Shown one piece after another: positions 1 through 64,000 of a DNA stretch of 64,000 bases. The notes beneath the pieces are model-generated. The model searched no databases. It was given only the letters and a program-made list of their open reading frames with translations, and had not been told where the DNA came from. Origin of the DNA: Sedimentisphaerales bacterium (GTDB lineage Bacteria; Planctomycetota; Phycisphaerae; Sedimentisphaerales; SM23-30). Made by a program: the position numbers and the translations under genes. Where the stretch lies: assembly GCA_963663965.2 (NCBI GenBank), contig CAXXFK010000020.1, forward strand, positions 192,001 through 256,000, in the 5' to 3' direction. The first letter of the stretch is position 1; each line of letters starts with the position of its first letter.

Positions 1-432
1 CCGGAACTCATCGCGATATTTGGTGCCGATCTGATACATGTTGATAGGCAACTGTTTATACGAATTAATTTCATTCGCGGCAATAAAGGTAAACACCTCT
101 TCCGCGGTCGGGCTCAGGACATTGTCCCGGCCGTGCCGGTCGACAAATTTGCCCAGCGTTTCGCCGTAATCGATATCCCGGCCGGTCTGCTGCCAGAGTT
201 CCGCCGGTTGAACCACCGGCACCGTCGTCTCCAGGGCGCCGGCGGCATTTATTTCCGCCCGGACAATCTCGATAATCTTATTGAGTGTCCGGTTGCCCAG
301 CGGCAGATAGAAATAAGTGCCACTGGCCACTTTACGCATCAGGCCGGCCCTGATCATCAGGCGATGGCTGGGAATTTCAGCATCCGCAGGAACTTCCTTG
401 ACTGTCGGGATAAAAAAACGGCTCCACTTCAT
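1..432 (-). CDS. proS: Proline--tRNA ligase, N-terminal part (runs off the window edge)
   Basis: Not in the ORF track. The minus strand from the ATG at 432 reads MKWSRFFIPTVKEVPADAEIPSHRLMIRAGLMRKVASGTYFYLPLG...LSPTAEEVFT...SYKQLPINMYQIGTKYRDEFR, the characteristic bacterial ProRS N-terminus up to motif 2. Confidence 0.95.
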   Translation of the reverse strand, partial: MKWSRFFIPTVKEVPADAEIPSHRLMIRAGLMRKVASGTYFYLPLGNRTLNKIIEIVRAEINAAGALETTVPVVQPAELWQQTGRDIDYGETLGKFVDRHGRDNVLSPTAEEVFTFIAANEINSYKQLPINMYQIGTKYRDEFR

Positions 433-1081
433 GAATTTTCACTCCGGTTAGAGGTTCAATTTACAATTTTTCAGACCCGCCATTATACCCCAAACATCAA
501 ACATTCCAATATGGATTATCCGGATTTGCCAGAAACCAGTAATTCTATGAAAACCGCCTAACAAGGATTGAAATGAATCTATATTGGCTATTAATTTCCA
601 AAAAACTTAGTGGACGGCCCAATCGATATCAATAAGTATTTCTCCAGAACTGCATCGCTCATATAGACATGTCTCATAAATAAATTGATACACCCAGCCA
701 ATACTGTCATGCTACCAATTTTCACTGGCCCTAACCTTCCTGGTTTAACCACAAAATAGCATTGCCATTAGCCTGTCAGTCATTGGGTTACCCAAGAATC
801 AGACACCGCCACCTAATACCATAATACATTATCATATATAGACTTAATACACAATATTTCGTGTGCGTTCTTTGAGTCAACAAAATAATAAACACTGTGT
901 TTTAAAACGAAGTCATCATTAATTACACTTATTTTCTCGAATTGATTTCATGTTTCAGCTAAGATAATGCACTCCGTCTGGAATCTGAAAGTTGACATAA
1001 GTAATGCCATTGGGGTAACAAAAAAAGAGGTTACCCACCATGATATAAAGTGCCAGGAAAAAGCTGAGCTGTGGATATATT

Positions 1082-4000
1082 ATGACGCAAAACCAGTCAC
1101 AAGCTTACAACGCGTTACAAAACCTGCGGTTACGGTTGCTGGATTTAACGGCACGAAACCAGTTGTTAAACTTTCGCCATACCAGAATGGGAAGCTTGCG
1201 GATTATCGACGAATTGCCGGATCAGTTGGCAGACACACTTCTTTCCGATACCGAAATGCGATTTTTGCCGGTACCGGAACCAACCCGGGATGAACTGGTA
1301 CAGGCGGAGTATATTAAGATTGAAGCGGACAGCGGTTTGGAAATTCGCCTGAAAAAGGATCCGACCGCGGAGGAATGGGCCAATTATCTGGGCCTTTCGA
1401 CCTCTTATGAAATGCCAGTGACCGAAACTGACACTGCCCAGGCGAAGCATACCGACAAAGCCATTCAGACCCTGCTTTACCCTTTTGAGTTGGAAGCCCG
1501 CCTCAAGAACCTGATGCAAAACTCCGAATCCGCCATCCAGGAGATGGGCGCCAATATCCTTTACCTCTCCTTTGGATTTCTGGAATGGGTCGACCAGGGC
1601 CAGGAAGATATCCGGATTGCACCTCTATTCCTGCTGCCAGTTCGTCTGCATAAAGGCCGGCTGAATCCCAAAACCAAAACTTACGAATACACCTTAAGCT
1701 ATTCCGGCGAAGATATCCTTCCCAATCTATCTTTGCGCGAAAAGCTTCGTATCGACTTTGCCCTGGCATTGCCGGATTTTGAGGAAAATATCACACCGGA
1801 AGCTTATTTTCGGGCCGTCCAGGAGCTCATCACAAAGAATCAACCGCGCTGGCAGGTGCGCCGGTATATCACCCTGTCACTGCTGAATTTCAGCAAGCTG
1901 ATGATGTACCTCGATCTGGATCCCGGCCGGTGGCCCGCCGAGAAAAACATCATTGATCATACGATTATTACCGAATTCCTCAATGGCTACCAACCAGATG
2001 ACAACACTTTGGAGGAAAACCCGGCTACCCACCACTTCGGTGAAGAATATCCCATCGACGAAATGGACGCCATTCATGATCGCTATCCACTGATAGACGA
2101 TGCCGACAGTTCGCAGCATAGCGCCCTGATCGACGCGATGGATGGCAAGAACCTGATCATTGAAGGTCCGCCCGGAACCGGAAAATCGCAAACCATTACC
2201 AACCTGATCGCAGCCGCCATGGCCAATGGCAAACGCGTGTTATTTGTCGCCGAAAAGCTCGCCGCGCTCGAGGTGGTGCGCCGCCGGCTCGATGCGGCCG
2301 GTCTGGGTGAATTCTGCCTGGAACTGCACAGCCATAAATCGCAAAAACGCAAAGTGCTGGATGAAATTGAAGTTCGGCTCAGTAAACACAGTCAGTATCG
2401 CAAGCCTGCCAGGATCAATTCAGAAATCAAACGCTGCGAAGAACTCAAGGCTCAGTTAAAACACTATGTCGAGGCCATCCATCAACCCTGGAAAGAAACC
2501 GGCCAGACCATCCATGCCATCTTCATGGCGGCCACGCGCTATCGCGAGGCCCTCGGCATCAATCCCGAAACCCTGCATCCCGCCGGTCACCATGGCGACA
2601 GTCTGAACGCGTCAACCCTTCAACAGGCCGAAGACCAGGTGGACACCTTCGCCCGGGTATTTGCCGCCGTAGTGGAACAACTGGCCGAAAACGGTACATT
2701 ACAGAACCATCCCTGGCATGGTGTTCAAAATGCCAATTTACAGGTTTATGACCTCGAACGGGTCCTGGCCTCCCTGTCGCAATGGCAAAATTCCCTGAAA
2801 TACCTTAACCAGTTCCGAACAGAACAGGCCGATACCCTCCAAACGGAACAACAAGAGATTGCCGAAACTCTGGATGGGTTTGAAAAATTTCTAAATGATC
2901 TGGATCATGTGCCCGCTCTCCAAGGTGATGAACAACTCGATTGCCTGCCGAATCTGCAGGGTGAAACACTGGATGCCGCCATCACAGGCAGACAACTCTT
3001 CGAAACAATTCAAGCCCTGTATGCATTGCTGCTGGAAAAGGTGAGCCCGGATGTACTGGGCGACTTATCGAAAGTGGAACACTATCGAACCGGTATCGAC
3101 CGGCTCAGTCAATTGACCCATCCTGAGATCGAATTAAAACATCTGTTCGAATCCCTTGAGCGTCTGAAGCAGATGCAGGGCCAAATAGCTCAATGGAAAG
3201 AACTCATCCCGGAAATCGAAAACAAGCTGGGAGCAGAAGCACGGGGATTCATTTCACTGACCACCGAAGGCCTGGAAGAATTCAAAGCGCTTGTCGATCT
3301 GCTGGGCGAACTGAAAATTTCTCACCTGAAGCTGCGTGATCCATTGTTCGATAACGAGGAACTGGATGAGATTCTGCCGGAGATGGACAAGGCCTTGAAA
3401 CGGCTGGCCACTTTACGGGACGATTTACAGCCGTATTACCGGCTGGACCTGCTGGGTAGCAGCGATGAACTGGTTCGTCTGAAAGCCACCCTGGATGCCG
3501 GTGGTATTTTCCGCTGGTTGAAAGGCAGCTGGCGCGGCGCCCGCCAGCAATTGCTGGACCTGGCTGCGGGCCCACGAGTGAAATTTTCGGCCATGCGCTC
3601 ATTAATCTCCAAAGCCGTGGACTATCTGGACCGCAAACAAAAGATCGAATCAAATCGCCGTTATGCCGGGTTGTTGGCCGACCATTTCAAAGGCATGAAA
3701 ACCGATATAGATACCCTGAACAGCTTGCGTGACTGGTATAAAAAGGTACGCCGGCACTACGGCATAGGATTCGGCAAAAAAGTCGCATTGGGAACGGCCC
3801 TGATCAATCTGCCGCTGGAACCCGCCCGCAATATTCGAGCGCTGTCTGAACAGGAAGTCCCGCTCAAAATTGGTAATTTCTTACGCGACCTGACCGGGTT
3901 GAAGTCAACCTTTAAACCTTATCCGGCCCTGCAAAATGATTCATTACCCCTGACTGGCGAAAATGGCATCATTGCCGGCCTGTCTGCGGCTCTTCAGGAG

Positions 4001-6526
4001 GCACTCGGGCTTTGTCAGCCACTATTGTCAGACAATTCCCTGACTATCGCACAACTGGCCGAACGGATCGAATCATTAGGTCAGTTGCACGACGCCGTGC
4101 GCGAATGGGAGAAACTGGATTACGACAACCGATTTTTCCAAGGCAGACTGGGATTAAAAACCGGAATTCATGCAGATAACCAGGCGGCCCTGTCGGCCCT
4201 GGATCACACGCTGACGCTGGCAACAATTATAGAACGTGACATAACCAGCGGCTGTATCCGAAACTTTCTTTACCAACATCCAGTCGTTCAGAGCTTCGAT
4301 ATATTAAAAACCATGGCATCTCAACTGCGAACCGCCCTGTCTGAACAGACTGCCGGCCGGGACCAGTTCACCCAGTTGATGGATCTGGACCTTGCGGCCT
4401 GGATGGTTCATTCCAGTGACCATCTGGATAAACTGATCGCCAGAAACGACCACGCGCTTCGTCACGATAAATACTTAAGCAACTGGCTCGACTACCTTCG
4501 GGTGCGCGCCGCAATCGTCGCCGCCGGCTTGGAAAACCTGGCCGCCATGCTCGAACGTGGCGAACTGAACCTGACCCGGATTCAAGAGGCCCACCGAGCC
4601 GGTTATTACGACTTGCTGGCCAGAGAGATCCTGTTAAGTCAGCCGGAACTGGCCGGTTTTTCCGGACAGTCCCACGAAGCGATCCAGGCCCAGTTCTGTA
4701 AATGCGATAATCGTCTCAAAACGCTCCAGTGTGAGCGTATCGCCTGGCAGATCGATCAGGTCGAAATTCCCGAAGGGGTGCGCGGCGCGCGTGTGAGTGA
4801 ACATACCGACAGATATCTTCTGGAACATGAATGCAGCAAGAAAACCCGGCATATCCCGATCCGGCAACTACTGAAACGGGCCGGCAATGCGCTGGTCGCC
4901 CTCAAACCCTGTTTTATGATGGGCCCCATGTCCGTCGCCCAGTATCTGGAGCCGGGCAAAAACCGGTTTGACCTGGTCATCATGGATGAGGCCTCACAAA
5001 TTAAACCCCAGGATGCGCTCGGGGCCATCGCGCGCGGTTCGCAGCTGGTGGTCGTGGGCGATCCCAAACAGCTGCCGCCCACCAACTTTTTCGACCGGAT
5101 CCTTGTGGATGATATCGAAGATCCCAGCGCGCTGGAAGAATCGGAGAGCATCCTGGACGCCACCTGGCCCATGTTCCCGGCCAGAAGGCGGCTACGCTGG
5201 CACTACCGGTCTCGCCACGAACAGTTAATCGCGTTTTCCAATTATTCGTTCTACGGCGGCGACCTGGTCCTCTTTCCGTCGCCCTTTCAATCCGCGGAAA
5301 ACTACGGCGTGCAATATACCCGGCTGCTCCGTGGCTGCTTTGTCAACCGGCGTAATCTGGAAGAAGCCAAAACCATCGCCCAGACCGTTCGGGAGCACAT
5401 CACCCAGAATCCGGATTTGTCACTGGGCGTGGTGGCCATGAGCGCCGAACAGCGGTTGCTGATCGAACGCACCATCGAAACCCTGGCCAAAGAAGATGAG
5501 ATCTTCCGGGACACGCTCGAGCAGGATGCCCTTAAATTAGAGCCCCTGTTTATCAAGAACCTTGAAAACGTCCAGGGTGATGAACGGGATGTGATCTTTA
5601 TTTCCATGACCTACGGGCCCAAAGAGCCCGGCGGCAAAGTCTATCAACGGTTTGGCCCGATCAATACCGACGTTGGCTGGCGTCGCTTGAATGTACTCTT
5701 CACGCGTTCCCGCCAGCGCATGCACATTTTCAGTTCCATGGACTCCCAAGATATCATCGCTGACAGGACCGCCAAACGGGGTGTCAAGGCGTTACGCGAT
5801 TTTCTCAGTTACTGCGAAACGGGCGTCCTGCACCGTACTGAAACAGAATCGCAGCGTGCCCCGGACAGCGATTTTGAAATCGCGGTGATGGCCGCTCTTA
5901 ACGAAGAGGGATTCGCATGTGTCCCCCAGGTGGGAGTAGCCGGTTTCTATATCGATGTCGCCGTGGTCGATCCCGGCAATCCCGGCCGATACCTGATGGG
6001 CATCGAATGCGACGGCGCTTCTTATCATTCGGCTAAATCCGTACGGGATCGTGACCGGCTCAAACAGATGGTACTGGAAAGACTGGGCTGGCGTATCCAC
6101 CGCATCTGGTCGACCGACTGGTTCAAAAATCCCCAGGCCCAACTGCAACCTCTGATTCGCGAACTGAATAAACTGAAATCCCAACCGGTCATCAGTGAGC
6201 CGGAAGCAGAAGCACCCCAGACAACCCAGCCGAGGATAGGCGACCATATATTTACGGCAACCGATCTGGAATCGATGCTCATCGAGTTTGACAACGAGGT
6301 AATTCGTAAAGCCCGGCCCGAGACCCCCCAGTATCAACGGCTGTTGCGGCCGGCCATGCTTGAGGCGTTTATGGAATACCGGCCCAGTACCCAGTCGGAA
6401 TACCTCGAAACCATGCCGCAATATCTCAGGCAGGCGACCGATACCGGCGAATTGGCATTCCTGGAAAAAGTACTGGAAATTATCAATATCAATATCGAAA
6501 ACACCCAGTCCGAAAAATCAGCCTGA
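1082..6526 (+). CDS. DUF4011 + SF1 (Dna2/Nam7-like) helicase + Vsr/DUF559-like endonuclease; Hhe-like anti-phage defence protein
   Basis: N-terminal LLDLTARNQLLNF (DUF4011), Walker A GPPGTGKSQT, DEASQ, GDPKQLPPT, HYRSRHE, ENVQGDERD and RRLNVLFTRSR helicase motifs, then SDFE...FYIDVAV...GIECDGASYH...RDRDR...LERLGW..HRIWSTDW nuclease motifs. Confidence 0.88.
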   Translation: MTQNQSQAYNALQNLRLRLLDLTARNQLLNFRHTRMGSLRIIDELPDQLADTLLSDTEMRFLPVPEPTRDELVQAEYIKIEADSGLEIRLKKDPTAEEWANYLGLSTSYEMPVTETDTAQAKHTDKAIQTLLYPFELEARLKNLMQNSESAIQEMGANILYLSFGFLEWVDQGQEDIRIAPLFLLPVRLHKGRLNPKTKTYEYTLSYSGEDILPNLSLREKLRIDFALALPDFEENITPEAYFRAVQELITKNQPRWQVRRYITLSLLNFSKLMMYLDLDPGRWPAEKNIIDHTIITEFLNGYQPDDNTLEENPATHHFGEEYPIDEMDAIHDRYPLIDDADSSQHSALIDAMDGKNLIIEGPPGTGKSQTITNLIAAAMANGKRVLFVAEKLAALEVVRRRLDAAGLGEFCLELHSHKSQKRKVLDEIEVRLSKHSQYRKPARINSEIKRCEELKAQLKHYVEAIHQPWKETGQTIHAIFMAATRYREALGINPETLHPAGHHGDSLNASTLQQAEDQVDTFARVFAAVVEQLAENGTLQNHPWHGVQNANLQVYDLERVLASLSQWQNSLKYLNQFRTEQADTLQTEQQEIAETLDGFEKFLNDLDHVPALQGDEQLDCLPNLQGETLDAAITGRQLFETIQALYALLLEKVSPDVLGDLSKVEHYRTGIDRLSQLTHPEIELKHLFESLERLKQMQGQIAQWKELIPEIENKLGAEARGFISLTTEGLEEFKALVDLLGELKISHLKLRDPLFDNEELDEILPEMDKALKRLATLRDDLQPYYRLDLLGSSDELVRLKATLDAGGIFRWLKGSWRGARQQLLDLAAGPRVKFSAMRSLISKAVDYLDRKQKIESNRRYAGLLADHFKGMKTDIDTLNSLRDWYKKVRRHYGIGFGKKVALGTALINLPLEPARNIRALSEQEVPLKIGNFLRDLTGLKSTFKPYPALQNDSLPLTGENGIIAGLSAALQEALGLCQPLLSDNSLTIAQLAERIESLGQLHDAVREWEKLDYDNRFFQGRLGLKTGIHADNQAALSALDHTLTLATIIERDITSGCIRNFLYQHPVVQSFDILKTMASQLRTALSEQTAGRDQFTQLMDLDLAAWMVHSSDHLDKLIARNDHALRHDKYLSNWLDYLRVRAAIVAAGLENLAAMLERGELNLTRIQEAHRAGYYDLLAREILLSQPELAGFSGQSHEAIQAQFCKCDNRLKTLQCERIAWQIDQVEIPEGVRGARVSEHTDRYLLEHECSKKTRHIPIRQLLKRAGNALVALKPCFMMGPMSVAQYLEPGKNRFDLVIMDEASQIKPQDALGAIARGSQLVVVGDPKQLPPTNFFDRILVDDIEDPSALEESESILDATWPMFPARRRLRWHYRSRHEQLIAFSNYSFYGGDLVLFPSPFQSAENYGVQYTRLLRGCFVNRRNLEEAKTIAQTVREHITQNPDLSLGVVAMSAEQRLLIERTIETLAKEDEIFRDTLEQDALKLEPLFIKNLENVQGDERDVIFISMTYGPKEPGGKVYQRFGPINTDVGWRRLNVLFTRSRQRMHIFSSMDSQDIIADRTAKRGVKALRDFLSYCETGVLHRTETESQRAPDSDFEIAVMAALNEEGFACVPQVGVAGFYIDVAVVDPGNPGRYLMGIECDGASYHSAKSVRDRDRLKQMVLERLGWRIHRIWSTDWFKNPQAQLQPLIRELNKLKSQPVISEPEAEAPQTTQPRIGDHIFTATDLESMLIEFDNEVIRKARPETPQYQRLLRPAMLEAFMEYRPSTQSEYLETMPQYLRQATDTGELAFLEKVLEIININIENTQSEKSA

Positions 6527-6789
6527 GTACTTCAATATTACCGACCAGATTAAATCTTGCTGATTATGCCGGCGATCTGATTGGAATAAAAAGCAGTATG
6601 AGTAGTTAATCTGTATAGGAAAATTGATGAGATGGGAAACCATCCTGTTTAATGGGCATACCTGGAGGGCAATTAAGCATTGATGTGCTTTGTGGTGTTA
6701 CGAAAGTTTTAATGACTTATTGTATACCCGTCAAAGCGTTAACAGGAACGGGCGCGAAGCGCCGGCATTTGATTTAATGAGGTCAAGCC

Positions 6790-9162
6790 ATGAAAAAGCA
6801 GAAGATGTATTGGCTCATTGGACTATTGATGAGTATGGCAACTGTGGAGAACTGGTCCGCCGGCCAGGCATGGGCCATCGGGGAGGATGTGGATGCAGAA
6901 CTGGCCGCCCCATTCCAGGTCCAGTATTTTGACCTGAGCCAGGTCCGGCTGCTGGACGGTCCATTTCAGCGCGCCATGGAGCATAACAGCGAATGGCTCC
7001 TGTCGCTGGAACCGGATCGGTTTCTGGCCTGGTTTCGCAAAGAGGCCGGTCTGGAACCCAAAGGCGAAGTTTACGGCGGTTGGGAAAGCCAATCCGTCGC
7101 GGGTCACAGCCTGGGCCACTATATGTCAGCCTGTGCGATGATGTACGCGGCGACGGGCGAACCGGAATACAAAAAACGGACAGACTATATTGTCGATGAA
7201 CTGGCGCTGGTTCAGGAAACGAATGGTGATGGCTATATGTCGGCGTTTCCCAACGGTCGCCAGGCCATGGCCGAAGTGAAACGGGGCGAGATCCGTTCGG
7301 CCGGCTTCGACCTGAACGGTATCTGGGTGCCGTGGTACACCCAGCACAAACTTATGGCCGGCCTCAGCGATATCTACCGATATACCCAAAATCCCAAAGC
7401 GCTGGCCGTCTGGAAGCAGCACGCCGACTGGATCGAATCCATTGTGGGCGGCCTGACCGAAGAACAATGGCAGAAAATGCTGGACTGCGAACATGGCGGT
7501 ATGAATGAATCATTCGCCGAACTCTATTCCGTAACCGGCGATGAGCGTTATCTGACCCTGGCGCAGAAATTTTACCATAAACGGATCCTGGAACCGCTCA
7601 GTCGGCGCGAGAATTCCCTGATCGGCGTCCATGCCAATACCCAGGTGCCCAAGGCCATCGGCGCGGCCCGGATCTACGAAGTAACCGGACTGGAAAAATT
7701 TCATACCATCGCCAATTACTTCTGGGATACCGTCGTTCATCATTTTACCTACGCCAACGGTGGCAACAGCGCCGGAGAATATTTCGGCCGGCCCGATATC
7801 CTGGGTGAGCGAATGAACGATACCACTGAAACCTGCAACACCTACAACATGCTAAAACTGACCCGGCATCTGTATTCCTGGGATCCCCAGGCATCCTATA
7901 TGGATTACTACGAATGCGCCCTGCTCAATCACATTCTAACCCATCAACACCCGGACCGGGGCGGAGCGCTGGTCTATAAAGGATTCCTGGATATGCCGGC
8001 CCGTAAGGGCTACAGCCACCCCACCGAATCGTTCTGGTGCTGTGTCGGAACCGGCATGGAAAACCATACCAAGTATGCCAATACGATTTTCGCCTATGCC
8101 CCCGAGACCTTGTATGTCAACTTGTTTATCAGCGCGGAACTGAACTGGTCGGCGCGAGGGATAACCGTACGCCAGAAAACGGAATTACCCACTGGCGAAA
8201 AGACCACCCTGACCTTCCGGTGTGAAAAGCCAACCCGGTTGACACTGAAAGTACGCCAGCCGGCCTGGGCTAAAACCATGACCCTGGCCGTCAAAAGCCA
8301 GCCCCAGGATATCATGATAAATACGGAAGGCTATCTGACCCTGACCCGCACTTTTAAAGACGGCGACATCGTCACCCTGACTACCCCATTAGAATTGCAT
8401 GTTGCCACCCTGCCCGACCGGCCGGACCGGACCGCGTTTTTATACGGCCCCACCCTGCTGGCGACTGTTTTAAAAGATGGTCAGAAACCGCCAAGCCTGG
8501 TCAGCGAAAAGGCGGGCTCGATCCTTGCGGCGTTGAAACCTGCTGGCCCGCTCCGGTTCACCTCCGAGACCCTGGCCTATCAGGTTGAACAGGGCCGGGT
8601 AAAACCCTGTTCACTGGAGATGATCCCGCTCTATCAGATCGCCGACCAGCCTTACACGGTCTATATGGATGTATTCACCCCTCAACAGTGGGAACAGGAA
8701 AAGGAAAAATACGCCGCCGAACAGGAACGGCTCAAAATACTCGAAGCCGCCAGCACGGACATCCTCTACCTGGGCCAGATGCAGCCCGAACGCGATCATA
8801 ACCTGACCAGCGAACAGTCCGGCGCCGGCCAGTTCATGGGTCGCAAATGGCGCGACAGCTATGAGGGCTGGTTTGAATTCGATATGAAGGTCGATCCGGA
8901 CAAGGCAATGGACCTGATCTGTACCTATTGGGGCTCCGATGGCGGTCAGCGCCGGTTCGATATCATGGTCGACGGCACAAAAATCGCCACCCAGATCTTG
9001 AATAATAACAAACCCGGCGAGTTTTTCGATGTCACCTACGCCCTGCCCGAAAAACTGACCAGAGGCAAAACCAAAGTCAGGGTCCGCGCCCAGGCGCTCC
9101 CAGGCAATATCGCCGGCGGTATGTTCGAAGCCCGAACCATACGACGGGGAATGATCGAATAA
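6790..9162 (+). CDS. Secreted GH127/GH146-like beta-L-arabinofuranosidase with C-terminal DUF6805-like domain
   Basis: Signal peptide; YGGWE..GHSLGHY, EHGGMNE, HANTQVPK, ETCNTYNMLKL and FWCCVGTGMEN motifs; C-terminal GRKWRD..GWFEF..YWGSD..R.FDI domain. Confidence 0.9.
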   Translation: MKKQKMYWLIGLLMSMATVENWSAGQAWAIGEDVDAELAAPFQVQYFDLSQVRLLDGPFQRAMEHNSEWLLSLEPDRFLAWFRKEAGLEPKGEVYGGWESQSVAGHSLGHYMSACAMMYAATGEPEYKKRTDYIVDELALVQETNGDGYMSAFPNGRQAMAEVKRGEIRSAGFDLNGIWVPWYTQHKLMAGLSDIYRYTQNPKALAVWKQHADWIESIVGGLTEEQWQKMLDCEHGGMNESFAELYSVTGDERYLTLAQKFYHKRILEPLSRRENSLIGVHANTQVPKAIGAARIYEVTGLEKFHTIANYFWDTVVHHFTYANGGNSAGEYFGRPDILGERMNDTTETCNTYNMLKLTRHLYSWDPQASYMDYYECALLNHILTHQHPDRGGALVYKGFLDMPARKGYSHPTESFWCCVGTGMENHTKYANTIFAYAPETLYVNLFISAELNWSARGITVRQKTELPTGEKTTLTFRCEKPTRLTLKVRQPAWAKTMTLAVKSQPQDIMINTEGYLTLTRTFKDGDIVTLTTPLELHVATLPDRPDRTAFLYGPTLLATVLKDGQKPPSLVSEKAGSILAALKPAGPLRFTSETLAYQVEQGRVKPCSLEMIPLYQIADQPYTVYMDVFTPQQWEQEKEKYAAEQERLKILEAASTDILYLGQMQPERDHNLTSEQSGAGQFMGRKWRDSYEGWFEFDMKVDPDKAMDLICTYWGSDGGQRRFDIMVDGTKIATQILNNNKPGEFFDVTYALPEKLTRGKTKVRVRAQALPGNIAGGMFEARTIRRGMIE

Positions 9163-9199
9163 AAAGTAGATTAGTTTTAATTTGAATTACCAATGTAAG

Positions 9200-9223
9200 T
9201 AAGACTATCAACCGCTAGTCTTA
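9200..9223. terminator. Hairpin between convergent genes (possible bidirectional terminator)
   Basis: TAAGACTA-tcaaccgc-TAGTCTTA, a perfect 8-bp stem between the GH127 stop (9162) and the Sel1 gene stop (9288). Confidence 0.35.
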
Positions 9224-9287
9224 TAATTAAATAGCCATTTGAACAATAATATCTGGGCACATTTTTCGCCTTAGATTAATAGTAATA

Positions 9288-11162
9288 TCAATAGGCCTGA
9301 ATAATCTTATTGATTCGAACCATTTGATTGTCTCGATTTGATTTCAAACTCATTGCGCCAACTCTTAATTCTATTTTTTGCTTCCTGAATCTCTTCTTCT
9401 GACATTTTCTGTGATAATTTTTTTCAAATTTCAACGCTTTTTCAAATTTTTGTTCTGATATCATAAGCCATTTGTAAGCTTCAATTATATCTTCTGCAAC
9501 ACCATCCCCGAAAAAATACATTGCTGCTAAATAATATTGTGATTCTTTATATCCTTGTTCCGCTGACAATGTAAACCATTTTGCTGCTTTTTGAAAATCT
9601 TGATCAACACCTGAACCATCTAAATATGCGATCCCTAAATTAAATTGCGCTTCAACATTTCCTTGTTCTGCCGCTTTTTGGTTCCAAAAAAATGATTTGT
9701 TTAAATCCAGGGCAACACCATTGCCTGTTTCATACAAGTTTGCCAGTTTAATTTGTGCATCAACTAATCCCTGTTCCGCGGCTTTTAAATACCATTTCGC
9801 GGCGATTGTATAATCCTGATGCACACTTTCACCAGACTCATATAAGAGCCCCAATGCCAATTGCGAATTTTTTTCTCCCTTTTCAGCCGCAAGTCGAAAA
9901 TAGTCTAATCCCTTACTCTGATCCCTTTCTATACCTTCGCCATTAAAATAGATTGCGCCCAGATTATGACTAGCAATATAATTTCCATTTTTTACTGACA
10001 ACTCATACCATTTGATTGCTTCAGTAATATCCCGGTTAATACCTTTACCATTATGATAATAATTACCCAAGTAAAATTGGGCGTCAGGCTCGTTCTGTAA
10101 AGCCGCCTTGTAAAACCAGTCAAACGCTTCTTGGTAACTTTTTATTCCACCAAGCCCTTTATCGCACATGACTCCTATCATGATTTGCGAGTTGACAAAT
10201 CCCTGTTTCGCTGCACACAAAAACCACTTTTTAGCTTCTAAAAAATCTTGATTCACACTATCGCCATCATAATATAAACTACCTATGTAATATTGAGCTT
10301 CAGGATGGCCTTGTTCCGCTGCTCGCAGAATCCAATTATAGGCCTCTATACTATCCTGTGCAATGCCATCTCCTTCACTATATATTCTTCCTAATAAAAA
10401 TTGTGCATCTTTAAGGCCATTTTCTGCGGCTAATTGGATCCACTTTATTGCTTCATTCTTATTTATTTCAGTGCCTGTTCCATTATAATAATATGTGCCA
10501 ACAAGTAATTGAGCTTGGGTATTACCGAGACATGCTGGTAATGTTAACCATTTTAGTGCTTCCTTGTAATCCTGTTTAACATGTTTTCCATTGTTATAAT
10601 AGAGCCCTAGAATGTACATAGCATCAGGGTGATTATTTAATGCAGCTTTGTAGAATAGGTCATATGCTGCCTGGTAATCTTGCTCCATATCACAACCATT
10701 ATCGTAAAATAAACCCAATATAAATTGTGCTTCAGCATTTTCTTGTTCTGCCGCCTTTTTGAGCCACTTCGTAGCTTTGTGATAATCTTGTTGTGTTCCT
10801 TCGCCCTTGTAATACATAGACCCCAAACGGTACTGTGCTTGCGGATGGCCCTGGTCGGCCGCTTTTTCAAGCCATTTTATGGCTAATTCATAATTCTGTT
10901 TTACACCTATTCCACAATCATATGCTTTACCTAAATTAAATTGAGCCTCCGCATGATTATTCAGGGCCGCTCTTTCAAGCCATTCAATTGCCAGAGCATA
11001 ATTTTGAATAACGTCATTACCATTTGCGTATTTTATACCTAATACATATTGCGATTCTGGATCACCAGATTTTGCTTTTTCTTGGATTTGATTAAATTCT
11101 TTTTGACGATCTTCCTCGACGCAATTTTGACCAATGATTTGTTTCAAGATATTAAGTACGAT
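9288..11162 (-). pseudogene. Sel1-repeat (SLR/TPR) protein, 3' part, separated from its N-terminus by an IS
   Basis: About 15 tandem ~36-aa A..G...AQ..LG..Y..G.G...D...A..W...AA repeats; markedly low GC; the 5' end abuts the IS target duplication. Confidence 0.9.
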
Positions 11163-12576
11163 CACTCTTGTCCAAAATAAATTTTGACAATTAAATAGAG
11201 ATATCTCCAGGATGAGTTATATTAAAGTTGCAAAAAAATAAAAAACTCAGCTGGAGATATAAACCCATGATAAAGTCAGGCAGTCTGTTTACGCAAGTAC
11301 TTTCTCTGGTAGATCGTAATGAATTTGCCCGATCTGTAGATCGATTTGGGGCGGAAAAGCATTGCAAGGGCTTCCGTTGCTGGGATCAGTTTGTGTCAAT
11401 GATGTTTTGCCAGTTGGCCGGTGCGAACTCCCTGCGTGAGATCTGTGGTGGATTATCCACGGCCCTGGGCAAATTGACCCATCTGGGCATGAAAGAGGCG
11501 CCCTCCCGTTCCACCCTGAGCTACGCGAATACTCAGCGGCCATGGCAGTTGTATGAAGCGACCTTCTATCAGCTTTATCAGTATGGCGCTGAGATCGCCG
11601 GTAAGCAGAAGCGGCGCTTCCGATTCAAGAACCCGTTATTCAGCATAGATGCCAGCACCATTGACTTGTGCCTTAAGGTGTTTGACTGGGCCAGATTTCG
11701 GCAGCGTAAAGGAGCGGTGAAACTCCACATGATGCTTGATCACCAGGGCTGTTTGCCCAGTTGGGCCTGGATCACCGACGGCAAGGTTCATGATGTCAAA
11801 GCGGCCAGAATGCTTGATTTAGAGCCGGGAACGATCGTAGCGATGGATCGAGGGTATGTCGATTACGAATTATTTGACCACTGGACTGAAACCGGTGTCT
11901 GGTTTGTCACCAAAGCCAAAAGTAATATGAACTACCGCGTGGTCGAATCTCGGGAGGTTCCTGAGAGAGGCAATATTCTGTCCGATGAGTTGATCGAATT
12001 TACCGGTTATCAAGCCCAAAAAAGATGCCCTCGTGTGATGCGGCGGATTGTGGTATGGGATGCGGAAAATGAGCGTGAGATTACCTTGCTGACCAATCAT
12101 CTGACATTTGCCGCCAGCACGATCAGTTCGATCTACAAAGATCGCTGGCAGATTGAGTTGTTTTTCAAGGCGCTCAAGCAGAATTTAAAAGTAAAGACCT
12201 TTGTGGGTACCAGCGAAAATGCCGTCAAGACACAGATTTGGACAGCATTGATATGTAGCTTAATACTGAAGATCATGCAGATGCGTTCCCGTTTTGGCTG
12301 GAGCCTGTCTAACCTGGCCGCCCTGTTAAGGCTTAACTTGATGACTTATCGTGAGTTGTGGACATGGCTGGATAATCCGTATCAAACGGCGGCATTAGGG
12401 CCGCCTGTCAACCAGCCCTTATTGTTTGAACTGTAACTTGGACAGCATGAAATATAACCGTATAAAAAAACAGGGTAACCTGAACTCAGAAAATGGAAAA
12501 ATCTGTCTGAAACAACCCTTTCAGGCCGGTTTAGAGACAACATGTTAGAGATTTCAATTTATTTTGGACAGCAGTG
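11163..12576 (+). mobile_element. IS4-family insertion sequence, 1414 bp, with 9-bp target-site duplication
   Basis: Left IR CACTCTTGTCCAAAATAAATT versus right IR (reverse complement) CACTGCTGTCCAAAATAAATT, 19/21 identical; flanking direct repeat AAGTACGAT at 11154-11162 and 12577-12585. Confidence 0.95.
11267..12436 (+). CDS. IS4-family DDE transposase (DUF4372 + DDE_Tnp_1 type)
   Basis: GGAG RBS before the ATG at 11267; WDQFVSMMFCQL..SLREI, RSTLSYAN, IDASTIDL, MDRGYVD and YKDRWQIELFFKALKQNL motifs. Confidence 0.93.
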   Translation: MIKSGSLFTQVLSLVDRNEFARSVDRFGAEKHCKGFRCWDQFVSMMFCQLAGANSLREICGGLSTALGKLTHLGMKEAPSRSTLSYANTQRPWQLYEATFYQLYQYGAEIAGKQKRRFRFKNPLFSIDASTIDLCLKVFDWARFRQRKGAVKLHMMLDHQGCLPSWAWITDGKVHDVKAARMLDLEPGTIVAMDRGYVDYELFDHWTETGVWFVTKAKSNMNYRVVESREVPERGNILSDELIEFTGYQAQKRCPRVMRRIVVWDAENEREITLLTNHLTFAASTISSIYKDRWQIELFFKALKQNLKVKTFVGTSENAVKTQIWTALICSLILKIMQMRSRFGWSLSNLAALLRLNLMTYRELWTWLDNPYQTAALGPPVNQPLLFEL

Positions 12577-12693
12577 AAGTACGATATTATCGGGTTTCAT
12601 CTCCCCGAGAGTGCGATTTGTATTTGCGCAGACATATCCTGCATAAAATACCAGAGAAATGAATGGTATCACCATAAACCGTTTCTTTTTCAT
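12577..12693 (-). pseudogene. 5' 39 codons (signal peptide) of the Sel1-repeat gene
   Basis: GAAAGGAG RBS, then MKKKRFMVIPFISLVFYAGYVCANTNRTLGEMKPDNIVL; joins in frame to NILKQIIGQN... at 11153 once the IS and one TSD copy are removed. Confidence 0.88.
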
Positions 12694-13005
12694 TGCTTAA
12701 TACTCCTTTCACAAATAATGATAACATTGATTAAAATTCAATCTATCAACGAAGTATAAATCTGTAAGTATTTATAACATGGATAATACTGCTGGTAAAT
12801 AAATTTATGTCAATTCTAGTTCATTGTCGGCAATCCATAATCGGAATTTTATATTTAAAATAATTGGGTATATGATATAATACGCCATATAATCTATCGG
12901 ACATTCAGAATATAACATGCGACCAAATATGACATTAAGTAGCGTTGCTATCACATATTGAGTCAGGAAATCCAAGTTCGATTATTATGAAAGGAATTTG
13001 CGGAT

Positions 13006-15465
13006 ATGATCAGCATGTATAAAAAATCTTCATTACGGGATTATCTAATTATTGGTTTGACTCTCGTTTTTTGGGGTAGTTTGTGTAATCTTGCCTTCGG
13101 CGTCGACCCGCTCATACCAGTAGAAACCAGCGCCATCAAAGTCAACGGCTTCTGGTCAACCCAATATAACCGGCTCACCGAAAAATGGCTGCCCCATTGT
13201 ATCAAGGAAATGGAAGAGGGCGGCCGCGGCCGGGAACTGCTCAATCTGGTCAATACCGCCAAAGCGCTCAAGGGCGAATCCCACGGCAAATTTACCGGTC
13301 TGCCCTGGAGCGACGCCTATGTCTACAATACCGTCGAATCCATCTGTATGGCGCTGGCCATCGATCCGCAGGATGACGAAACCCTGAAAAAAGCCCAGGC
13401 GTTGCTGAGAACCAAACTCGAAGAATGGATTCCCATTATTCTGGCGGCGCAAATGGACAGCGGCTATATCCATTCCTACCACACCCTGAACGAACTGGAG
13501 CATTTCAGCAATATCGATGCCCACGAGTTTTACGTCATGGGCTATTTTCTGGAAATGGGCGTGGCGCATTACCGCATGACCAATGGTCAGGACCGGCGGC
13601 TTTATGACGCATCGAAGAAACTGGCCGATCATCTCTGCGCCACCTTTGGTCCGGAACCCAAACGCACCTGGAAAAACGGACACCCCGGCCTGGAATACGC
13701 CCTCTGCCGTCTGGGCCGGCTGGTCAATGAAGTCGATGGCCCCGGCAAAGGCAATGGGTATATCGACCTGGCCAAACATTTTCTGGACCATCAACACGAG
13801 ATCAAACCCAACCCTTACAACCAGTCGGAACGACCCGCTATCGAAATGGAACACGCCACCGGCCACGCCGTCCGGGCCACCTATTTTTATACCGCCATGG
13901 CGGATATGGCCTTATTGAAAAACGATCAGAACTATCTGCGCGCGGTGGACCGGCTCTGGTCCAACGCCATCCATCGCAAACATTACCTCACCGGCGGCGT
14001 GGGCGCGTCCCACAACGGCGAGGCATTCGCCGACGATTTTGACCTGCGCAACGATGGCTATTGCGAATCCTGCGCCAGTTGCGGTATGTCGTTCTGGGCG
14101 GATCGCATGCACCGGATCCATCACAGCGGCCACTATCAGGATGTGATCGAACGGGTGCTCTACAACAACGTGCTGGGCGCCCTGGAACTGTCCGGCGAAA
14201 ACTTTTTCTATCAGAACCCGCTCGCTTCCGACCGGTCACGCTACCCCTGGCACGCCTGCCCCTGCTGCGTGGGCAATATCCCCCGCGCCCTGCTGACCAT
14301 CAAGGATATCATGTACGCCACCAACGCCCAAAAAAACACCCTCTACCTCAACCAGTTTATGGATAGCGAGATGACCATCGGCGACATCGGCGGAACCTCA
14401 CTGCTGATCCGCCAGGAAACGGACTATCCCTGGCAGGGAACGGTTAAAATCAACCTGACCCCGGCGCGGCGCGCAACCTTTACCCTGAAACTGCGCGTAC
14501 CCGACCGGACCGAAAGCCAGCTATACACGGCAACACCCGATCTGAGCGGTGAATTTGAACTCAAAGTCAACGGCAAACGTCAACGCCTGACCGTGGAATA
14601 TGGCTACGTCAGCGTGCGGCGCGCGTGGCGCAAGGGCGACAAGGTGGAGTTGACCCTGCCCATGCCGGTCCAGCGGATTCATAGTGATGAACGGGTCATC
14701 GCCGATTTCGGGCGGGTGGCTATCATTCGCGGCCCACTCGTCTACAGCTTCGAACAGGTTGACCATCAGGCCGATGTCCGTAAACTGGTGATCGAGCCGG
14801 ATACCCCCTTAACGGCCCAATGGCAGCCGGAATTACTCGAAGGCGTCATGACCGTCACCGGCACAGCGACCATCCGGGAAGATGGCAAAGCACAGACCGT
14901 CCCTCTGATGGGCGTGCCGAACTATGCCCGGTTGAATCGGGGCGGCTATTCGCAGATCTGGATGCTGGAAGATCCCGATAAGGCCATTGACCCGGCCCTG
15001 CTGGCGGAGCAAAGCCGCAAAATCACACCCATCCCACGACCCGATCTCGAACCCCGGCAGATCGACCGGGTCATCGTCGCCGACTATCAATCGGAAAAAG
15101 CCCACAAACTCAAAGGCGAAAAGACCGACGCCGGCGAATTCAGCAACCGCGGCTGGCGCCATGCCGGCGGCGGGTGGTTCAGTTATCAGCTCAAAGTGGA
15201 TCCCCACACCGATAACGTTCTGCTGTGCAGCTTCTGGGGCAGCGATGTCGGCAACCGCGTTTTCGATATTGTTGTGGCGGACAGGGTCCTGGGCCAACTC
15301 AAACTCGACCGCAACAAACCCAATGAGTTCTTCGATGTCAGCTATCCGATCCCATCCGAATTGATCCAGGGCAAAGAAACCGTCGAGGTCCGCTTCGTCG
15401 CCGCCTCCCCCAACGCCACCGCCGGCGGCGTGTTCGATATCTGGATCTTACGCGAAAAGGAATAA
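13006..15465 (+). CDS. Secreted GH127 beta-L-arabinofuranosidase (HypBA1-like) with DUF6805-like C-terminal domain
   Basis: Signal peptide; HEFY..G, GHAVRA.Y, YCESCASC, YNNVLG, FFYQNPL and CPCCVGN Zn-cysteine motifs; C-terminal WRHA.GGWFSY..FWGSD..R.FDI domain. Confidence 0.9.
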   Translation: MISMYKKSSLRDYLIIGLTLVFWGSLCNLAFGVDPLIPVETSAIKVNGFWSTQYNRLTEKWLPHCIKEMEEGGRGRELLNLVNTAKALKGESHGKFTGLPWSDAYVYNTVESICMALAIDPQDDETLKKAQALLRTKLEEWIPIILAAQMDSGYIHSYHTLNELEHFSNIDAHEFYVMGYFLEMGVAHYRMTNGQDRRLYDASKKLADHLCATFGPEPKRTWKNGHPGLEYALCRLGRLVNEVDGPGKGNGYIDLAKHFLDHQHEIKPNPYNQSERPAIEMEHATGHAVRATYFYTAMADMALLKNDQNYLRAVDRLWSNAIHRKHYLTGGVGASHNGEAFADDFDLRNDGYCESCASCGMSFWADRMHRIHHSGHYQDVIERVLYNNVLGALELSGENFFYQNPLASDRSRYPWHACPCCVGNIPRALLTIKDIMYATNAQKNTLYLNQFMDSEMTIGDIGGTSLLIRQETDYPWQGTVKINLTPARRATFTLKLRVPDRTESQLYTATPDLSGEFELKVNGKRQRLTVEYGYVSVRRAWRKGDKVELTLPMPVQRIHSDERVIADFGRVAIIRGPLVYSFEQVDHQADVRKLVIEPDTPLTAQWQPELLEGVMTVTGTATIREDGKAQTVPLMGVPNYARLNRGGYSQIWMLEDPDKAIDPALLAEQSRKITPIPRPDLEPRQIDRVIVADYQSEKAHKLKGEKTDAGEFSNRGWRHAGGGWFSYQLKVDPHTDNVLLCSFWGSDVGNRVFDIVVADRVLGQLKLDRNKPNEFFDVSYPIPSELIQGKETVEVRFVAASPNATAGGVFDIWILREKE

Positions 15466-15486
15466 TCCCCAACGGGCAAAACGACC

Positions 15487-16158
15487 ATGCGTAACCCGAT
15501 ACGGCGCAGCAAAAAAATTGGAATCACCCAGGGCGGCCGGGTAAAAGATGGCCGCCCTGATGAAAAATGGAGCCGGTTCCTCAGCGGCGATATCTGGCAG
15601 CAGCTTTCCCAGAATACCCCGGATAGCCAATGCCGCCTGCTAACCGAAAACCCATCGAAGAGATTCTACCATCCTTGCCAGGCAAAAGACTATCTATCCA
15701 TCCTGAACCGGCTGCCGGCCCATCTTGCCCAACCGGTAAAGGCCATCGTATTGCGCCGAATCCATAAACTGGACTATAAGCTTGGCATCGAAGCGCGCAT
15801 GCGCTTCTCCTGTGTCATCCTGAACGCGTTTCCCCGCTCCAACGAAATGACCTGGCCCGGGAAACCCACCGAGGCAACCCGCAGGCATTACGAACGCTGG
15901 TGTTCGAATTGGATTAATCAGGATGATCAGAAGTTCATACTGCGCTGGACTGATGAAGAAGTAAAACGCTATTATCTCTATCATCTATTCCTGCATGAAG
16001 TCGGCCACATCAATCAACCCTGGTCCATTAAACAACGGCAGCGTGAAGAATTCGCCGAAAACTTTGCACTGGAATGGGCCTCCAAACTGGGAAAACTGCA
16101 CAAAAATCTCAAATTTAAAATAGAATGCAAAGCCCAGAATATTCTCGCCATTTTCTGA
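15487..16158 (+). CDS. Hypothetical protein with HEXXH zinc-metallopeptidase-like motif
   Basis: YHLFLHEVGH followed by EEFAENFA (candidate third Zn ligand); basic N-terminus; no signal peptide. Confidence 0.6.
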   Translation: MRNPIRRSKKIGITQGGRVKDGRPDEKWSRFLSGDIWQQLSQNTPDSQCRLLTENPSKRFYHPCQAKDYLSILNRLPAHLAQPVKAIVLRRIHKLDYKLGIEARMRFSCVILNAFPRSNEMTWPGKPTEATRRHYERWCSNWINQDDQKFILRWTDEEVKRYYLYHLFLHEVGHINQPWSIKQRQREEFAENFALEWASKLGKLHKNLKFKIECKAQNILAIF

Positions 16159-16241
16159 AAGCTTTCAGAGTTTTTGTCCGTTTCTATATGTATACAAATA
16201 AATACACAATTTAACCTTATTTAAGAAACTGACTGGCTGTC

Positions 16242-19019
16242 ATGCAACATCAAAAAACACTTACCGGTATCGTTTTTTTTATTATTTATCTATTTGTATT
16301 AAGTTTGTCCAACTCGAGCCTGGCCCAGACCAATCTCATCCGCAACGGTAATTTCGAAGGCGGCTTGCTCTACTGGCATAATCAGGATAGTCTGGCAGTT
16401 GTCAAGGAAGGTAAGGTTGGCGATTACGCCCTCCGGATCAACAGCGGCTGGACACTCAGCGCTCCGTTTGTCGCCGAATCCGATGCGATTTATACCATTA
16501 GTCTATGGGCGCGAACGATAACTGGATCAGGTCGCATCAATATCGGCATGGCTCCCACAGCACGTGAAGTCGCGGTCAATGCCAGACGTATCTGGCATCA
16601 AGATGGCGGTAAAGAAGCAGAACTGACCACCGAGTGGAAACGGATTGCCGTTTCCTGGAAGGCGGATGTCCCCCAGAATGGATTCTGGCCGTACCCTCAC
16701 TACGGAATTGTCATTGATAACTCCAATCAGAATAAGGCGATTCTTGTTGATGGAGTTACCGTCATCAAAGGCGAAGACAAAATCGCGCCGGACTATATCC
16801 CGCGCCGCCCGGTGGAAGTGCTGGCCGATCCAACCAACCTGCCGGGCTGGGATGGAGCGAAGGGTAACCTCTATGAAAAAGGCGCTGTCGCCACTCTTAA
16901 CGGCTATGTTTCGAATCCGGGATCGACAAGCCAGACCGTGACTGCCCGCTGGCTATTGATGGATTATGAAGGCGTGAAAGCCTGGTCTGATCCGATTGAT
17001 GAAAAAATTACCCTTTCACCTGGCCAGACCCGGATAGTTCCGACTCAACTGCCTCTAACAGCAACCGGCACCGTGATCGCACGGCTATCTGCACTTGATT
17101 CAGCAGGACAGGTTATCGACGTTTCAGACCTGCCGCTGACCTCACTGGCCTATCCTGAGACCGCAACTCAAAATGATTATCGAGAACGGTTCGGCGGATC
17201 GTTTGCCGGCGCGGTCGGTTGTCTGGAAAAAATGCAGCGTATCGGATTCGGCTGGTGCCGGTGGTGGCCCGAGAATAAATGGCACAACTTCCAGCCGACC
17301 AAAGACACCTTCAACTGGCAGCAAGAAAAATTCGATGAGGCCTTCCACCGGGGGATTGCCTGCCATATTGTGCTGTATGGCGAACCCAAATGGGCCAATG
17401 ACGGCGCCAGCCCGTTACCCAACGACATGCGCTGGGCCGGCGACGATCCCCGCTGGAATGATGACACCATCGAAACGAGCTGGGATACTTATATTAAAAC
17501 CGCGGTACGCACATTTAAAGGTAAACCAGTAATCTTTCAGATCGCCAATGAACCGGGCCATGACAAACGCTGGCATGACATGAAGGAAGCGTATGTCCAG
17601 TTCAACCTGCGTACCGCCCGTTTAATCAAAATGACTGATCCCGACGCGAAAGTTTCGCTTAATAACGTCTATGGCAACCCCAGTCCCCCCAACGCGGCGC
17701 TGCTGGCTACCGGTCGATTACAAAACTTTGATGTGTGGTCGTGGCATGACTATCGGGCCGGCTGGCTGTTGGATGCCCAGGGCATCAGGCGCATGCGGCA
17801 AATGCTCGATGAAGCAGGCGGTAAACACATGCAAATCTGGTTCACCGAAGGCTGGATGTACACGAACACTCTAGTGGACCAACCGCCCGCCTGTACCCAC
17901 CTGGATAGTGTTCAGAGCGCCCATGCCGTCAGCAACAGTATTGCCGAAATCACCGCGATCGGCCATGACAAAGTAATCATGTTTCACCTGCTCTATGAAA
18001 CCCACGGCCAGAGCTTCTGGGATTACAGCGGGCCGGGCGTGATGTTGTGGGATTGGTACCAATATCCGCTGCCCACCCTGGCGGTCTGGAATTCACTCAA
18101 TTACCATATCGGCCTGAGTGATCGGGCCGGATTCGTCCGCCCCCCTGGCGCCAACCTATGTATCTTCCAGGACCTGCGCCATCACCGCGGCGTCATGATC
18201 GCCTACGCCGACCGTAACTCTAAACAGGACGCCGTAATCGAACTACCCATCCACAACCTGATGGCAGAAGACATAATGGGTAATCCTGTTACCATCGTTA
18301 AGAACCAGCTGATCCTTTCTAAAACTGAACGTCCAGTGGTTTTATATGCCACTGATGATACTACTGGTCGCGTTCTCTACCAGACCTGCGAGCCGCTTGA
18401 CCGGAAATACCTGGGCTTTGTCAGCAGCGATGCGGCCGGCCGAAAAATCTATCGCATTCCCGATATCTGGGAAGGTGAGCAGAAAAACACCGCAAAGGGC
18501 AATCCCGTCCATAACGACGGCCGGCCTGTCTGGCGGATCGACCGGCTCTATCCCAATGACCGGATCATGCCCAATCATTACACGCCGATGGTCTGGGGTA
18601 ATCAATGCTGGATAGCACCGGACCACACCCATGGCGGGCATCCCAGCGCTACGGTTAAAGATGGGATTATCCGATTCGGCGCCATGGGACCCTGGAATGG
18701 TAACGATACCAATTTTAAAAAGCAGGGCGCACTGGTCTTTATCGTACCTGACACCGGCCTCTATCATCTTCAGGCAACCGCCAGTTCTCAGCCATGGGGC
18801 GGATCACAAGGTATCGCTAATGTCTTTGTGATGAAACGCGATGAGCAGCGCGTAGGCGTGATCAAGCAATATGATTTACCCCCAGATAACTCTCCCGTCG
18901 CCATTGACATCGAAATCGATGCCGCCACTGGCCACGAACTGATCTTGCTGGTAGAAATGGCGCCGTATCATAACTCATCCAATATCAGTTTGAAGGATAT
19001 CGTAATAACCAGAGACTAA
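16242..19019 (+). CDS. Secreted multidomain glycoside hydrolase (CBM4/9-like N-terminus + clan GH-A TIM barrel + C-terminal beta domain)
   Basis: Signal peptide; NLIRNGNFE.G CBM-type start; FQIANEPG acid/base and IWFTEG nucleophile motifs; SWHDY. Confidence 0.7.
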   Translation: MQHQKTLTGIVFFIIYLFVLSLSNSSLAQTNLIRNGNFEGGLLYWHNQDSLAVVKEGKVGDYALRINSGWTLSAPFVAESDAIYTISLWARTITGSGRINIGMAPTAREVAVNARRIWHQDGGKEAELTTEWKRIAVSWKADVPQNGFWPYPHYGIVIDNSNQNKAILVDGVTVIKGEDKIAPDYIPRRPVEVLADPTNLPGWDGAKGNLYEKGAVATLNGYVSNPGSTSQTVTARWLLMDYEGVKAWSDPIDEKITLSPGQTRIVPTQLPLTATGTVIARLSALDSAGQVIDVSDLPLTSLAYPETATQNDYRERFGGSFAGAVGCLEKMQRIGFGWCRWWPENKWHNFQPTKDTFNWQQEKFDEAFHRGIACHIVLYGEPKWANDGASPLPNDMRWAGDDPRWNDDTIETSWDTYIKTAVRTFKGKPVIFQIANEPGHDKRWHDMKEAYVQFNLRTARLIKMTDPDAKVSLNNVYGNPSPPNAALLATGRLQNFDVWSWHDYRAGWLLDAQGIRRMRQMLDEAGGKHMQIWFTEGWMYTNTLVDQPPACTHLDSVQSAHAVSNSIAEITAIGHDKVIMFHLLYETHGQSFWDYSGPGVMLWDWYQYPLPTLAVWNSLNYHIGLSDRAGFVRPPGANLCIFQDLRHHRGVMIAYADRNSKQDAVIELPIHNLMAEDIMGNPVTIVKNQLILSKTERPVVLYATDDTTGRVLYQTCEPLDRKYLGFVSSDAAGRKIYRIPDIWEGEQKNTAKGNPVHNDGRPVWRIDRLYPNDRIMPNHYTPMVWGNQCWIAPDHTHGGHPSATVKDGIIRFGAMGPWNGNDTNFKKQGALVFIVPDTGLYHLQATASSQPWGGSQGIANVFVMKRDEQRVGVIKQYDLPPDNSPVAIDIEIDAATGHELILLVEMAPYHNSSNISLKDIVITRD

Positions 19020-19249
19020 TCGATAAGATTATAACACCACCCCTTCCCCCTCAGCCACAATGTGTTTGATATTCTCTAACGCCCGACACATCTTAGGCCG
19101 ACCAGGCAACCGAACTACTTCATTCAATAGCGTAATTTTCAGCTGGCCCCCTGCGTCGTGCTTGGAAATAGAATCCGCACCTGATAAATTAAGGGCACCT
19201 TAATTTATTTCGTAAAGATACCCTTTCTTAAAATAGTTATGATTCTATC

Positions 19250-22200
19250 CTACAACTCCATCTCCGGATTCAACTCCACCTCCACCATAAACGGTTGACT
19301 CTCGGCGCGGTTGTCCGGCTGATAATATTCATAGACCCGGGCCGGTTCGATGCGGGCCTTCACCGGGTATTTGGCCTTGAGCTGATAGTCAAATGTAAAG
19401 GGCTTGTCTGCCGGCAGCGCGCGCAGATACAGGATACACTGCGTCCCGGTTATTTCATATCGGGCCAGTTGACCGGCGGCCTGCAACAACTGGAACCCGG
19501 CCGGATCCACTCCGAATCCCGGCGGAATACCCAGATCGACAATCGCCATCGGCACCACACCCCCGGACAGATTACGCACCGTCACCGTACAGCCCAGCCG
19601 GTCATCCACTCCCAGCCGGGTCCGGTCATAACTCACCGCGATATCCAGCTGCCGGTCCGGCCCGGGCTCAACCAGAGTCCCCGGCTCACGATCCGGCACC
19701 CAGTACCCGCCGCTCAACCGATACGGAATACTGCCGCCGCGGCTGCTGATACGGATCGCGTTTTCGCCCGGCCGCAGGATCTCTGACAAATTGAGCGCCT
19801 GCACCAGGTCACTGTTGCGCGCGTCAATCACCGCCTGCCCGGCCGGCCGGCCATTCACCTGCACCTCCAGTTGAATGGTCTGATCCGAGCCCAGCGCCTG
19901 ACGCATCCCCATCATCAGCGCCTTCATGGTCAGTATCGTACTCTGGGTGGAATGCCAGGAGCCATAGCTATCCTTCTGCCGGGTCAGCCAGGTCAGCGCC
20001 TTGCGGACAATCTCACCGTGGCGGTTGCCCTTCATCAGGGCCATCGTCCCCAGCGCCGTTGTCTCGATATCCAGGCATATGCCGCGCGAATACATCATCC
20101 CGCAACCATCGCCGCTCAGGAGGGCCAGCTGACCCTCCTGCTCAAACCGATTCGCCAGCACATCCGCCAGCTGCCTGCCGGCAGTGTCATTGGGATTAGC
20201 CGCCAACAGCGCGTTGGCCGCCAGCGCCATCACATACGGCGACCGGACCTCACCGAGATGCTCCCTCAGATACGCCATCGCGCGCGCCACGCCCTCATGC
20301 TCGATACCCGCTTCAGCCAGGTTCCAGGCAATATAGGCGGTCGGGGCGACCGGGCCCATCCGCTGGACATCCACCAGGTGCACATCCCGGTCATCCGGCC
20401 AGGATCCATCCTCCCGCTGCTTGCCAAACAGCCAGGCGGCGGTGCGGTCGATGATCCGCTTGTCCACCGAATGCACCCTGGCCATATCCGAAAATTCCAT
20501 CACGCCATAAGCGCTCAGCATAATATTGGCCGGTGGATTGCCGAACCAGTCAAAGCCGCCGCCGGCCACCTCAAAGGTCAGCAGCCGCTGATAACCCGCG
20601 GCAATGAACTTGCGGGCCTTTGCCTCGATCTCCGGCGTCACCTGTTTGGTTTCCAGCATATATTGCAGAACCATGATATTCGGATAAGTAATCGAGCTGG
20701 TCTGCTCGAAGCAGCCATACGGCATCTGGAAAATAGCGTCCAGGCCCTCCATCACCTCGCTGAAGGTCGATGGATACAACGTCAGCTGCAACTGCTGCGA
20801 ATGGGCAATCGCCTCTTCCGCCAGGGTCAGCGTATGCCGGTTATCGCCCGTCAGCGAATCGCTCACCAGCCAGTTTACCTCGCGGCCGTCCGGCTTTACG
20901 CGCACCTCGCGCCGGATCGCGTCGCTCATCGCCTGGCCCTGCGCCAGTACCATCAGCGGATGCGTGCCCACCTCAACCGCCTTGATCCGGAACGAGACCG
21001 ACAACACCTCATTCGGCTGGAGTGTCAGCTGCTTGCGCGATTGATCCAACACCTCGCACCACGAATCCACCTGCAAAGCCAGCTCCACTGTCTGCTCACG
21101 ATTCAAATAGTTATAACAGACCACCGGCAGGGTAATCTCATCGTTGCGCGTCAAAGCCACCGGCAAATCCAGGTCCACAAAGAAATCCTGGAACACCTTC
21201 AAACCCAGTTCGCAACTGCCCAGTTGCCCACCGGCCGAAACCGCGTCGATATTCATCCGCCAGGTAGTAATTGAATCGGCCGCCGTCAACTCGATCCGGG
21301 CCCGGCCGCCATCATCCGTGATCACCTGCGGCTGCCACAACAGTGTCTCAGGAAAATAATGGCGTACACGGGGGGGGGCGCTACTCTGACCTGTCATAGA
21401 CTCTGAAAACAATGAAGGATTATCATTTCTGACCATCTCGATGGCACTATCGGCCGCTTGCATGGCACTTGCCGCGACCATTTCTTTCGCCCTGATCCTT
21501 GATCTACCTAAAGCCGGCATAAATAATGATGAAACAAATAAAGATAAAAATAAAATAAGTACAATTTTCAAAATCAAATATCGAATTTGTATGATTGCAC
21601 TGAAAAACAGAATCAGCATACCGATGATTGTCCCTATAATCAAAAGTCTGAAAAAGGTATTCTTAAATATCTTCTCCATCGAACCTGACTTTTTCTGGTT
21701 ATCATATCGATTAGCATAAGAAATTGAATACATCGGTTTATCAGGTTTGAGAATCTTCATAATCTCTTGATATCTGGGTTGATTTAAAATTTCACTAAAA
21801 CCGGGATTATCGATATATTTTTGAATATTTTCCAGAATATGTGGATCAATATATTCTTTGAGCTCCTTTAAAATCTGAGCGTTTCGCAATGAATCCACTG
21901 CATTTTTTTCCCGAATCGAAAACAGCGCCATCGCCAGCGTCTGATAGCGTTCATCACCACCCAGCAGTTGCGCCGGCGATACTGCAAACTTGATCTGATA
22001 GGCCGGCTGCAGCATCTCCTCATCGATCGCGAAAAACTGCTCCATCAATCCCGGCCGGTTCTCGCCCACGTAAAAGACTGCCTCATCCACCGCGCACACC
22101 CCCAGCGCCGCCGGGACCGATTGCCGGTACCGGTCTGTCACCTGCAAATCAATTGTCACCGGATCACCCGGCCGGTAAACCGGCTTGTCAGGCCGCGCGT

Positions 22201-24058
22201 CGATACGCAACTCATTCACCGGCTGCACCTGGACAATCCGCGTATCCAGTACCGTGCGGCCCTCGTGATTGATTTGATAGGCGTTCACCCGCAGTGTACC
22301 CGACAGCGACGCCGGCAGGTCAATCACCAGATCGCCCCGCCCCGCTTCCACCTCCAGCGTCCGGGCCAGCATCGTCTGGCGGTCCTTGATAATATCGACA
22401 AACATCCGCTCCGTCGTATTGGCTGTGATCACACGGATCGCCAGCGGCTCGCCGCCGCGATAGACCGCCTTGCCGGTCCGCAGAATAAAACGCCGTTCAT
22501 CCCCCACCTGCTCCAGGCTCTTTTCATAGATCCCGTTATTGCCCTGTGTATCCACCGCCGTAATACGCAAGGGCGTCTCTTCATCGCCACTTATCGTCAG
22601 CAGCGCCACCCCGGTAGTATCGGTGCGGACCTGTTTACCATTGACATTCAGCGAACAGAGCGCCGGCCGCCCATCGGGATAAGCCGTCAGAATATAGACC
22701 CGGTTCTCCAGTCCCGGCACCATCGCGCCGCTTTCCGGAATCACATGCACATCAATCGCCTGACTCGCCACTACCACTGGTTCCCGGGTCTGCTGCGTGT
22801 GCCCGGCGGTATCGGTCACACTCACCCCCAGTTCAATCACCGCGTTGCCGCCCGTACGCAAACTGCCGGCCAGCCGGTCCGGGATAATATGCTCCAATTG
22901 AAACTTCCCCTGCGCATCCGTCTGCCCCGTCACGCGAAACAGTTCCAACTCCCCGGCCAGATAGGTGTTCGCCACCACCTCCACCTGTCCAGCGGCCACC
23001 GGCTTGCCAAAGAAATAATCCGCCTGCACCGTCACCTGCATCACTTCACCGGCCAGATAATAGGGTCGATGCGACTCCGCCATCACCTTGAATTTGGGCA
23101 GTACATACTGTTTCACCGTCACGCTCTTTTCCGAAGTCACCCCGCCGGCATCAATCACAATCTTATACAACCCGGTATTGACCAGCGTCGCCAGTTCAAA
23201 ATCCGCCGCCGCGATCCCGAATTCCGAAGTTTGCTCCTCCGCGCGAAACACCTTGTTGCCCTTGGGATCCTCGACTTCAAAAACCACCGGCTGCCGGTCG
23301 GCCGGTTTTTGCGACACGGTATGCAGCGCCAGCGCCCGCATATGGATGGTCTGGCCCGGCTGATACAGCGGCTTGTCCGTCGTCACATAGATCCGCTGCG
23401 GCCGCTTGACCGTAATCGCCTGGCTCATCGAATCGCTGTCCCACCCCACCGGAATCACATTCAGGGTATAGTCTCCGCCCGCCATCGCCGGAATCACAAT
23501 CGGATCATCCAGACAGCCATCCGGCCCGGTGCGAAACCGGCCCAGTTCCACTTTTTTATTCGAGTCCTTACTCACCAGTTCGATCCGGACCGCCTTATCC
23601 TCCAGCGGTTTGCCCGTCTGGTAATCCTCCAGCAGAACCCGCAAAGCCGCCTCACTGCCGGAATACAGGCTGTCCTGCCCCAGCACTGTCATATTCACCA
23701 ACTTGGGCGACCAGACATACGCGCGATAGCCATAATACCCCAGCGCCGCCAGATAGAATAGCGCGGCGATCTTCAACACCTTCATAAAGATCTTCGGCAC
23801 CCGGGAAGGGCCCCTGGGTTCCTGATCCGGCTCCGCGGAGCCCGGATCGATCTGACCCATAATGGATTCGGTCACATCCCCCTCTTGATAATACTGACCC
23901 GCCGCCAGCAGCCGCTCGCGCAAGGTACGATTCTCCAGGTAAAACCGCCCGCAGTCCTCACACGCCTCCACATGCAATTCCATCAGCGACCGGGTCCGCT
24001 CATCCAGCAGACCTTCCAGGTACGCGATCATTTTATCCTGACATTCCTGACATTTCAT
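19250..24058 (-). CDS. zf-HC2 anti-sigma domain fused to a membrane-anchored alpha-2-macroglobulin (thioester protein), 1602 aa
   Basis: Likely start ATG 24058 after an AAGGAG RBS. MKCQECQDKMIAYLEGLL...HVEACEDC (zf-HC2); TM helix; TDKPLYQPGQ and YVLPKF (MG domains); VDEAVF; RVRHYFPETLLW; DSITTW; MPYGCFEQ thioester; TQSTIL; MAIVDLGIPPGF; VYEYYQP C-terminus. Confidence 0.9.
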   Translation of the reverse strand: MKCQECQDKMIAYLEGLLDERTRSLMELHVEACEDCGRFYLENRTLRERLLAAGQYYQEGDVTESIMGQIDPGSAEPDQEPRGPSRVPKIFMKVLKIAALFYLAALGYYGYRAYVWSPKLVNMTVLGQDSLYSGSEAALRVLLEDYQTGKPLEDKAVRIELVSKDSNKKVELGRFRTGPDGCLDDPIVIPAMAGGDYTLNVIPVGWDSDSMSQAITVKRPQRIYVTTDKPLYQPGQTIHMRALALHTVSQKPADRQPVVFEVEDPKGNKVFRAEEQTSEFGIAAADFELATLVNTGLYKIVIDAGGVTSEKSVTVKQYVLPKFKVMAESHRPYYLAGEVMQVTVQADYFFGKPVAAGQVEVVANTYLAGELELFRVTGQTDAQGKFQLEHIIPDRLAGSLRTGGNAVIELGVSVTDTAGHTQQTREPVVVASQAIDVHVIPESGAMVPGLENRVYILTAYPDGRPALCSLNVNGKQVRTDTTGVALLTISGDEETPLRITAVDTQGNNGIYEKSLEQVGDERRFILRTGKAVYRGGEPLAIRVITANTTERMFVDIIKDRQTMLARTLEVEAGRGDLVIDLPASLSGTLRVNAYQINHEGRTVLDTRIVQVQPVNELRIDARPDKPVYRPGDPVTIDLQVTDRYRQSVPAALGVCAVDEAVFYVGENRPGLMEQFFAIDEEMLQPAYQIKFAVSPAQLLGGDERYQTLAMALFSIREKNAVDSLRNAQILKELKEYIDPHILENIQKYIDNPGFSEILNQPRYQEIMKILKPDKPMYSISYANRYDNQKKSGSMEKIFKNTFFRLLIIGTIIGMLILFFSAIIQIRYLILKIVLILFLSLFVSSLFMPALGRSRIRAKEMVAASAMQAADSAIEMVRNDNPSLFSESMTGQSSAPPRVRHYFPETLLWQPQVITDDGGRARIELTAADSITTWRMNIDAVSAGGQLGSCELGLKVFQDFFVDLDLPVALTRNDEITLPVVCYNYLNREQTVELALQVDSWCEVLDQSRKQLTLQPNEVLSVSFRIKAVEVGTHPLMVLAQGQAMSDAIRREVRVKPDGREVNWLVSDSLTGDNRHTLTLAEEAIAHSQQLQLTLYPSTFSEVMEGLDAIFQMPYGCFEQTSSITYPNIMVLQYMLETKQVTPEIEAKARKFIAAGYQRLLTFEVAGGGFDWFGNPPANIMLSAYGVMEFSDMARVHSVDKRIIDRTAAWLFGKQREDGSWPDDRDVHLVDVQRMGPVAPTAYIAWNLAEAGIEHEGVARAMAYLREHLGEVRSPYVMALAANALLAANPNDTAGRQLADVLANRFEQEGQLALLSGDGCGMMYSRGICLDIETTALGTMALMKGNRHGEIVRKALTWLTRQKDSYGSWHSTQSTILTMKALMMGMRQALGSDQTIQLEVQVNGRPAGQAVIDARNSDLVQALNLSEILRPGENAIRISSRGGSIPYRLSGGYWVPDREPGTLVEPGPDRQLDIAVSYDRTRLGVDDRLGCTVTVRNLSGGVVPMAIVDLGIPPGFGVDPAGFQLLQAAGQLARYEITGTQCILYLRALPADKPFTFDYQLKAKYPVKARIEPARVYEYYQPDNRAESQPFMVEVELNPEMEL

Positions 24059-24090
24059 GGCTGTATCTCCTTGCCAACCGCAGTTGACAG

Positions 24091-24639
24091 TTATGGGTTG
24101 AGTGAATGGGCCAGCCGTTCGCGCAGCATCTGATAGGCGCGCGACAGCATCTTGGTCACCGTGCCGATCGGCATCTCCATCTGGGTCGCCACTTCGCGGC
24201 ACGTCAGACCGCTGAAATAGCGCATCATCACCAGGTTCCGATACGGCTCCGGCAGGCTCTCCAGCGCCTCTTCCAGTTCATAATCGCCCGCGGGCGACTG
24301 CGAACCGGGATGATTCGGTTGGGTTTTCATCCGGGACACCTCTTTGTGTTTCTTTTCCGTGCGAACGGTTTCCAGTACGACCAGGTAAGCGATCCCCAAC
24401 AGCCACGCGCCCAGCTTCTCCGGCTCCTTCAACTCATCCAGCCCGCGCCACGCTCGCAGAAAGGTCTCCTGCACAATATCGTCCGTATCATGGATATGGT
24501 GTTTACGCGCCAGCCAGGCCCGCACGATCGGCTGATAACGCCGGATCACTACCCGAAACGCCTCAGCCTGACCGCCCAGGCACCGCGCGATCGCCTCCCG
24601 GTCGGACAGGGCCGCCTGATTGTTGGTCTGTGTTTCCAA
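24091..24639 (-). CDS. ECF RNA polymerase sigma factor (sigma-70 regions 2 and 4)
   Basis: DDIVQETFLRAW...AWLLGIA (region 2); LPEPYRNLVMMRYFSGLTCREVATQMEMPIGTVTKMLSRA (region 4.2); ends 32 bp upstream of the zf-HC2 gene start. Confidence 0.93.
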   Translation of the reverse strand: METQTNNQAALSDREAIARCLGGQAEAFRVVIRRYQPIVRAWLARKHHIHDTDDIVQETFLRAWRGLDELKEPEKLGAWLLGIAYLVVLETVRTEKKHKEVSRMKTQPNHPGSQSPAGDYELEEALESLPEPYRNLVMMRYFSGLTCREVATQMEMPIGTVTKMLSRAYQMLRERLAHSLNP

Positions 24640-24661
24640 TGCTTAACCTTCCCATAAATAC

Positions 24662-24687
24662 GTGGCACGGGCATCCTGCCCGTGATT
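24662..24687. repeat. REP-like palindromic element
   Basis: GTGG-CACGGGCA-tcc-TGCCCGTG-att; a degenerate copy ending cctgcccgtgatt lies at about 38278-38303. Confidence 0.55.
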
Positions 24688-25186
24688 GAGTTTTGTATTT
24701 TTTCACAGGCGCCAATGCCCGGTCAACCTGGTTTTTCGCAACAGGAACGGATTGCTATTCACTTGTTTAACGATTAAAGGATACACCAGTGTTTCTTTCT
24801 ACCTGATTGTGAAAAAAATCAGCCGGATTGCGACAAAATATTATATTTTTTTGCATTTCTTCATTTCCACCCCATCCCCAACACCGCTCTAACCGCCGGT
24901 AAAAAATCAATTTAGCAACAAACACTCGACCTTTTACAGGTTTGTCAGGACAAATACCAGCTTCAGATATGCCTTGACACTATGCATAATAATGTGTTAT
25001 TACTGAATAATAGGTATGACCGAATTTGCATATTAGAGTATTTAATGAAAATCAGGCATTATATGTCTATATTTTCTTAATTTGGTAATAAAAATTCTGA
25101 GTCATGAAAGGAGTGAACATGTTGGTGGAATCAAGCTCTAAGGTTGTTTCGGTAGTTGTCTTTCTTTATGGTTAAATGTTTTCTAA

Positions 25187-26164
25187 ATGGCCAGGAATTC
25201 ACCCAAAATTCAAAGATTGCTAAAGCAAAATGCAACTACTAAGCGGAAATATGTTGTTAATTATGCCACGGATTTACCACATATTTTGGTTGAACTTGAG
25301 CCAGACCAGGATCCGAACAATCCTGACACCGTTGAGCGGTTATACTATTATTACAATGATTTATTAGTTGCTCATCGTGAAGGGGCCTATTCAATCGGTC
25401 AGTACCAAAACAGATATTTTTATCTGCATGACCGATTAGGCAGCGTCAGACAGATCATCGATTATTTAGGTAATGTGAAAAATCGTTATATTTATTCACC
25501 CTGGGGCAACCAGTTACTGGATGAATGTGAAACAACGATTGAAAACAATTATCTCTTTACCGGGTTATTTTATGACTGGGAAATTGATGCTTATGATGCC
25601 CGGGCAAGGGAATACTTCCCCTACCTGGCAAGATTTAATGGCTACGATCCTGTCCTTGGAAATTTCCAGGAACCACTTACCCTGCATCAGTATTTGTATT
25701 GTTTGAATGATCCAGTGAATATGATTGATTCAGATGGGAATATGGCATTCGTAGCAATGATGACTGGAACAGGCGGAGCAACAGCATTAGAATGCGCATT
25801 ATATGCTGGCGGTGCTACTTTAGCAGTTTATGTAACATACAAGTTGTTTGATGCAATTGATTTAAATAATACTGTCTTAGATTTAGTGATTGCTGCTGAT
25901 AATGCATTGGATAACATTAATGATGCTCTTATGGATACTGCTATTAATATAGCTGTTTGGGCAAAATCGCGTGATAGTAGTAAAAATGAACCACATGGTG
26001 ATGGTGGGAGATCACTAGAGAAAGCAAGAAAACAAATTGAAGAATTGGAAGAGCAACTTAAGGATGCAACTGGAAGAGAAGCAAAAAAAATTAAAAATAA
26101 AATCAAAAGGATATGGGACGATGCACAAAAAAAGAAAAAAGGAGAAACACACCATAAAAGATAA
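25187..26164 (+). CDS. Orphan Rhs-core fragment with C-terminal polymorphic toxin domain
   Basis: YFYLHDRLGSVRQI..Y.YSPWG, YLFTG..D..YDARAREY.P..RF..DP, LHQYLYCLNDPVNMIDSDG (Rhs core end), then a low-GC ~140-aa tip; no N-terminal YD repeats. Confidence 0.85.
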   Translation: MARNSPKIQRLLKQNATTKRKYVVNYATDLPHILVELEPDQDPNNPDTVERLYYYYNDLLVAHREGAYSIGQYQNRYFYLHDRLGSVRQIIDYLGNVKNRYIYSPWGNQLLDECETTIENNYLFTGLFYDWEIDAYDARAREYFPYLARFNGYDPVLGNFQEPLTLHQYLYCLNDPVNMIDSDGNMAFVAMMTGTGGATALECALYAGGATLAVYVTYKLFDAIDLNNTVLDLVIAADNALDNINDALMDTAINIAVWAKSRDSSKNEPHGDGGRSLEKARKQIEELEEQLKDATGREAKKIKNKIKRIWDDAQKKKKGETHHKR

Positions 26165-26178
26165 ATGAGGTATAAGAT

Positions 26179-26658
26179 ATGATAAGTAAAGTTATTATAA
26201 AACCACTTATAGGCATAGATAGTATTCATCTAGGGATGCAAAGAAATGTTGTAGAGACTGTATTAGGTGTTCCAGATTTGTTTGAGCAAAAAGCTTATGA
26301 TGAAGATGATAGCACAGAAGTGATATTGGAATACACAAGCTTTGGTATTGAATTGACGTTTTCGTCTACAGACAATTATCTTCTTGGAACAATAACGATA
26401 AAATCAGAGGAAGCAGAGCTTAATGGTCATAAAATAATCGGTTTGAGGGAAAACGAATTTTTGAATTTGTTATCTCATATCAATATTGGCCCAATTAAAT
26501 TGGAAGACGATTTTATTGATTTAGATTCGCGCGACTACACGTGTGATAGCCTGAGTATGTCCTTTTGGGTACATAACGGAATATTAACCTCAATAACATT
26601 ATATCCTAAATATGATGATACGGGGAATACTCCTATTTGGCCGAATATTATTAGATAA
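26179..26658 (+). CDS. Putative cognate immunity protein
   Basis: Starts 14 bp after the toxin stop with a GAGG RBS; small, very acidic, low GC; IKPLIGIDSIHLGMQRNVVETVLGVP N-terminus. Confidence 0.6.
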   Translation: MISKVIIKPLIGIDSIHLGMQRNVVETVLGVPDLFEQKAYDEDDSTEVILEYTSFGIELTFSSTDNYLLGTITIKSEEAELNGHKIIGLRENEFLNLLSHINIGPIKLEDDFIDLDSRDYTCDSLSMSFWVHNGILTSITLYPKYDDTGNTPIWPNIIR

Positions 26659-26864
26659 GCAAACGGTTCTTCCTTTGTTTTTTTAATATTATATTTATTC
26701 TCACCGAGGTGGCCATGAACGCAATGATATAAGTATCAAATGACTTTGGAAAGAAAGACTTATCAAATTACTTAAGCTTACAGTAATGAATCGTTTATTT
26801 ATAAAGACATCTTGAAATGCATAATATTTCTTATAGTTTTTCGACATAAATTTCGGAGGATAAA

Positions 26865-27938
26865 ATGAAAAACCATGTTTTAACATTAGTTCTATTGTTA
26901 ATCGTATCTAGTGCCAATGCTATGGATTATGTTGTCTATGACATCGGTAAACTGCATTATTTTGGCAGCTGGGGTACTGAGTCAATTCAAATTAATAATA
27001 ATAACCAGGTCGTTGCTGCTGTTTCAACCGGAACCGGCCAGGCAAAGATAGTCTATTGGGATAATAATCAAATCGATGATATTCCTTTTACTGCTATTGA
27101 TTCATATTCTCCGGATATTGTTCATATCAATGACGCCGGTCTGGTATTATGCCAGAGCCAGTGGAAATCGGAACTATGGACAAAAAATAATGGGGCATGG
27201 GAAATGCTTGGGGAAACAGGAATACTCAGGGCAACCGATTTAAATAATCATGGCGACGTTTGTTCAGGAAACGTTTACGCCAGAAAGAGCGATAGTTACC
27301 ATCCCATTTCAACTGATATTGTTGGGTGTGGTTTGAATGATTCCGATGTCATTGTTGGGCAGCAAGTTACCATGAACACCCCCCCAACTAGTGGTGACCT
27401 TTACCTGAAAAAACCGGCCATGTGGGCGAATGGCGCCATTACCCTGTTAACGGAACCTTCCGGTTATGATAATGTCCAGGCACTTGATATCAATAATCAA
27501 GGAATCATCATTGGAGAAGCCTATAAGGAAATTAATGGAATTCCTCAAAATAAATACATTAACACCGCTTTTGTGTGGGAAGATGGCCAATATTGTGAAC
27601 TGCCTTGTGATTATGACTGGGTCAAAGCCATGGCTATTAACGATACGGATAATCCCATCATTGTCGGAGGCTATGGCAAATCCAGCTTTCTGCCTGGAGT
27701 TACTACTGCCTGCTTATGGCAGAATGGCGAACTGATCAATCTGGCGGATTTTGAAGTGTCAGATGAGGGATGGAAATTTGTATGCGCTATTGATGTTAAT
27801 GATGAGGGATGGATTGTTGGCTATGGCACCAATCCCGACGGTCAGTCCCACCATGGTTTCATCATGCAGCCGGTCCCGGAACCCGCCTCCCTGATCATAA
27901 TGGCTGGGGGATTCCTCGTAATTAAAAAAAGGCGATAA
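26865..27938 (+). CDS. PEP-CTERM surface protein with HAF-type extracellular repeats
   Basis: Signal peptide; repeated A.DIN..G.IVG / AFVW..G units; C-terminal VPEPASLIIMAGGFLVIKKRR. Confidence 0.88.
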   Translation: MKNHVLTLVLLLIVSSANAMDYVVYDIGKLHYFGSWGTESIQINNNNQVVAAVSTGTGQAKIVYWDNNQIDDIPFTAIDSYSPDIVHINDAGLVLCQSQWKSELWTKNNGAWEMLGETGILRATDLNNHGDVCSGNVYARKSDSYHPISTDIVGCGLNDSDVIVGQQVTMNTPPTSGDLYLKKPAMWANGAITLLTEPSGYDNVQALDINNQGIIIGEAYKEINGIPQNKYINTAFVWEDGQYCELPCDYDWVKAMAINDTDNPIIVGGYGKSSFLPGVTTACLWQNGELINLADFEVSDEGWKFVCAIDVNDEGWIVGYGTNPDGQSHHGFIMQPVPEPASLIIMAGGFLVIKKRR

Positions 27939-27994
27939 CCGCCTGAATAATAACTCAATTTTGAATTCCAACCTGCTTGGGCCAATTATCCCAA

Positions 27995-28549
27995 TCACCC
28001 CGCCAGTTCCGCGCCGCGTAAGATTGCCTGTTCATTCAGTGGAATCAGGTGATGATAGCGTTTGGCCAGTACATCCTTCAGGCAATCGCACGCCTGCTGC
28101 GGGCTGATACACCCGGTGGATTTCAGCCAGCCGCCCAGCGCCACCATGTTGGAACTTTTGATACTGCCCAGTTTGTTCGCCGTCTCATCGGCCGGGATCT
28201 CGCGCACCCGGATATCCGTCCGGTCGGGCAGCTGATGGACCAGCGTGCTGTTCGAGACCAGCAACCCCTTGGGCTTCAGGCACGCCGAAAACTTATCGCA
28301 CGAAACCTGGTTCATGACAATAATCGAATCCGGCCGTACCACCAGCGGGTTGTCGATCGGATCGGTATCGATCACAATCATGCACTTGGCCGTGCCGCCG
28401 CGCATCTCCGCGCCGTAAGAGGGCATATAGGTCACCTGATATCCGGACAGCATGGCTACCTGGGCGAGTAACTTCCCAACCAGGATCACCCCCTGGCCGC
28501 CATGTCCGGCGATAATAACTTCGTGATGTTTCGATTGGCTTTGTGTCAT
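27995..28549 (-). CDS. 2-oxoacid:ferredoxin oxidoreductase gamma subunit
   Basis: AGHGGQGVIL.G, PSYGAEMRGGTA and NMVALG motifs. Confidence 0.93.
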   Translation of the reverse strand: MTQSQSKHHEVIIAGHGGQGVILVGKLLAQVAMLSGYQVTYMPSYGAEMRGGTAKCMIVIDTDPIDNPLVVRPDSIIVMNQVSCDKFSACLKPKGLLVSNSTLVHQLPDRTDIRVREIPADETANKLGSIKSSNMVALGGWLKSTGCISPQQACDCLKDVLAKRYHHLIPLNEQAILRGAELAG

Positions 28550-28556
28550 AACGCGT

Positions 28557-29318
28557 CTATTGGGGTGCGGTGGTATCCTTTATCAGACCCAGCGGGAAGA
28601 TTTTGATCATTTCAGTTTCGATCCATTTCATCGCCTCGGCCGCGGTCTTGCGCCACGAAATCGGACACGGCGACAGCACCTCCACCAGGTTCAACCCCCG
28701 CACGCCGTTGATCTGGTTCTGAAACGCTTTCTGGATCGCTTTTTTCGTTTTAATCACATTGCCCGGCGTATGCACCGAACACCGTTCGATATAGCTTGTG
28801 CCCGGCAAGACCGCCAGCAGTTCCGAGACGTTCATCGGATAGCCCTGCACCTGCGCGTCGCGGCCGCCCGGCGTGGTCAGTGTCACCTGCTTTTCCAGCG
28901 TGGTCGGCGCCATCTGGCCCCCGGTCATCCCGTAGATGGCGTTATTGATAAAAATAACCGTGATCCGCTCGCCCCGATGGGCCGCGTGCAGAATTTCACC
29001 CGCGCCGATCGAGGCCAGGTCGCCGTCGCCCTGGTACGAAAAGACGATCATCTCCGGCCGCACCCGTTTGATCCCCGTCGCCACCGCCGGCGCCCGGCCA
29101 TGGGCCACCTCGATCATATCGACATCGATATAATCATACGCCAGCACCGCGCAACCCACCGGCGCGATGCCGATGGTCTTGCCCTGGATCCCCAGTTCTT
29201 CGATCACTTCACAGACCAGGCGATGGGCCACTCCATGCCCGCACCCGGGACAGTAATGGGTACACTGATCCTTCAGGACCGGCGTCTTCGAAAATATAGT
29301 TTTTAATGCTTCTGCCAT
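28557..29318 (-). CDS. 2-oxoacid:ferredoxin oxidoreductase beta (TPP-binding) subunit, Vor-type
   Basis: HYCPGCGHG, PVGC, HGRAPAVATG, YQGDGDLASIG, NNAIYGMTGGQMAPTT and SPCP motifs. Confidence 0.93.
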   Translation of the reverse strand: MAEALKTIFSKTPVLKDQCTHYCPGCGHGVAHRLVCEVIEELGIQGKTIGIAPVGCAVLAYDYIDVDMIEVAHGRAPAVATGIKRVRPEMIVFSYQGDGDLASIGAGEILHAAHRGERITVIFINNAIYGMTGGQMAPTTLEKQVTLTTPGGRDAQVQGYPMNVSELLAVLPGTSYIERCSVHTPGNVIKTKKAIQKAFQNQINGVRGLNLVEVLSPCPISWRKTAAEAMKWIETEMIKIFPLGLIKDTTAPQ

Positions 29319-29447
29319 TGGATTATTGGATTTCTTTAGCTTTTTTAATAAATCGTTTCGTGGTCAGGTTCGATTCCGAGACTAAATTGAGTACGGTCTC
29401 AACATTCAATCAAGTCGCTGACTCTTGTTCGTGTCCATTCGCGGTTT

Positions 29448-30515
29448 TTAACCTTTTTTGTCTTCGGCCAGTTCCGTTATCTTTTCCAATATTGCCGCCG
29501 CCGAGGGAATCCCCCCGCCGGCCCGGCCATAAAAAGACACCGGCGCGCGGCCCTCCACACCCAGGCGCACATCATCGAGCATCTGGCCCAGACTCATTTC
29601 CACTGTTAAAAACTGCTTAACCCGGTCCGCCAGCGTGCCAAACGCCTTATACGGGAACGGCCACAAGGTAATCGGCCGAATCAAACCCGCCTTGATGCCC
29701 TGCTTGCGGGCCTGACGAATCGCCGGACGGGCAATCCGCGACATCATGCCATAAGCCGCCACCACAATCTCCGCGTCTTCGGTCATCCATTCTTCACAAC
29801 GGACCTCGTTGGCATAGATATCATCGTATTTTGCCTGTAATTTCAGATTATGCTCTTCCAAACCCCCTTCAGCCAGTATCAGCGACCGAACAATATGCTG
29901 CGATCGATTCTTCATCCCGGTCAGCGCCCAGTCCTTGGCCGGCAATGCCATCTTTTCGACTCGACGCGACAAATCCACCGGCTCCATCATCTGGCCCAGC
30001 ACCCCATCGCCCAGGATCATCACCGGGATCCGGTAGACATCCGCCAGATCGAACGCCAGATAAACATGGTCCACCACATCCTGCACACTGGCCGGCGCCA
30101 GCACAATCGTGCGATAATCGCCATGCCCGCCGCCGCGCGTCGCCTGAAAATAATCCGACTGGGACGGCGCGATATTACCCAGTCCCGGCCCGCCGCGCAT
30201 CATATTCACGATCACACAGGGCAGCTCGGCGCCGCACAGATAACTGATACCTTCCTGCATCAGACTGATACCCGGACTCGACGAACTGGTCATGGTCCGC
30301 GCGCCGGTCGCCGCCGCGCCAAACACCATATTGATGGCCGCGACTTCGCTTTCACTTTGCAGAAAAATCCGCCCTTCCTGGGGCATCCGCCGCGACATAT
30401 AAGCCGGTACTTCGTTCTGGGGGGTAATCGGATACCCGAAATACGCTTCGCAACCTGCTTGTATCGCCGCCTCGGCCAGGGCTTCGTTACCGCACATGAG
30501 TGTCATCTGACTCAA
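29448..30515 (-). CDS. vorB: 2-oxoisovalerate (3-methyl-2-oxobutanoate):ferredoxin oxidoreductase alpha-type subunit
   Basis: GNEALAEAAI.AGC..YFGYPITPQ.E, QSESEVAAINMV.GAA, TSSSSPGISLMQE and RGGPGLGNI.P.QSDYFQATRGGGHGDY motifs. Confidence 0.88.
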   Translation of the reverse strand: MSQMTLMCGNEALAEAAIQAGCEAYFGYPITPQNEVPAYMSRRMPQEGRIFLQSESEVAAINMVFGAAATGARTMTSSSSPGISLMQEGISYLCGAELPCVIVNMMRGGPGLGNIAPSQSDYFQATRGGGHGDYRTIVLAPASVQDVVDHVYLAFDLADVYRIPVMILGDGVLGQMMEPVDLSRRVEKMALPAKDWALTGMKNRSQHIVRSLILAEGGLEEHNLKLQAKYDDIYANEVRCEEWMTEDAEIVVAAYGMMSRIARPAIRQARKQGIKAGLIRPITLWPFPYKAFGTLADRVKQFLTVEMSLGQMLDDVRLGVEGRAPVSFYGRAGGGIPSAAAILEKITELAEDKKG

Positions 30516-30520
30516 TTTAA

Positions 30521-30787
30521 CTATTTCTCCACGGCAATGGGGGTATCTGTCTCATCCAATGGTTCGTCCAGTTCCTGGGTAACCACAGCCACGGTAATCG
30601 CGACATCCGGACACATCAACGCGCACATCTTACAGGCGATACAGCATTCAGCATTCTTAGGCTGGGCCGGAAAATACCCCTTGGTGTTGGGATCTTCGTT
30701 TATGGCGATACAGCCCGGCTTGCATACCGAAATACAAAGACCACAGCCTTTGCATCGTTCGCGATCAATAGTGATTTTACCTTTCAT
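30521..30787 (-). CDS. 2x[4Fe-4S] ferredoxin-like delta subunit
   Basis: CKGCGLCISVC and CIACKMCALMCPD; first gene of the oxidoreductase operon. Confidence 0.92.
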   Translation of the reverse strand: MKGKITIDRERCKGCGLCISVCKPGCIAINEDPNTKGYFPAQPKNAECCIACKMCALMCPDVAITVAVVTQELDEPLDETDTPIAVEK

Positions 30788-30813
30788 TTATCGTTGCTCT
30801 CAATAAATCTAAT

Positions 30814-30831
30814 AAGTGATTGTATTCACGA
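30814..30831. promoter_or_regulatory. Rex- or CRP/FNR-like operator upstream of the oxidoreductase operon
   Basis: aaGTGAttgtaTTCACga versus the Rex consensus TTGTGAANNNNTTCACAA (10/14 defined positions), about 27 bp upstream of the start codon. Confidence 0.4.
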
Positions 30832-31252
30832 AAATCGGAAGTGTAAAGCAAAATGAACTTTTTCGTAAGGCTTTTGTTAGAATTTTACCGGCACTTTATA
30901 TACCTGCCGCATCCCAACCACCATTATCTTCAGTATTAACAATAAGTTAAGTCAATTTATACTCATACGCAGATACGTATATTTTATTTTATTTTACCGG
31001 GAATCTTTTTACAAAAACTTCCCGGATATCTCATAACTAATTGCAAATAAATACCTTGCATTGACTCACGTCCCGCCGCCTCCCATCCACTCATTTGACA
31101 GCCATATTACATTCTGTAATAACTTCACCCCAACTGCGTCGATCAGCCAGATATTCATTCATTGACCTTGGGGTACCTCTAAAACAAACACTTTTAGAGG
31201 GCCCCTGATTTTTTAAGTTATAACTGACTTGAATCATTCTGGAGAGCCCAAA

Positions 31253-31474
31253 ATGACCGAACATCCAAACAAAAACAACCCCGTCACTCTCGGCTGCGGC
31301 ACCCTCATCCTGATCGGCCTGATCGTGCTCATCTTCGGCAACAACGGCACCCAGGAATTAGACCGCAAAATCGACCAGCTCAACAAAGATGTCCAGGAAC
31401 TCAAAACCCTCAACCAGCAACAGAACGAAGAACTCCGGCAGCTCAAAAATATGGTCGAAACCCTGATCAATTAG
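31253..31474 (+). CDS. Small single-TM coiled-coil hypothetical protein
   Basis: GGAG RBS; LGCGTLILIGLIVLIFG TM helix followed by a heptad coiled coil. Confidence 0.7.
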   Translation: MTEHPNKNNPVTLGCGTLILIGLIVLIFGNNGTQELDRKIDQLNKDVQELKTLNQQQNEELRQLKNMVETLIN

Positions 31475-31803
31475 TTTGCCGGATGTATTTCATTGAGGGC
31501 AATTAAATCCGTAAAGCTGGCATCAGCTTATGAATGAAACTCACTCGCCGTCAGATTTAGGTTCCAGTCACAATTGTTAGTGTAATCTCACAAAAATTAT
31601 TATCCGAATATCACAACGTTTCTGATTTTTATTTTCCTCTTCGCTTTTCCCAAATAGTCGGTATTTAATCTATAATTAAATGGTCTGATGAAAACTATTA
31701 AATTTCTGGCTAAACTTTGGCCACCAAGTGTTCAGGTTCCATTTAAATTGATTTTCATGAATCATAGTAATAATAACGTCTATACGCTTTTGGAGGATTC
31801 CCA

Positions 31804-32541
31804 ATGAAACACAATAAAGAAATGCTTCATTCAGTTTGTCTGCCGGCCCTGGTGATTATCCTGGTTGTAACAGGGGTTTTATGCTCTCCTTGCCAGGCTG
31901 GCCTGACCGATATTCCCACACCCGCACCCTCCTGGTGGGGCACTACCGAGGGCCAGACCGCTTCAATGTATGCCGATCTGACCGATGAATCCGGTTCACT
32001 GGATTGGGATGAATCGCTTGTCGGTGAAAACCTCGATCTGGCGGACTTTACTATCTCGGTGGAAGACATGGTCTGGGTGGACGGTGAGGGCTACCAATCC
32101 AACAGCCCCGGAAAGTTACAAATTATTCTGGGCAATTATCGTGTTCTCACCAACAAAAAACATCTTCATAGTAAATTTAAAATCACCCAGGGTACCGAAC
32201 CCATCAAAGACATTAAAAGCATTCTAGTCGAAGCGATCTGGGCCGGAGATGGCACCGGCGATGAATGGGAAAAGGGCGGTGTTTTGGGATCGATTAACTA
32301 TGATTGGTCCTATGAAGGCCCCGTAGGCGGACCGTTCATCCTGGAGATAGATGGCTGGGTTAATCCTCAGCCCTGGAAGGTTAGAATCACCGTGGAAACC
32401 ATCGGGGGTGGCGTCGGCCCGACCATCAAAGAAATCTGGTGTGGCGAAAAGTGTTCACCCGTCCCGGCTCCCGGCGCTCTCGCCCTGGCCGCCATCGGTC
32501 TGAGCCTGATCCACCGTCGCCGATTGAACGACCGAACGTAA
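31804..32541 (+). CDS. PEP-CTERM-type (VPAPG variant) sorted surface protein
   Basis: GGAGG RBS, signal peptide, C-terminal VPAPGALALAAIGLSLIHRRR. Confidence 0.8.
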   Translation: MKHNKEMLHSVCLPALVIILVVTGVLCSPCQAGLTDIPTPAPSWWGTTEGQTASMYADLTDESGSLDWDESLVGENLDLADFTISVEDMVWVDGEGYQSNSPGKLQIILGNYRVLTNKKHLHSKFKITQGTEPIKDIKSILVEAIWAGDGTGDEWEKGGVLGSINYDWSYEGPVGGPFILEIDGWVNPQPWKVRITVETIGGGVGPTIKEIWCGEKCSPVPAPGALALAAIGLSLIHRRRLNDRT

Positions 32542-32550
32542 TCAGCCCAG

Positions 32551-33507
32551 TCAGTTGCTCTGATAAATCGACTTGCGATCCCGCCTGCGAGCCAGTTCAC
32601 TGGTATAGTGTAAGCCAAGTGTCGCCGACCGTTCAGCAGCCCAGTCGGTCAGCTGTGTTTTGCCCGTCGGCGGCGAATCAGCATACAACAGATTGGCCAT
32701 CAGGCCCGCGATCTCTTCTTTGGTCACCATAACATCCCCCACCAGCTTACCAATCACCCAGCCGGCCGCGTAACCAACCCACGGCGGTACGGAAACAACC
32801 GGCCGTTTTTTGCCTATGATCTCGCCCACCGCCTCAACCAGTCCCCGGTAAGTAAACGTCTCCGGCCCGATCGCGTTAATAATCCGATTCTCCCGCGATT
32901 TCCCCTGCTCCACCGCCAGTTCCGCCAGATCATCCACATAAATCGGCTGGATTTTGTAATCGCCATCTCCAAACACCCCAAACACCGGCAGATGTCGCAA
33001 CGCCCACGCGATATTGTTCACCAGGATATCCTCCTTACCGAACAACACCGTCGGCCGCAGAATGGCATACGACAGCCCGCTTTCAACCAGCGCCCGTTCC
33101 AGTCGCGCCTTACCGCTGAAATATTCCAGCGGGGAATCTTCCGATGGATTGGTAATACTCACATGCACAATCCGCTCCACCCCGGCCGCACGGGCCGCCT
33201 CGAACAACACCAGCGTATTCCGCACCGCGTCGGCATGGGTAAACAGCCGGTGATTGAACCGGACCCAGTAGGTATTATAAAGCACTTCAACTCCCCGCAG
33301 GACCTCTGTCAGCAACTCCGGCCGGTCAAAATGAAACGGAACCGCGCGTAACCGCTCACCAAATGGATTCCCCCGCCCGCCCGAATTAGTCAGCGTCATA
33401 ACCGTCTTGCCCTCCGCCAACAACCGCCCGGCAATATACTTTCCCGAATACCCGAACGCCCCCGTCACCGCATGATACACTTTTTCTTTCGTGGCTGGTT
33501 GATTCAC
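32551..33507 (-). CDS. NAD(P)-dependent epimerase/dehydratase, atypical SDR (NDUFA9-like)
   Basis: VTGAFGYSG Rossmann motif, YFSGK, LRPTVLFG, QPIYVDDLA, GPETFTY. Confidence 0.88.
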   Translation of the reverse strand: MNQPATKEKVYHAVTGAFGYSGKYIAGRLLAEGKTVMTLTNSGGRGNPFGERLRAVPFHFDRPELLTEVLRGVEVLYNTYWVRFNHRLFTHADAVRNTLVLFEAARAAGVERIVHVSITNPSEDSPLEYFSGKARLERALVESGLSYAILRPTVLFGKEDILVNNIAWALRHLPVFGVFGDGDYKIQPIYVDDLAELAVEQGKSRENRIINAIGPETFTYRGLVEAVGEIIGKKRPVVSVPPWVGYAAGWVIGKLVGDVMVTKEEIAGLMANLLYADSPPTGKTQLTDWAAERSATLGLHYTSELARRRDRKSIYQSN

Positions 33508-33566
33508 ACATTCACTCCATTATCAGTTCAACATTGAATGGACTGTTTTTTTACTACCTCACAAAT

Positions 33567-35537
33567 TCACGGTTCAATCACATAACTATCCTCATCAAAA
33601 TTAACCCGCACCTTCGTTCCATCGGCAAACACGGTCTCCTGAATTCGGTAGTTTTCATCCAGGTAGCGGTGATCCACCATCTCAACCAGCGCCAGTTTCC
33701 GGTTCAGCTCGCACATCACCCGCACCTGTTTCAACTCCTCATCCGAGGGCGTAATCGACAAATAAGGCAGCCCGCCATGCGCCAGACCATGCAGGTATCC
33801 CCAATCCTTTTCCGGAATCCCCCACGCCCCTTTTCCCAGTGACCACGGTACTAAAAGGGCGTCATGATAGACCAGGCTGAACAGCGGGATCGGAATCCCC
33901 ATCGCCGGTCCTCGCCCGGGGTTGGGATCCAGCGCGAATGGACCATGATGTACCAGATCCAGATGCGGTATCGCCCAGTCTGCCGGCTCTTCGGAACTGA
34001 CCACCCCCACATTGGTACGGATAAAATCAAAACAATCGCCCCGGTTTTCCAGACACCGGCTCCGGGTCACTGGATGCTCTGGATGATAACATTCATCCGG
34101 AGGCACTACCGCAAACACATCCAGATAGGCGCCTTTCACATCAACCCCATGTTGTTTCAACTGCTCGTAATTTTTCCTTACATGCCCCGGCGCCAGGCTG
34201 GAACACAATATCGTCTGCTTGCCGCCATACCAGGTGCTGCCATACCATCGGGTTCCGTTTTCCGCCAGCGCCGCATGTTGTTCATTATATGATCTGGCAT
34301 CCAGATAATAATCCCGATATTGATCATGCAGGGCAAACAGGAAATTCAATTCCTGACAGGTTTGGGCCAGCTGTCCGATCCCCTCCCAGCCACCCGCTTC
34401 CGGAGAGGGCGGCAAAATATCAGGATGCAGATTGTCATACCCGCAAAATCCCCAGCCATCCAGATGGACATAGGCTTGCGTCACGCCTCTTGCGGCCAGT
34501 TGCCGCAATTGTTCGGCCCGCCGGTCAAAGCGCGTATAATAATGGTTCTTCTCCGGATGCTCCTTGTCGTAATAGCTGGACTCCGGCTGAATATTCACCA
34601 GAATACCGGTGTGGATCACCGGAGATCCGATCAGCCGTTCCACCAGCGGATTGCGGGCGATCTTCTCGCGCAGACTGACAAAATGCCCATTGTCAATAAC
34701 ATACTGTCGATAACGCCTGGCCAGGGTCACATAGTTCCCCTTGGTAAAAAAGCACAACCGCGCCCGCCTCGGATAACTGAGTTTTCCCAGCGAATGCACC
34801 CAGCGCGCGCCCAGTCGGGTCGGCCCCCCGGCCGGATGCGAAAAATGACATCCGCCATCAACCGGTGTCTCCAGAATAACCATCGCGGCGGCTGCGCCAT
34901 TTTGATAACCCCACCACGGCATATAAAGCCCCCGGCCATAAGACAGGGTATCATAAAGCCAGACCCGTCTGGGCCACTCCTTCGGCAGCAGCATCCCCTG
35001 CATGAATGGCACAACGGTAAAATCAAAACTGTTGGCTGCCAACGGACCCGGCCACTGACAGTCCTTCACCGAAACTACCGCCTCCTCGGCCACCAGTTCA
35101 CAAATCAGCTCTTCCTCAACCCCTTGCAGACCAATGACCAGGGTAATCGCCAGTTCCAGGGATTTAGTCTCATAAGTGTATTGACTCAAGTGGATCTTTA
35201 TTCCCGTCAGGTATCCCGTTTCATAAGGAGTGACCGTTACTGTCTCAGCCTCATTCAGCCCCAACGCAATCCTCTGTCCGACTCTTTCCACAATCAGGTC
35301 CCCTTGGCTCGATCCTTCCCAGTTCCAGACCACCGCGCCATCCTTCACCTGAATAGCCAACGTATCCTTATCAACGCTCACCGTCAGCCGCTTGCCCGCA
35401 ATATCCCATCGCCCCCCTTCCTGTCGCACTACCACCTCGGGATTCCCCCAGTCCGTCTGCACTCCATTCTCAGCATAAACCCAGCCGCAAAAACCAAGCC
35501 CCGCTAACAGAAACCAGAAATATCGAGTCATCATCAA
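33567..35537 (-). CDS. Secreted GH129/GH101-like glycoside hydrolase (DUF5696-type)
   Basis: Signal peptide; YMPWWG, HLDGWG..GYDNLHPD..PP...AGGW, HDQYRDYY, YLDVF, SSEE and PLFSLVYHD motifs. Confidence 0.75.
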   Translation of the reverse strand: MMMTRYFWFLLAGLGFCGWVYAENGVQTDWGNPEVVVRQEGGRWDIAGKRLTVSVDKDTLAIQVKDGAVVWNWEGSSQGDLIVERVGQRIALGLNEAETVTVTPYETGYLTGIKIHLSQYTYETKSLELAITLVIGLQGVEEELICELVAEEAVVSVKDCQWPGPLAANSFDFTVVPFMQGMLLPKEWPRRVWLYDTLSYGRGLYMPWWGYQNGAAAAMVILETPVDGGCHFSHPAGGPTRLGARWVHSLGKLSYPRRARLCFFTKGNYVTLARRYRQYVIDNGHFVSLREKIARNPLVERLIGSPVIHTGILVNIQPESSYYDKEHPEKNHYYTRFDRRAEQLRQLAARGVTQAYVHLDGWGFCGYDNLHPDILPPSPEAGGWEGIGQLAQTCQELNFLFALHDQYRDYYLDARSYNEQHAALAENGTRWYGSTWYGGKQTILCSSLAPGHVRKNYEQLKQHGVDVKGAYLDVFAVVPPDECYHPEHPVTRSRCLENRGDCFDFIRTNVGVVSSEEPADWAIPHLDLVHHGPFALDPNPGRGPAMGIPIPLFSLVYHDALLVPWSLGKGAWGIPEKDWGYLHGLAHGGLPYLSITPSDEELKQVRVMCELNRKLALVEMVDHRYLDENYRIQETVFADGTKVRVNFDEDSYVIEP

Positions 35538-35946
35538 ACCATCTACCTCAGCTTATATCAATAGTTCGGTAACAAAATCCCCCTTTTCTCAGCATTTCTT
35601 TATAATACACATTTATAATACGCAGGGATATTTATTTTGTTGACAAGCAGCATTATGGCTATAAGTCTATAATATATAAATCTTTACAACCAATACTATC
35701 TGATCCGCATCCCAGCAAATAGCAATTATACCGAACCGCTTCCCGCCTCTTCTCAAGATCCCATGGTTTTTACTATACCAGATTCGAAACTTGTTATCAG
35801 GTTCATTTAATGCTGTACATTGGACAGGCTTGATCCTGAACGATTCTAACCTTGTTTCAATTGGAATAGTCTGGTCTGAATTATCGTTACAATAGTAATT
35901 GACCTTGATCCCATTACCATGACCACTCAATAATGGAGTATATCCT

Positions 35947-38205
35947 ATGCCCTTGAAAACACTGGAATTGGCGAAACGGTCCGGCGTTATCTTCTTTATC
36001 CTCACTACGGCCGCCTTGGGCCGCCCACAGGCCGCCGGCGCGAACGAATCCATCTCATTGGAAGAAACCGCCCGGCGCGCGGCCCAGGTCACGCCCACGC
36101 CCCGTCAGATGGCCTGGCATGAAGATGAGTTCATCGCCTTCGTCCATTTCGGCGTCAACACCTTTTCCGGCCGCGAATGGGGGACCGGATTCGAAGATCC
36201 GGCCGGCTTCAATCCAACCCAACTCGACACCGACCAGTGGTGCCGGGCCATGCAGGCCGCCGGAATGAAAAAGGTCATCCTGACCGTCAAGCACCACGAT
36301 GGCTTCTGCCTCTGGCAAACCCGTTACACCAACCATTCGGTGGCCTCATCACCCTGGCGCAACGGTCATGGCGATGTTCTGCGGGATCTGGCAGCTTCCT
36401 GCCTGAAATTTAACCTGAAACTGGGTGTTTATCTCTCCCCTGCCGATCTGTACCAGATCGAAAATGCCGGCGGATTGTATGGCAATCTCAGCGCCTATAC
36501 CGAACGCACCATTCCGCGCCCGGTCCCCGGCCGGCCCTTCAAGGACACTCGCACCTTCCGCTTCAAGGTCGATGACTATAACGAATATTTTCTTAATCAG
36601 CTGTTCGAACTGCTCACCGAATACGGCCCGGTCCACGAAGTCTGGTTCGACGGCGCCCATCCCAAACGTAAGGGCGGCCAGACCTATACCTATCAGCAGT
36701 GGTACACACTCATTCACGAATTGGCGCCCATGGCCGTCATTTTCGGTAAAGGACCCGACGTCCGCTGGTGCGGCAACGAAGGGGGTGGAACCCGGGCCAG
36801 TGAATGGAATGTGATTCCACTGCCGACATCGGCCAGCCAGTTCGACTGGCCCGATATGACCGCCAACGATCTGGCCTCATTGCCCAAATTACAGCAGGCC
36901 CTCAACCAGGGCGGCGCTCTCCACTATTACCCCGCCGAAACCAACACCTCCATCCGTCAGGGCTGGTTCTGGCGCGATGAGCAGCAGCCGGTCAAATCGA
37001 CCGGCGAGATCCTCGATATCTGGTACCGTTCGGTCGGCGGCAATTCCGTCTTCCTCTTGAATATCCCGCCCAACCGGGATGGGCTCTTTCCCCAGCGGGA
37101 TGTCCAGGTACTCCGGGAAGTCGGCCGCATGATACAAACGACCTTCGCGGTCAATCTGGCCGAAGGCGCGACGGCTTCCGCCTCACAGGTTCGCTCCGGC
37201 CAGTTCGCCGCCCGCTACGCGCTCGATGGCAACACCGCCACCTGCTGGATGCCCAATGACGGCACAACCACAGCCGAACTGCTAATCCAGCTCCCCCAGC
37301 CGGCACGCTTCAATCGTGTCATGATCCAGGAACAGATTCGCGATTACTCCCAGCGGATCGCCCGTTTCGCGATCGACGCCGAAGTTCAGGGCGCCTGGCA
37401 ACCCATCGCCGAAGGCACCACGGTTGGCTACAAGAAAATCTGCCGCACTTCAACCCTCTCAACCGACAAACTGCGCGTCCGAATTCTGGACGCCCGTGTC
37501 TGCCCCACAATCAGCAACTTCGGCCTCTATTTCGAACCGGTCCCGGTTACCGTTCCCGACATCCGCCGCGACCGTCTGGGTAATGTTACGCTCAGTTGCA
37601 ATCCGCCCGGCCCGGCCATCCACTACACACTCGACGGCAGCGAACCCACAATCGATTCGCCCGGCTACCAACACCCGATCCCCCTGCCCGGCGGCGGCAC
37701 AATCAAAGCCCGCGCCTTCCAGGGCGATTCACCGCAATCCAGCGGTATCGCCACGGCCCGATTCGACCTTTGCCCGGCCAGATGGCACATCGTCAGCGCC
37801 TCCAGCGAACAGGCTCCCGACGAACCCAAAGAAGCCGCTATCGACGGCAATCCCGATACCATCTGGCATACGCGCTGGAATCCCGATACTCCATCACACC
37901 CGCATGAGATCGTAATCGACCTGGGCGAATCTATCACCCTGCAAGGATTCAGTTACACCCCGCGCCGCGGCACCCTCAACGGCACCATCAAAACCTACGC
38001 CTTCTATATCAGCCCAAACGCCACCGATTGGGGCCAGCCGGTCATCCAGGGCGAATTCAGTAATATTCGCAACAATCCCATCCAGCAAATCATCTATTTC
38101 CCCGCCCCACAAACCGCCCGCTTCATAAAACTTGTCGCACTCAGCGAAGTCAACAACAATCCCTGGGCCTCCGCCGCCGAAATCGGAGTTATTACCATCA
38201 AATAA
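35947..38205 (+). CDS. GH29 alpha-L-fucosidase with F5/8 type C (CBM32) and Fn3-associated domains
   Basis: PTPRQMAW, FVHFGVNTF..REWG.G, KHHDGFCLW, EVWFDGA, RWCGNE.G, SIRQGWFW and SVGGNSVFLLNIPP motifs; HYTLDGSEPT; AIDGNPDTIWH. Confidence 0.93.
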   Translation: MPLKTLELAKRSGVIFFILTTAALGRPQAAGANESISLEETARRAAQVTPTPRQMAWHEDEFIAFVHFGVNTFSGREWGTGFEDPAGFNPTQLDTDQWCRAMQAAGMKKVILTVKHHDGFCLWQTRYTNHSVASSPWRNGHGDVLRDLAASCLKFNLKLGVYLSPADLYQIENAGGLYGNLSAYTERTIPRPVPGRPFKDTRTFRFKVDDYNEYFLNQLFELLTEYGPVHEVWFDGAHPKRKGGQTYTYQQWYTLIHELAPMAVIFGKGPDVRWCGNEGGGTRASEWNVIPLPTSASQFDWPDMTANDLASLPKLQQALNQGGALHYYPAETNTSIRQGWFWRDEQQPVKSTGEILDIWYRSVGGNSVFLLNIPPNRDGLFPQRDVQVLREVGRMIQTTFAVNLAEGATASASQVRSGQFAARYALDGNTATCWMPNDGTTTAELLIQLPQPARFNRVMIQEQIRDYSQRIARFAIDAEVQGAWQPIAEGTTVGYKKICRTSTLSTDKLRVRILDARVCPTISNFGLYFEPVPVTVPDIRRDRLGNVTLSCNPPGPAIHYTLDGSEPTIDSPGYQHPIPLPGGGTIKARAFQGDSPQSSGIATARFDLCPARWHIVSASSEQAPDEPKEAAIDGNPDTIWHTRWNPDTPSHPHEIVIDLGESITLQGFSYTPRRGTLNGTIKTYAFYISPNATDWGQPVIQGEFSNIRNNPIQQIIYFPAPQTARFIKLVALSEVNNNPWASAAEIGVITIK

Positions 38206-38340
38206 AATATTTACCCCCATAAAATAGCCGGGATATTAATCAGAAAGCCAGGGCCAACGGCAAGCACCCCAACCAACGTGCGACTGGCAACCTGCCCGTG
38301 ATTCTTTCCACCACTCTCAATATAACCAGAAATTTAATAG

Positions 38341-38439
38341 AAATAGTCAATTTTTGACTATTTATATGATTTATTCTTGATTTTGTCCCCGCAAAACCCT
38401 ATATATACAATAGAAGCTGTCATAATATGACTACTTCTA
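38341..38439 (+). promoter_or_regulatory. abiE promoter with two operator inverted repeats
   Basis: IR1 AAATAGTCAA-ttt-TTGACTATTT (38341-38363); TTGATT (38377)-17 bp-TATATA (38400); IR2 TAGAAGctGTCATA-a-TATGACtaCTTCTA (38411-38439). Both IRs share GTCA-N5-TGACTA. Confidence 0.7.
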
Positions 38440-39086
38440 ATATTTTTCATATGAACAAACTGACAGAACACTTTTTTAAGGCCTCTATTGGGGTTTTCAC
38501 CCAATTCGAAGTCGCCATGACTATCGACGGCTCAGATTTCAGCCGCCACGGTTTAGTCAAACGGGCGCTGGCAGCCGGCGAAATCATTAATATTCGTCGC
38601 GGGCTCTATTGTCTGGCGCAGGAATTTCAAAAGAAACCCATCAGTACTTACAGCCTGGCCCAGCGAATTTATGGCCCCAGCTATCTCAGTCTCGAAACGG
38701 CTTTAAGTCACCACGGCTGGATTCCAGAAGCCGTCTATACCCATACCAGTGTCAGTTACCGCAACTCCAGGGATTTCGAAACACCATTTGGCATCTTCAG
38801 CTACCAGCGCGTTCCGCAACTGAGCTTCTTTACCGGCGTCGAACGGCGCACCGATGACAATGGGAACATCTTCTTCATGGCAACCCCGGCCAAAGCCCTG
38901 GCGGATTATGTCTACCTGCTTCGATTGAACTGGACCACGATTGATGAAGTCAGGGCCAGCCTGAGAATTGAACTGGAAGACCTGATGTCTGTTACACACT
39001 CAGAATTAAACGAACTGACGACCAATTATTCCAACAGCCGGGTTAAACGATTTTTGCGCGGCTGGCAGGAGGCGAGGTTATCATGA
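38427..39086 (+). CDS. abiEi: AbiEi-family type IV antitoxin / transcriptional regulator (real start possibly ATG 38451)
   Basis: IINIRRGLY, IYGPSYLSLETALSHHGWIPE.V..TSV and ATPAKALADY motifs; ATGA overlap with the next gene. Confidence 0.88.
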   Translation: MTTSNIFHMNKLTEHFFKASIGVFTQFEVAMTIDGSDFSRHGLVKRALAAGEIINIRRGLYCLAQEFQKKPISTYSLAQRIYGPSYLSLETALSHHGWIPEAVYTHTSVSYRNSRDFETPFGIFSYQRVPQLSFFTGVERRTDDNGNIFFMATPAKALADYVYLLRLNWTTIDEVRASLRIELEDLMSVTHSELNELTTNYSNSRVKRFLRGWQEARLS

Positions 39087-39937
39087 GTATCCAGATCATT
39101 CAGCAACGCCTGATGAACTATCACTGCAAGACTGACCTCGAAGAACAACAGGCTATTCGTGAGATCACGCAAGAGGTGGTACTGGCGGCATTGGGCCGCG
39201 GCTCCTTCTTTAAACACGCCCTCTTTCAAGGCGGGACATGCCTGCGTATTTTTTACGGCCTCAACCGATTCTCTGAGGACCTGGATTTTATTCTTCAGCA
39301 GCCGGACCCGGATTTTCAGATGAAAGATCATATCGGCCTGTTGTCCGATGAACTGGCGGCCTGGGGCTACCGCCTGGAAATAACCGACCGTAGCAAAGCG
39401 GATACTACCGTCAGAAAAGCCTTTCTAAAAGACCATTCGCTGGGCAAAGTACTCAACCTGCAACACCGAAACCAGACCGGTCCCCCGGCCAAAATTCGGA
39501 TCAAACTGGAAGTCGATACCAACCCGCCGGCCGGAAGCGGACATGAACTGCAATACCTGGATTTCCCCTTCGTCTCTGCCGTAAGCGTCCAGGACAAACC
39601 CAGCCTCTTCGCCGGTAAAATCCACGCCCTGCTTTGCCGAGAATATATCAAAGGCCGCGACTGGTACGATTTTATCTGGTACACCAGCCGCCTCACTCCC
39701 ATCAATTACCCGTTTCTCACCGCCGCCCTTAACCAGGCCGGCCCGTGGCAAAATCAGAACATCACCGCCAATAAACAGTGGGTACTCCATGAATTGAAAA
39801 ACAAAATCGTATCCATCCCCTGGCAACAAGCCGCCCGCGAAGTCCAGCGCTTCGTTCGCGCCCACGAACAACCCTCACTTGACCTATGGAGCAAAGAACT
39901 GTTCCTCAATCAACTGAAAAAATTAGAAACCGTATGA
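39083..39937 (+). CDS. abiEii: AbiEii/AbiGii nucleotidyltransferase toxin
   Basis: FQGGTCLRIFYGLNRFSEDLDF, IKLEVD, GKIHALL.R and KGRDWYD motifs. Confidence 0.92.
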   Translation: MSIQIIQQRLMNYHCKTDLEEQQAIREITQEVVLAALGRGSFFKHALFQGGTCLRIFYGLNRFSEDLDFILQQPDPDFQMKDHIGLLSDELAAWGYRLEITDRSKADTTVRKAFLKDHSLGKVLNLQHRNQTGPPAKIRIKLEVDTNPPAGSGHELQYLDFPFVSAVSVQDKPSLFAGKIHALLCREYIKGRDWYDFIWYTSRLTPINYPFLTAALNQAGPWQNQNITANKQWVLHELKNKIVSIPWQQAAREVQRFVRAHEQPSLDLWSKELFLNQLKKLETV

Positions 39938-40005
39938 ATAAGCGTCCATGTTAATTAATTCTACCGGACCCTAGAAGCATGCATGTTCAGCAACATATTT
40001 CTGGT

Positions 40006-40689
40006 TCATTTATCTTTCAATATCTTCAAATAGGCTTCCATAAAACTCCCCTTTTGGGGTTCGATCTCTTTTTCGTGGAAATATACTGTCACGTCTTTTA
40101 TGGCAACAACAATTTTAGTATTTTCCGGCATAGCCAGATAACGCACTAAGTTTAGATGCCCTAAAACGGCCTCATACAATGAAACTCTTATCAAATTGCC
40201 GGGATCATTATAATCGAGTTTAGTGTGCAAATTTCCAAAAAACCATCCTGAATCATTATCGTGAATATCAATTCGGTCCAATATAAACTCTTTGGCGTGC
40301 TGATAATCCGTTCCAATTAACGCACTATACCCTATGTCCGATATTGACATTTGATCTAACAAGCCATAACTTTTAATTGTATCTTTTTGGGCCCGTAGAA
40401 ACTTGATCGTATTTGTAAGGGTATCGCTCCATTCTATCGGCATAGAACACATATCAGGTTCATGAAGCGTTAAATATCCATCTCCATGATCCACCACCTT
40501 ACACAACATCATGCCAAATTGAACTATTTCATCGACATTAAAACCTTTCCCTGAAATTATGCTTCTTTCAAGAAAATTCAATATAGGCTTTATATCATTT
40601 TCGATCACACCATCCATATTAATTTTGAGTATAAAATCCTTATGATGATATTTTTTCGCAAAATTATTTGTAAAAACACTTCGATTCAC
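40006..40689 (-). CDS. Imm33/DUF2185-like immunity protein
   Basis: C-terminal R....DSGWFFG...VSLYEAV......YLAMP pattern; low GC. Confidence 0.6.
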   Translation of the reverse strand: MNRSVFTNNFAKKYHHKDFILKINMDGVIENDIKPILNFLERSIISGKGFNVDEIVQFGMMLCKVVDHGDGYLTLHEPDMCSMPIEWSDTLTNTIKFLRAQKDTIKSYGLLDQMSISDIGYSALIGTDYQHAKEFILDRIDIHDNDSGWFFGNLHTKLDYNDPGNLIRVSLYEAVLGHLNLVRYLAMPENTKIVVAIKDVTVYFHEKEIEPQKGSFMEAYLKILKDK

Positions 40690-41402
40690 TGCTGCCTCCT
40701 GATAATATCTTCAAATGCCTTCTTCATCGGTCTGATATGGATAGGGTTCGCCTGCTTGAGAATTTCTAGCCCACACTCAGCGAATGCTATTGCTTTTTCC
40801 TTGTAACCTATATGTTCATAAACTTGAGCAAGTAACAATGCCATCCCTTTTTTTGTCATATTAGGTAATATCGGTATTGAATCCTCTAACATGATAGATT
40901 CAGTCGTAATAGAATCAAATAATCCTGGAAATGATCTATAAGTCTCAAAAAAGGGAAATCCAATTTCTGATAACATTGCCTGAATAGAAACTATTTGTTT
41001 CTCAACAGGTCGTAGTGGCCACCAATAATCATTCATCCCATTAGGAGCAAGTCGTCTTCTAATTCGACAATCTGGTTCTTCAATACAATCAACCATCTTT
41101 ATACCTTCAACGGCAGACGCCAAGAAATCAAGATGTACCCCTAAATTAACACATACTGCTGCATTATCTGATCGTTTCTGTACCCAGATGCAATGTATAA
41201 AGGGCTTGTAGTATCTTTGATAATTATCAATAGTTCTTTTCACAAAACCACATGAGCTCAAAAATGGCACTAATTGGTTTTCGGCAAGCTTAGCAAATTC
41301 ATTCGTAAGTTGAGACATAACCAATTCTTCCAGATAACGGACACCAAAATAAATATCAAATATGAGTTCAGACACTGATTCCTTTATCAAAATCCCATTC
41401 AA
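40686..41402 (-). CDS. DUF4304-like protein (putative immunity protein)
   Basis: LVPFLSSCGFVKR..Y.R....I.VQK......VNLGV..RRRL...WW pattern; overlaps both neighbours. Confidence 0.55.
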   Translation of the reverse strand: MNGILIKESVSELIFDIYFGVRYLEELVMSQLTNEFAKLAENQLVPFLSSCGFVKRTIDNYQRYYKPFIHCIWVQKRSDNAAVCVNLGVHLDFLASAVEGIKMVDCIEEPDCRIRRRLAPNGMNDYWWPLRPVEKQIVSIQAMLSEIGFPFFETYRSFPGLFDSITTESIMLEDSIPILPNMTKKGMALLLAQVYEHIGYKEKAIAFAECGLEILKQANPIHIRPMKKAFEDIIRRQQ

Positions 41403-41893
41403 CGTATTTCAATAATTTCAATTTCCCTCTCATGCAGACCATCTCTCATCATATAGTCATAACACTGGCGACTTGTCTCTGCATAACTGTTGAAAAAACT
41501 ATGCACTTCACCTTCAATATCTTCCCCCTTTCTCCAGCGTTCATATAATACTGCCATATCTTCAATTGTCTTCCCTTTAAAATAACTGCCATCCATCGCA
41601 CTCCCGGCTAAAGTTACAAACTCTTCTAACGAAATTTTACCTTCGAGATATCTAAGATACCAAAAGCCTATTTCTAAATTGATCAAATCATATTCAATAT
41701 TTTCATAATGAATAAAGACTGATTGAGCAAAACTAATAACACCGTATTTATTTTTACTAAGTGATATATCAATAAGCCACATCTGAGGTTTTTCGGCTTT
41801 CATAATCAGCTTGTCCGCCCATGCAATAATTTCATGAAGATCCAGATAATATGAATCTACTACTGATGATACAATTATAGGTAATTGAAACAT
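41399..41893 (-). CDS. Hypothetical acidic protein (putative immunity protein)
   Basis: GAGG RBS; EIIAWADKLI......WLIDISL N-terminus; low GC; first of three coupled genes. Confidence 0.55.
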   Translation of the reverse strand: MFQLPIIVSSVVDSYYLDLHEIIAWADKLIMKAEKPQMWLIDISLSKNKYGVISFAQSVFIHYENIEYDLINLEIGFWYLRYLEGKISLEEFVTLAGSAMDGSYFKGKTIEDMAVLYERWRKGEDIEGEVHSFFNSYAETSRQCYDYMMRDGLHEREIEIIEIR

Positions 41894-42362
41894 AACAGAT
41901 ACCTCTGTTTCTATTTTTACGGTCTTTTTAGATAACGTAATATGAAATTCTGATTAATCAGGGCCGGTCTAAATAAATTGACTTCATTGATATCATTTAT
42001 TATGACATCTGCTGAAACACTATTGGTTGATTGATTCTTTATAATGATTTGTATAATTTTTGAGTCCATTTAATACAGTGTATTTCAGCTTAATATAAAA
42101 ACAAAGTTTTAAATGCCTATAAGCCCTATAGAATTTATAGAATTCATATTCACAATCGCATCACAACATATTATTTAACATAAAGTTAGCGACTTTTCAC
42201 TCCAACAAAAACAGCCCCTGATCAACCCCAGGCCGCCCAACGAATCCTATCAACCGTCAACCAATTCCAGTATCCTCCGCAATCCCCCCTTTACAACCGG
42301 CTGAAATGTCTTATGATGGAATCGTGTACATTGAACGATAAAGATGATCCGTTTCAGCCTGT

Positions 42363-42388
42363 GTAGAGACGCGATGCTTCGCGCCTCC
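42363..42388. repeat. GTAG-type REP-like palindrome
   Basis: GTAG-AGACGCGA-tgct-TCGCGCCT-c. Confidence 0.55.
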
Positions 42389-42465
42389 AATCATAAAAGT
42401 ATTCGGAACAATATTAACCCGATGGGTAACAACAAGACTTACCTGTTTCTATTGAGAACTCTATC

Positions 42466-42954
42466 ATGCCTTTATCCAAATTCGAACTGACCCAGGAACT
42501 GGAAATCCGCACCGCGACCATTGACGACCTGCCCGCTATTTTCCACCTGGGTGAAATGGTCTTCACCTCCCAGGACTACTCCAATCTGTACCGCACCTGG
42601 GATGAATTCGAAGTGACCAGCCTGTTCAATTCCGAGCCCGAGTACATGCTCGTCGCGGAGTTCGACAACAAAGTGGTCGGGTTCGCGCTCGGCACCACCA
42701 TCGAAAAAAACCGGTCCGCCTGGAACTATGGCCACCTGCTCTGGCTCGGCGTCGACCCGGACTTCGCCGGCAAAAAAATCGGCAGCCGCCTGTTCGACCG
42801 CTTCCGCGATATCATGACCAAAGCCGGCATCCGTATGCTCATGGTCGACACCCAGGCTGACAACGAGGAAGCCATCCGCTTCTTTCGCCGCAAAGGATTC
42901 GTCGATCCCATCGAACATGTGTATATGACGTTGAATTTGAATCTGAAAAAATAA
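42466..42954 (+). CDS. GNAT-family N-acetyltransferase
   Basis: IRTATIDDL, VVGFALG, LGVDPDFAGKKIGSRL (acetyl-CoA loop) and N..AIRFFRRKGF motifs. Confidence 0.92.
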   Translation: MPLSKFELTQELEIRTATIDDLPAIFHLGEMVFTSQDYSNLYRTWDEFEVTSLFNSEPEYMLVAEFDNKVVGFALGTTIEKNRSAWNYGHLLWLGVDPDFAGKKIGSRLFDRFRDIMTKAGIRMLMVDTQADNEEAIRFFRRKGFVDPIEHVYMTLNLNLKK

Positions 42955-42972
42955 CCAGCGAAAGGACCGCCC

Positions 42973-44082
42973 GTGGCACACCGCAAGACCGGCATCCATC
43001 GTAACCGCCTGAAAAGCCTCTTCCGGGAAATGGTCGATATCTACAGCCCCTCCGGCAAAGAAGAAGAGATCGTCGAGTTCCTGGCGTCTTACCTGCACGA
43101 TAAAGACCTGCCCGTCACCCTCCGCGAAGTCAGCGAAGGCCGGCGCAACGTCGAGGTGGTCTTCAAAAACGCCATCCCCAGGGTCGCCTTCATCGGCCAT
43201 GTGGATACCGTTCCCGCGTTCGATATCGACGACTACGAATCCCAGGAAAGCGAAGGCCGGATCTGGGGACTCGGCACCGCCGATATGAAAAGCGGTTGCG
43301 CCGCCATGATCGAAGCCTTTGTCTCGCTGGTCGAACAGGATATCATCCCCCGTCAGGCCGGCCTTTATCTGGTTGTCGGCGAAGAAGAGTCCGGCGATGG
43401 CACCGAAGCCCTCCTGGCGGCCCGCTCCTTCGAATGGGCCCTGGTCGCCGAACCGACTGACCTGATCCCCTGCCTGGGCCATTACGGCTATATGGAAATG
43501 CTCGTTCGCGCCTTCGGCAAACGGCGTCACGCCTCCATGGCCTGCCACGAATACAACGCCATCATGGGCATGTTGAAAATGCTGATCAAAGTCGTGGAAG
43601 ACATCGAAACTGAACATCCTGATGTCATTTTGAACATCCGCGACATCCACAGTTCCGAAGCCGGTTTTGCCGTACCCGGCAGTTGCGAAGCATTTATGGA
43701 CCTGCACCTGCCCCCACCCGTCGCCCCGGCCGGCCTGGCGCGTGAACTGAAATCCCTGGTAAAAAAGTGCCTCGAAAACAATAAGCTGAGCAATTACGAA
43801 ATCGAATTCCCCCTTAAAGCCGGCGGCTACCAGCTGAACGATAACGGCTTATTACCCGAAGCGCTGCGCAAAGTCTATGCCGGCCAGAACCTCGACTGGA
43901 ATCCCGGCGCGTTCAAGAGCCATTCCGATGCCAATCTGCTCTGGGAAGCGCAATGCAAACCCATCATCCTCGGCCCCGGCCAACTGGCCATGGCCCATAC
44001 CCGCGATGAATCGGTGGATTTCGAACAAGTCATCTCCGCGGCGGAAATCTACCGTGATTTGTTGATCACCCTGATGGAATAA
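42973..44082 (+). CDS. M20-family metallo-hydrolase (ArgE/DapE-like deacylase)
   Basis: SPSGKE, GHVDTV, GLGTADMKSG, VGEE, VAEPT, SDAN and GPGQLAMAHTRDE motifs. Confidence 0.9.
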   Translation: MAHRKTGIHRNRLKSLFREMVDIYSPSGKEEEIVEFLASYLHDKDLPVTLREVSEGRRNVEVVFKNAIPRVAFIGHVDTVPAFDIDDYESQESEGRIWGLGTADMKSGCAAMIEAFVSLVEQDIIPRQAGLYLVVGEEESGDGTEALLAARSFEWALVAEPTDLIPCLGHYGYMEMLVRAFGKRRHASMACHEYNAIMGMLKMLIKVVEDIETEHPDVILNIRDIHSSEAGFAVPGSCEAFMDLHLPPPVAPAGLARELKSLVKKCLENNKLSNYEIEFPLKAGGYQLNDNGLLPEALRKVYAGQNLDWNPGAFKSHSDANLLWEAQCKPIILGPGQLAMAHTRDESVDFEQVISAAEIYRDLLITLME

Positions 44083-44141
44083 ACCCGCCGTGCGTGTAAT
44101 GATCTCATCAATCGGACAACTCAGATGAAACGAGAACTACA

Positions 44142-44894
44142 ATGATAAAACTTGGTTTAATTTTCGCGTTATTATCAGGACTGGTTGTTATTTTACTCGC
44201 CGTCGATGACCACACAGCAACCCCACCGCCGGCCCAGCCCGACCAATACCTCAATGATCTCTGCCGGCTCTTGCAGGCCCAGTGGCCCAAAAATCGCCTC
44301 ATTAATATCGTTTGCCATGGCCACAGTGTCCCGGCCGGCTATTTTCGTACGCCCATCGTTGACACGTTCAATGCCTATCCCCATCTGCTGCACGCCGGAT
44401 TGAAACAACGCTATCCCTATGCGGTGATTAACACCATCGTAACCGCTGTCGGCGGCGAAAGTTCAGACCAGGGCGCCAAACGTTTCCGCGATGAAGTGCT
44501 CTGCCACCGCCCGGATGTCATCACCATTGACTACGGCCTGAATGACCGGCGCATCGGCCTCGAAAAAGCTCGCCAATCCTGGCAGGCCATGATCGAAATG
44601 GCGCTGGCCAGCAATATCAAAGTTATTTTGCTGACTCCGACCGGCGATACCGGCGCCCACCTGGACGATCCCGATGATCCGCTCAACCAACACGCCGAAC
44701 AGATACGACAACTCGCGCGGCAATACGGTGTCGGACTGGTGGACAGCCTGGTTGCCTTTAAAGCCGCCATGAATGACCAGTGCCGGTTGCATGACCTGAT
44801 GTCACAATCCAACCATCCCAACCGCCGCGGCCACGAGTTGGTCACCGAACAGCTATTAAAATGGTTTGAAATCCCTTCAGACAAAACAAATTAA
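44142..44894 (+). CDS. Secreted SGNH/GDSL hydrolase
   Basis: Signal/TM segment; GHSV (block I variant), GGESS, YGLND and NHPN..GH motifs. Confidence 0.85.
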   Translation: MIKLGLIFALLSGLVVILLAVDDHTATPPPAQPDQYLNDLCRLLQAQWPKNRLINIVCHGHSVPAGYFRTPIVDTFNAYPHLLHAGLKQRYPYAVINTIVTAVGGESSDQGAKRFRDEVLCHRPDVITIDYGLNDRRIGLEKARQSWQAMIEMALASNIKVILLTPTGDTGAHLDDPDDPLNQHAEQIRQLARQYGVGLVDSLVAFKAAMNDQCRLHDLMSQSNHPNRRGHELVTEQLLKWFEIPSDKTN

Positions 44895-44961
44895 TTGCCC
44901 GGATCAACCGGTTGTGCATCCGCTCGCACCTGGCATAACCTGTTAACCACCAAAGCGCCTA
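44891..44961 (-). pseudogene. Displaced 3' end (23 codons) of putP
   Basis: Reads LGALVVNRLCQVRADAQPVDPGN* in frame with ...PGFAANG at 46183 once the IS630 is removed. Confidence 0.7.
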
Positions 44962-46180
44962 GTGCTCTGTAAAAACTAAATATTCTTATATAGCATGTCC
45001 GATAATAACTCCATAAACCGAATATTTATGGAGTTTGTTATGAAAAAGTACACCGTTCGTCTCACTGACGCAGAGCGGAAAGAACTGCTTGAAGTCGTTA
45101 CGAAACTCAAGGGTACATCGCAAAAAGTCAAACGGGCACAAATCTTGCTTAAGGCGGATGCGGACGGCCCCAACTGGTCATGCAATCAAATCGCCGAAGC
45201 TTTCTTGTGTCGCCTCAGGACCGTAACAAAAGTTCGTAAATCGCTGGTAGAAAGAGGGTTTGACATCACATTGAACGGTAAGCAGCGTGACACGCCGCCT
45301 CGCGCCAAGCTGCTGGATGGTGAGCAGGAGGCAAAGATCATTGCCCTGAGGCTGAGCGATCCGCCGGAAGGTTACAGTAACTGGTCGTTGCGTTTGATCG
45401 CCGACAAAGCGGTGGAATTGGGAATCGTAGAATCCATCAGTCACACCACCGTTGCCACGACGCTTAAAAAAATGAAATAACGAACCGAAAGATACAGTAC
45501 TGGGTGATACCGCCGGCGCAAAACAGTGAATTTGTCGCGTGCATGGAAGATGTCCTGAATGTCTATTCCCTGCCGTATGACCCGGATTTTCCGGCGCTCT
45601 GCATGGATGAACAGCCGGTGCAATTGCTCAAGGAAACTCGCACTCCGATGGCCGCGACCTTACATCATCCTCGTCGAGTGGACTATGAATACGAACGTGC
45701 CGGAACCGCCAGCCTATTCATGTTCACAGAACCGAAATCCGGCTGGCGTGGGGTGAGTGCTCGTCCACAACGGAAAAAAGCTGACTGGGCCGTTGAAATG
45801 GCAGAGTTGCTGGAGGGCCGCTATGCCCAAGCGAAACGAGTGCTTCTGGTGTGCGACAATTTGAATACGCATACCAAGGGAGCTTTTTACGAGGTTTTTC
45901 CTCCGGAGCAGGCGCGCCGGTATGTGGAAAAAATTGAATTTCATTACACGCCCAAGCATGGCAGTTGGCTCAATGTGGCCGAAAATGAACTGAGTGCGAT
46001 GACCCGGCAATGTCTGAAGGATCGAAAAATGACCGACATGGATAGGCTGAAAAAAGAGACGAAAGCATGGGCCACCCACTCCAACGAAAAGCAACGAGGC
46101 GTTAACTGGCAATTTAAAGTGGAAGATGCCAGGTGTAAATTGAGATCACTATATCCGAATATTTAATCTTTACAGAGCAC
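44962..46180 (+). mobile_element. IS630-family insertion sequence (~1.2 kb)
   Basis: IRs GTGCTCTGTAAAaacTAAATATTC and GAATATTTAatcTTTACAGAGCAC; TA at the left flank (44960-44961) but TT at the right flank (46181-46182). Confidence 0.92.
45040..46166 (+). CDS. IS630 transposase in two ORFs (HTH 45040-45480 and DDE_3 to 46166) joined by a -1 frameshift
   Basis: orfA KKYTVRLT..RAQILLKAD..WSLRLIA; A7 run at 45466-45472 gives LKKNEITNRKIQYWVIPP in the -1 frame; orfB CMDE, CDNLNTH and YTPKHGSWLNVAENEL motifs. Confidence 0.9.
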
Positions 46181-47551
46181 TTGGCCGTTCGCCGCAAATC
46201 CCGGCACAATCTCATAAATAATCCGATCCCCCAGCCCGGTCTGTTTCCAGATGACCAGAACAACCGTCCCGGTCAGCAACCCGGCCAGCGCCGCCTGCCA
46301 GGCGACCCGCTTGCTGTAAAGCGCAAACAATACCAGCGGCCCAAACGCAGCCCCCAACCCACCCCAGGCGTATGCCACTATTTCTAAAATGGTCTCCTGA
46401 GGATTTAAAGCCAACCCCATCGCAATCGCTGAAATAATAATCACACACGCCCGGCTGATCGGCACTATCTGGCGTTCCGATGCGCTTTTCTTGATAAAAC
46501 GCCGATAAAAATCTTCCGTCAGCGCCGATGATGATACCAGCAATTGCGAATCGATTGTCGACATAATCGCCGAAAGTATCGCCGCCAGCAGGATACCCGC
46601 CAGCCACGGATGACACAATTGCTCGATAATCCCAATAAAAATCTTTTCCGGATCACCATAAGGCGGCTGCTCAAAAATCGCAATGCCAATAAATCCCGCC
46701 AGCACTGCACCCCCGAGCGAAATCACCACCCACACAATGGCAATCACAATTGATTCGTGCAGTTTTTTGACCGACGCCACGCTCATAAACCGCGATAAAA
46801 TATGCGGCTGACCAAAGTAACCCAACCCCCACGCCATCGCTGAAACAATCATCAATCCCGGATATTCTCCCGATGGAATTATGCTAAACGATAAATCCCG
46901 CGCCGCCAGCGCCGGTCGCAATCCGGACATCCCATCGATATCAATCCACGCCAACACCGGCACAACAATAATCGCCAGCACCATTAACAGGCCCTGAAAC
47001 AGATCCGTCCAGCAAACCGCCAGAAATCCGCCCATAAAGGTATAAAACACAATCACCCCGCCGCCAATGAGAACCGCCCGGCTATACAGAATATTGAAAA
47101 CCGCGTCAAAGAGTTTGCCCGCCGCCACCAGCCCCGCACTGGCGTAAATCGTGAAAAATAATAAAATAATCAACGCCGACACAAAACGCAGCCAGCCGGT
47201 TGGATCGTTAAAACGTTTTTCCAGAAAACCCGGCAGCGTAATGGCTCCTTCTACCTCACTCTGGCACCGCAAACGTCTGGCAACCAGTAACCAGTTTAGC
47301 ACGGTGCCAATCAACAATCCCACCGCAATCCATATCTGTGACAATCCCGTGGCAAAAACCGCTCCGGGCAATCCCATCAACAGCCAGCCACTCATATCAC
47401 TGGCCTGGGCCGATAGCGCCGTAACCCAGGCGCCCATCTTCCGGCCGCCTAGCAAATAATCCTCTATCGTCCCCGAACGCTTATAAAACCAGGCCCCGAT
47501 CACAAACAATACCATAAAATAAACAATAAATGTCAAATAAACAGGATTCAT
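46163..47551 (-). CDS. putP: Sodium/proline symporter, last TM helix truncated by IS630
   Basis: DYLLGGR, ALSAQASDMSGWLLMGLPG, WTDLFQG, GLGYFGQPHILSRFM, AIMSTIDSQLLVSSS and YEIVPGF motifs. Confidence 0.93.
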   Translation of the reverse strand: MNPVYLTFIVYFMVLFVIGAWFYKRSGTIEDYLLGGRKMGAWVTALSAQASDMSGWLLMGLPGAVFATGLSQIWIAVGLLIGTVLNWLLVARRLRCQSEVEGAITLPGFLEKRFNDPTGWLRFVSALIILLFFTIYASAGLVAAGKLFDAVFNILYSRAVLIGGGVIVFYTFMGGFLAVCWTDLFQGLLMVLAIIVVPVLAWIDIDGMSGLRPALAARDLSFSIIPSGEYPGLMIVSAMAWGLGYFGQPHILSRFMSVASVKKLHESIVIAIVWVVISLGGAVLAGFIGIAIFEQPPYGDPEKIFIGIIEQLCHPWLAGILLAAILSAIMSTIDSQLLVSSSALTEDFYRRFIKKSASERQIVPISRACVIIISAIAMGLALNPQETILEIVAYAWGGLGAAFGPLVLFALYSKRVAWQAALAGLLTGTVVLVIWKQTGLGDRIIYEIVPGFAANGQVLCKD

Positions 47552-47637
47552 ATCAGGTTAGATTCCATTCGCGAAAATTCTTTCTAGCCCGGGGAATTGC
47601 CGGATACAGGCTCTATAAGGAAAGCCCTGATTACGGA

Positions 47638-48876
47638 TTATTCATTATGACTGGGAGCCGACACGGATGCGGTCTGGAATGATCGAACCGTTTGAGCGTA
47701 AACTTTTGACAGGCGACTGACCATATGGGAAACCAGAAAGTGTTTTTTCAAATACTGTTGTGCGTTAATACCCAATTGGCGACTTGCCGGACGGTCATGA
47801 ATCGCTTTCCGTAATACCTGCGCCAGTGACTGGGTATTGCCCGGTTCAAAATTCAGCCCGGTCTGTTCGTGCCGGATCAGGTCGGGCGCCGTACCCCGGG
47901 GCGCAACAATGGTATTGCCGACACTCATGGCTTCAAGTAATTCGGGTTGCCAGATCGGACTTTTATGCGGCACAACGAAAATGTCATATGCGCTTAGAAT
48001 CGCCTTGAGCGCATCACTTTCTTCCACCAGCTTATCAATGGGATCGATAAAATGAACACATTCATTCAATTTGAGCTGATTGACTTTATGACGCAGATGT
48101 TGCTCCAGGCGCCCGCTACCACTTAATGCCACCGCAAAATCCTGGTTACTGTCTGCCAATATTCTCAAGGCATTAATTAACATATCCAGATCCTGGCCAT
48201 GCTGATACGGACTGCAGCACACCAGTTGCGGCATACAATCCGGCCGGACAAAACTGCTGGTGGTTTCGGTGATATGAGTACCGATCGGCACAAAATAAAT
48301 ATGACGAGCCGCGCCAACATGACGCTTGCGCAAACGGCGTGCCACGTAGCTGCAAGAGGGCAAAATGCCTTCAGAGAAACCCGCGTGATGAAAATGCGCC
48401 TCACCGTCCCGGGCCAAAACGGATACCAGCAAGGGAATATTCAGGATTCGGGCCAGGTTGCGACCCTGATGGGCCAGATGATCCTGCAGGGCATGGATCA
48501 GGGCCGGCTTATATTCCGCCAGAACGCCGGCCAGACGAATATCTCTCCGGTGTGGAACCAGCGTTTCCAGAGTCGGCAAACGGGGACTGGATATATCTAC
48601 GCGCCGTTCAACACATTCTGTCCGGGGTGACGTTTCATAATACTTCCGGACTTCCCGGATCACCCGTACCGGCGGACAGGGAGCGAAATCCAGATAGTCG
48701 CTTTCGCCCAGGCAAAACAGATTCAACTCCTCGACTTCATCCAGCAAACCAATACATAAGCGGCGCATAACCGGGCCGTAAACCTGTAACGCGGCATCAT
48801 CACACAGCAAAACAACGCGCGGTCGCCTTACGACATCCACATTGCTGCCTTCAGTACTGGTCATTGGCTGGTCCAT
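47638..48876 (-). CDS. Glycosyltransferase family 4 (GT-B), divergent
   Basis: GSGRLEQHL, DIFVVP...LLEAMSVG..IVA and LIRHEQTGLNFEPGN C-terminal GT-B motifs. Confidence 0.75.
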   Translation of the reverse strand: MDQPMTSTEGSNVDVVRRPRVVLLCDDAALQVYGPVMRRLCIGLLDEVEELNLFCLGESDYLDFAPCPPVRVIREVRKYYETSPRTECVERRVDISSPRLPTLETLVPHRRDIRLAGVLAEYKPALIHALQDHLAHQGRNLARILNIPLLVSVLARDGEAHFHHAGFSEGILPSCSYVARRLRKRHVGAARHIYFVPIGTHITETTSSFVRPDCMPQLVCCSPYQHGQDLDMLINALRILADSNQDFAVALSGSGRLEQHLRHKVNQLKLNECVHFIDPIDKLVEESDALKAILSAYDIFVVPHKSPIWQPELLEAMSVGNTIVAPRGTAPDLIRHEQTGLNFEPGNTQSLAQVLRKAIHDRPASRQLGINAQQYLKKHFLVSHMVSRLSKVYAQTVRSFQTASVSAPSHNE

Positions 48877-48908
48877 ATTTGCTTATTGTAAAGACCTGTC
48901 CGGCCGCG

Positions 48909-50781
48909 TCAATCAATTAAAATCAACGTCGGCATCGTCGCGGTTACCTGCTCCTGCCGGATGAGGGTCCAGAAATTCAGATAATAATCCGCCAGAGAAT
49001 GATGACCCATAGTATGGCTGCCAGTCATCTGATTGGCCAGAGAATATAACGTGTTCAGGGCGGCCGCGGCTGTGGGCCGGGTATTCTGGCCGCTATCAGC
49101 CAACAGGCTTTCCAGCAATTCCAGCAAGCTCTTGGGCCGGGGCAAATGCACCAGATTCCACTCTTTCAGATCCGCCTGTTCCGCGGCGTAAGCCACAGCC
49201 TGATCCAAGCCGCCGATTTGATCAACCAGACCCAATGCCAATGCCTGAGCGCCGGTGTACACCTTGCCCTGCGCCAGCTCTTCGATATCATCAGTCAGCC
49301 GATCACCCCGCGAATCGGTGACTGCCTGCTTAAAAGTATCATAGACAACTTCCATTTCGTGAGTCAGCCAGAGACGCTCTTGTTTTGTAAAAGGTTCGGT
49401 TGAACTGAACATTCCAGAGTTTTTCCCACGTTTGAAACTAAAGGTCTTGATTCCAATCTTATCAAAAAGCTCTTTCATGACAATTTTGCCGCCCACCACG
49501 CCTATTGAACCGGTCAGGGTGGATGGTTCGGCAAAAATTTCGCTGCCGCCACAGGCAATATAATAACCGCCCGACGCCGCGACGCTGCCCATGCTGACTA
49601 CCACCGGCTTATCTATCGCTGCGTCACGCAGGGCATGATAGATGATATCACTGGCGGTGGCGCTGCCACCCGGAGAATCGATTCGAACGACCAATGCTTT
49701 CATTCTCGCATCCGCGCGTGCCTTCTGGATTGCCAGTCGTAATGTCCGAGAACCGGCTGAAGCGCCCACCCAGCCTTCGTCGCTATCGCCTGAAACAATG
49801 GACCCATTCACATGGATCACGCCGATCAGATCGCCACTGGGTTCTGCCGGCGGCTGCATCATCTGGCCCAATACGGTAAATAATGATAAAGGATTACTCA
49901 AATCCGCGACATCCCGGCCTTTTTGTTCCTGATCGACATACATGGCAACCGGTTTGCCAAGATCTTTCTCCAGATATTCAACAAATTCGCGCCGGTACAT
50001 AACGTGATCCACCAGGTGAGCCTTCAATCCATCCATGGCGTTATATGGCCCCTGGTCAATAAGCTTTTTAACGCGTTTCACCTTTAAACCACGCCCATCA
50101 GCAATACTCTCAACCATATGGTCGTACAAACTGTCAAAAAGCCGGTTTGGTCTGATCCATTTCCGCCTCCGATGGCTCCGTTCGGGTCAGCGGCTCAGCG
50201 GCTGATTTATAATCGCCAATACTAATGAAATCCGCTTCTAATCCCACCATATCCATTAACCCCTTTAAATAGATCGCTTCACCCGCCAGCCCGGACAGGG
50301 GCAGGTCGCCTGTCGGTGTGATCACAATTTCATCGCAGACACAGGCAGTCAGATATTCCTGCAAGGTGGGACTTTCAACATACGCGTAAACCTTCAATCC
50401 TTTTTCACGAGCATCCCTAATGCCTCGCCTCAGATGATCGGCATGAGCCCAGCTGAGCGGACACTGTTCAAAATTTAACAGGACGGCATCATAGCTTTTT
50501 TTTGTGGCATATTCTTCAAATTGATGGATCAGATCAAATACGCTGGTCGAGCCCGTTCCACCCAGGGTTAAAGCCATCACATCGGGCCGTTCAGTCAATA
50601 TCCCCTGCATCTGGATGAGTTTCACCCGATAAGGTTTTACTGTTTCCGCCTGACTGTTTTCCGCCTGTTCCGGAGCCGTTTGTTCATCCAGGGCAGGGGA
50701 TGCCATAATCTGAAAAATACCGCCCAGGACCATTAAAAAGAATACACCCAGCGCCAGTTTTTGTTTCCACGAATTGGCCAT
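48909..50781 (-). CDS. sppA: Signal peptide peptidase SppA (two S49 domains), frameshifted near 50145
   Basis: ORF 50134-50781 (GDYKSAAEP) and ORF 48909-50129 (RIDSPGGSA, SMGSVAASGGYY, TGSIGV) join as ...QTNRLFDSLYDHM if one base is removed. Confidence 0.88.
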
Positions 50782-50902
50782 AGTTAAGGCTCCTTAATCA
50801 AACTATTATTATAACAAAAAGAGTTATGACTTCTCTCAGCATCCAGTTTACCGAAAAGCCGGTTAAAATTAAAGACGATTCTTAGAGTGCCTGACAAAAT
50901 GA

Positions 50903-51066
50903 TTTTTCTAGCGAGACCGGGCGAAAAAGTGGTCAGCAAGGTCGAAGATCCGCCTCAGGAGGGCCGCAGGGGTCAAGCACCCGCAGGCAACCCTGCTATG
51001 GGTTGTCGAGGAGGGTTGGCCCCGAGAACGCAGATGACGACATTTGCAGCCGGCCGCAGCAGAAAA
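50903..51066. other. Structured GC-rich intergenic element (MITE-like repeat or ncRNA)
   Basis: Imperfectly complementary ends (tttctagcgagaccgggcgaaaaagtggtcagc versus reverse complement tttctgctgcggccggctgcaaatgtcgtcatc) and an internal hairpin GCAACCC-tgctat-GGGTTGT. Confidence 0.4.
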
Positions 51067-51114
51067 TTTATTTTGTAAGGGGCTCTTAATCGTATTTATT
51101 ATATCTCTGCGCAT

Positions 51115-51143
51115 AAAAAAAGCAGGCAATCAGCCTGCTTTTT
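51115..51143 (-). terminator. Rho-independent terminator after flgM (bidirectional geometry)
   Basis: AAAAAAAGCAGGC-aatca-GCCTGCTTTTT. Confidence 0.8.
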
Positions 51144-51161
51144 AGCGAAAAAAACTAACAA

Positions 51162-51452
51162 CTACTCCCAATTATGCTCCTGCAACAGTCTGTCGAGAGC
51201 TTCGGAGAGTTTTCCTTCTAAATCGTAAGAGCCATCTGCCAGTTGCTGACGGATTTCCTGCACTTTTTCCTCACGAATGTCAGGCATTGAGGCAATCTGG
51301 CCTAATAAGCGGGCACGTTCAGAGATCTCGACCCGGTCGCCGCTGACCTCGTTTGAGCGAGAGGACTCCGTCGGTCGGGCCGATGGCGAGTTCATCTGCG
51401 TTTTATTCAACGCCGATAACTGGCCATAGCCAATTTGGTTAATTTTACTCAT
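51162..51452 (-). CDS. flgM: Anti-sigma-28 factor FlgM
   Basis: GDRVEISERAR...PDIREEKVQEIRQQLADGSYD signature; GGAG RBS. Confidence 0.9.
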   Translation of the reverse strand: MSKINQIGYGQLSALNKTQMNSPSARPTESSRSNEVSGDRVEISERARLLGQIASMPDIREEKVQEIRQQLADGSYDLEGKLSEALDRLLQEHNWE

Positions 51453-51562
51453 TTTTACTACTCCGGTTTTAAAGGTTGTCTATTCTGCTTAAACTACCCT
51501 ATGGTTATCTCAATAACAATATATTGTATTTTTGAAAATCCATTTTCTTCCTTACACCTGCT

Positions 51563-51591
51563 ATATCGACGGAGCTATTCGTTTTTCTTGA
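51563..51591 (-). promoter_or_regulatory. Putative sigma-28 (FliA) promoter of flgM
   Basis: Minus strand TCAAG-N16-GTCGATAT, about 110 bp upstream of flgM; resembles TAAA/TCAAG...GCCGATAT. Confidence 0.45.
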
Positions 51592-51763
51592 GAAAATCCA
51601 TCCAAACCGCAAAGTTTACCAGTGCCCATTTTTCACTATTGTTAATCTGATTCTGAATTGATTATAGGACGATATTTATACGTAAGTACCTGTATTTAAC
51701 CATTTTATAACTGAGACGCCTCGAATCTGTTTCGCAGTTTCTTTCTGTTAAGTCTCATAACCT

Positions 51764-51785
51764 CAACCACAATATATTGTGGTTG
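51764..51785. promoter_or_regulatory. Perfect 22-bp palindrome containing an NrdR-box-like core
   Basis: CAACCACAATA-TATTGTGGTTG; a second core ACAATATATTGT at 51516-51527. Confidence 0.5.
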
Positions 51786-52418
51786 GCAGATTCCTGATTC
51801 ATGAACATATTAAGCGTAATTTCCTATATCTATTTAAGTTATAAAACCAGCGGAATCGTCCTGAATTGGTGGCTGAACTTTAAAGAATTTTTTTTACTAA
51901 ATAAAAATTTCTGATTTTCATGCGAAATTTTCTTTTGGGCTCATTGCGGTTCTCCCAATTCGCTTCCAAGGGTTATTATTCATAACCTGCTATTTGTAAT
52001 AATGTTACAAATCTTTTCGCCCCAATAATGTTTTAAAACTTTTACTGGAAGTCTGTTATAGTTTATTCCTATAATTTTTTAGATATTCGGACCTTTAGTG
52101 ATTCAAACGTTCCGAACCTGTTCAAAATGAAATATTAAGCGGTTTTTTCATCGAAAGAACCTGTTTTACTCACGTCGATTTCGAAGTGAGACTGTAAAAA
52201 TTTGACAATGATTGTTTCTTGCCATTTCAGGCGGAATATCAATCCATATCCAAAGTGGAGATTAAATGTCTTGGACAATTCCTCGGGCAATAAACTATTC
52301 ATTATCTTCTATATCAACAAATACCATTGACTATCTGGATCGGATCTGGTTGTATTGACCGGTCCGTCTTCTATTCACCTTTATGTCTTCTACTCTTTGT
52401 ATCGAAAGGAAACCAACC

Positions 52419-55400
52419 ATGAAAAATCGCTATATCAATCTATGGACAACGCTAATACTGATGCTCGCGTTACCGGCGACCGCCTTATGGAGCTATTCCA
52501 TCACCAATATCAAAATGGTTCCCGGCTCTCCCGCATACCGGATACACAATGACAAAGTCAATCTGTCATTTGACTATTCCAATACCGGCCGGGATGATGT
52601 TCTGATATTTGTGGTACCCTATACCAAAGGAAGTTCAACGCCTGGACTGATTGACAGCCCTTCACCTTATTATCCCACTGGTTCCAGTTCCGGTACCGGA
52701 TGGTTCAGTGTCACCTATGGCAATACCACTGTCGATCAGGTGCGGGTTTATATGATGGATAGCGCAAAAACCAAAGTACTGGTCGATTATTATCTCGATG
52801 TCCAATATCATTTTGGCAACAATCTCTATAATATTCAGTTTAATCCTGCCTCACCCAATAAACTCAATCTGAGTGAAACCATTTATATCAGTTTTAACTA
52901 TGCCCTTTCAGAGTCGGATAATACCTATATTTTTGCCCGTCCCATGACTCGCGGCAGTTTGACGCCGGGTTATTCTGCCAGCGGCGGCTCTCCCGCGTCC
53001 ACCGGGTACGGCGCCGGTACCCAGGATTTTGAACTGCATGCCCCATGTGTGGTGGATGCCGTTTATTTCTACATCAGAAAACAATCCAATAACGAAATTA
53101 TCTATGAAAAAATTGTCCCGGTAAAATATCGCTACTGTGACGGTCAATGCATCTGGTACGTTAAAAGCAACGCCGCCGGCAACCAGACCGGAGGAAGTTG
53201 GGTCAATGCCTTTCGTCGTTTACAGGATGCTCTGGACGCCGCCGAATCCGGTGATATGATCTGGGTCGCGCAAGGCACTTATTATCCTGACGAAAATTTC
53301 GATAATCCCACCGGCAGCAATGACCGCTCGGTATCGTTTAATCTGAACAAAAACGTGTCAGTCTATGGCGGCTTCACCGGTACTGAATCTTCCCTGGATC
53401 AACGAAACTGGCAAGCCAATCCATCCATCCTCTCAGGTGAAATAGGCACCAGTGCCATCAGCGATAATAGCTTGCATGTTGTTTACAGCTCAAGCAATGC
53501 ATCGGCTCTACTGGATGGCTTTACTATTACCCGGGGTTATGCCGAAGGAACCAATCCCAACTACCTGGGGGGAGGGCTGCTCATCATGAATAGCGAACCC
53601 ACCGTACAAAATTGCCGCTTTGAATATAACCGGGCCGGCAGTGGCGGAGCCGTGGCAGACTGGTCCGCCAATGCATCCAATTTTATTAATTGCCAGTTTA
53701 TCGAAAATTCCTCCTCAGGCGCCGGCGGAGCGGTCAACATTAAGTATAGTGGACCAATTTTCCGGGGATGTACCTTCCTGGCCAATTCCAGCGATTCCGG
53801 TGGAGCCGTTTTCACCCTGAACAATCTTTCCCGGCCGATTTTCCAGAGTTGTTTATTCAACTACAATATTGCCGCCGGCAATGGTGGGGCCCTCTATAAC
53901 ACGGCTACGGACGGCAACAATGAATTTTCTCCCTTAATGGAAAATTGTACTATCGTCAATAATATGGCATCAAACCTGAGTGGGGGCATTTTCAATTCAG
54001 GCTCCTCCAGCACACCGGTTAACAGTTGCATCTTCTGGGACAACACCGATCCCGGCGGCAATGACCAGGACGCTCAGTTTTACGCCGATCATGTCCCGCA
54101 GGTAAAATACACTTGTATCCAGAATTATACCGGGGGATTCAGTGGCCCGGGTAATATCGACGATTTTCCATTGTTCGTTCTCCCCGAAGGACTGGATATG
54201 GTGCCTGGAACGGCCGATGACAATTTCCACCTGCTGCCCGGCTCACCTTGTATCGATACCGGCGATCCGGCGGTCAGTATGAACGATCCCGATGGCACCC
54301 GTAATGATATGGGCGCGTTCGGCGGCCCCTGGTCCGGCCTGACCGGCGGCTCCGGCGTCATTCCCGGCAGCGGCTATGTCTTTACGACCATTGGCAATCT
54401 CCCCTCAGCATTCATCACCCAGAGCGCCCTCAATCCATCCTACCTGCAGGGAACCGCCAATGTCTCCACCACCCAGGCGGCAAATTATCAGATCCCTCAA
54501 TATCAAAACTCTCCGTTCGGAGCCAAACTCTGGATTCATGGACTGTTTGGTGTTGATGATAATGTGACCCATTATAAAGTACAGGCCGGCCAGTGGGATG
54601 GCGCCACACCGCCAACGAATGCTGACTTTGTCGACATTACCGATAGTCTGTACAAGATATTTTATCTTTACAACATAATCACTGGAGAATGGATCCCGGT
54701 TTCAACCAAAGTTGGGCCCAATGTCGTGGAAGGCGTCTCGAATCTCTATACCTACACCGATACCGGTTTCTGGTCCCATCTCGATCTGCGCATGATCTGG
54801 AACACCGCGGCCCGGGCCAATGGCAAATACACATTGCGTATCAAAGGTTATCATGTAGAATCCGGTTCGGTGACGGATGTTACGCCGGCCAACGCCCAGG
54901 AACTGATTGTCCTGGTCGATAATTCACCGATGACCTGTGAACTCGAAGCGGTTAAATATGACCCGGCCAGTCCGTTCTGGACAGTTTCAACCGATGGCGA
55001 AATCCAGGAATGCGCGATTATTAACCTGGGTGATCCCCGCGAAAATCTGCGTTTCAAAATCACTGCCAGCCATCCCAACGGTTTCCTCCGGCAGTTCACC
55101 CTGGACGCCATCGCCGGCAAAAACAATCATCAGGGTACCATCGAGAGCAGCAGACGTATAACTTCGCCGACGGCCCCTACTGGCTGGGAGCCAGTGGTCA
55201 GCATTTCGATTCGGATGTCGCCACCTTCGAAGACTGGATCCGCTGTGCCTATCAATTCCGCCTGCGAACCTGGTCACGCGTGAACAATGGCTATTACTAC
55301 ATTTACTCCCGCGAATTCAATGACCACTATTTCATCGACCTGGGTGATGGCGGTTGTACGGCTGTGGATGTCAACAAGGATGGCGCCGTCCAATATCAGC

Positions 55401-55448
55401 GACATCTACCAGATCAGCCTGCACTGGCTGGAGGAATGCGGTAACTGA
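52419..55448 (+). CDS. Large secreted protein: two Ig-like repeats, right-handed beta-helix (GGA repeats), unknown domain and dockerin-like tail; frameshifts near 55147 and 55391
   Basis: GAAAGGA RBS and signal peptide; YVKSNAAG..GGSW.NAF..LQDAL..IWVAQGTY; N.A..GGA repeats; HLLPGSPCIDTGDP..DMGAFGG; the alternate frame continues ...CAYQFRL...DVNKDGAV/NISDIYQISLHWLEECGN*. Confidence 0.75.
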
Positions 55449-55483
55449 TTATAATTCAATTCTCTTCTTCTATATCACTATTG

Positions 55484-55514
55484 AGGCCGTGGGCAATGAT
55501 ACCCGCGGCCTTTT
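55484..55514 (+). terminator. Rho-independent terminator
   Basis: AGGCCGTGGG-caatgata-CCCGCGGCCT-TTT. Confidence 0.7.
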
Positions 55515-55811
55515 AGTAGGTAAGGCTTTCCAAAATATCAAAGGAATCTGCCCCAGTCTGGTAAAACCAGAAAATAATATCATAAACACACTGTTTAAAC
55601 CTTTTAAAGAGACCTGCTGACTACCTTTCTTTATAAATCACTTCCCAGACTCCAACAATCCATTCACCAATATCAACCGGCTCATATAACCACCGGATTT
55701 ATCAATTGAATTGATTGATCTCAACAGTGGAATTTCCTTCCCTATTTGATTACAATCTGTTGTAATCCGCTTACGGCCACAACACCGTCTAACAAAGGAA
55801 ATGCTCACACT

Positions 55812-56402
55812 ATGGAAAATTTCTGGCTCTGCTTCGTCCGTTATTTGTCTCCGTCGACGCCATCGGTGTCCTGCCCTATTTTATGACACTGACCGATGGA
55901 TTTGATAAAAAAATCATCGCCAAGGTCGTGATCCAATCGGTGATTACGGCTTCAGTCGTAACCCTGATATTTCTATTTTTCGGGCCGGCCCTGCTGGCAT
56001 TTATGGGAATTACCATTGAAGATTTCATGATCGCCGGTGGCATCCTGCTGGGTGTGCTGTCGCTGACGGATATCCTGACCGGCGAGAAAAAACGCCGCCA
56101 AACCGCTTCCGATTCCGAAAGCCTCGGCGTGGTCCCATTGGGTGTCCCGTTGCTTTCCGGCCCCGCCCTGATCACCACGACCATCTGATGGCCAATACCC
56201 ATGCAAAACCATTACCGGTTTCGCCGTCGTACTCAATCTGATGCTTGCCGGGATCATCCTGTCTGCCTCCCAACCGATCACTCGCCTCCTCGGCCGCACC
56301 GGCACCCGCGCACTCTCGCGCATCTCCTGCCTCCTGCTGACCGCCTTCGCGATCATGCTCATCCGTAAAGGCATCATGGGAATCATCGGCCAACAGTCAT
56401 AA
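55812..56402 (+). CDS. MarC-family membrane protein (frameshifted)
   Basis: MENFWLCFV../LFVSVDAIGVLP.FM; DFMIAGGILL; VVPLGVPLLSGPALITT; another frame gives RLLGRTGTRALSRISCLLLTAFAIMLIRKG. Confidence 0.85.
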
Positions 56403-56667
56403 TTAGCACAGTCATTGTAATGCTGTTTCCTTATCTTATATTGGCATCGTTTCTCACAATCTTATTAAGCCGCTTGACATTTCTGCCTCGTTTCACTATA
56501 CTTGGTACATGGGCCATTCATAAAAACTCCGTACGTACCTGACTGGCAAAGGCAGAATTGCGTTGTTTTATGGATTGCTCCAATCTATCACTCCCGACCC
56601 CAATCCATTTAACTTCCTCCCTGCAATAACCCTTGATCTAAATCAACCCGATTCCCGGAGAAGTGAC

Positions 56668-59600
56668 ATGCCGTCTAAGTTCTTGTCCTATCAGAAATTA
56701 TTTGTTATCCTCGCCCTGGTAAACCTGACTTCCGCCGCGATTGATCCGGCCAATCCGCCAGAATCGATGCGGGTGACCGTCAACAAAGGATGGCCAGACC
56801 CGCACATTCAATCTGGACCGATATTCCGTACGTAGCAATAACTTTGAACTGGTCCTGATCGGTACCGATGGAACCACCAAAACCACCATCGATCCCGGCC
56901 CGGTCCGCACCTACCGCGGCTGGTGCGAAGAAGAGTCCGATAGTTATGTCGAGGCGATGCTCCTGCCCAATGGCGACTTGCGTTATCACGTTTTTCAAGG
57001 GCCAGGCATCCGACTGGTGGCAGACACCGCCCGGCGAAACCAATCCTAACGCGGCTCCTTCCAATAATTTTACCCTGATTAATGGCACGCCCAACCAGCC
57101 CGCCGGTACCCCGTACCCGGGCGCCGGCTTTGCTGCTCCGGCGGCCACTCTGGATTCCTTTTACCTGGATACCTATCAGGCCGATGTGGGTTTCGACCTG
57201 CTGGTGGAATATACCAATAAATTTCAATACAGCGACTGGGCTACCTACGGCGTCAAGGCCGAAGGCACAATCAGCCGCTTCAACGCCATTACCTTGCGCG
57301 ACATTCTCGGTGAATTCAAACTGGGCAAAGTCGTGATTCGCCAGAGTCAGGCCGGTCTGGATTACAGCAATACCCAATGGGGGATCAACTGGCCGCAACT
57401 CAATACCTGGTGGGAAACGCTCTTCCCCAACGACGACCATCACTTTGTCGGTCTGGTCGGCTCAGTCGGCGGCGGCGTGGCCTTTGTCTGCGATTATGGC
57501 GGCGCCAACTGGGCGGCGCGTTCATTTAATGGCTGGAGCAGGCGATGGCTCCTGGTGGCATGTCTGGCGTCACGAATGCGGCCATAACCTGGGCAGGCGG
57601 CGATTGTGTCGAGGGCTGTCCTGGTCCCGATGGCAGCACGATCAACAGCGGCAACAATCTCAATCTATCTCGTTTTTCCCATCCCGAAATCAACCAGATC
57701 ATGAATTGCCGCCGCCGTTCCGATCGCTATACCGTTCTGCGCAATCTGGGCGCCTATTCGTACCCGGTTCCCCCGTATGCCAATCTGGACCGGGTTTCCG
57801 CTAATGTCATGGAAGAAACCGTTCTGATCGATGTACTGGCCAACGATTATGACACCAATCGTGATACGATCGCGATTGCCGGTTTTGATGCCACCACTCC
57901 GGCCGGCGCTACCGTGATGCTGGGCGCGGGTCTGGGGCCCCGGTGGACGCGATCTGCTGGTTTACATCCCGGCGGGCAATACGCTCGGCCAGGATAAATT
58001 CACCTATTCCATCGTCAGATAGCACTGGACGCACCTCGCTGGGCAATATCGCCGTCACCCTGGATCTTTCCAACACCCTTAAAGGCTACTGGAAACTGGA
58101 TGAAACTACCGGAACCATAGCCGGCGATTCCGGTGTTTTTGACCATGATGGTATTCTGGAAGGCTCGGCATCCTTCGATAATAATACCACTACCGGTAAA
58201 TATGGCGGCGCCCTGCAACTGGATGGTGTGGATGAACACGTTAAAATTGATGACCTCAATCTTAATTCCAATACGGTAACCATTTCCGCCTGGATTAAAC
58301 GCGACTCTACGGTGAATCCCTGGAGCCCTATTCTGTTCAACCGGGCCGGGGGGCGCCTCCGGGCTCAATTTCGGTTTCCGGCGCCGAACTGCGCTATCAT
58401 TGGAATGACCAGAACTGGAGTTGGAACTCCGGCCTGACAGTTCCGGCCAATCAATGGGTCTTTGTCGCGCTGGTCGTAGAACCCGCCCGCGCGACCATCT
58501 ATCTCGATGATGGCGCCCAGTTACGTTTCCGCCGTTCGCTCTGCTACGCACGAACCCGCCTCTTTTATTGGCAGCAGTTATATCGGGCTGGACTCCAACA
58601 GTTCCAGTCGCCACTTCATGGGCGCGGTCGATGAAGTGCGTATCTATAATTCCGCTTTGACTCGAACACAAATCGAACGGATACGGGATGGCGGCCAGGC
58701 CGAAAGCCCCATGCCCTTCGATCAGGCCACCCAGATCGTCAAACCCATTCTGACCTGGGTCGGCGCCGCGCAAGCGACTGCCCATCATCTTTATCTGGGG
58801 CTCGATCCCGATGCCGTCGCCGGCGCTACCCCCGAATCGTCCGAATATCTCGGGGCAGTCACCACGCCCCGGTATGTCATCAAAAACATGCAGCCGCTGA
58901 CAACCTATTACTGGCGCATCGACGAACAGTCTGACACCGGCACCGTACCAGGGTCCGTATGGAGCTTTACCACTGCCGAAGAAATTGGCAGTGGGGCCTG
59001 GGCTCACTGGAAATTCAATGAAGGCTCCGGCAGCACTGCCTACGATTCTTCCGGCAATAACAGCCACGGCGCCATCACCGGCGCCGCCTGGACCACCGGT
59101 AAGCAGGACAAAGCGCTCTATTTCGATGGCAATGACAAAATCGAATTTGGTACCGGCCCGGCCCTGAAACGGTCTGACCGATTTCACCCTGAGCGCCTGG
59201 ATCAAAACCACCGCCACCCTCTACCGGCGTGATTGTCCAGCAACGTAACGGGGGCTTCAACGGTGAATACCAGCTGACTGTCAACAGTAGCGGTTATCTC
59301 ACCTTTATGCTCTTCGGCGATATGGGCTATCAGTTTAACTTTTCCTCCAATACCAAAGTCAACAATGGGCCAGTGGCATTTTGTCGTGGCCCGCCGCCAG
59401 GGGAATCTCGGCACCCTCTATATCGATAACCAGCTCCGCGGCTCGGCCAGTGGTACCGCGCGCAATCTGGCCGGTTATATCGGTGTCGGCGCCGGTGCCG
59501 ATATCCGCGATAATGTCGCCTATTTCCGGGGCGTAATGGACGATCTCCGCATATACGATTTCGCCTTGACCGAAACTGAATTATCCGAGTTGTATAACTA

Positions 59601-60067
59601 TTATTTCCAGGACCTGACCCCGCCCACTCCCAATCCAATCACCTGGGCTACCCCGCCAACCCCGGCAGCCACCCATGCGATTACCATGACTGCCGCGACG
59701 GCCACCGATCCCTCTGGTGTGGAATATTATTTCGATTGCGCCACACCCGGTTGTCACGACAGCGGCTGGCAGAATGATCCAACCTATACCGATATCGGCC
59801 TGCAAGTCAACACGGAATATTATTATAAAGTCCGGGCCCGAGATAAAAGCGCGGCCATGAATCAAACCGCTGACTCAGAAGCGGCCTCCGCCATCATTAT
59901 CCTGCTTGACGGTCAACAGGGACTATCCGACTGGCCCCGACTTCTCCCGGCAATGGCTGGATCAGGATTGCGGTTACTGCGGATGCACCGATCTGACCGA
60001 TGATGGCGCCGTCGATCTGGCCGATCTGGTCCTCTTCGCCGCTGGCTGGCTCAACACCCTGCCCTGA
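56668..60067 (+). CDS. Secreted multidomain zinc metalloprotease (metzincin/reprolysin-like) + cadherin-like Ig + two LamG + Fn3-like + dockerin-like tail; several frameshifts
   Basis: Signal peptide MPSKFLSYQKLFVILALV; WRHECGHNLG at ~57565; IDVLANDYD; GYWKLDETTG..TISAWIK and DEVRIYNSAL (LamG); HWKFNEGSG..DDLRIYD; DLTDDGAVDLADLVLFAAGWL tail. Confidence 0.7.
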
Positions 60068-60085
60068 TCAATAAAACCCTCTCCG

Positions 60086-60968
60086 TTACTGAACGCCCAT
60101 CACCGGCTCTGGACAGGTCTGTTTTAAACAGACCTCGCGCCAGACCCGTACCCAGTCCACCTGCATGGTATTGCGTCTGGGATCATTCAGCGATTCCAGA
60201 TCCGGCAAGCCCTCCCAGGTAAATATTTCGGTATCGAAAAACAGGTACATCGTTTCAGTAAAGGCGCCGCCCGGTTCAACTTCAGCCACCTTCACACCAT
60301 CGTGATAAAACACCATCTCATCCGGGCCCTTCCACCACACACCATAGACATGCCAGGCATCAGCGGCCCCGCTGGGCATCCGCCATTGCCGGGGTGTTGC
60401 CCGGTCCTGCTTCCAGCCGCCCTTGAAATAATGGGTGTTCATCAACATCAGGTTGCCCCGCTCGGGCTGTTTCGCCGGACGGCCAATCTGCTCGACAATA
60501 TCGATTTCGCTGAACCGGCCCTGCAGCCAGAACGAACTGGTCATCGATAACGCCGAGGCTTTGATCCGGGCCTCATAATAACCATAACCTCCGCTCGGCC
60601 CCAGCGAACTGACACATGCCGCGGCCACCCAGATATCTTTCTCTGGATTCGCGACCGACGCCATATCACCAATCAGCGCCGTCGATTTTAAATACAGGAT
60701 CCCATCCCGCACGGCCACATTATTCGGATCGAACCGGCTGGGTTCGCGGCCCTGCCAGTATGGGATGCCGGGCCATCCACTTATTGGGATCGAGCCGTTC
60801 CCCACCAAATTCATCTGACAACCCTGGCGCCAACTGCCAGGCTTTACCATCTGTCAATTCCGGCAGCCAGGCCACTGTTGCATTGGGATCAGAGGCAGAC
60901 CATAAATTGACGCAAATCCCGGTTAACACGATACAAATAATAAAATGATTCTTTGTCATTACGACCAT
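60086..60968 (-). CDS. GH16 glycoside hydrolase (porphyranase/agarase-like), frameshift near 60770
   Basis: ORF 60720-60968 gives signal peptide + W.L...LSDEF.G..LD..KW; ORF 60086-60850 gives YGYYEARIK, SSFWL, EIDIVE, HVYGVWW and VDWVRVW. Confidence 0.85.
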
Positions 60969-61112
60969 AACGATCTGGTCTATCCATTTCTTGCCGGCGT
61001 TTCGCCCCCACCATATTTTTTACCCTTGACGCTTATTTATTGACCGGATACATTAAACCGTATCAATACGGATCGCCATTCAGACCCATTGCTTGATAAG
61101 AAAGGATCGATC

Positions 61113-62692
61113 ATGCACAGAAGACAATTCCTCAAAAAAGCGTTTGCCTCGTCCATCTCTCTTCCGTTTTTGACGGCCGGATGCCAAAGCATTTTTGCCG
61201 GCCCCTCCTCACGCAAACAGCCCAACATCCTGTTTATCTTCTCTGACGATCATGCCTTCCAGGCGATCGGGGCCTATCGATCCTGGCTGCAGGATTTTAT
61301 GAAAGAGCAGAACCTGACCCCCAATATCGATAAACTGGCCGAAGCCGGCGCCATTTTTGACAACAGCTTCTGCTGTAATTCCATCTGCGGCCCCAGCCGC
61401 GCCGTCATCCAAACCGGGGCTCACAGCCACATCAACGGCTTCAAAACCAACGAAAGACCCAATTTCGACGGCAGCCAGTGGACCTTCCCCAAGGTTATGC
61501 AGCAGGGCGGCTATCAGACCGCCATGCTCGGTAAATGGCATCTCGGTACCGATCCCACCGGATTCGATCACTGGGAAATCCTGCCCGGCCAGGGCCAGTA
61601 CTACAATCCCGACTTCATTACCAGTCAGGGCCGAAATCAAAAAACCGGCTACGCCACCGACCTGATTACCGATATGGCGATCGACTGGCTCGATCAGCGC
61701 GATCCGGAAAAACCCTTCCTGCTGATGTGTCAGCATAAAGCGCCCCACCGCAACTGGATGCCGCCGGAGCGCTATCTGAACCTGCTCGACAATGTCAAAA
61801 TACCCGAACCGGATAACCTCTTCGATGACTACTCCGGCCGGACCTCGTCGGCGGCCGATCAGGAGATGATGATCGATAAACACATGACTCTCAACTCCGA
61901 CCTGAAAGTCACCCCGCCAATCGCCGACAATCCCGGCAACATACCCGGGTTCCTCAAACGACTCACCGACGAACAGCGGGCCGCCTGGGAAGCGGCCTAT
62001 CAGCCGAAAAACGATATCTTCCGCGCTGCCAATCCGCAAGGTAAAGACCTGGTGCGCTGGAAATATCAGCGCTATATGAAAGACTACCTCCGCTGTATTA
62101 AAGCAGTGGATGACTCCGTCGGCAAACTGAGCCAATATCTCCAGGATAATAACCTCGCCGATAATACTGTGCTGATTTATTCATCCGACCAGGGCTTCTA
62201 CCTGGGCGAACACGGCTGGTTCGATAAGCGCTGGATGTACGAAGAATCGCTCCGCATGCCCTTCATCATTCGTTGGCCAGGCGTGATCAAAACCCGGTTC
62301 ACAGCCCCAACAGATGATCCAGAATATCGACTACGCGCCCACCTTCCTCGACATGGCCGGCCTGTGAGCCCGGCCCGTCGGTACAGGGGTGCTCCTTCCT
62401 GCCGATCCTTGAGGGTAAATCACCCCGCGATTGGCGCACGAGTATCTATTACCATTATTACGAATACCCCGCGCCACACCGCGTTCAGAAACATCGCGGT
62501 GTCCGCACAGAACGCTACACCCTCATACACTTTTATCCGGTGGATGAATGGGAACTCTACGACCTGAAAAAAGATCCTGAAGAAATGCACAGCGTCTACG
62601 ATGACCCGGCCTACGCCGGTATCAAAGACGCGCTCCTGATGGAACTTGAACGGCTTGAAAAAGTTTATAAAGTGCCGCCTCTGGAAAATAAC
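61113..62692 (+). CDS. Tat-exported formylglycine-dependent (S1) sulfatase; frameshifts near 62290-62400
   Basis: MHRRQFLKK Tat motif; [19 protein letters not shown] (CxPxR), GKWHL, HKAPH and [23 protein letters not shown] motifs; other frames give NIDYAPTFL and [12 protein letters not shown]. Confidence 0.9.
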
Positions 62693-62741
62693 CAATAAAA
62701 AAACGAAAAGCAACTTTCGTTTCACCTACAGGACCGCCAAC

Positions 62742-63960
62742 ATGTTATTCCGCACCATGCCGAAAGATGACACCCGCATCTGAGTATTCTGGGGTTTGGC
62801 TGTATGCGCCTGCCCCAGAAAGAGGGCAAAATCGACGAACTGCGTTCAAAGGCCCTGGTCCGCGACGCCATCGACCGTGGTGTCAATTATATCGATACCG
62901 CCATGCCGTATCACATGGGTGAAAGCGAACCCTTTGTCGGCCGTACCTCTGGCCGATGGTTACCGTGATAAAGTCCAACTTGCCACCAAACTGCCGCCCT
63001 GGCTGGTCAAAGAGCCGGTCGATATGGACACCCTGCTCAACGCCCAGCTCCAGCGCCTGCAAACCGACCGGATCGATTACTATCTGATCCACGCCCTCTC
63101 GGGCGAAAGCTGGAACAAAATGAACAACCTGGGCGTGGGCCCGTTTCTGGACCGGGCCAAATCCGATGGCCGTATCCGGCGCGCGGGCTTTTCCTTCCAC
63201 GGTGTTAATCAGGACTTTATCCGAATTGTCGATAGCCACTCCTGGGACTTCTGCCAGATCCAGTACAACTACCTCGACACCGAATATCAGGCCGGACGCG
63301 CCGGATTGAACTACGCCTTCGATAAAGGCTTGGGTGTCATTATCATGGAACCGCTCCGCGGCGGTATGCTGGCCCACAAAGCCCCGCCCGCCGTCCGCCA
63401 GATCTGGGATCAGGCCCCCACACTCCGTTCCGAGGCGGCCTGGTCGCTGCGCTGGATCTGGAATCATCCCCAGGTCTGCGTGGTTTTATCCGGCATGTCT
63501 CACGAAGACCAGGTCGCTGAAAACCTGCAAATCGCCGACGAGGGCCACCCCGACTCCCTGACCGATGCCGAACTGCAATTGATTACCGAAGCCGGCAACC
63601 AGTATCGCCAACTCATGAAAATCGGCTGTACCGGCTGCGGCTTACTGCATGCCCTGTCCGGCCGGCGTTAATATCCCCATGTGCTTCGAGTTTTATAATT
63701 CATTGTTTTTGTTCGGCAACAGATCCGCCGAAAAAATCCGCTACACCTTTCGTACCGGCGGCGTTGCCAGCGGTGGCAAACCCTGCGGCGCCTCGCTCTG
63801 CGTCCAGTGCGGCAAATGCCTGGAACACTGCCCGCAAAACCTGGCCATCCCCGACCTCATGCAGCAGGTCAAAAAAGAATTCGGCGGCTTCGGCCAGGTC
63901 CTCCGTAAAACACTCGTCAACCTCTTCCTCTGGAACCAGCGCCGAAAAACCATCAAATAG
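62742..63960 (+). CDS. Aldo/keto reductase with C-terminal 4Fe-4S domain (frameshifted)
   Basis: LSILGFGCMRLP and GVNYIDTAMPYH.G.SE in alternate frames; LATKLP, IDYYLIHAL, GFSFH, QIQYNYLD and IMEPLRGG; CTGCG.CMPCP and CVQCGKCLEHCPQ. Confidence 0.88.
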
Positions 63961-64000
63961 CGCTGATTAACACGGGGTTACAGGTGTCTCATTTATAATC

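Follow-up and report, generated by a model that had tools for sequence, protein, structure and literature searches.

In the window, the 64,000-nucleotide stretch of DNA that was analysed, an ECF sigma factor gene is followed on the same strand by a single gene in which a putative anti-sigma domain is joined to a predicted thioester macroglobulin (A2M). We favor, at a probability of roughly 0.55, the reading that these genes constitute a two-gene ECF module, consisting of a sigma factor and a membrane anti-sigma factor with a thioester A2M ectodomain, in which the springing of the trap would be the trigger and the output would be self-renewing. The A2M would serve as the sensor and probably also as the main output of the sigma/anti-sigma pair.

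ECF sigma/anti-sigma pairs are among the commonest bacterial signalling systems, and to our knowledge the extracytoplasmic cue is undefined for most of them. Outside this setting, thioester macroglobulins are known as traps of animal innate immunity and as guards of the enterobacterial periplasm; here, the whole of such a macroglobulin is predicted to act as the sensor, a design by which a protease trap may signal that it has been used. Should the link prove functional, the protein would be a bacterial means of defence that announces when it is spent and has itself replaced, and the module would be a transcription switch of a protease-responsive or, in a wider sense, thioester-responsive kind.

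The sigma gene and the macroglobulin fusion

The sigma gene (24091..24639, minus strand) codes for 182 aa from a TTG start, with GGGAAGG ahead of the start. Its product matched Sigma70_r2 (residues 32-96), Sigma70_r4_2 (121-172) and Sigma70_ECF in Pfam, whose matches were counted when above the gathering cut-offs, and the scan found no region 3 match in the 182-aa protein. The NCBIfam model TIGR02937 (sigma70-ECF) scored 76.7 bits against a cut-off of 42.9, and none of the named ECF subgroup models of NCBIfam attained its cut-off. From these matches, the product is predicted to be an ECF (group IV) sigma-70 factor with regions 2 and 4 only. It shares 43% identity with the sigma factor of the orthologous locus in genome G009 and 39% with its counterpart in G005.

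The fusion is a single ORF of 1602 aa (19250..24058, minus strand) that starts at ATG 24058, preceded by GGAGAT. The longest form of this ORF, counted from the first GTG, is 19250-24202 (minus strand); ATG 24058 appears to be the sensible start, leaving exactly 32 nt behind the sigma stop. This spacer (24059..24090, minus strand) carries the putative ribosome-binding site GGAGAT, and a terminator scan found no terminator-like site on its minus strand. The ORF, Pfam and NCBIfam data thus agree with the original prediction of an ECF sigma gene at 24091-24639, 32 bp ahead of the fusion ORF. Pfam matches and the translation gave the domain order zf-HC2, TM helix, MG2, MG3, A2M_BRD, A2M, GCFEQ, TED and A2M_recep. 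The HMM scan that had been proposed as a check placed zf-HC2, MG2, A2M, TED_complement and A2M_recep above their Pfam cut-offs in one 1602-aa ORF.

The zf-HC2 domain (PF13490, 30.9 bits against a cut-off of 22.2) covers residues 3-36 (23951..24052, minus strand) and contains the zinc motif C3-x2-C6 ... H29-x3-C33-x2-C36, in which C3, H29, C33 and C36 provide the HxxxCxxC and upstream Cys ligand of a class I zf-HC2 anti-sigma factor. TM helix 1 follows at residues ~90-116 (23711..23791, minus strand); this hydrophobic stretch forms a single helix (89-115) in the AF2 model. In a predicted complex of the sigma factor with the anti-sigma domain, the ipSAE was 0.76 (0.75, 0.77 and 0.76 in separate runs), compared with 0.00 in the highest-scoring of 3 controls, the partner pLDDT was at least 77, and the runs shared at least 75% of contacts. 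Among 157 solved complexes, 116 attained this ipSAE mark, as did 2 of 215 mismatched pairs, in a benchmark that is only rough when own alignments are used. Residues 8-17 and 42-73 of the anti-sigma domain are predicted to contact sigma residues 25-64 and 117-176, so that both regions 2 and 4 would be touched; because the pair is of the textbook type, the high ipSAE may mirror likeness to solved sigma/anti-sigma complexes. Conserved synteny (see below) and the ipSAE of 0.76 versus 0.00 support the prediction that the N-terminus serves the adjoining ECF sigma factor as its class I anti-sigma domain, as had been claimed from the zf-HC2 motif, and the complex prediction that had been suggested as a check agrees with that claim. 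The protein resembles the class I anti-sigma factors RsrA, ChrR, RslA, RseA and the ligand-triggered RsiV in its HxxxCxxC domain with one TM helix next to it, in being encoded directly behind an ECF sigma gene, and in its predicted contacts to regions 2 and 4; it differs from them in an extracytoplasmic part of ~1480 residues, which is a predicted thioester A2M, and in two extra TM helices.

The ectodomain begins with an N-terminal macroglobulin ring at residues 222-662 (22073..23395, minus strand), where Pfam placed MG2 at 222-315, MG3 at 317-385 and A2M_BRD at 527-662. The A2M (MG7) domain (PF00207, 74.6 bits) lies at residues 905-994 (21077..21346, minus strand), with FPETLLW at residues 902-908, and is followed by the TED (PF07678 TED_complement, 1.3e-45) at residues 1098-1381 (19916..20767, minus strand). 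The thioester motif GCFEQ falls inside the TED_complement match; the translation puts it at residues 1115-1119 (20702..20716, minus strand), exactly where it had been claimed, and it is conserved in 119 of the 119 listed homologues. A C-terminal MG8 or receptor-binding-type domain (PF07677 A2M_recep, 52.2 bits against a cut-off of 21.7) occupies residues 1504-1587 (19298..19549, minus strand). In the AF2 model of residues 88-1100, the MG domains are all-beta with a mean pLDDT of 80.5, and Foldseek matched the model to C3, CD109, A2ML1, C5 and ECAM at E values of 1e-46 to 1e-35. Sequence matches to solved structures were strong for CD109 (2e-68), human A2M (1e-60), TEP1 (~1e-47) and C3 (~1e-38), and weak for 4u48 (6e-12, one stretch). 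Pfam, these matches and the fold all support the predicted complete thioester A2M, with the MG domains, FPETLLW, GCFEQ, TED and C-terminal domain that had been read from the sequence.

Among known macroglobulins, CD109, human A2M, A2ML1, insect TEP1 and C3/C4/C5 are the best solved-structure matches of the fusion in both sequence and fold, and the Pfam models that it hits (TED_complement and A2M_recep) are of the eukaryotic type. CD109 is membrane-anchored, and in C3/C4/C5 the bait position is occupied by a helical insert (ANA). The fusion differs from these eukaryotic proteins in being bacterial, polytopic and equipped with a putative cytoplasmic signalling domain. The bacterial type I A2M proteins (E. 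coli ECAM/YfhM and Salmonella SaA2M; 4u48, 5a42 and 4ziq) are likewise envelope thioester proteins of the monomeric type, tethered to the inner membrane, and ECAM has the MG ring, TED and C-terminal domain in common with the fusion (fold match E 3e-37 to 3e-35). Whereas proteins of the ECAM/YfhM type bear the signal peptide of a lipoprotein and are encoded beside pbpC, the fusion has an anti-sigma domain and TM helix instead of the lipoprotein signal, a predicted TM hairpin at the bait, linkage to an ECF sigma gene and no pbpC-like neighbour, and its motif is GCFEQ in place of the CLEQ of that type.

A predicted membrane-embedded bait position

The bait position, between A2M_BRD and MG7, comprises 242 residues, predicted to form an insert of helices, a hairpin of two TM helices and a segment of ~18 disordered, variable residues. 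The original prediction had implied an ordinary exposed bait; Kyte-Doolittle scanning, AF2 modelling and the alignment gave instead a helical insert and a two-helix TM hairpin. The insert (residues ~671-770; 21749..22048, minus strand) is helical in both AF2 models, with pLDDT 52-94. Neither an ANA-like nor a pilin-like fold was recognized in it: for the model of residues 655-905, VIA-align returned no informative fold match, only generic helical hairpins with a best Z of 6.7, below the noise level that the tool states for helical models, which gives no evidence either way. An ANA-like fold, as in C3/C4/C5, is thus not detectable in the insert.

The hairpin (21509..21655, minus strand) consists of residues 802-823, a QIRY loop and residues 828-850 in the Kyte-Doolittle scan, and the AF2 models extend it to a long antiparallel helix pair (779-823 and 828-879). 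Its second helix, of 52 residues (828-879; 21422..21577, minus strand), aligns with prepilin-type helices of homologues and is degenerate in the window; the MAFFT alignment places LFMPALGRSRIRAKE of the window opposite LLLPAVQSAREAARR of those helices. At this position, which is the last bait TM helix, homologues matched N-terminal models (N_methyl, 25.0 bits; SBP_bac_10/DUF1559, 27.1 bits). The nearest known counterparts are the prepilin-type (class III signal) N-terminal helices of pseudopilins and PVC DUF1559 proteins, and modular type IV pilins. The helix of the fusion differs from these in being internal rather than N-terminal, and a prepilin domain was rejected for the window copy: its sequence, QIRYLILKIVLILF..., lacks both the prepilin Gly(-1) of the cleavage site and Glu(+5), and Pfam gave no significant match to it (PilX_N, E=2). 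A prepilin-peptidase-type site, G-F/I-T-L/V-I/V-E, occurs in 4 of 118 homologues (P0014, P0015 and P0042, and nearly complete in P0026), and a prepilin peptidase gene is present in the window's genome.

Right ahead of FPETLLW lies a length-variable linker (residues 884-901; 21356..21409, minus strand) with pLDDT below 50 (model residues 797-814), whose columns in the MAFFT alignment are unconserved and gapped. In the models, these ~18 residues look like the only bait-like segment at the bait position, the remainder of which is predicted to be mostly folded or membrane-embedded, with no free exposed loop. The predicted membrane-stapled bait recurs across a large PVC/Chloroflexi family. A membrane-embedded, pilin-like bait across thousands of homologues would broaden the definition of A2M, and would be relevant to the evolution of the C3/A2M insert position.

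Conservation of the gene pair and its promoter-like motifs

The synteny survey covered 80 species-level loci, 62 of which have a complete N-terminus. An anti-sigma-like N-terminus was found in 12 of these 62, and an ECF sigma gene lies upstream in 12/12, adjacent in 11; at the remaining locus (L067), one ORF separates the A2M gene from the C-terminus of a sigma factor that lies at the edge of the contig. Three loci (L018, L059 and L080) have a sigma gene upstream, yet an N-terminus that is of another type or damaged, and in the other N-complete loci without such an N-terminus (0/47) no sigma gene lies directly upstream. For same-family genomes, both orthologues that match from residue 1 have an ECF sigma gene that shares 4 nt with the start of the A2M gene. 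The genome search proposed earlier for ECF plus zf-HC2-A2M neighbours thus found linkage in every anti-sigma-bearing locus and both same-family orthologues. An anti-sigma-type N-terminus is present in 26 of the best 119 database homologues, and the fusion is kept in at least 3 separated clades; the fused architecture is not unique to the window's genome. In proteins with an N-terminus of another type (L018, L059, P0005 and P0016), Pfam recognized A2M domains and nothing else.

A candidate ECF-type promoter, GTCGCAA-N15-TCAC, was found by eye at 24809..24834 (minus strand), ~170 nt ahead of the start of the sigma gene, with a sigma-70-like site, TGGAAA-18-TATAAT (24840-24869), just upstream of it. 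The candidate is the sole match within the window, where 0.05 would be expected, and GTCGCAA-N14-15-TCAC precedes 4/4 sigma genes examined in the window's clade (that of the window, those of two same-family orthologues and that of an own-genome paralogue). Genome-wide, the exact motif, with no mismatches allowed, occurs 9 times in 7.24 Mb against a rough chance estimate of ~7, and only two of these matches, both ahead of sigma genes, look meaningful. By eye, TTCAAC-N16-17-GCGCATA or a near variant is found ahead of most of the 12 Planctomycetia-clade sigma genes. These promoter-like motifs, which differ between the clades and lie ahead of the sigma genes, suggest sigma autoregulation.

The sigma/A2M operon contains no protease gene, and none of the 15 neighbouring ORFs (6790-35537) gave a penicillin-binding or transglycosylase match. 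Glycoside hydrolase genes neighbour the operon.

Searches of the literature on macroglobulins with anti-sigma, ECF, zf-HC2, prepilin or Planctomycetes yielded no description of an anti-sigma/A2M fusion and no report of a thioester A2M as an anti-sigma sensor domain, and among titles and abstracts on bacterial macroglobulin bait regions with transmembrane segments, nothing relevant appeared. The terms 'macroglobulin', 'A2M', PF01835 and PF00207 are absent from the one supplementary file consulted of an ECF re-classification (PMC7826278) and from the main text of PMC7406223. In line with the original statement that no characterised example of ECF plus zf-HC2-A2M was known, no published description was found, and this recurring anti-sigma::A2M design is apparently so far undescribed.

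Proposed mechanism and alternatives

In the mechanism that we propose, the sigma gene would be co-transcribed with the membrane anti-sigma::A2M gene, and the zinc-finger domain (residues 1 to ~75) would hold the sigma factor at the inner membrane by clamping its regions 2 and 4. TM helix 1 would span the membrane and MG1-MG8, CUB and TED would be periplasmic, with the hairpin at the bait position as a second membrane attachment, which would staple the A2M down at its middle. The trigger would be an attack on the A2M by which the trap is sprung or destroyed, most likely a cut in linker 884-901 or the ectodomain by a protease that reaches the periplasm. The damaged anti-sigma factor would then be cleared by regulated proteolysis, possibly by the M50 site-2 proteases whose genes are present in the genome, and the sigma factor freed. 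Release would need a step beyond the bait cut, because this cleavage leaves MG1-6 on the anti-sigma helix; since site-2 proteases normally require a trimmed ectodomain, and ~700 periplasmic residues would stay on TM1 after bait cleavage alone, a site-1 step would be required. Freed sigma factor would, as the conserved promoter-like motifs suggest, transcribe its own operon, and therefore the spent single-use trap would be replaced, making the A2M both sensor and main product.

A more specific version of this mechanism, which is possible, if somewhat unlikely, is a closed loop on a single-use covalent trap, with one sigma factor held per stapled A2M and set free to rebuild the trap once this is sprung or destroyed, and with the prepilin-derived hairpin, rather than a soluble bait loop, as the trigger point. 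The family would then be a so far undescribed class of polytopic, complement-like thioester proteins activated at or in the inner membrane, with several lineages wired to ECF factors, and prepilin peptidase itself would perhaps activate some of its members in PVC, Chloroflexi and others.

The motifs ahead of the sigma genes could also belong to a pure dosage homeostat, in which the anti-sigma domain would do no more than tie synthesis of the A2M to its abundance, newly made A2M titrates the sigma factor one-to-one, ordinary turnover frees it and no external signal is sensed. No further exact copy of the motif fronts a recognizable target in the genome, which fits this idea, as does an operon without a sensor-specific partner gene, but the genomic search tolerated no mismatches, and ECF/anti-sigma pairs are usually cue-responsive. 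In addition, a covalent single-use trap is consumed by its target, which would make turnover signal-dependent and merge the homeostat with our main reading. We regard a homeostat blind to outside signals as unlikely.

Similarly improbable is a complement-like contact sensor, whose thioester would bind covalently to a non-protease target (such as a foreign cell surface, polysaccharide or amine). In its membrane variant, the pilin-like hairpin would be the target of a peptidase (intramembrane or of the prepilin type) or of a membrane-active effector, and the protein would report contact or membrane attack rather than a soluble protease. The fusion is closer in sequence and fold to CD109, C3 and TEPs than to the enterobacterial A2M 4u48, the bait position is predicted to be membrane-embedded, and both the peptidase-type sites of a few homologues and the prepilin peptidase gene are consistent with the membrane variant. 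However, the loss of Gly(-1) and Glu(+5) from the window copy argues against it, no target can be named, and the glycoside hydrolase neighbourhood is circumstantial.

It is still more doubtful that the module is a ZAS-type redox switch, in which oxidation of the cytoplasmic HxxxCxxC zinc site would free the sigma factor and the A2M would be an effector with no part in signalling. The spacing of C3, H29, C33 and C36, which we take to be RsrA-like, would suit such a switch, and the NCBIfam RsrA model gave a weak match (E 2.6e-4, 21 bits), far below its cut-off of 62.5. Nevertheless, most zf-HC2 anti-sigma factors are not known to be redox sensors, and two members of the Planctomycetia clade (L050 and L064) have lost zinc-ligand cysteines and retain the sigma linkage. 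The maintenance of the A2M fusion in separated clades argues that the ectodomain matters.

A chimeric assembly, or two genes misread as one across an AT-rich island, is hardly credible: composition does shift abruptly at ~21450-21950 and the source assembly has 42 contigs and 5.4% estimated contamination, but the frame is open across the island, homologues align on both sides, the G009 orthologue has an equal GC3 dip, a second assembler gave an identical 5.9 kb, and the fused architecture is found in many further genomes. The second assembly is a Logan contig from one public run, which spans 19000-24900 unbroken with 0 differences and 0 gaps, and is not independent DNA because the run may be the window's own source. 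With this contiguity and the open frame, the separate zf-HC2 and A2M genes that had been named as a refuting case were not seen.

The AT-rich stretch covers ~500 nt of the fusion ORF (GC 0.28-0.39) and is coding, because the frame is open throughout. Within it, GC3 falls to 0.28-0.35 at residues 721-840 (21539..21898, minus strand), compared with 0.65-0.87 in the parts of the ORF that precede residue 720 or follow residue 900. An origin of this island by recent horizontal transfer was rejected, as blastn and tblastn found no further copy or donor in its own genome and the G009 orthologue dips too. The dip is not family-wide, with a median GC3 difference of -0.02 in the 33 loci that have two or more TM segments in the bait and of -0.04 in the 31 loci that have 0-1.

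The gene pair and its A2M ectodomain

The ECF sigma ORF occupies 24091-24639 on the minus strand (182 aa, TTG start preceded by GGGAAGG) and is followed on that strand, after a 32-nt spacer containing GGAGAT, by the anti-sigma::A2M fusion ORF at 19250-24058 (1602 aa from ATG 24058). In a mechanical ORF list the fusion starts at GTG 24202, within the sigma gene; we took ATG 24058 as the start because the ribosome-binding site and the orthologues fit it. The sigma protein matched Sigma70_r2 and Sigma70_r4_2 in Pfam, with no Pfam match for region 3, and scored 76.7 bits against the NCBIfam ECF superfamily model TIGR02937 (cut-off 42.9). Translation of the fusion placed putative zinc-site residues at C3, C6, H29, C33 and C36, a hydrophobic helix (TM1) at approximately residues 90-116, FPETLLW at residues 902-908 and the GCFEQ thioester motif at residues 1115-1119 (nt 20702-20716, minus strand). 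Pfam cut-offs were exceeded by zf-HC2 (residues 3-36), MG2 (222-315), MG3 (317-385), A2M_BRD (527-662), the MG7 domain A2M (905-994), TED_complement (1098-1381, E 1.3e-45) and A2M_recep (1504-1587). ORF analysis, Pfam scan and translation together located every element named in the original prediction where it had been placed. At the sequence level, the pair carries the defining features of the A2M/TEP family, zf-HC2 anti-sigma factors and ECF sigmas.

The closest solved structures by sequence were eukaryote-type, among them CD109 (2e-68), human A2M (1e-60), A2ML1, insect TEP1 and C3/C4/C5; Salmonella A2M (4u48) reached only 6e-12. AF2 modeled residues 88-1100 (42-row alignment, mean pLDDT 80.5, pTM 0.67) as a chain of beta-sandwich MG domains, and Foldseek matched this model to C3, CD109, A2ML1, C5, A2M and ECAM (E 1e-46 to 1e-35). 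The thioester motif is intact in the fusion, and GCFEQ was found in all 119 listed homologues (the best 119 of 3529).

Proteins of the ECAM/YfhM type have a lipoprotein signal and a pbpC neighbor, whereas the fusion has neither. Two bacterial A2M types are recognized, of which type I is described as thioester-bearing and eukaryote-like (PMC5764988). The fusion would operate like a class I anti-sigma factor and a type I A2M in one protein. Literature searches found no anti-sigma/A2M fusion, in agreement with the original statement that no characterized example of this architecture was known. No A2M-linked ECF group is mentioned in the main text of PMC7406223 and no A2M group appears in a portion of one supplementary file of the ECF classification paper PMC7826278, other parts of which, or the ECF Hub, could list one. 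Public databases do contain the architecture, automatically labeled, for example, 'zf-HC2 domain-containing protein'.

Sigma linkage across relatives and predicted binding

A word-indexed protein search, in which 8000 candidates were scored, returned 3529 proteins at E <= 1e-3. Source names of the homologues included Sedimentisphaerales, Phycisphaerae, Verrucomicrobia, Lentisphaerae and Kiritimatiellae, the nearest being named Sedimentisphaerales and Phycisphaerae. On contigs representing one genome per species, relatives were encoded by at least 651 of at least 660 pattern matches, and the 80 retained loci also cover Armatimonadota, Chloroflexota, WOR-3, Cloacimonadota and others. Among the window's own genome and 60 relatives, 11 of 61 had an A2M match at E <= 1e-20 (9 of 24 within the same family), and two of these 11, G009 and G005, matched the fusion from residue 1. 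The window's own genome holds further A2M paralogues at C39:29277-33857 and C31:10719-14662; one is intact (1679 aa, no match to the anti-sigma N-terminus) and the other is split, its N-terminal part being interrupted by two in-frame TGA codons.

We searched every ORF of the 80 loci with a local HMM seeded by the window sigma plus its first matches, and typed the A2M ORFs with HMMs of the anti-sigma N-terminus. Of the 62 loci whose N-terminus is complete, 12 had one of the anti-sigma-like type, and 11 of these 12 had a same-strand ECF sigma ORF immediately upstream. At the twelfth (L067), the contig edge cuts such a sigma down to its last 59 residues, and one small ORF comes next. Two loci (L018 and L059) had an upstream sigma and a different long cytoplasmic A2M N-terminus without a Pfam match, and at L080 the upstream sigma is broken by a stop and the A2M start is damaged. 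None of the remaining 47 N-complete loci had a sigma directly upstream; a weak sigma-70-family ORF (E 1e-7) lies about 1 kb upstream at L005, and other sigma ORFs occur on the opposite strand at L010, L028 and L059. In both orthologues matching from residue 1 (G009 and G005), the A2M start is overlapped by 4 nt by an ECF sigma, 43% and 39% identical to the window sigma, respectively. The linkage of homologues to ECF genes, on which the original prediction depended, therefore held in 2 of 2 such orthologues and, directly, in 11 of 12 anti-sigma loci, against 0 of 47 others. In L018 (5692-6540) and L059 (5503-6300), the sigma and A2M ORFs overlap, stop over start, and the alternative N-terminus reads IEELTLALLDG...; the same ectodomain may here carry a second type of anti-sigma module.

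The best 119 database homologues included 26 with an anti-sigma N-terminus by local HMMs and 17 by precomputed Pfam, both lower bounds. The public gene call for the G005 orthologue (P0006; locus L100, contig C165) begins at an internal Met and so lacks a 66-residue zinc-finger N-terminus; database counts of the fusion are therefore underestimated. In a FastTree phylogeny built on the last 690 residues (91 rows, SH-like support only), anti-sigma forms fell in at least three separated clades. The tree requires the N-terminus type to have changed state at least eight times, seven of these being forced by starred branches, a count that mis-called database starts could inflate. Being unrooted, it does not separate gains of the fusion from losses.

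The complex of the sigma (16-row alignment) with fusion residues 1-95 (17-row alignment) was predicted to form, with an ipSAE of 0.76 (runs 0.75, 0.77 and 0.76); the best of three controls scored 0.00. Partner pLDDT was at least 77 and at least 75% of contacts were common to the runs. Of solved complexes 116 of 157 attain this mark, and of mismatched pairs 2 of 215, counts that are only approximate with alignments of one's own. In the models, fusion residues 8-17 and 42-73 contact region 2 (sigma residues 25-64) and region 4 (117-176), which is the class I anti-sigma mode. Since solved sigma/anti-sigma complexes exist, the score may mirror likeness to them rather than the behavior of this copy.

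The bait position

Between the end of A2M_BRD (662) and the start of MG7 (905) lie 242 residues, on whose layout two AF2 models concur. In place of an ordinary exposed bait loop, AF2 and hydrophobicity indicate a helical insert, a predicted transmembrane hairpin and a short low-confidence stretch. The helical region spans approximately residues 671-770 (moderate confidence) and is followed by two long antiparallel helices (779-823 and 828-879). The hydrophobic half of each (802-823 and 828-850) borders a short loop, QIRY, and the two halves form the predicted hairpin. Residues 884-901, immediately N-terminal to FPETLLW, had pLDDT below 50 and, when 12 two-TM forms were aligned, were gapped and unconserved; by these features they are the sole bait-like segment of the fusion. 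No membrane-embedded A2M bait was described in the literature searched. Searched by fold on its own, the insert matched nothing but generic helical hairpins (best Z 6.7).

The second hairpin helix and following residues (LFMPALGRSRIRAKE) aligned with LLLPAVQSAREAARR-type sequences in homologues. At this position, Pfam N_methyl matched P0015 (25.0 bits, cut-off 21.2) and the start of SBP_bac_10/DUF1559 matched P0108 (27.1 bits, cut-off 23.3). Among the 118 scorable listed homologues, 83 had the motif [LIVMF][LIVMF]P[AS][LVIF] and four (P0014, P0015, P0026 and P0042) a prepilin-peptidase-type site, G-F/I-T-L/V-I/V-E. The window's own helix lacks both Gly and Glu of the prepilin site and has no significant Pfam match, and is at most a degenerate prepilin-type relic. 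In a few relatives, among P0014, P0015, P0042 and P0026, the last bait helix has a complete K-K-G-F-T-L-I-E-type site, so the C-terminal thioester half of these proteins might be cleaved away and treated as a pseudopilin would be.

By a crude Kyte-Doolittle scan of the 62 N-complete loci, 16 had approximately 5-7 TM segments at the bait position, 15 had 2-3 and 31 had 0-1; a membrane-stapled bait is therefore a trait of large clades and not of the whole family. In many relatives, including many 1680-aa homologues, there are about six such segments, the last being the prepilin-type helix. Third-position GC falls from about 0.65-0.87 to 0.28-0.35 at 21539-21898 (residues 721-840), fading by about 21350, a stretch inside the fusion ORF that spans the helical insert and hairpin. 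A similar dip occurs in the G009 orthologue (over its six-TM insert), L001 and L059, and is absent from most family members; possible causes are relaxed selection, cassette exchange and a slowing by codon choice that serves late membrane insertion.

Proposed mechanism, candidate promoters and sequence integrity

Computation established the domain architecture, the conserved sigma linkage, the intact thioester motif, and the predicted binding and bait-position membrane hairpin. The N-terminus would be cytoplasmic and the A2M part periplasmic, the even number of helices in the insert bringing the chain back to the periplasm, and the sigma would be held at the membrane by the fusion N-terminus. 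Damage to or activation of the A2M would be the trigger, after which the anti-sigma might be cleared by regulated proteolysis (the genome encodes M50 proteases, as most bacteria do) and the freed sigma would induce its own operon. The proposal that one protein acts as protease trap and alarm is plausible in outline, with a bait that differs from what it assumed. Its weak point is the coupling step: after a cut at 884-901 the anti-sigma helix would still bear MG1-6 and the hairpin, and further trimming or a conformational signal would be needed.

GTCGCAA-N14-15-TCAC was found by eye upstream of four of four sigma genes (window, G009, G005 and an own-genome paralogue), in the window at 24809-24834 (minus strand). 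It is the single match in the 64 kb (0.05 expected); genome-wide there were nine exact matches against a rough chance estimate of about seven, and a T-rich context was common only to the two that precede sigma genes. In the Planctomycetia clade, TTCAAC-N16-17-GCGCATA or a close variant preceded most of 12 sigma genes (by eye), and GCGCATA alone occurred in 8 of the 12 upstream regions. ECF promoters typically have an AAC-containing -35 box. These candidate promoters fit the usual autoregulation of ECF operons and leave the rest of the regulon undefined. Autoregulation means that loss of the anti-sigma::A2M protein would raise A2M synthesis. A signal-free dosage homeostat is a rival to the trap and alarm. 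A complement-like sensor of contact or membrane attack is a second rival. A further rival, a ZAS-type redox switch at the zinc site, is weakened, since L050 and L064 have lost the zinc-site cysteines and retain the sigma linkage.

An artefact is practically excluded: a single contig from a different assembler and a public run spans 19000-24900 with 0 differences and 0 gaps, and contig pieces from another run of that sample span the sigma/fusion junction. These data rule out an assembler artefact, the runs possibly being the window's own source and so not independent DNA. The same unbroken contig fits the earlier reading of one ORF rather than separate zf-HC2 and A2M genes.

The TTCAAC-N16-17-GCGCATA loci were L022, L025, L028, L031, L050, L052, L060, L066, L068, L072 and L080. 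The own-genome paralogue (L087; G000:C21:134840-138196) encodes an ECF sigma 38% identical to that of the window, then a protein of 486 aa that begins with a similar zf-HC2 domain; its upstream motif is GTCGCAA-N14-TCAC. In the sigma leader, a perfect 8-bp stem (CACGGGCA...TGCCCGTG) lies at 24666-24684, just 5' of the ribosome-binding site, and a terminator scan scored it as terminator-like on the plus strand only. No recognizable partner for the pair was seen among the neighboring genes, which encode GH127-type glycosidases (two GH127/DUF6805 paralogues at 6790-9162 and 13006-15465), a Sel1-repeat protein, a DDE transposase (11228-12436), 2-oxoacid:ferredoxin oxidoreductase subunits and, downstream of the fusion and convergent with it, a CBM-containing protein. 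The genome comprises 7.24 Mb in 42 contigs (48.6% GC, estimated completeness 94.6%, estimated contamination 5.4%). Composition of the window is very uneven (0.35-0.61 GC in 2-kb windows, the AT-rich blocks being intergenic and in part genic), and its GC skew stays negative throughout.
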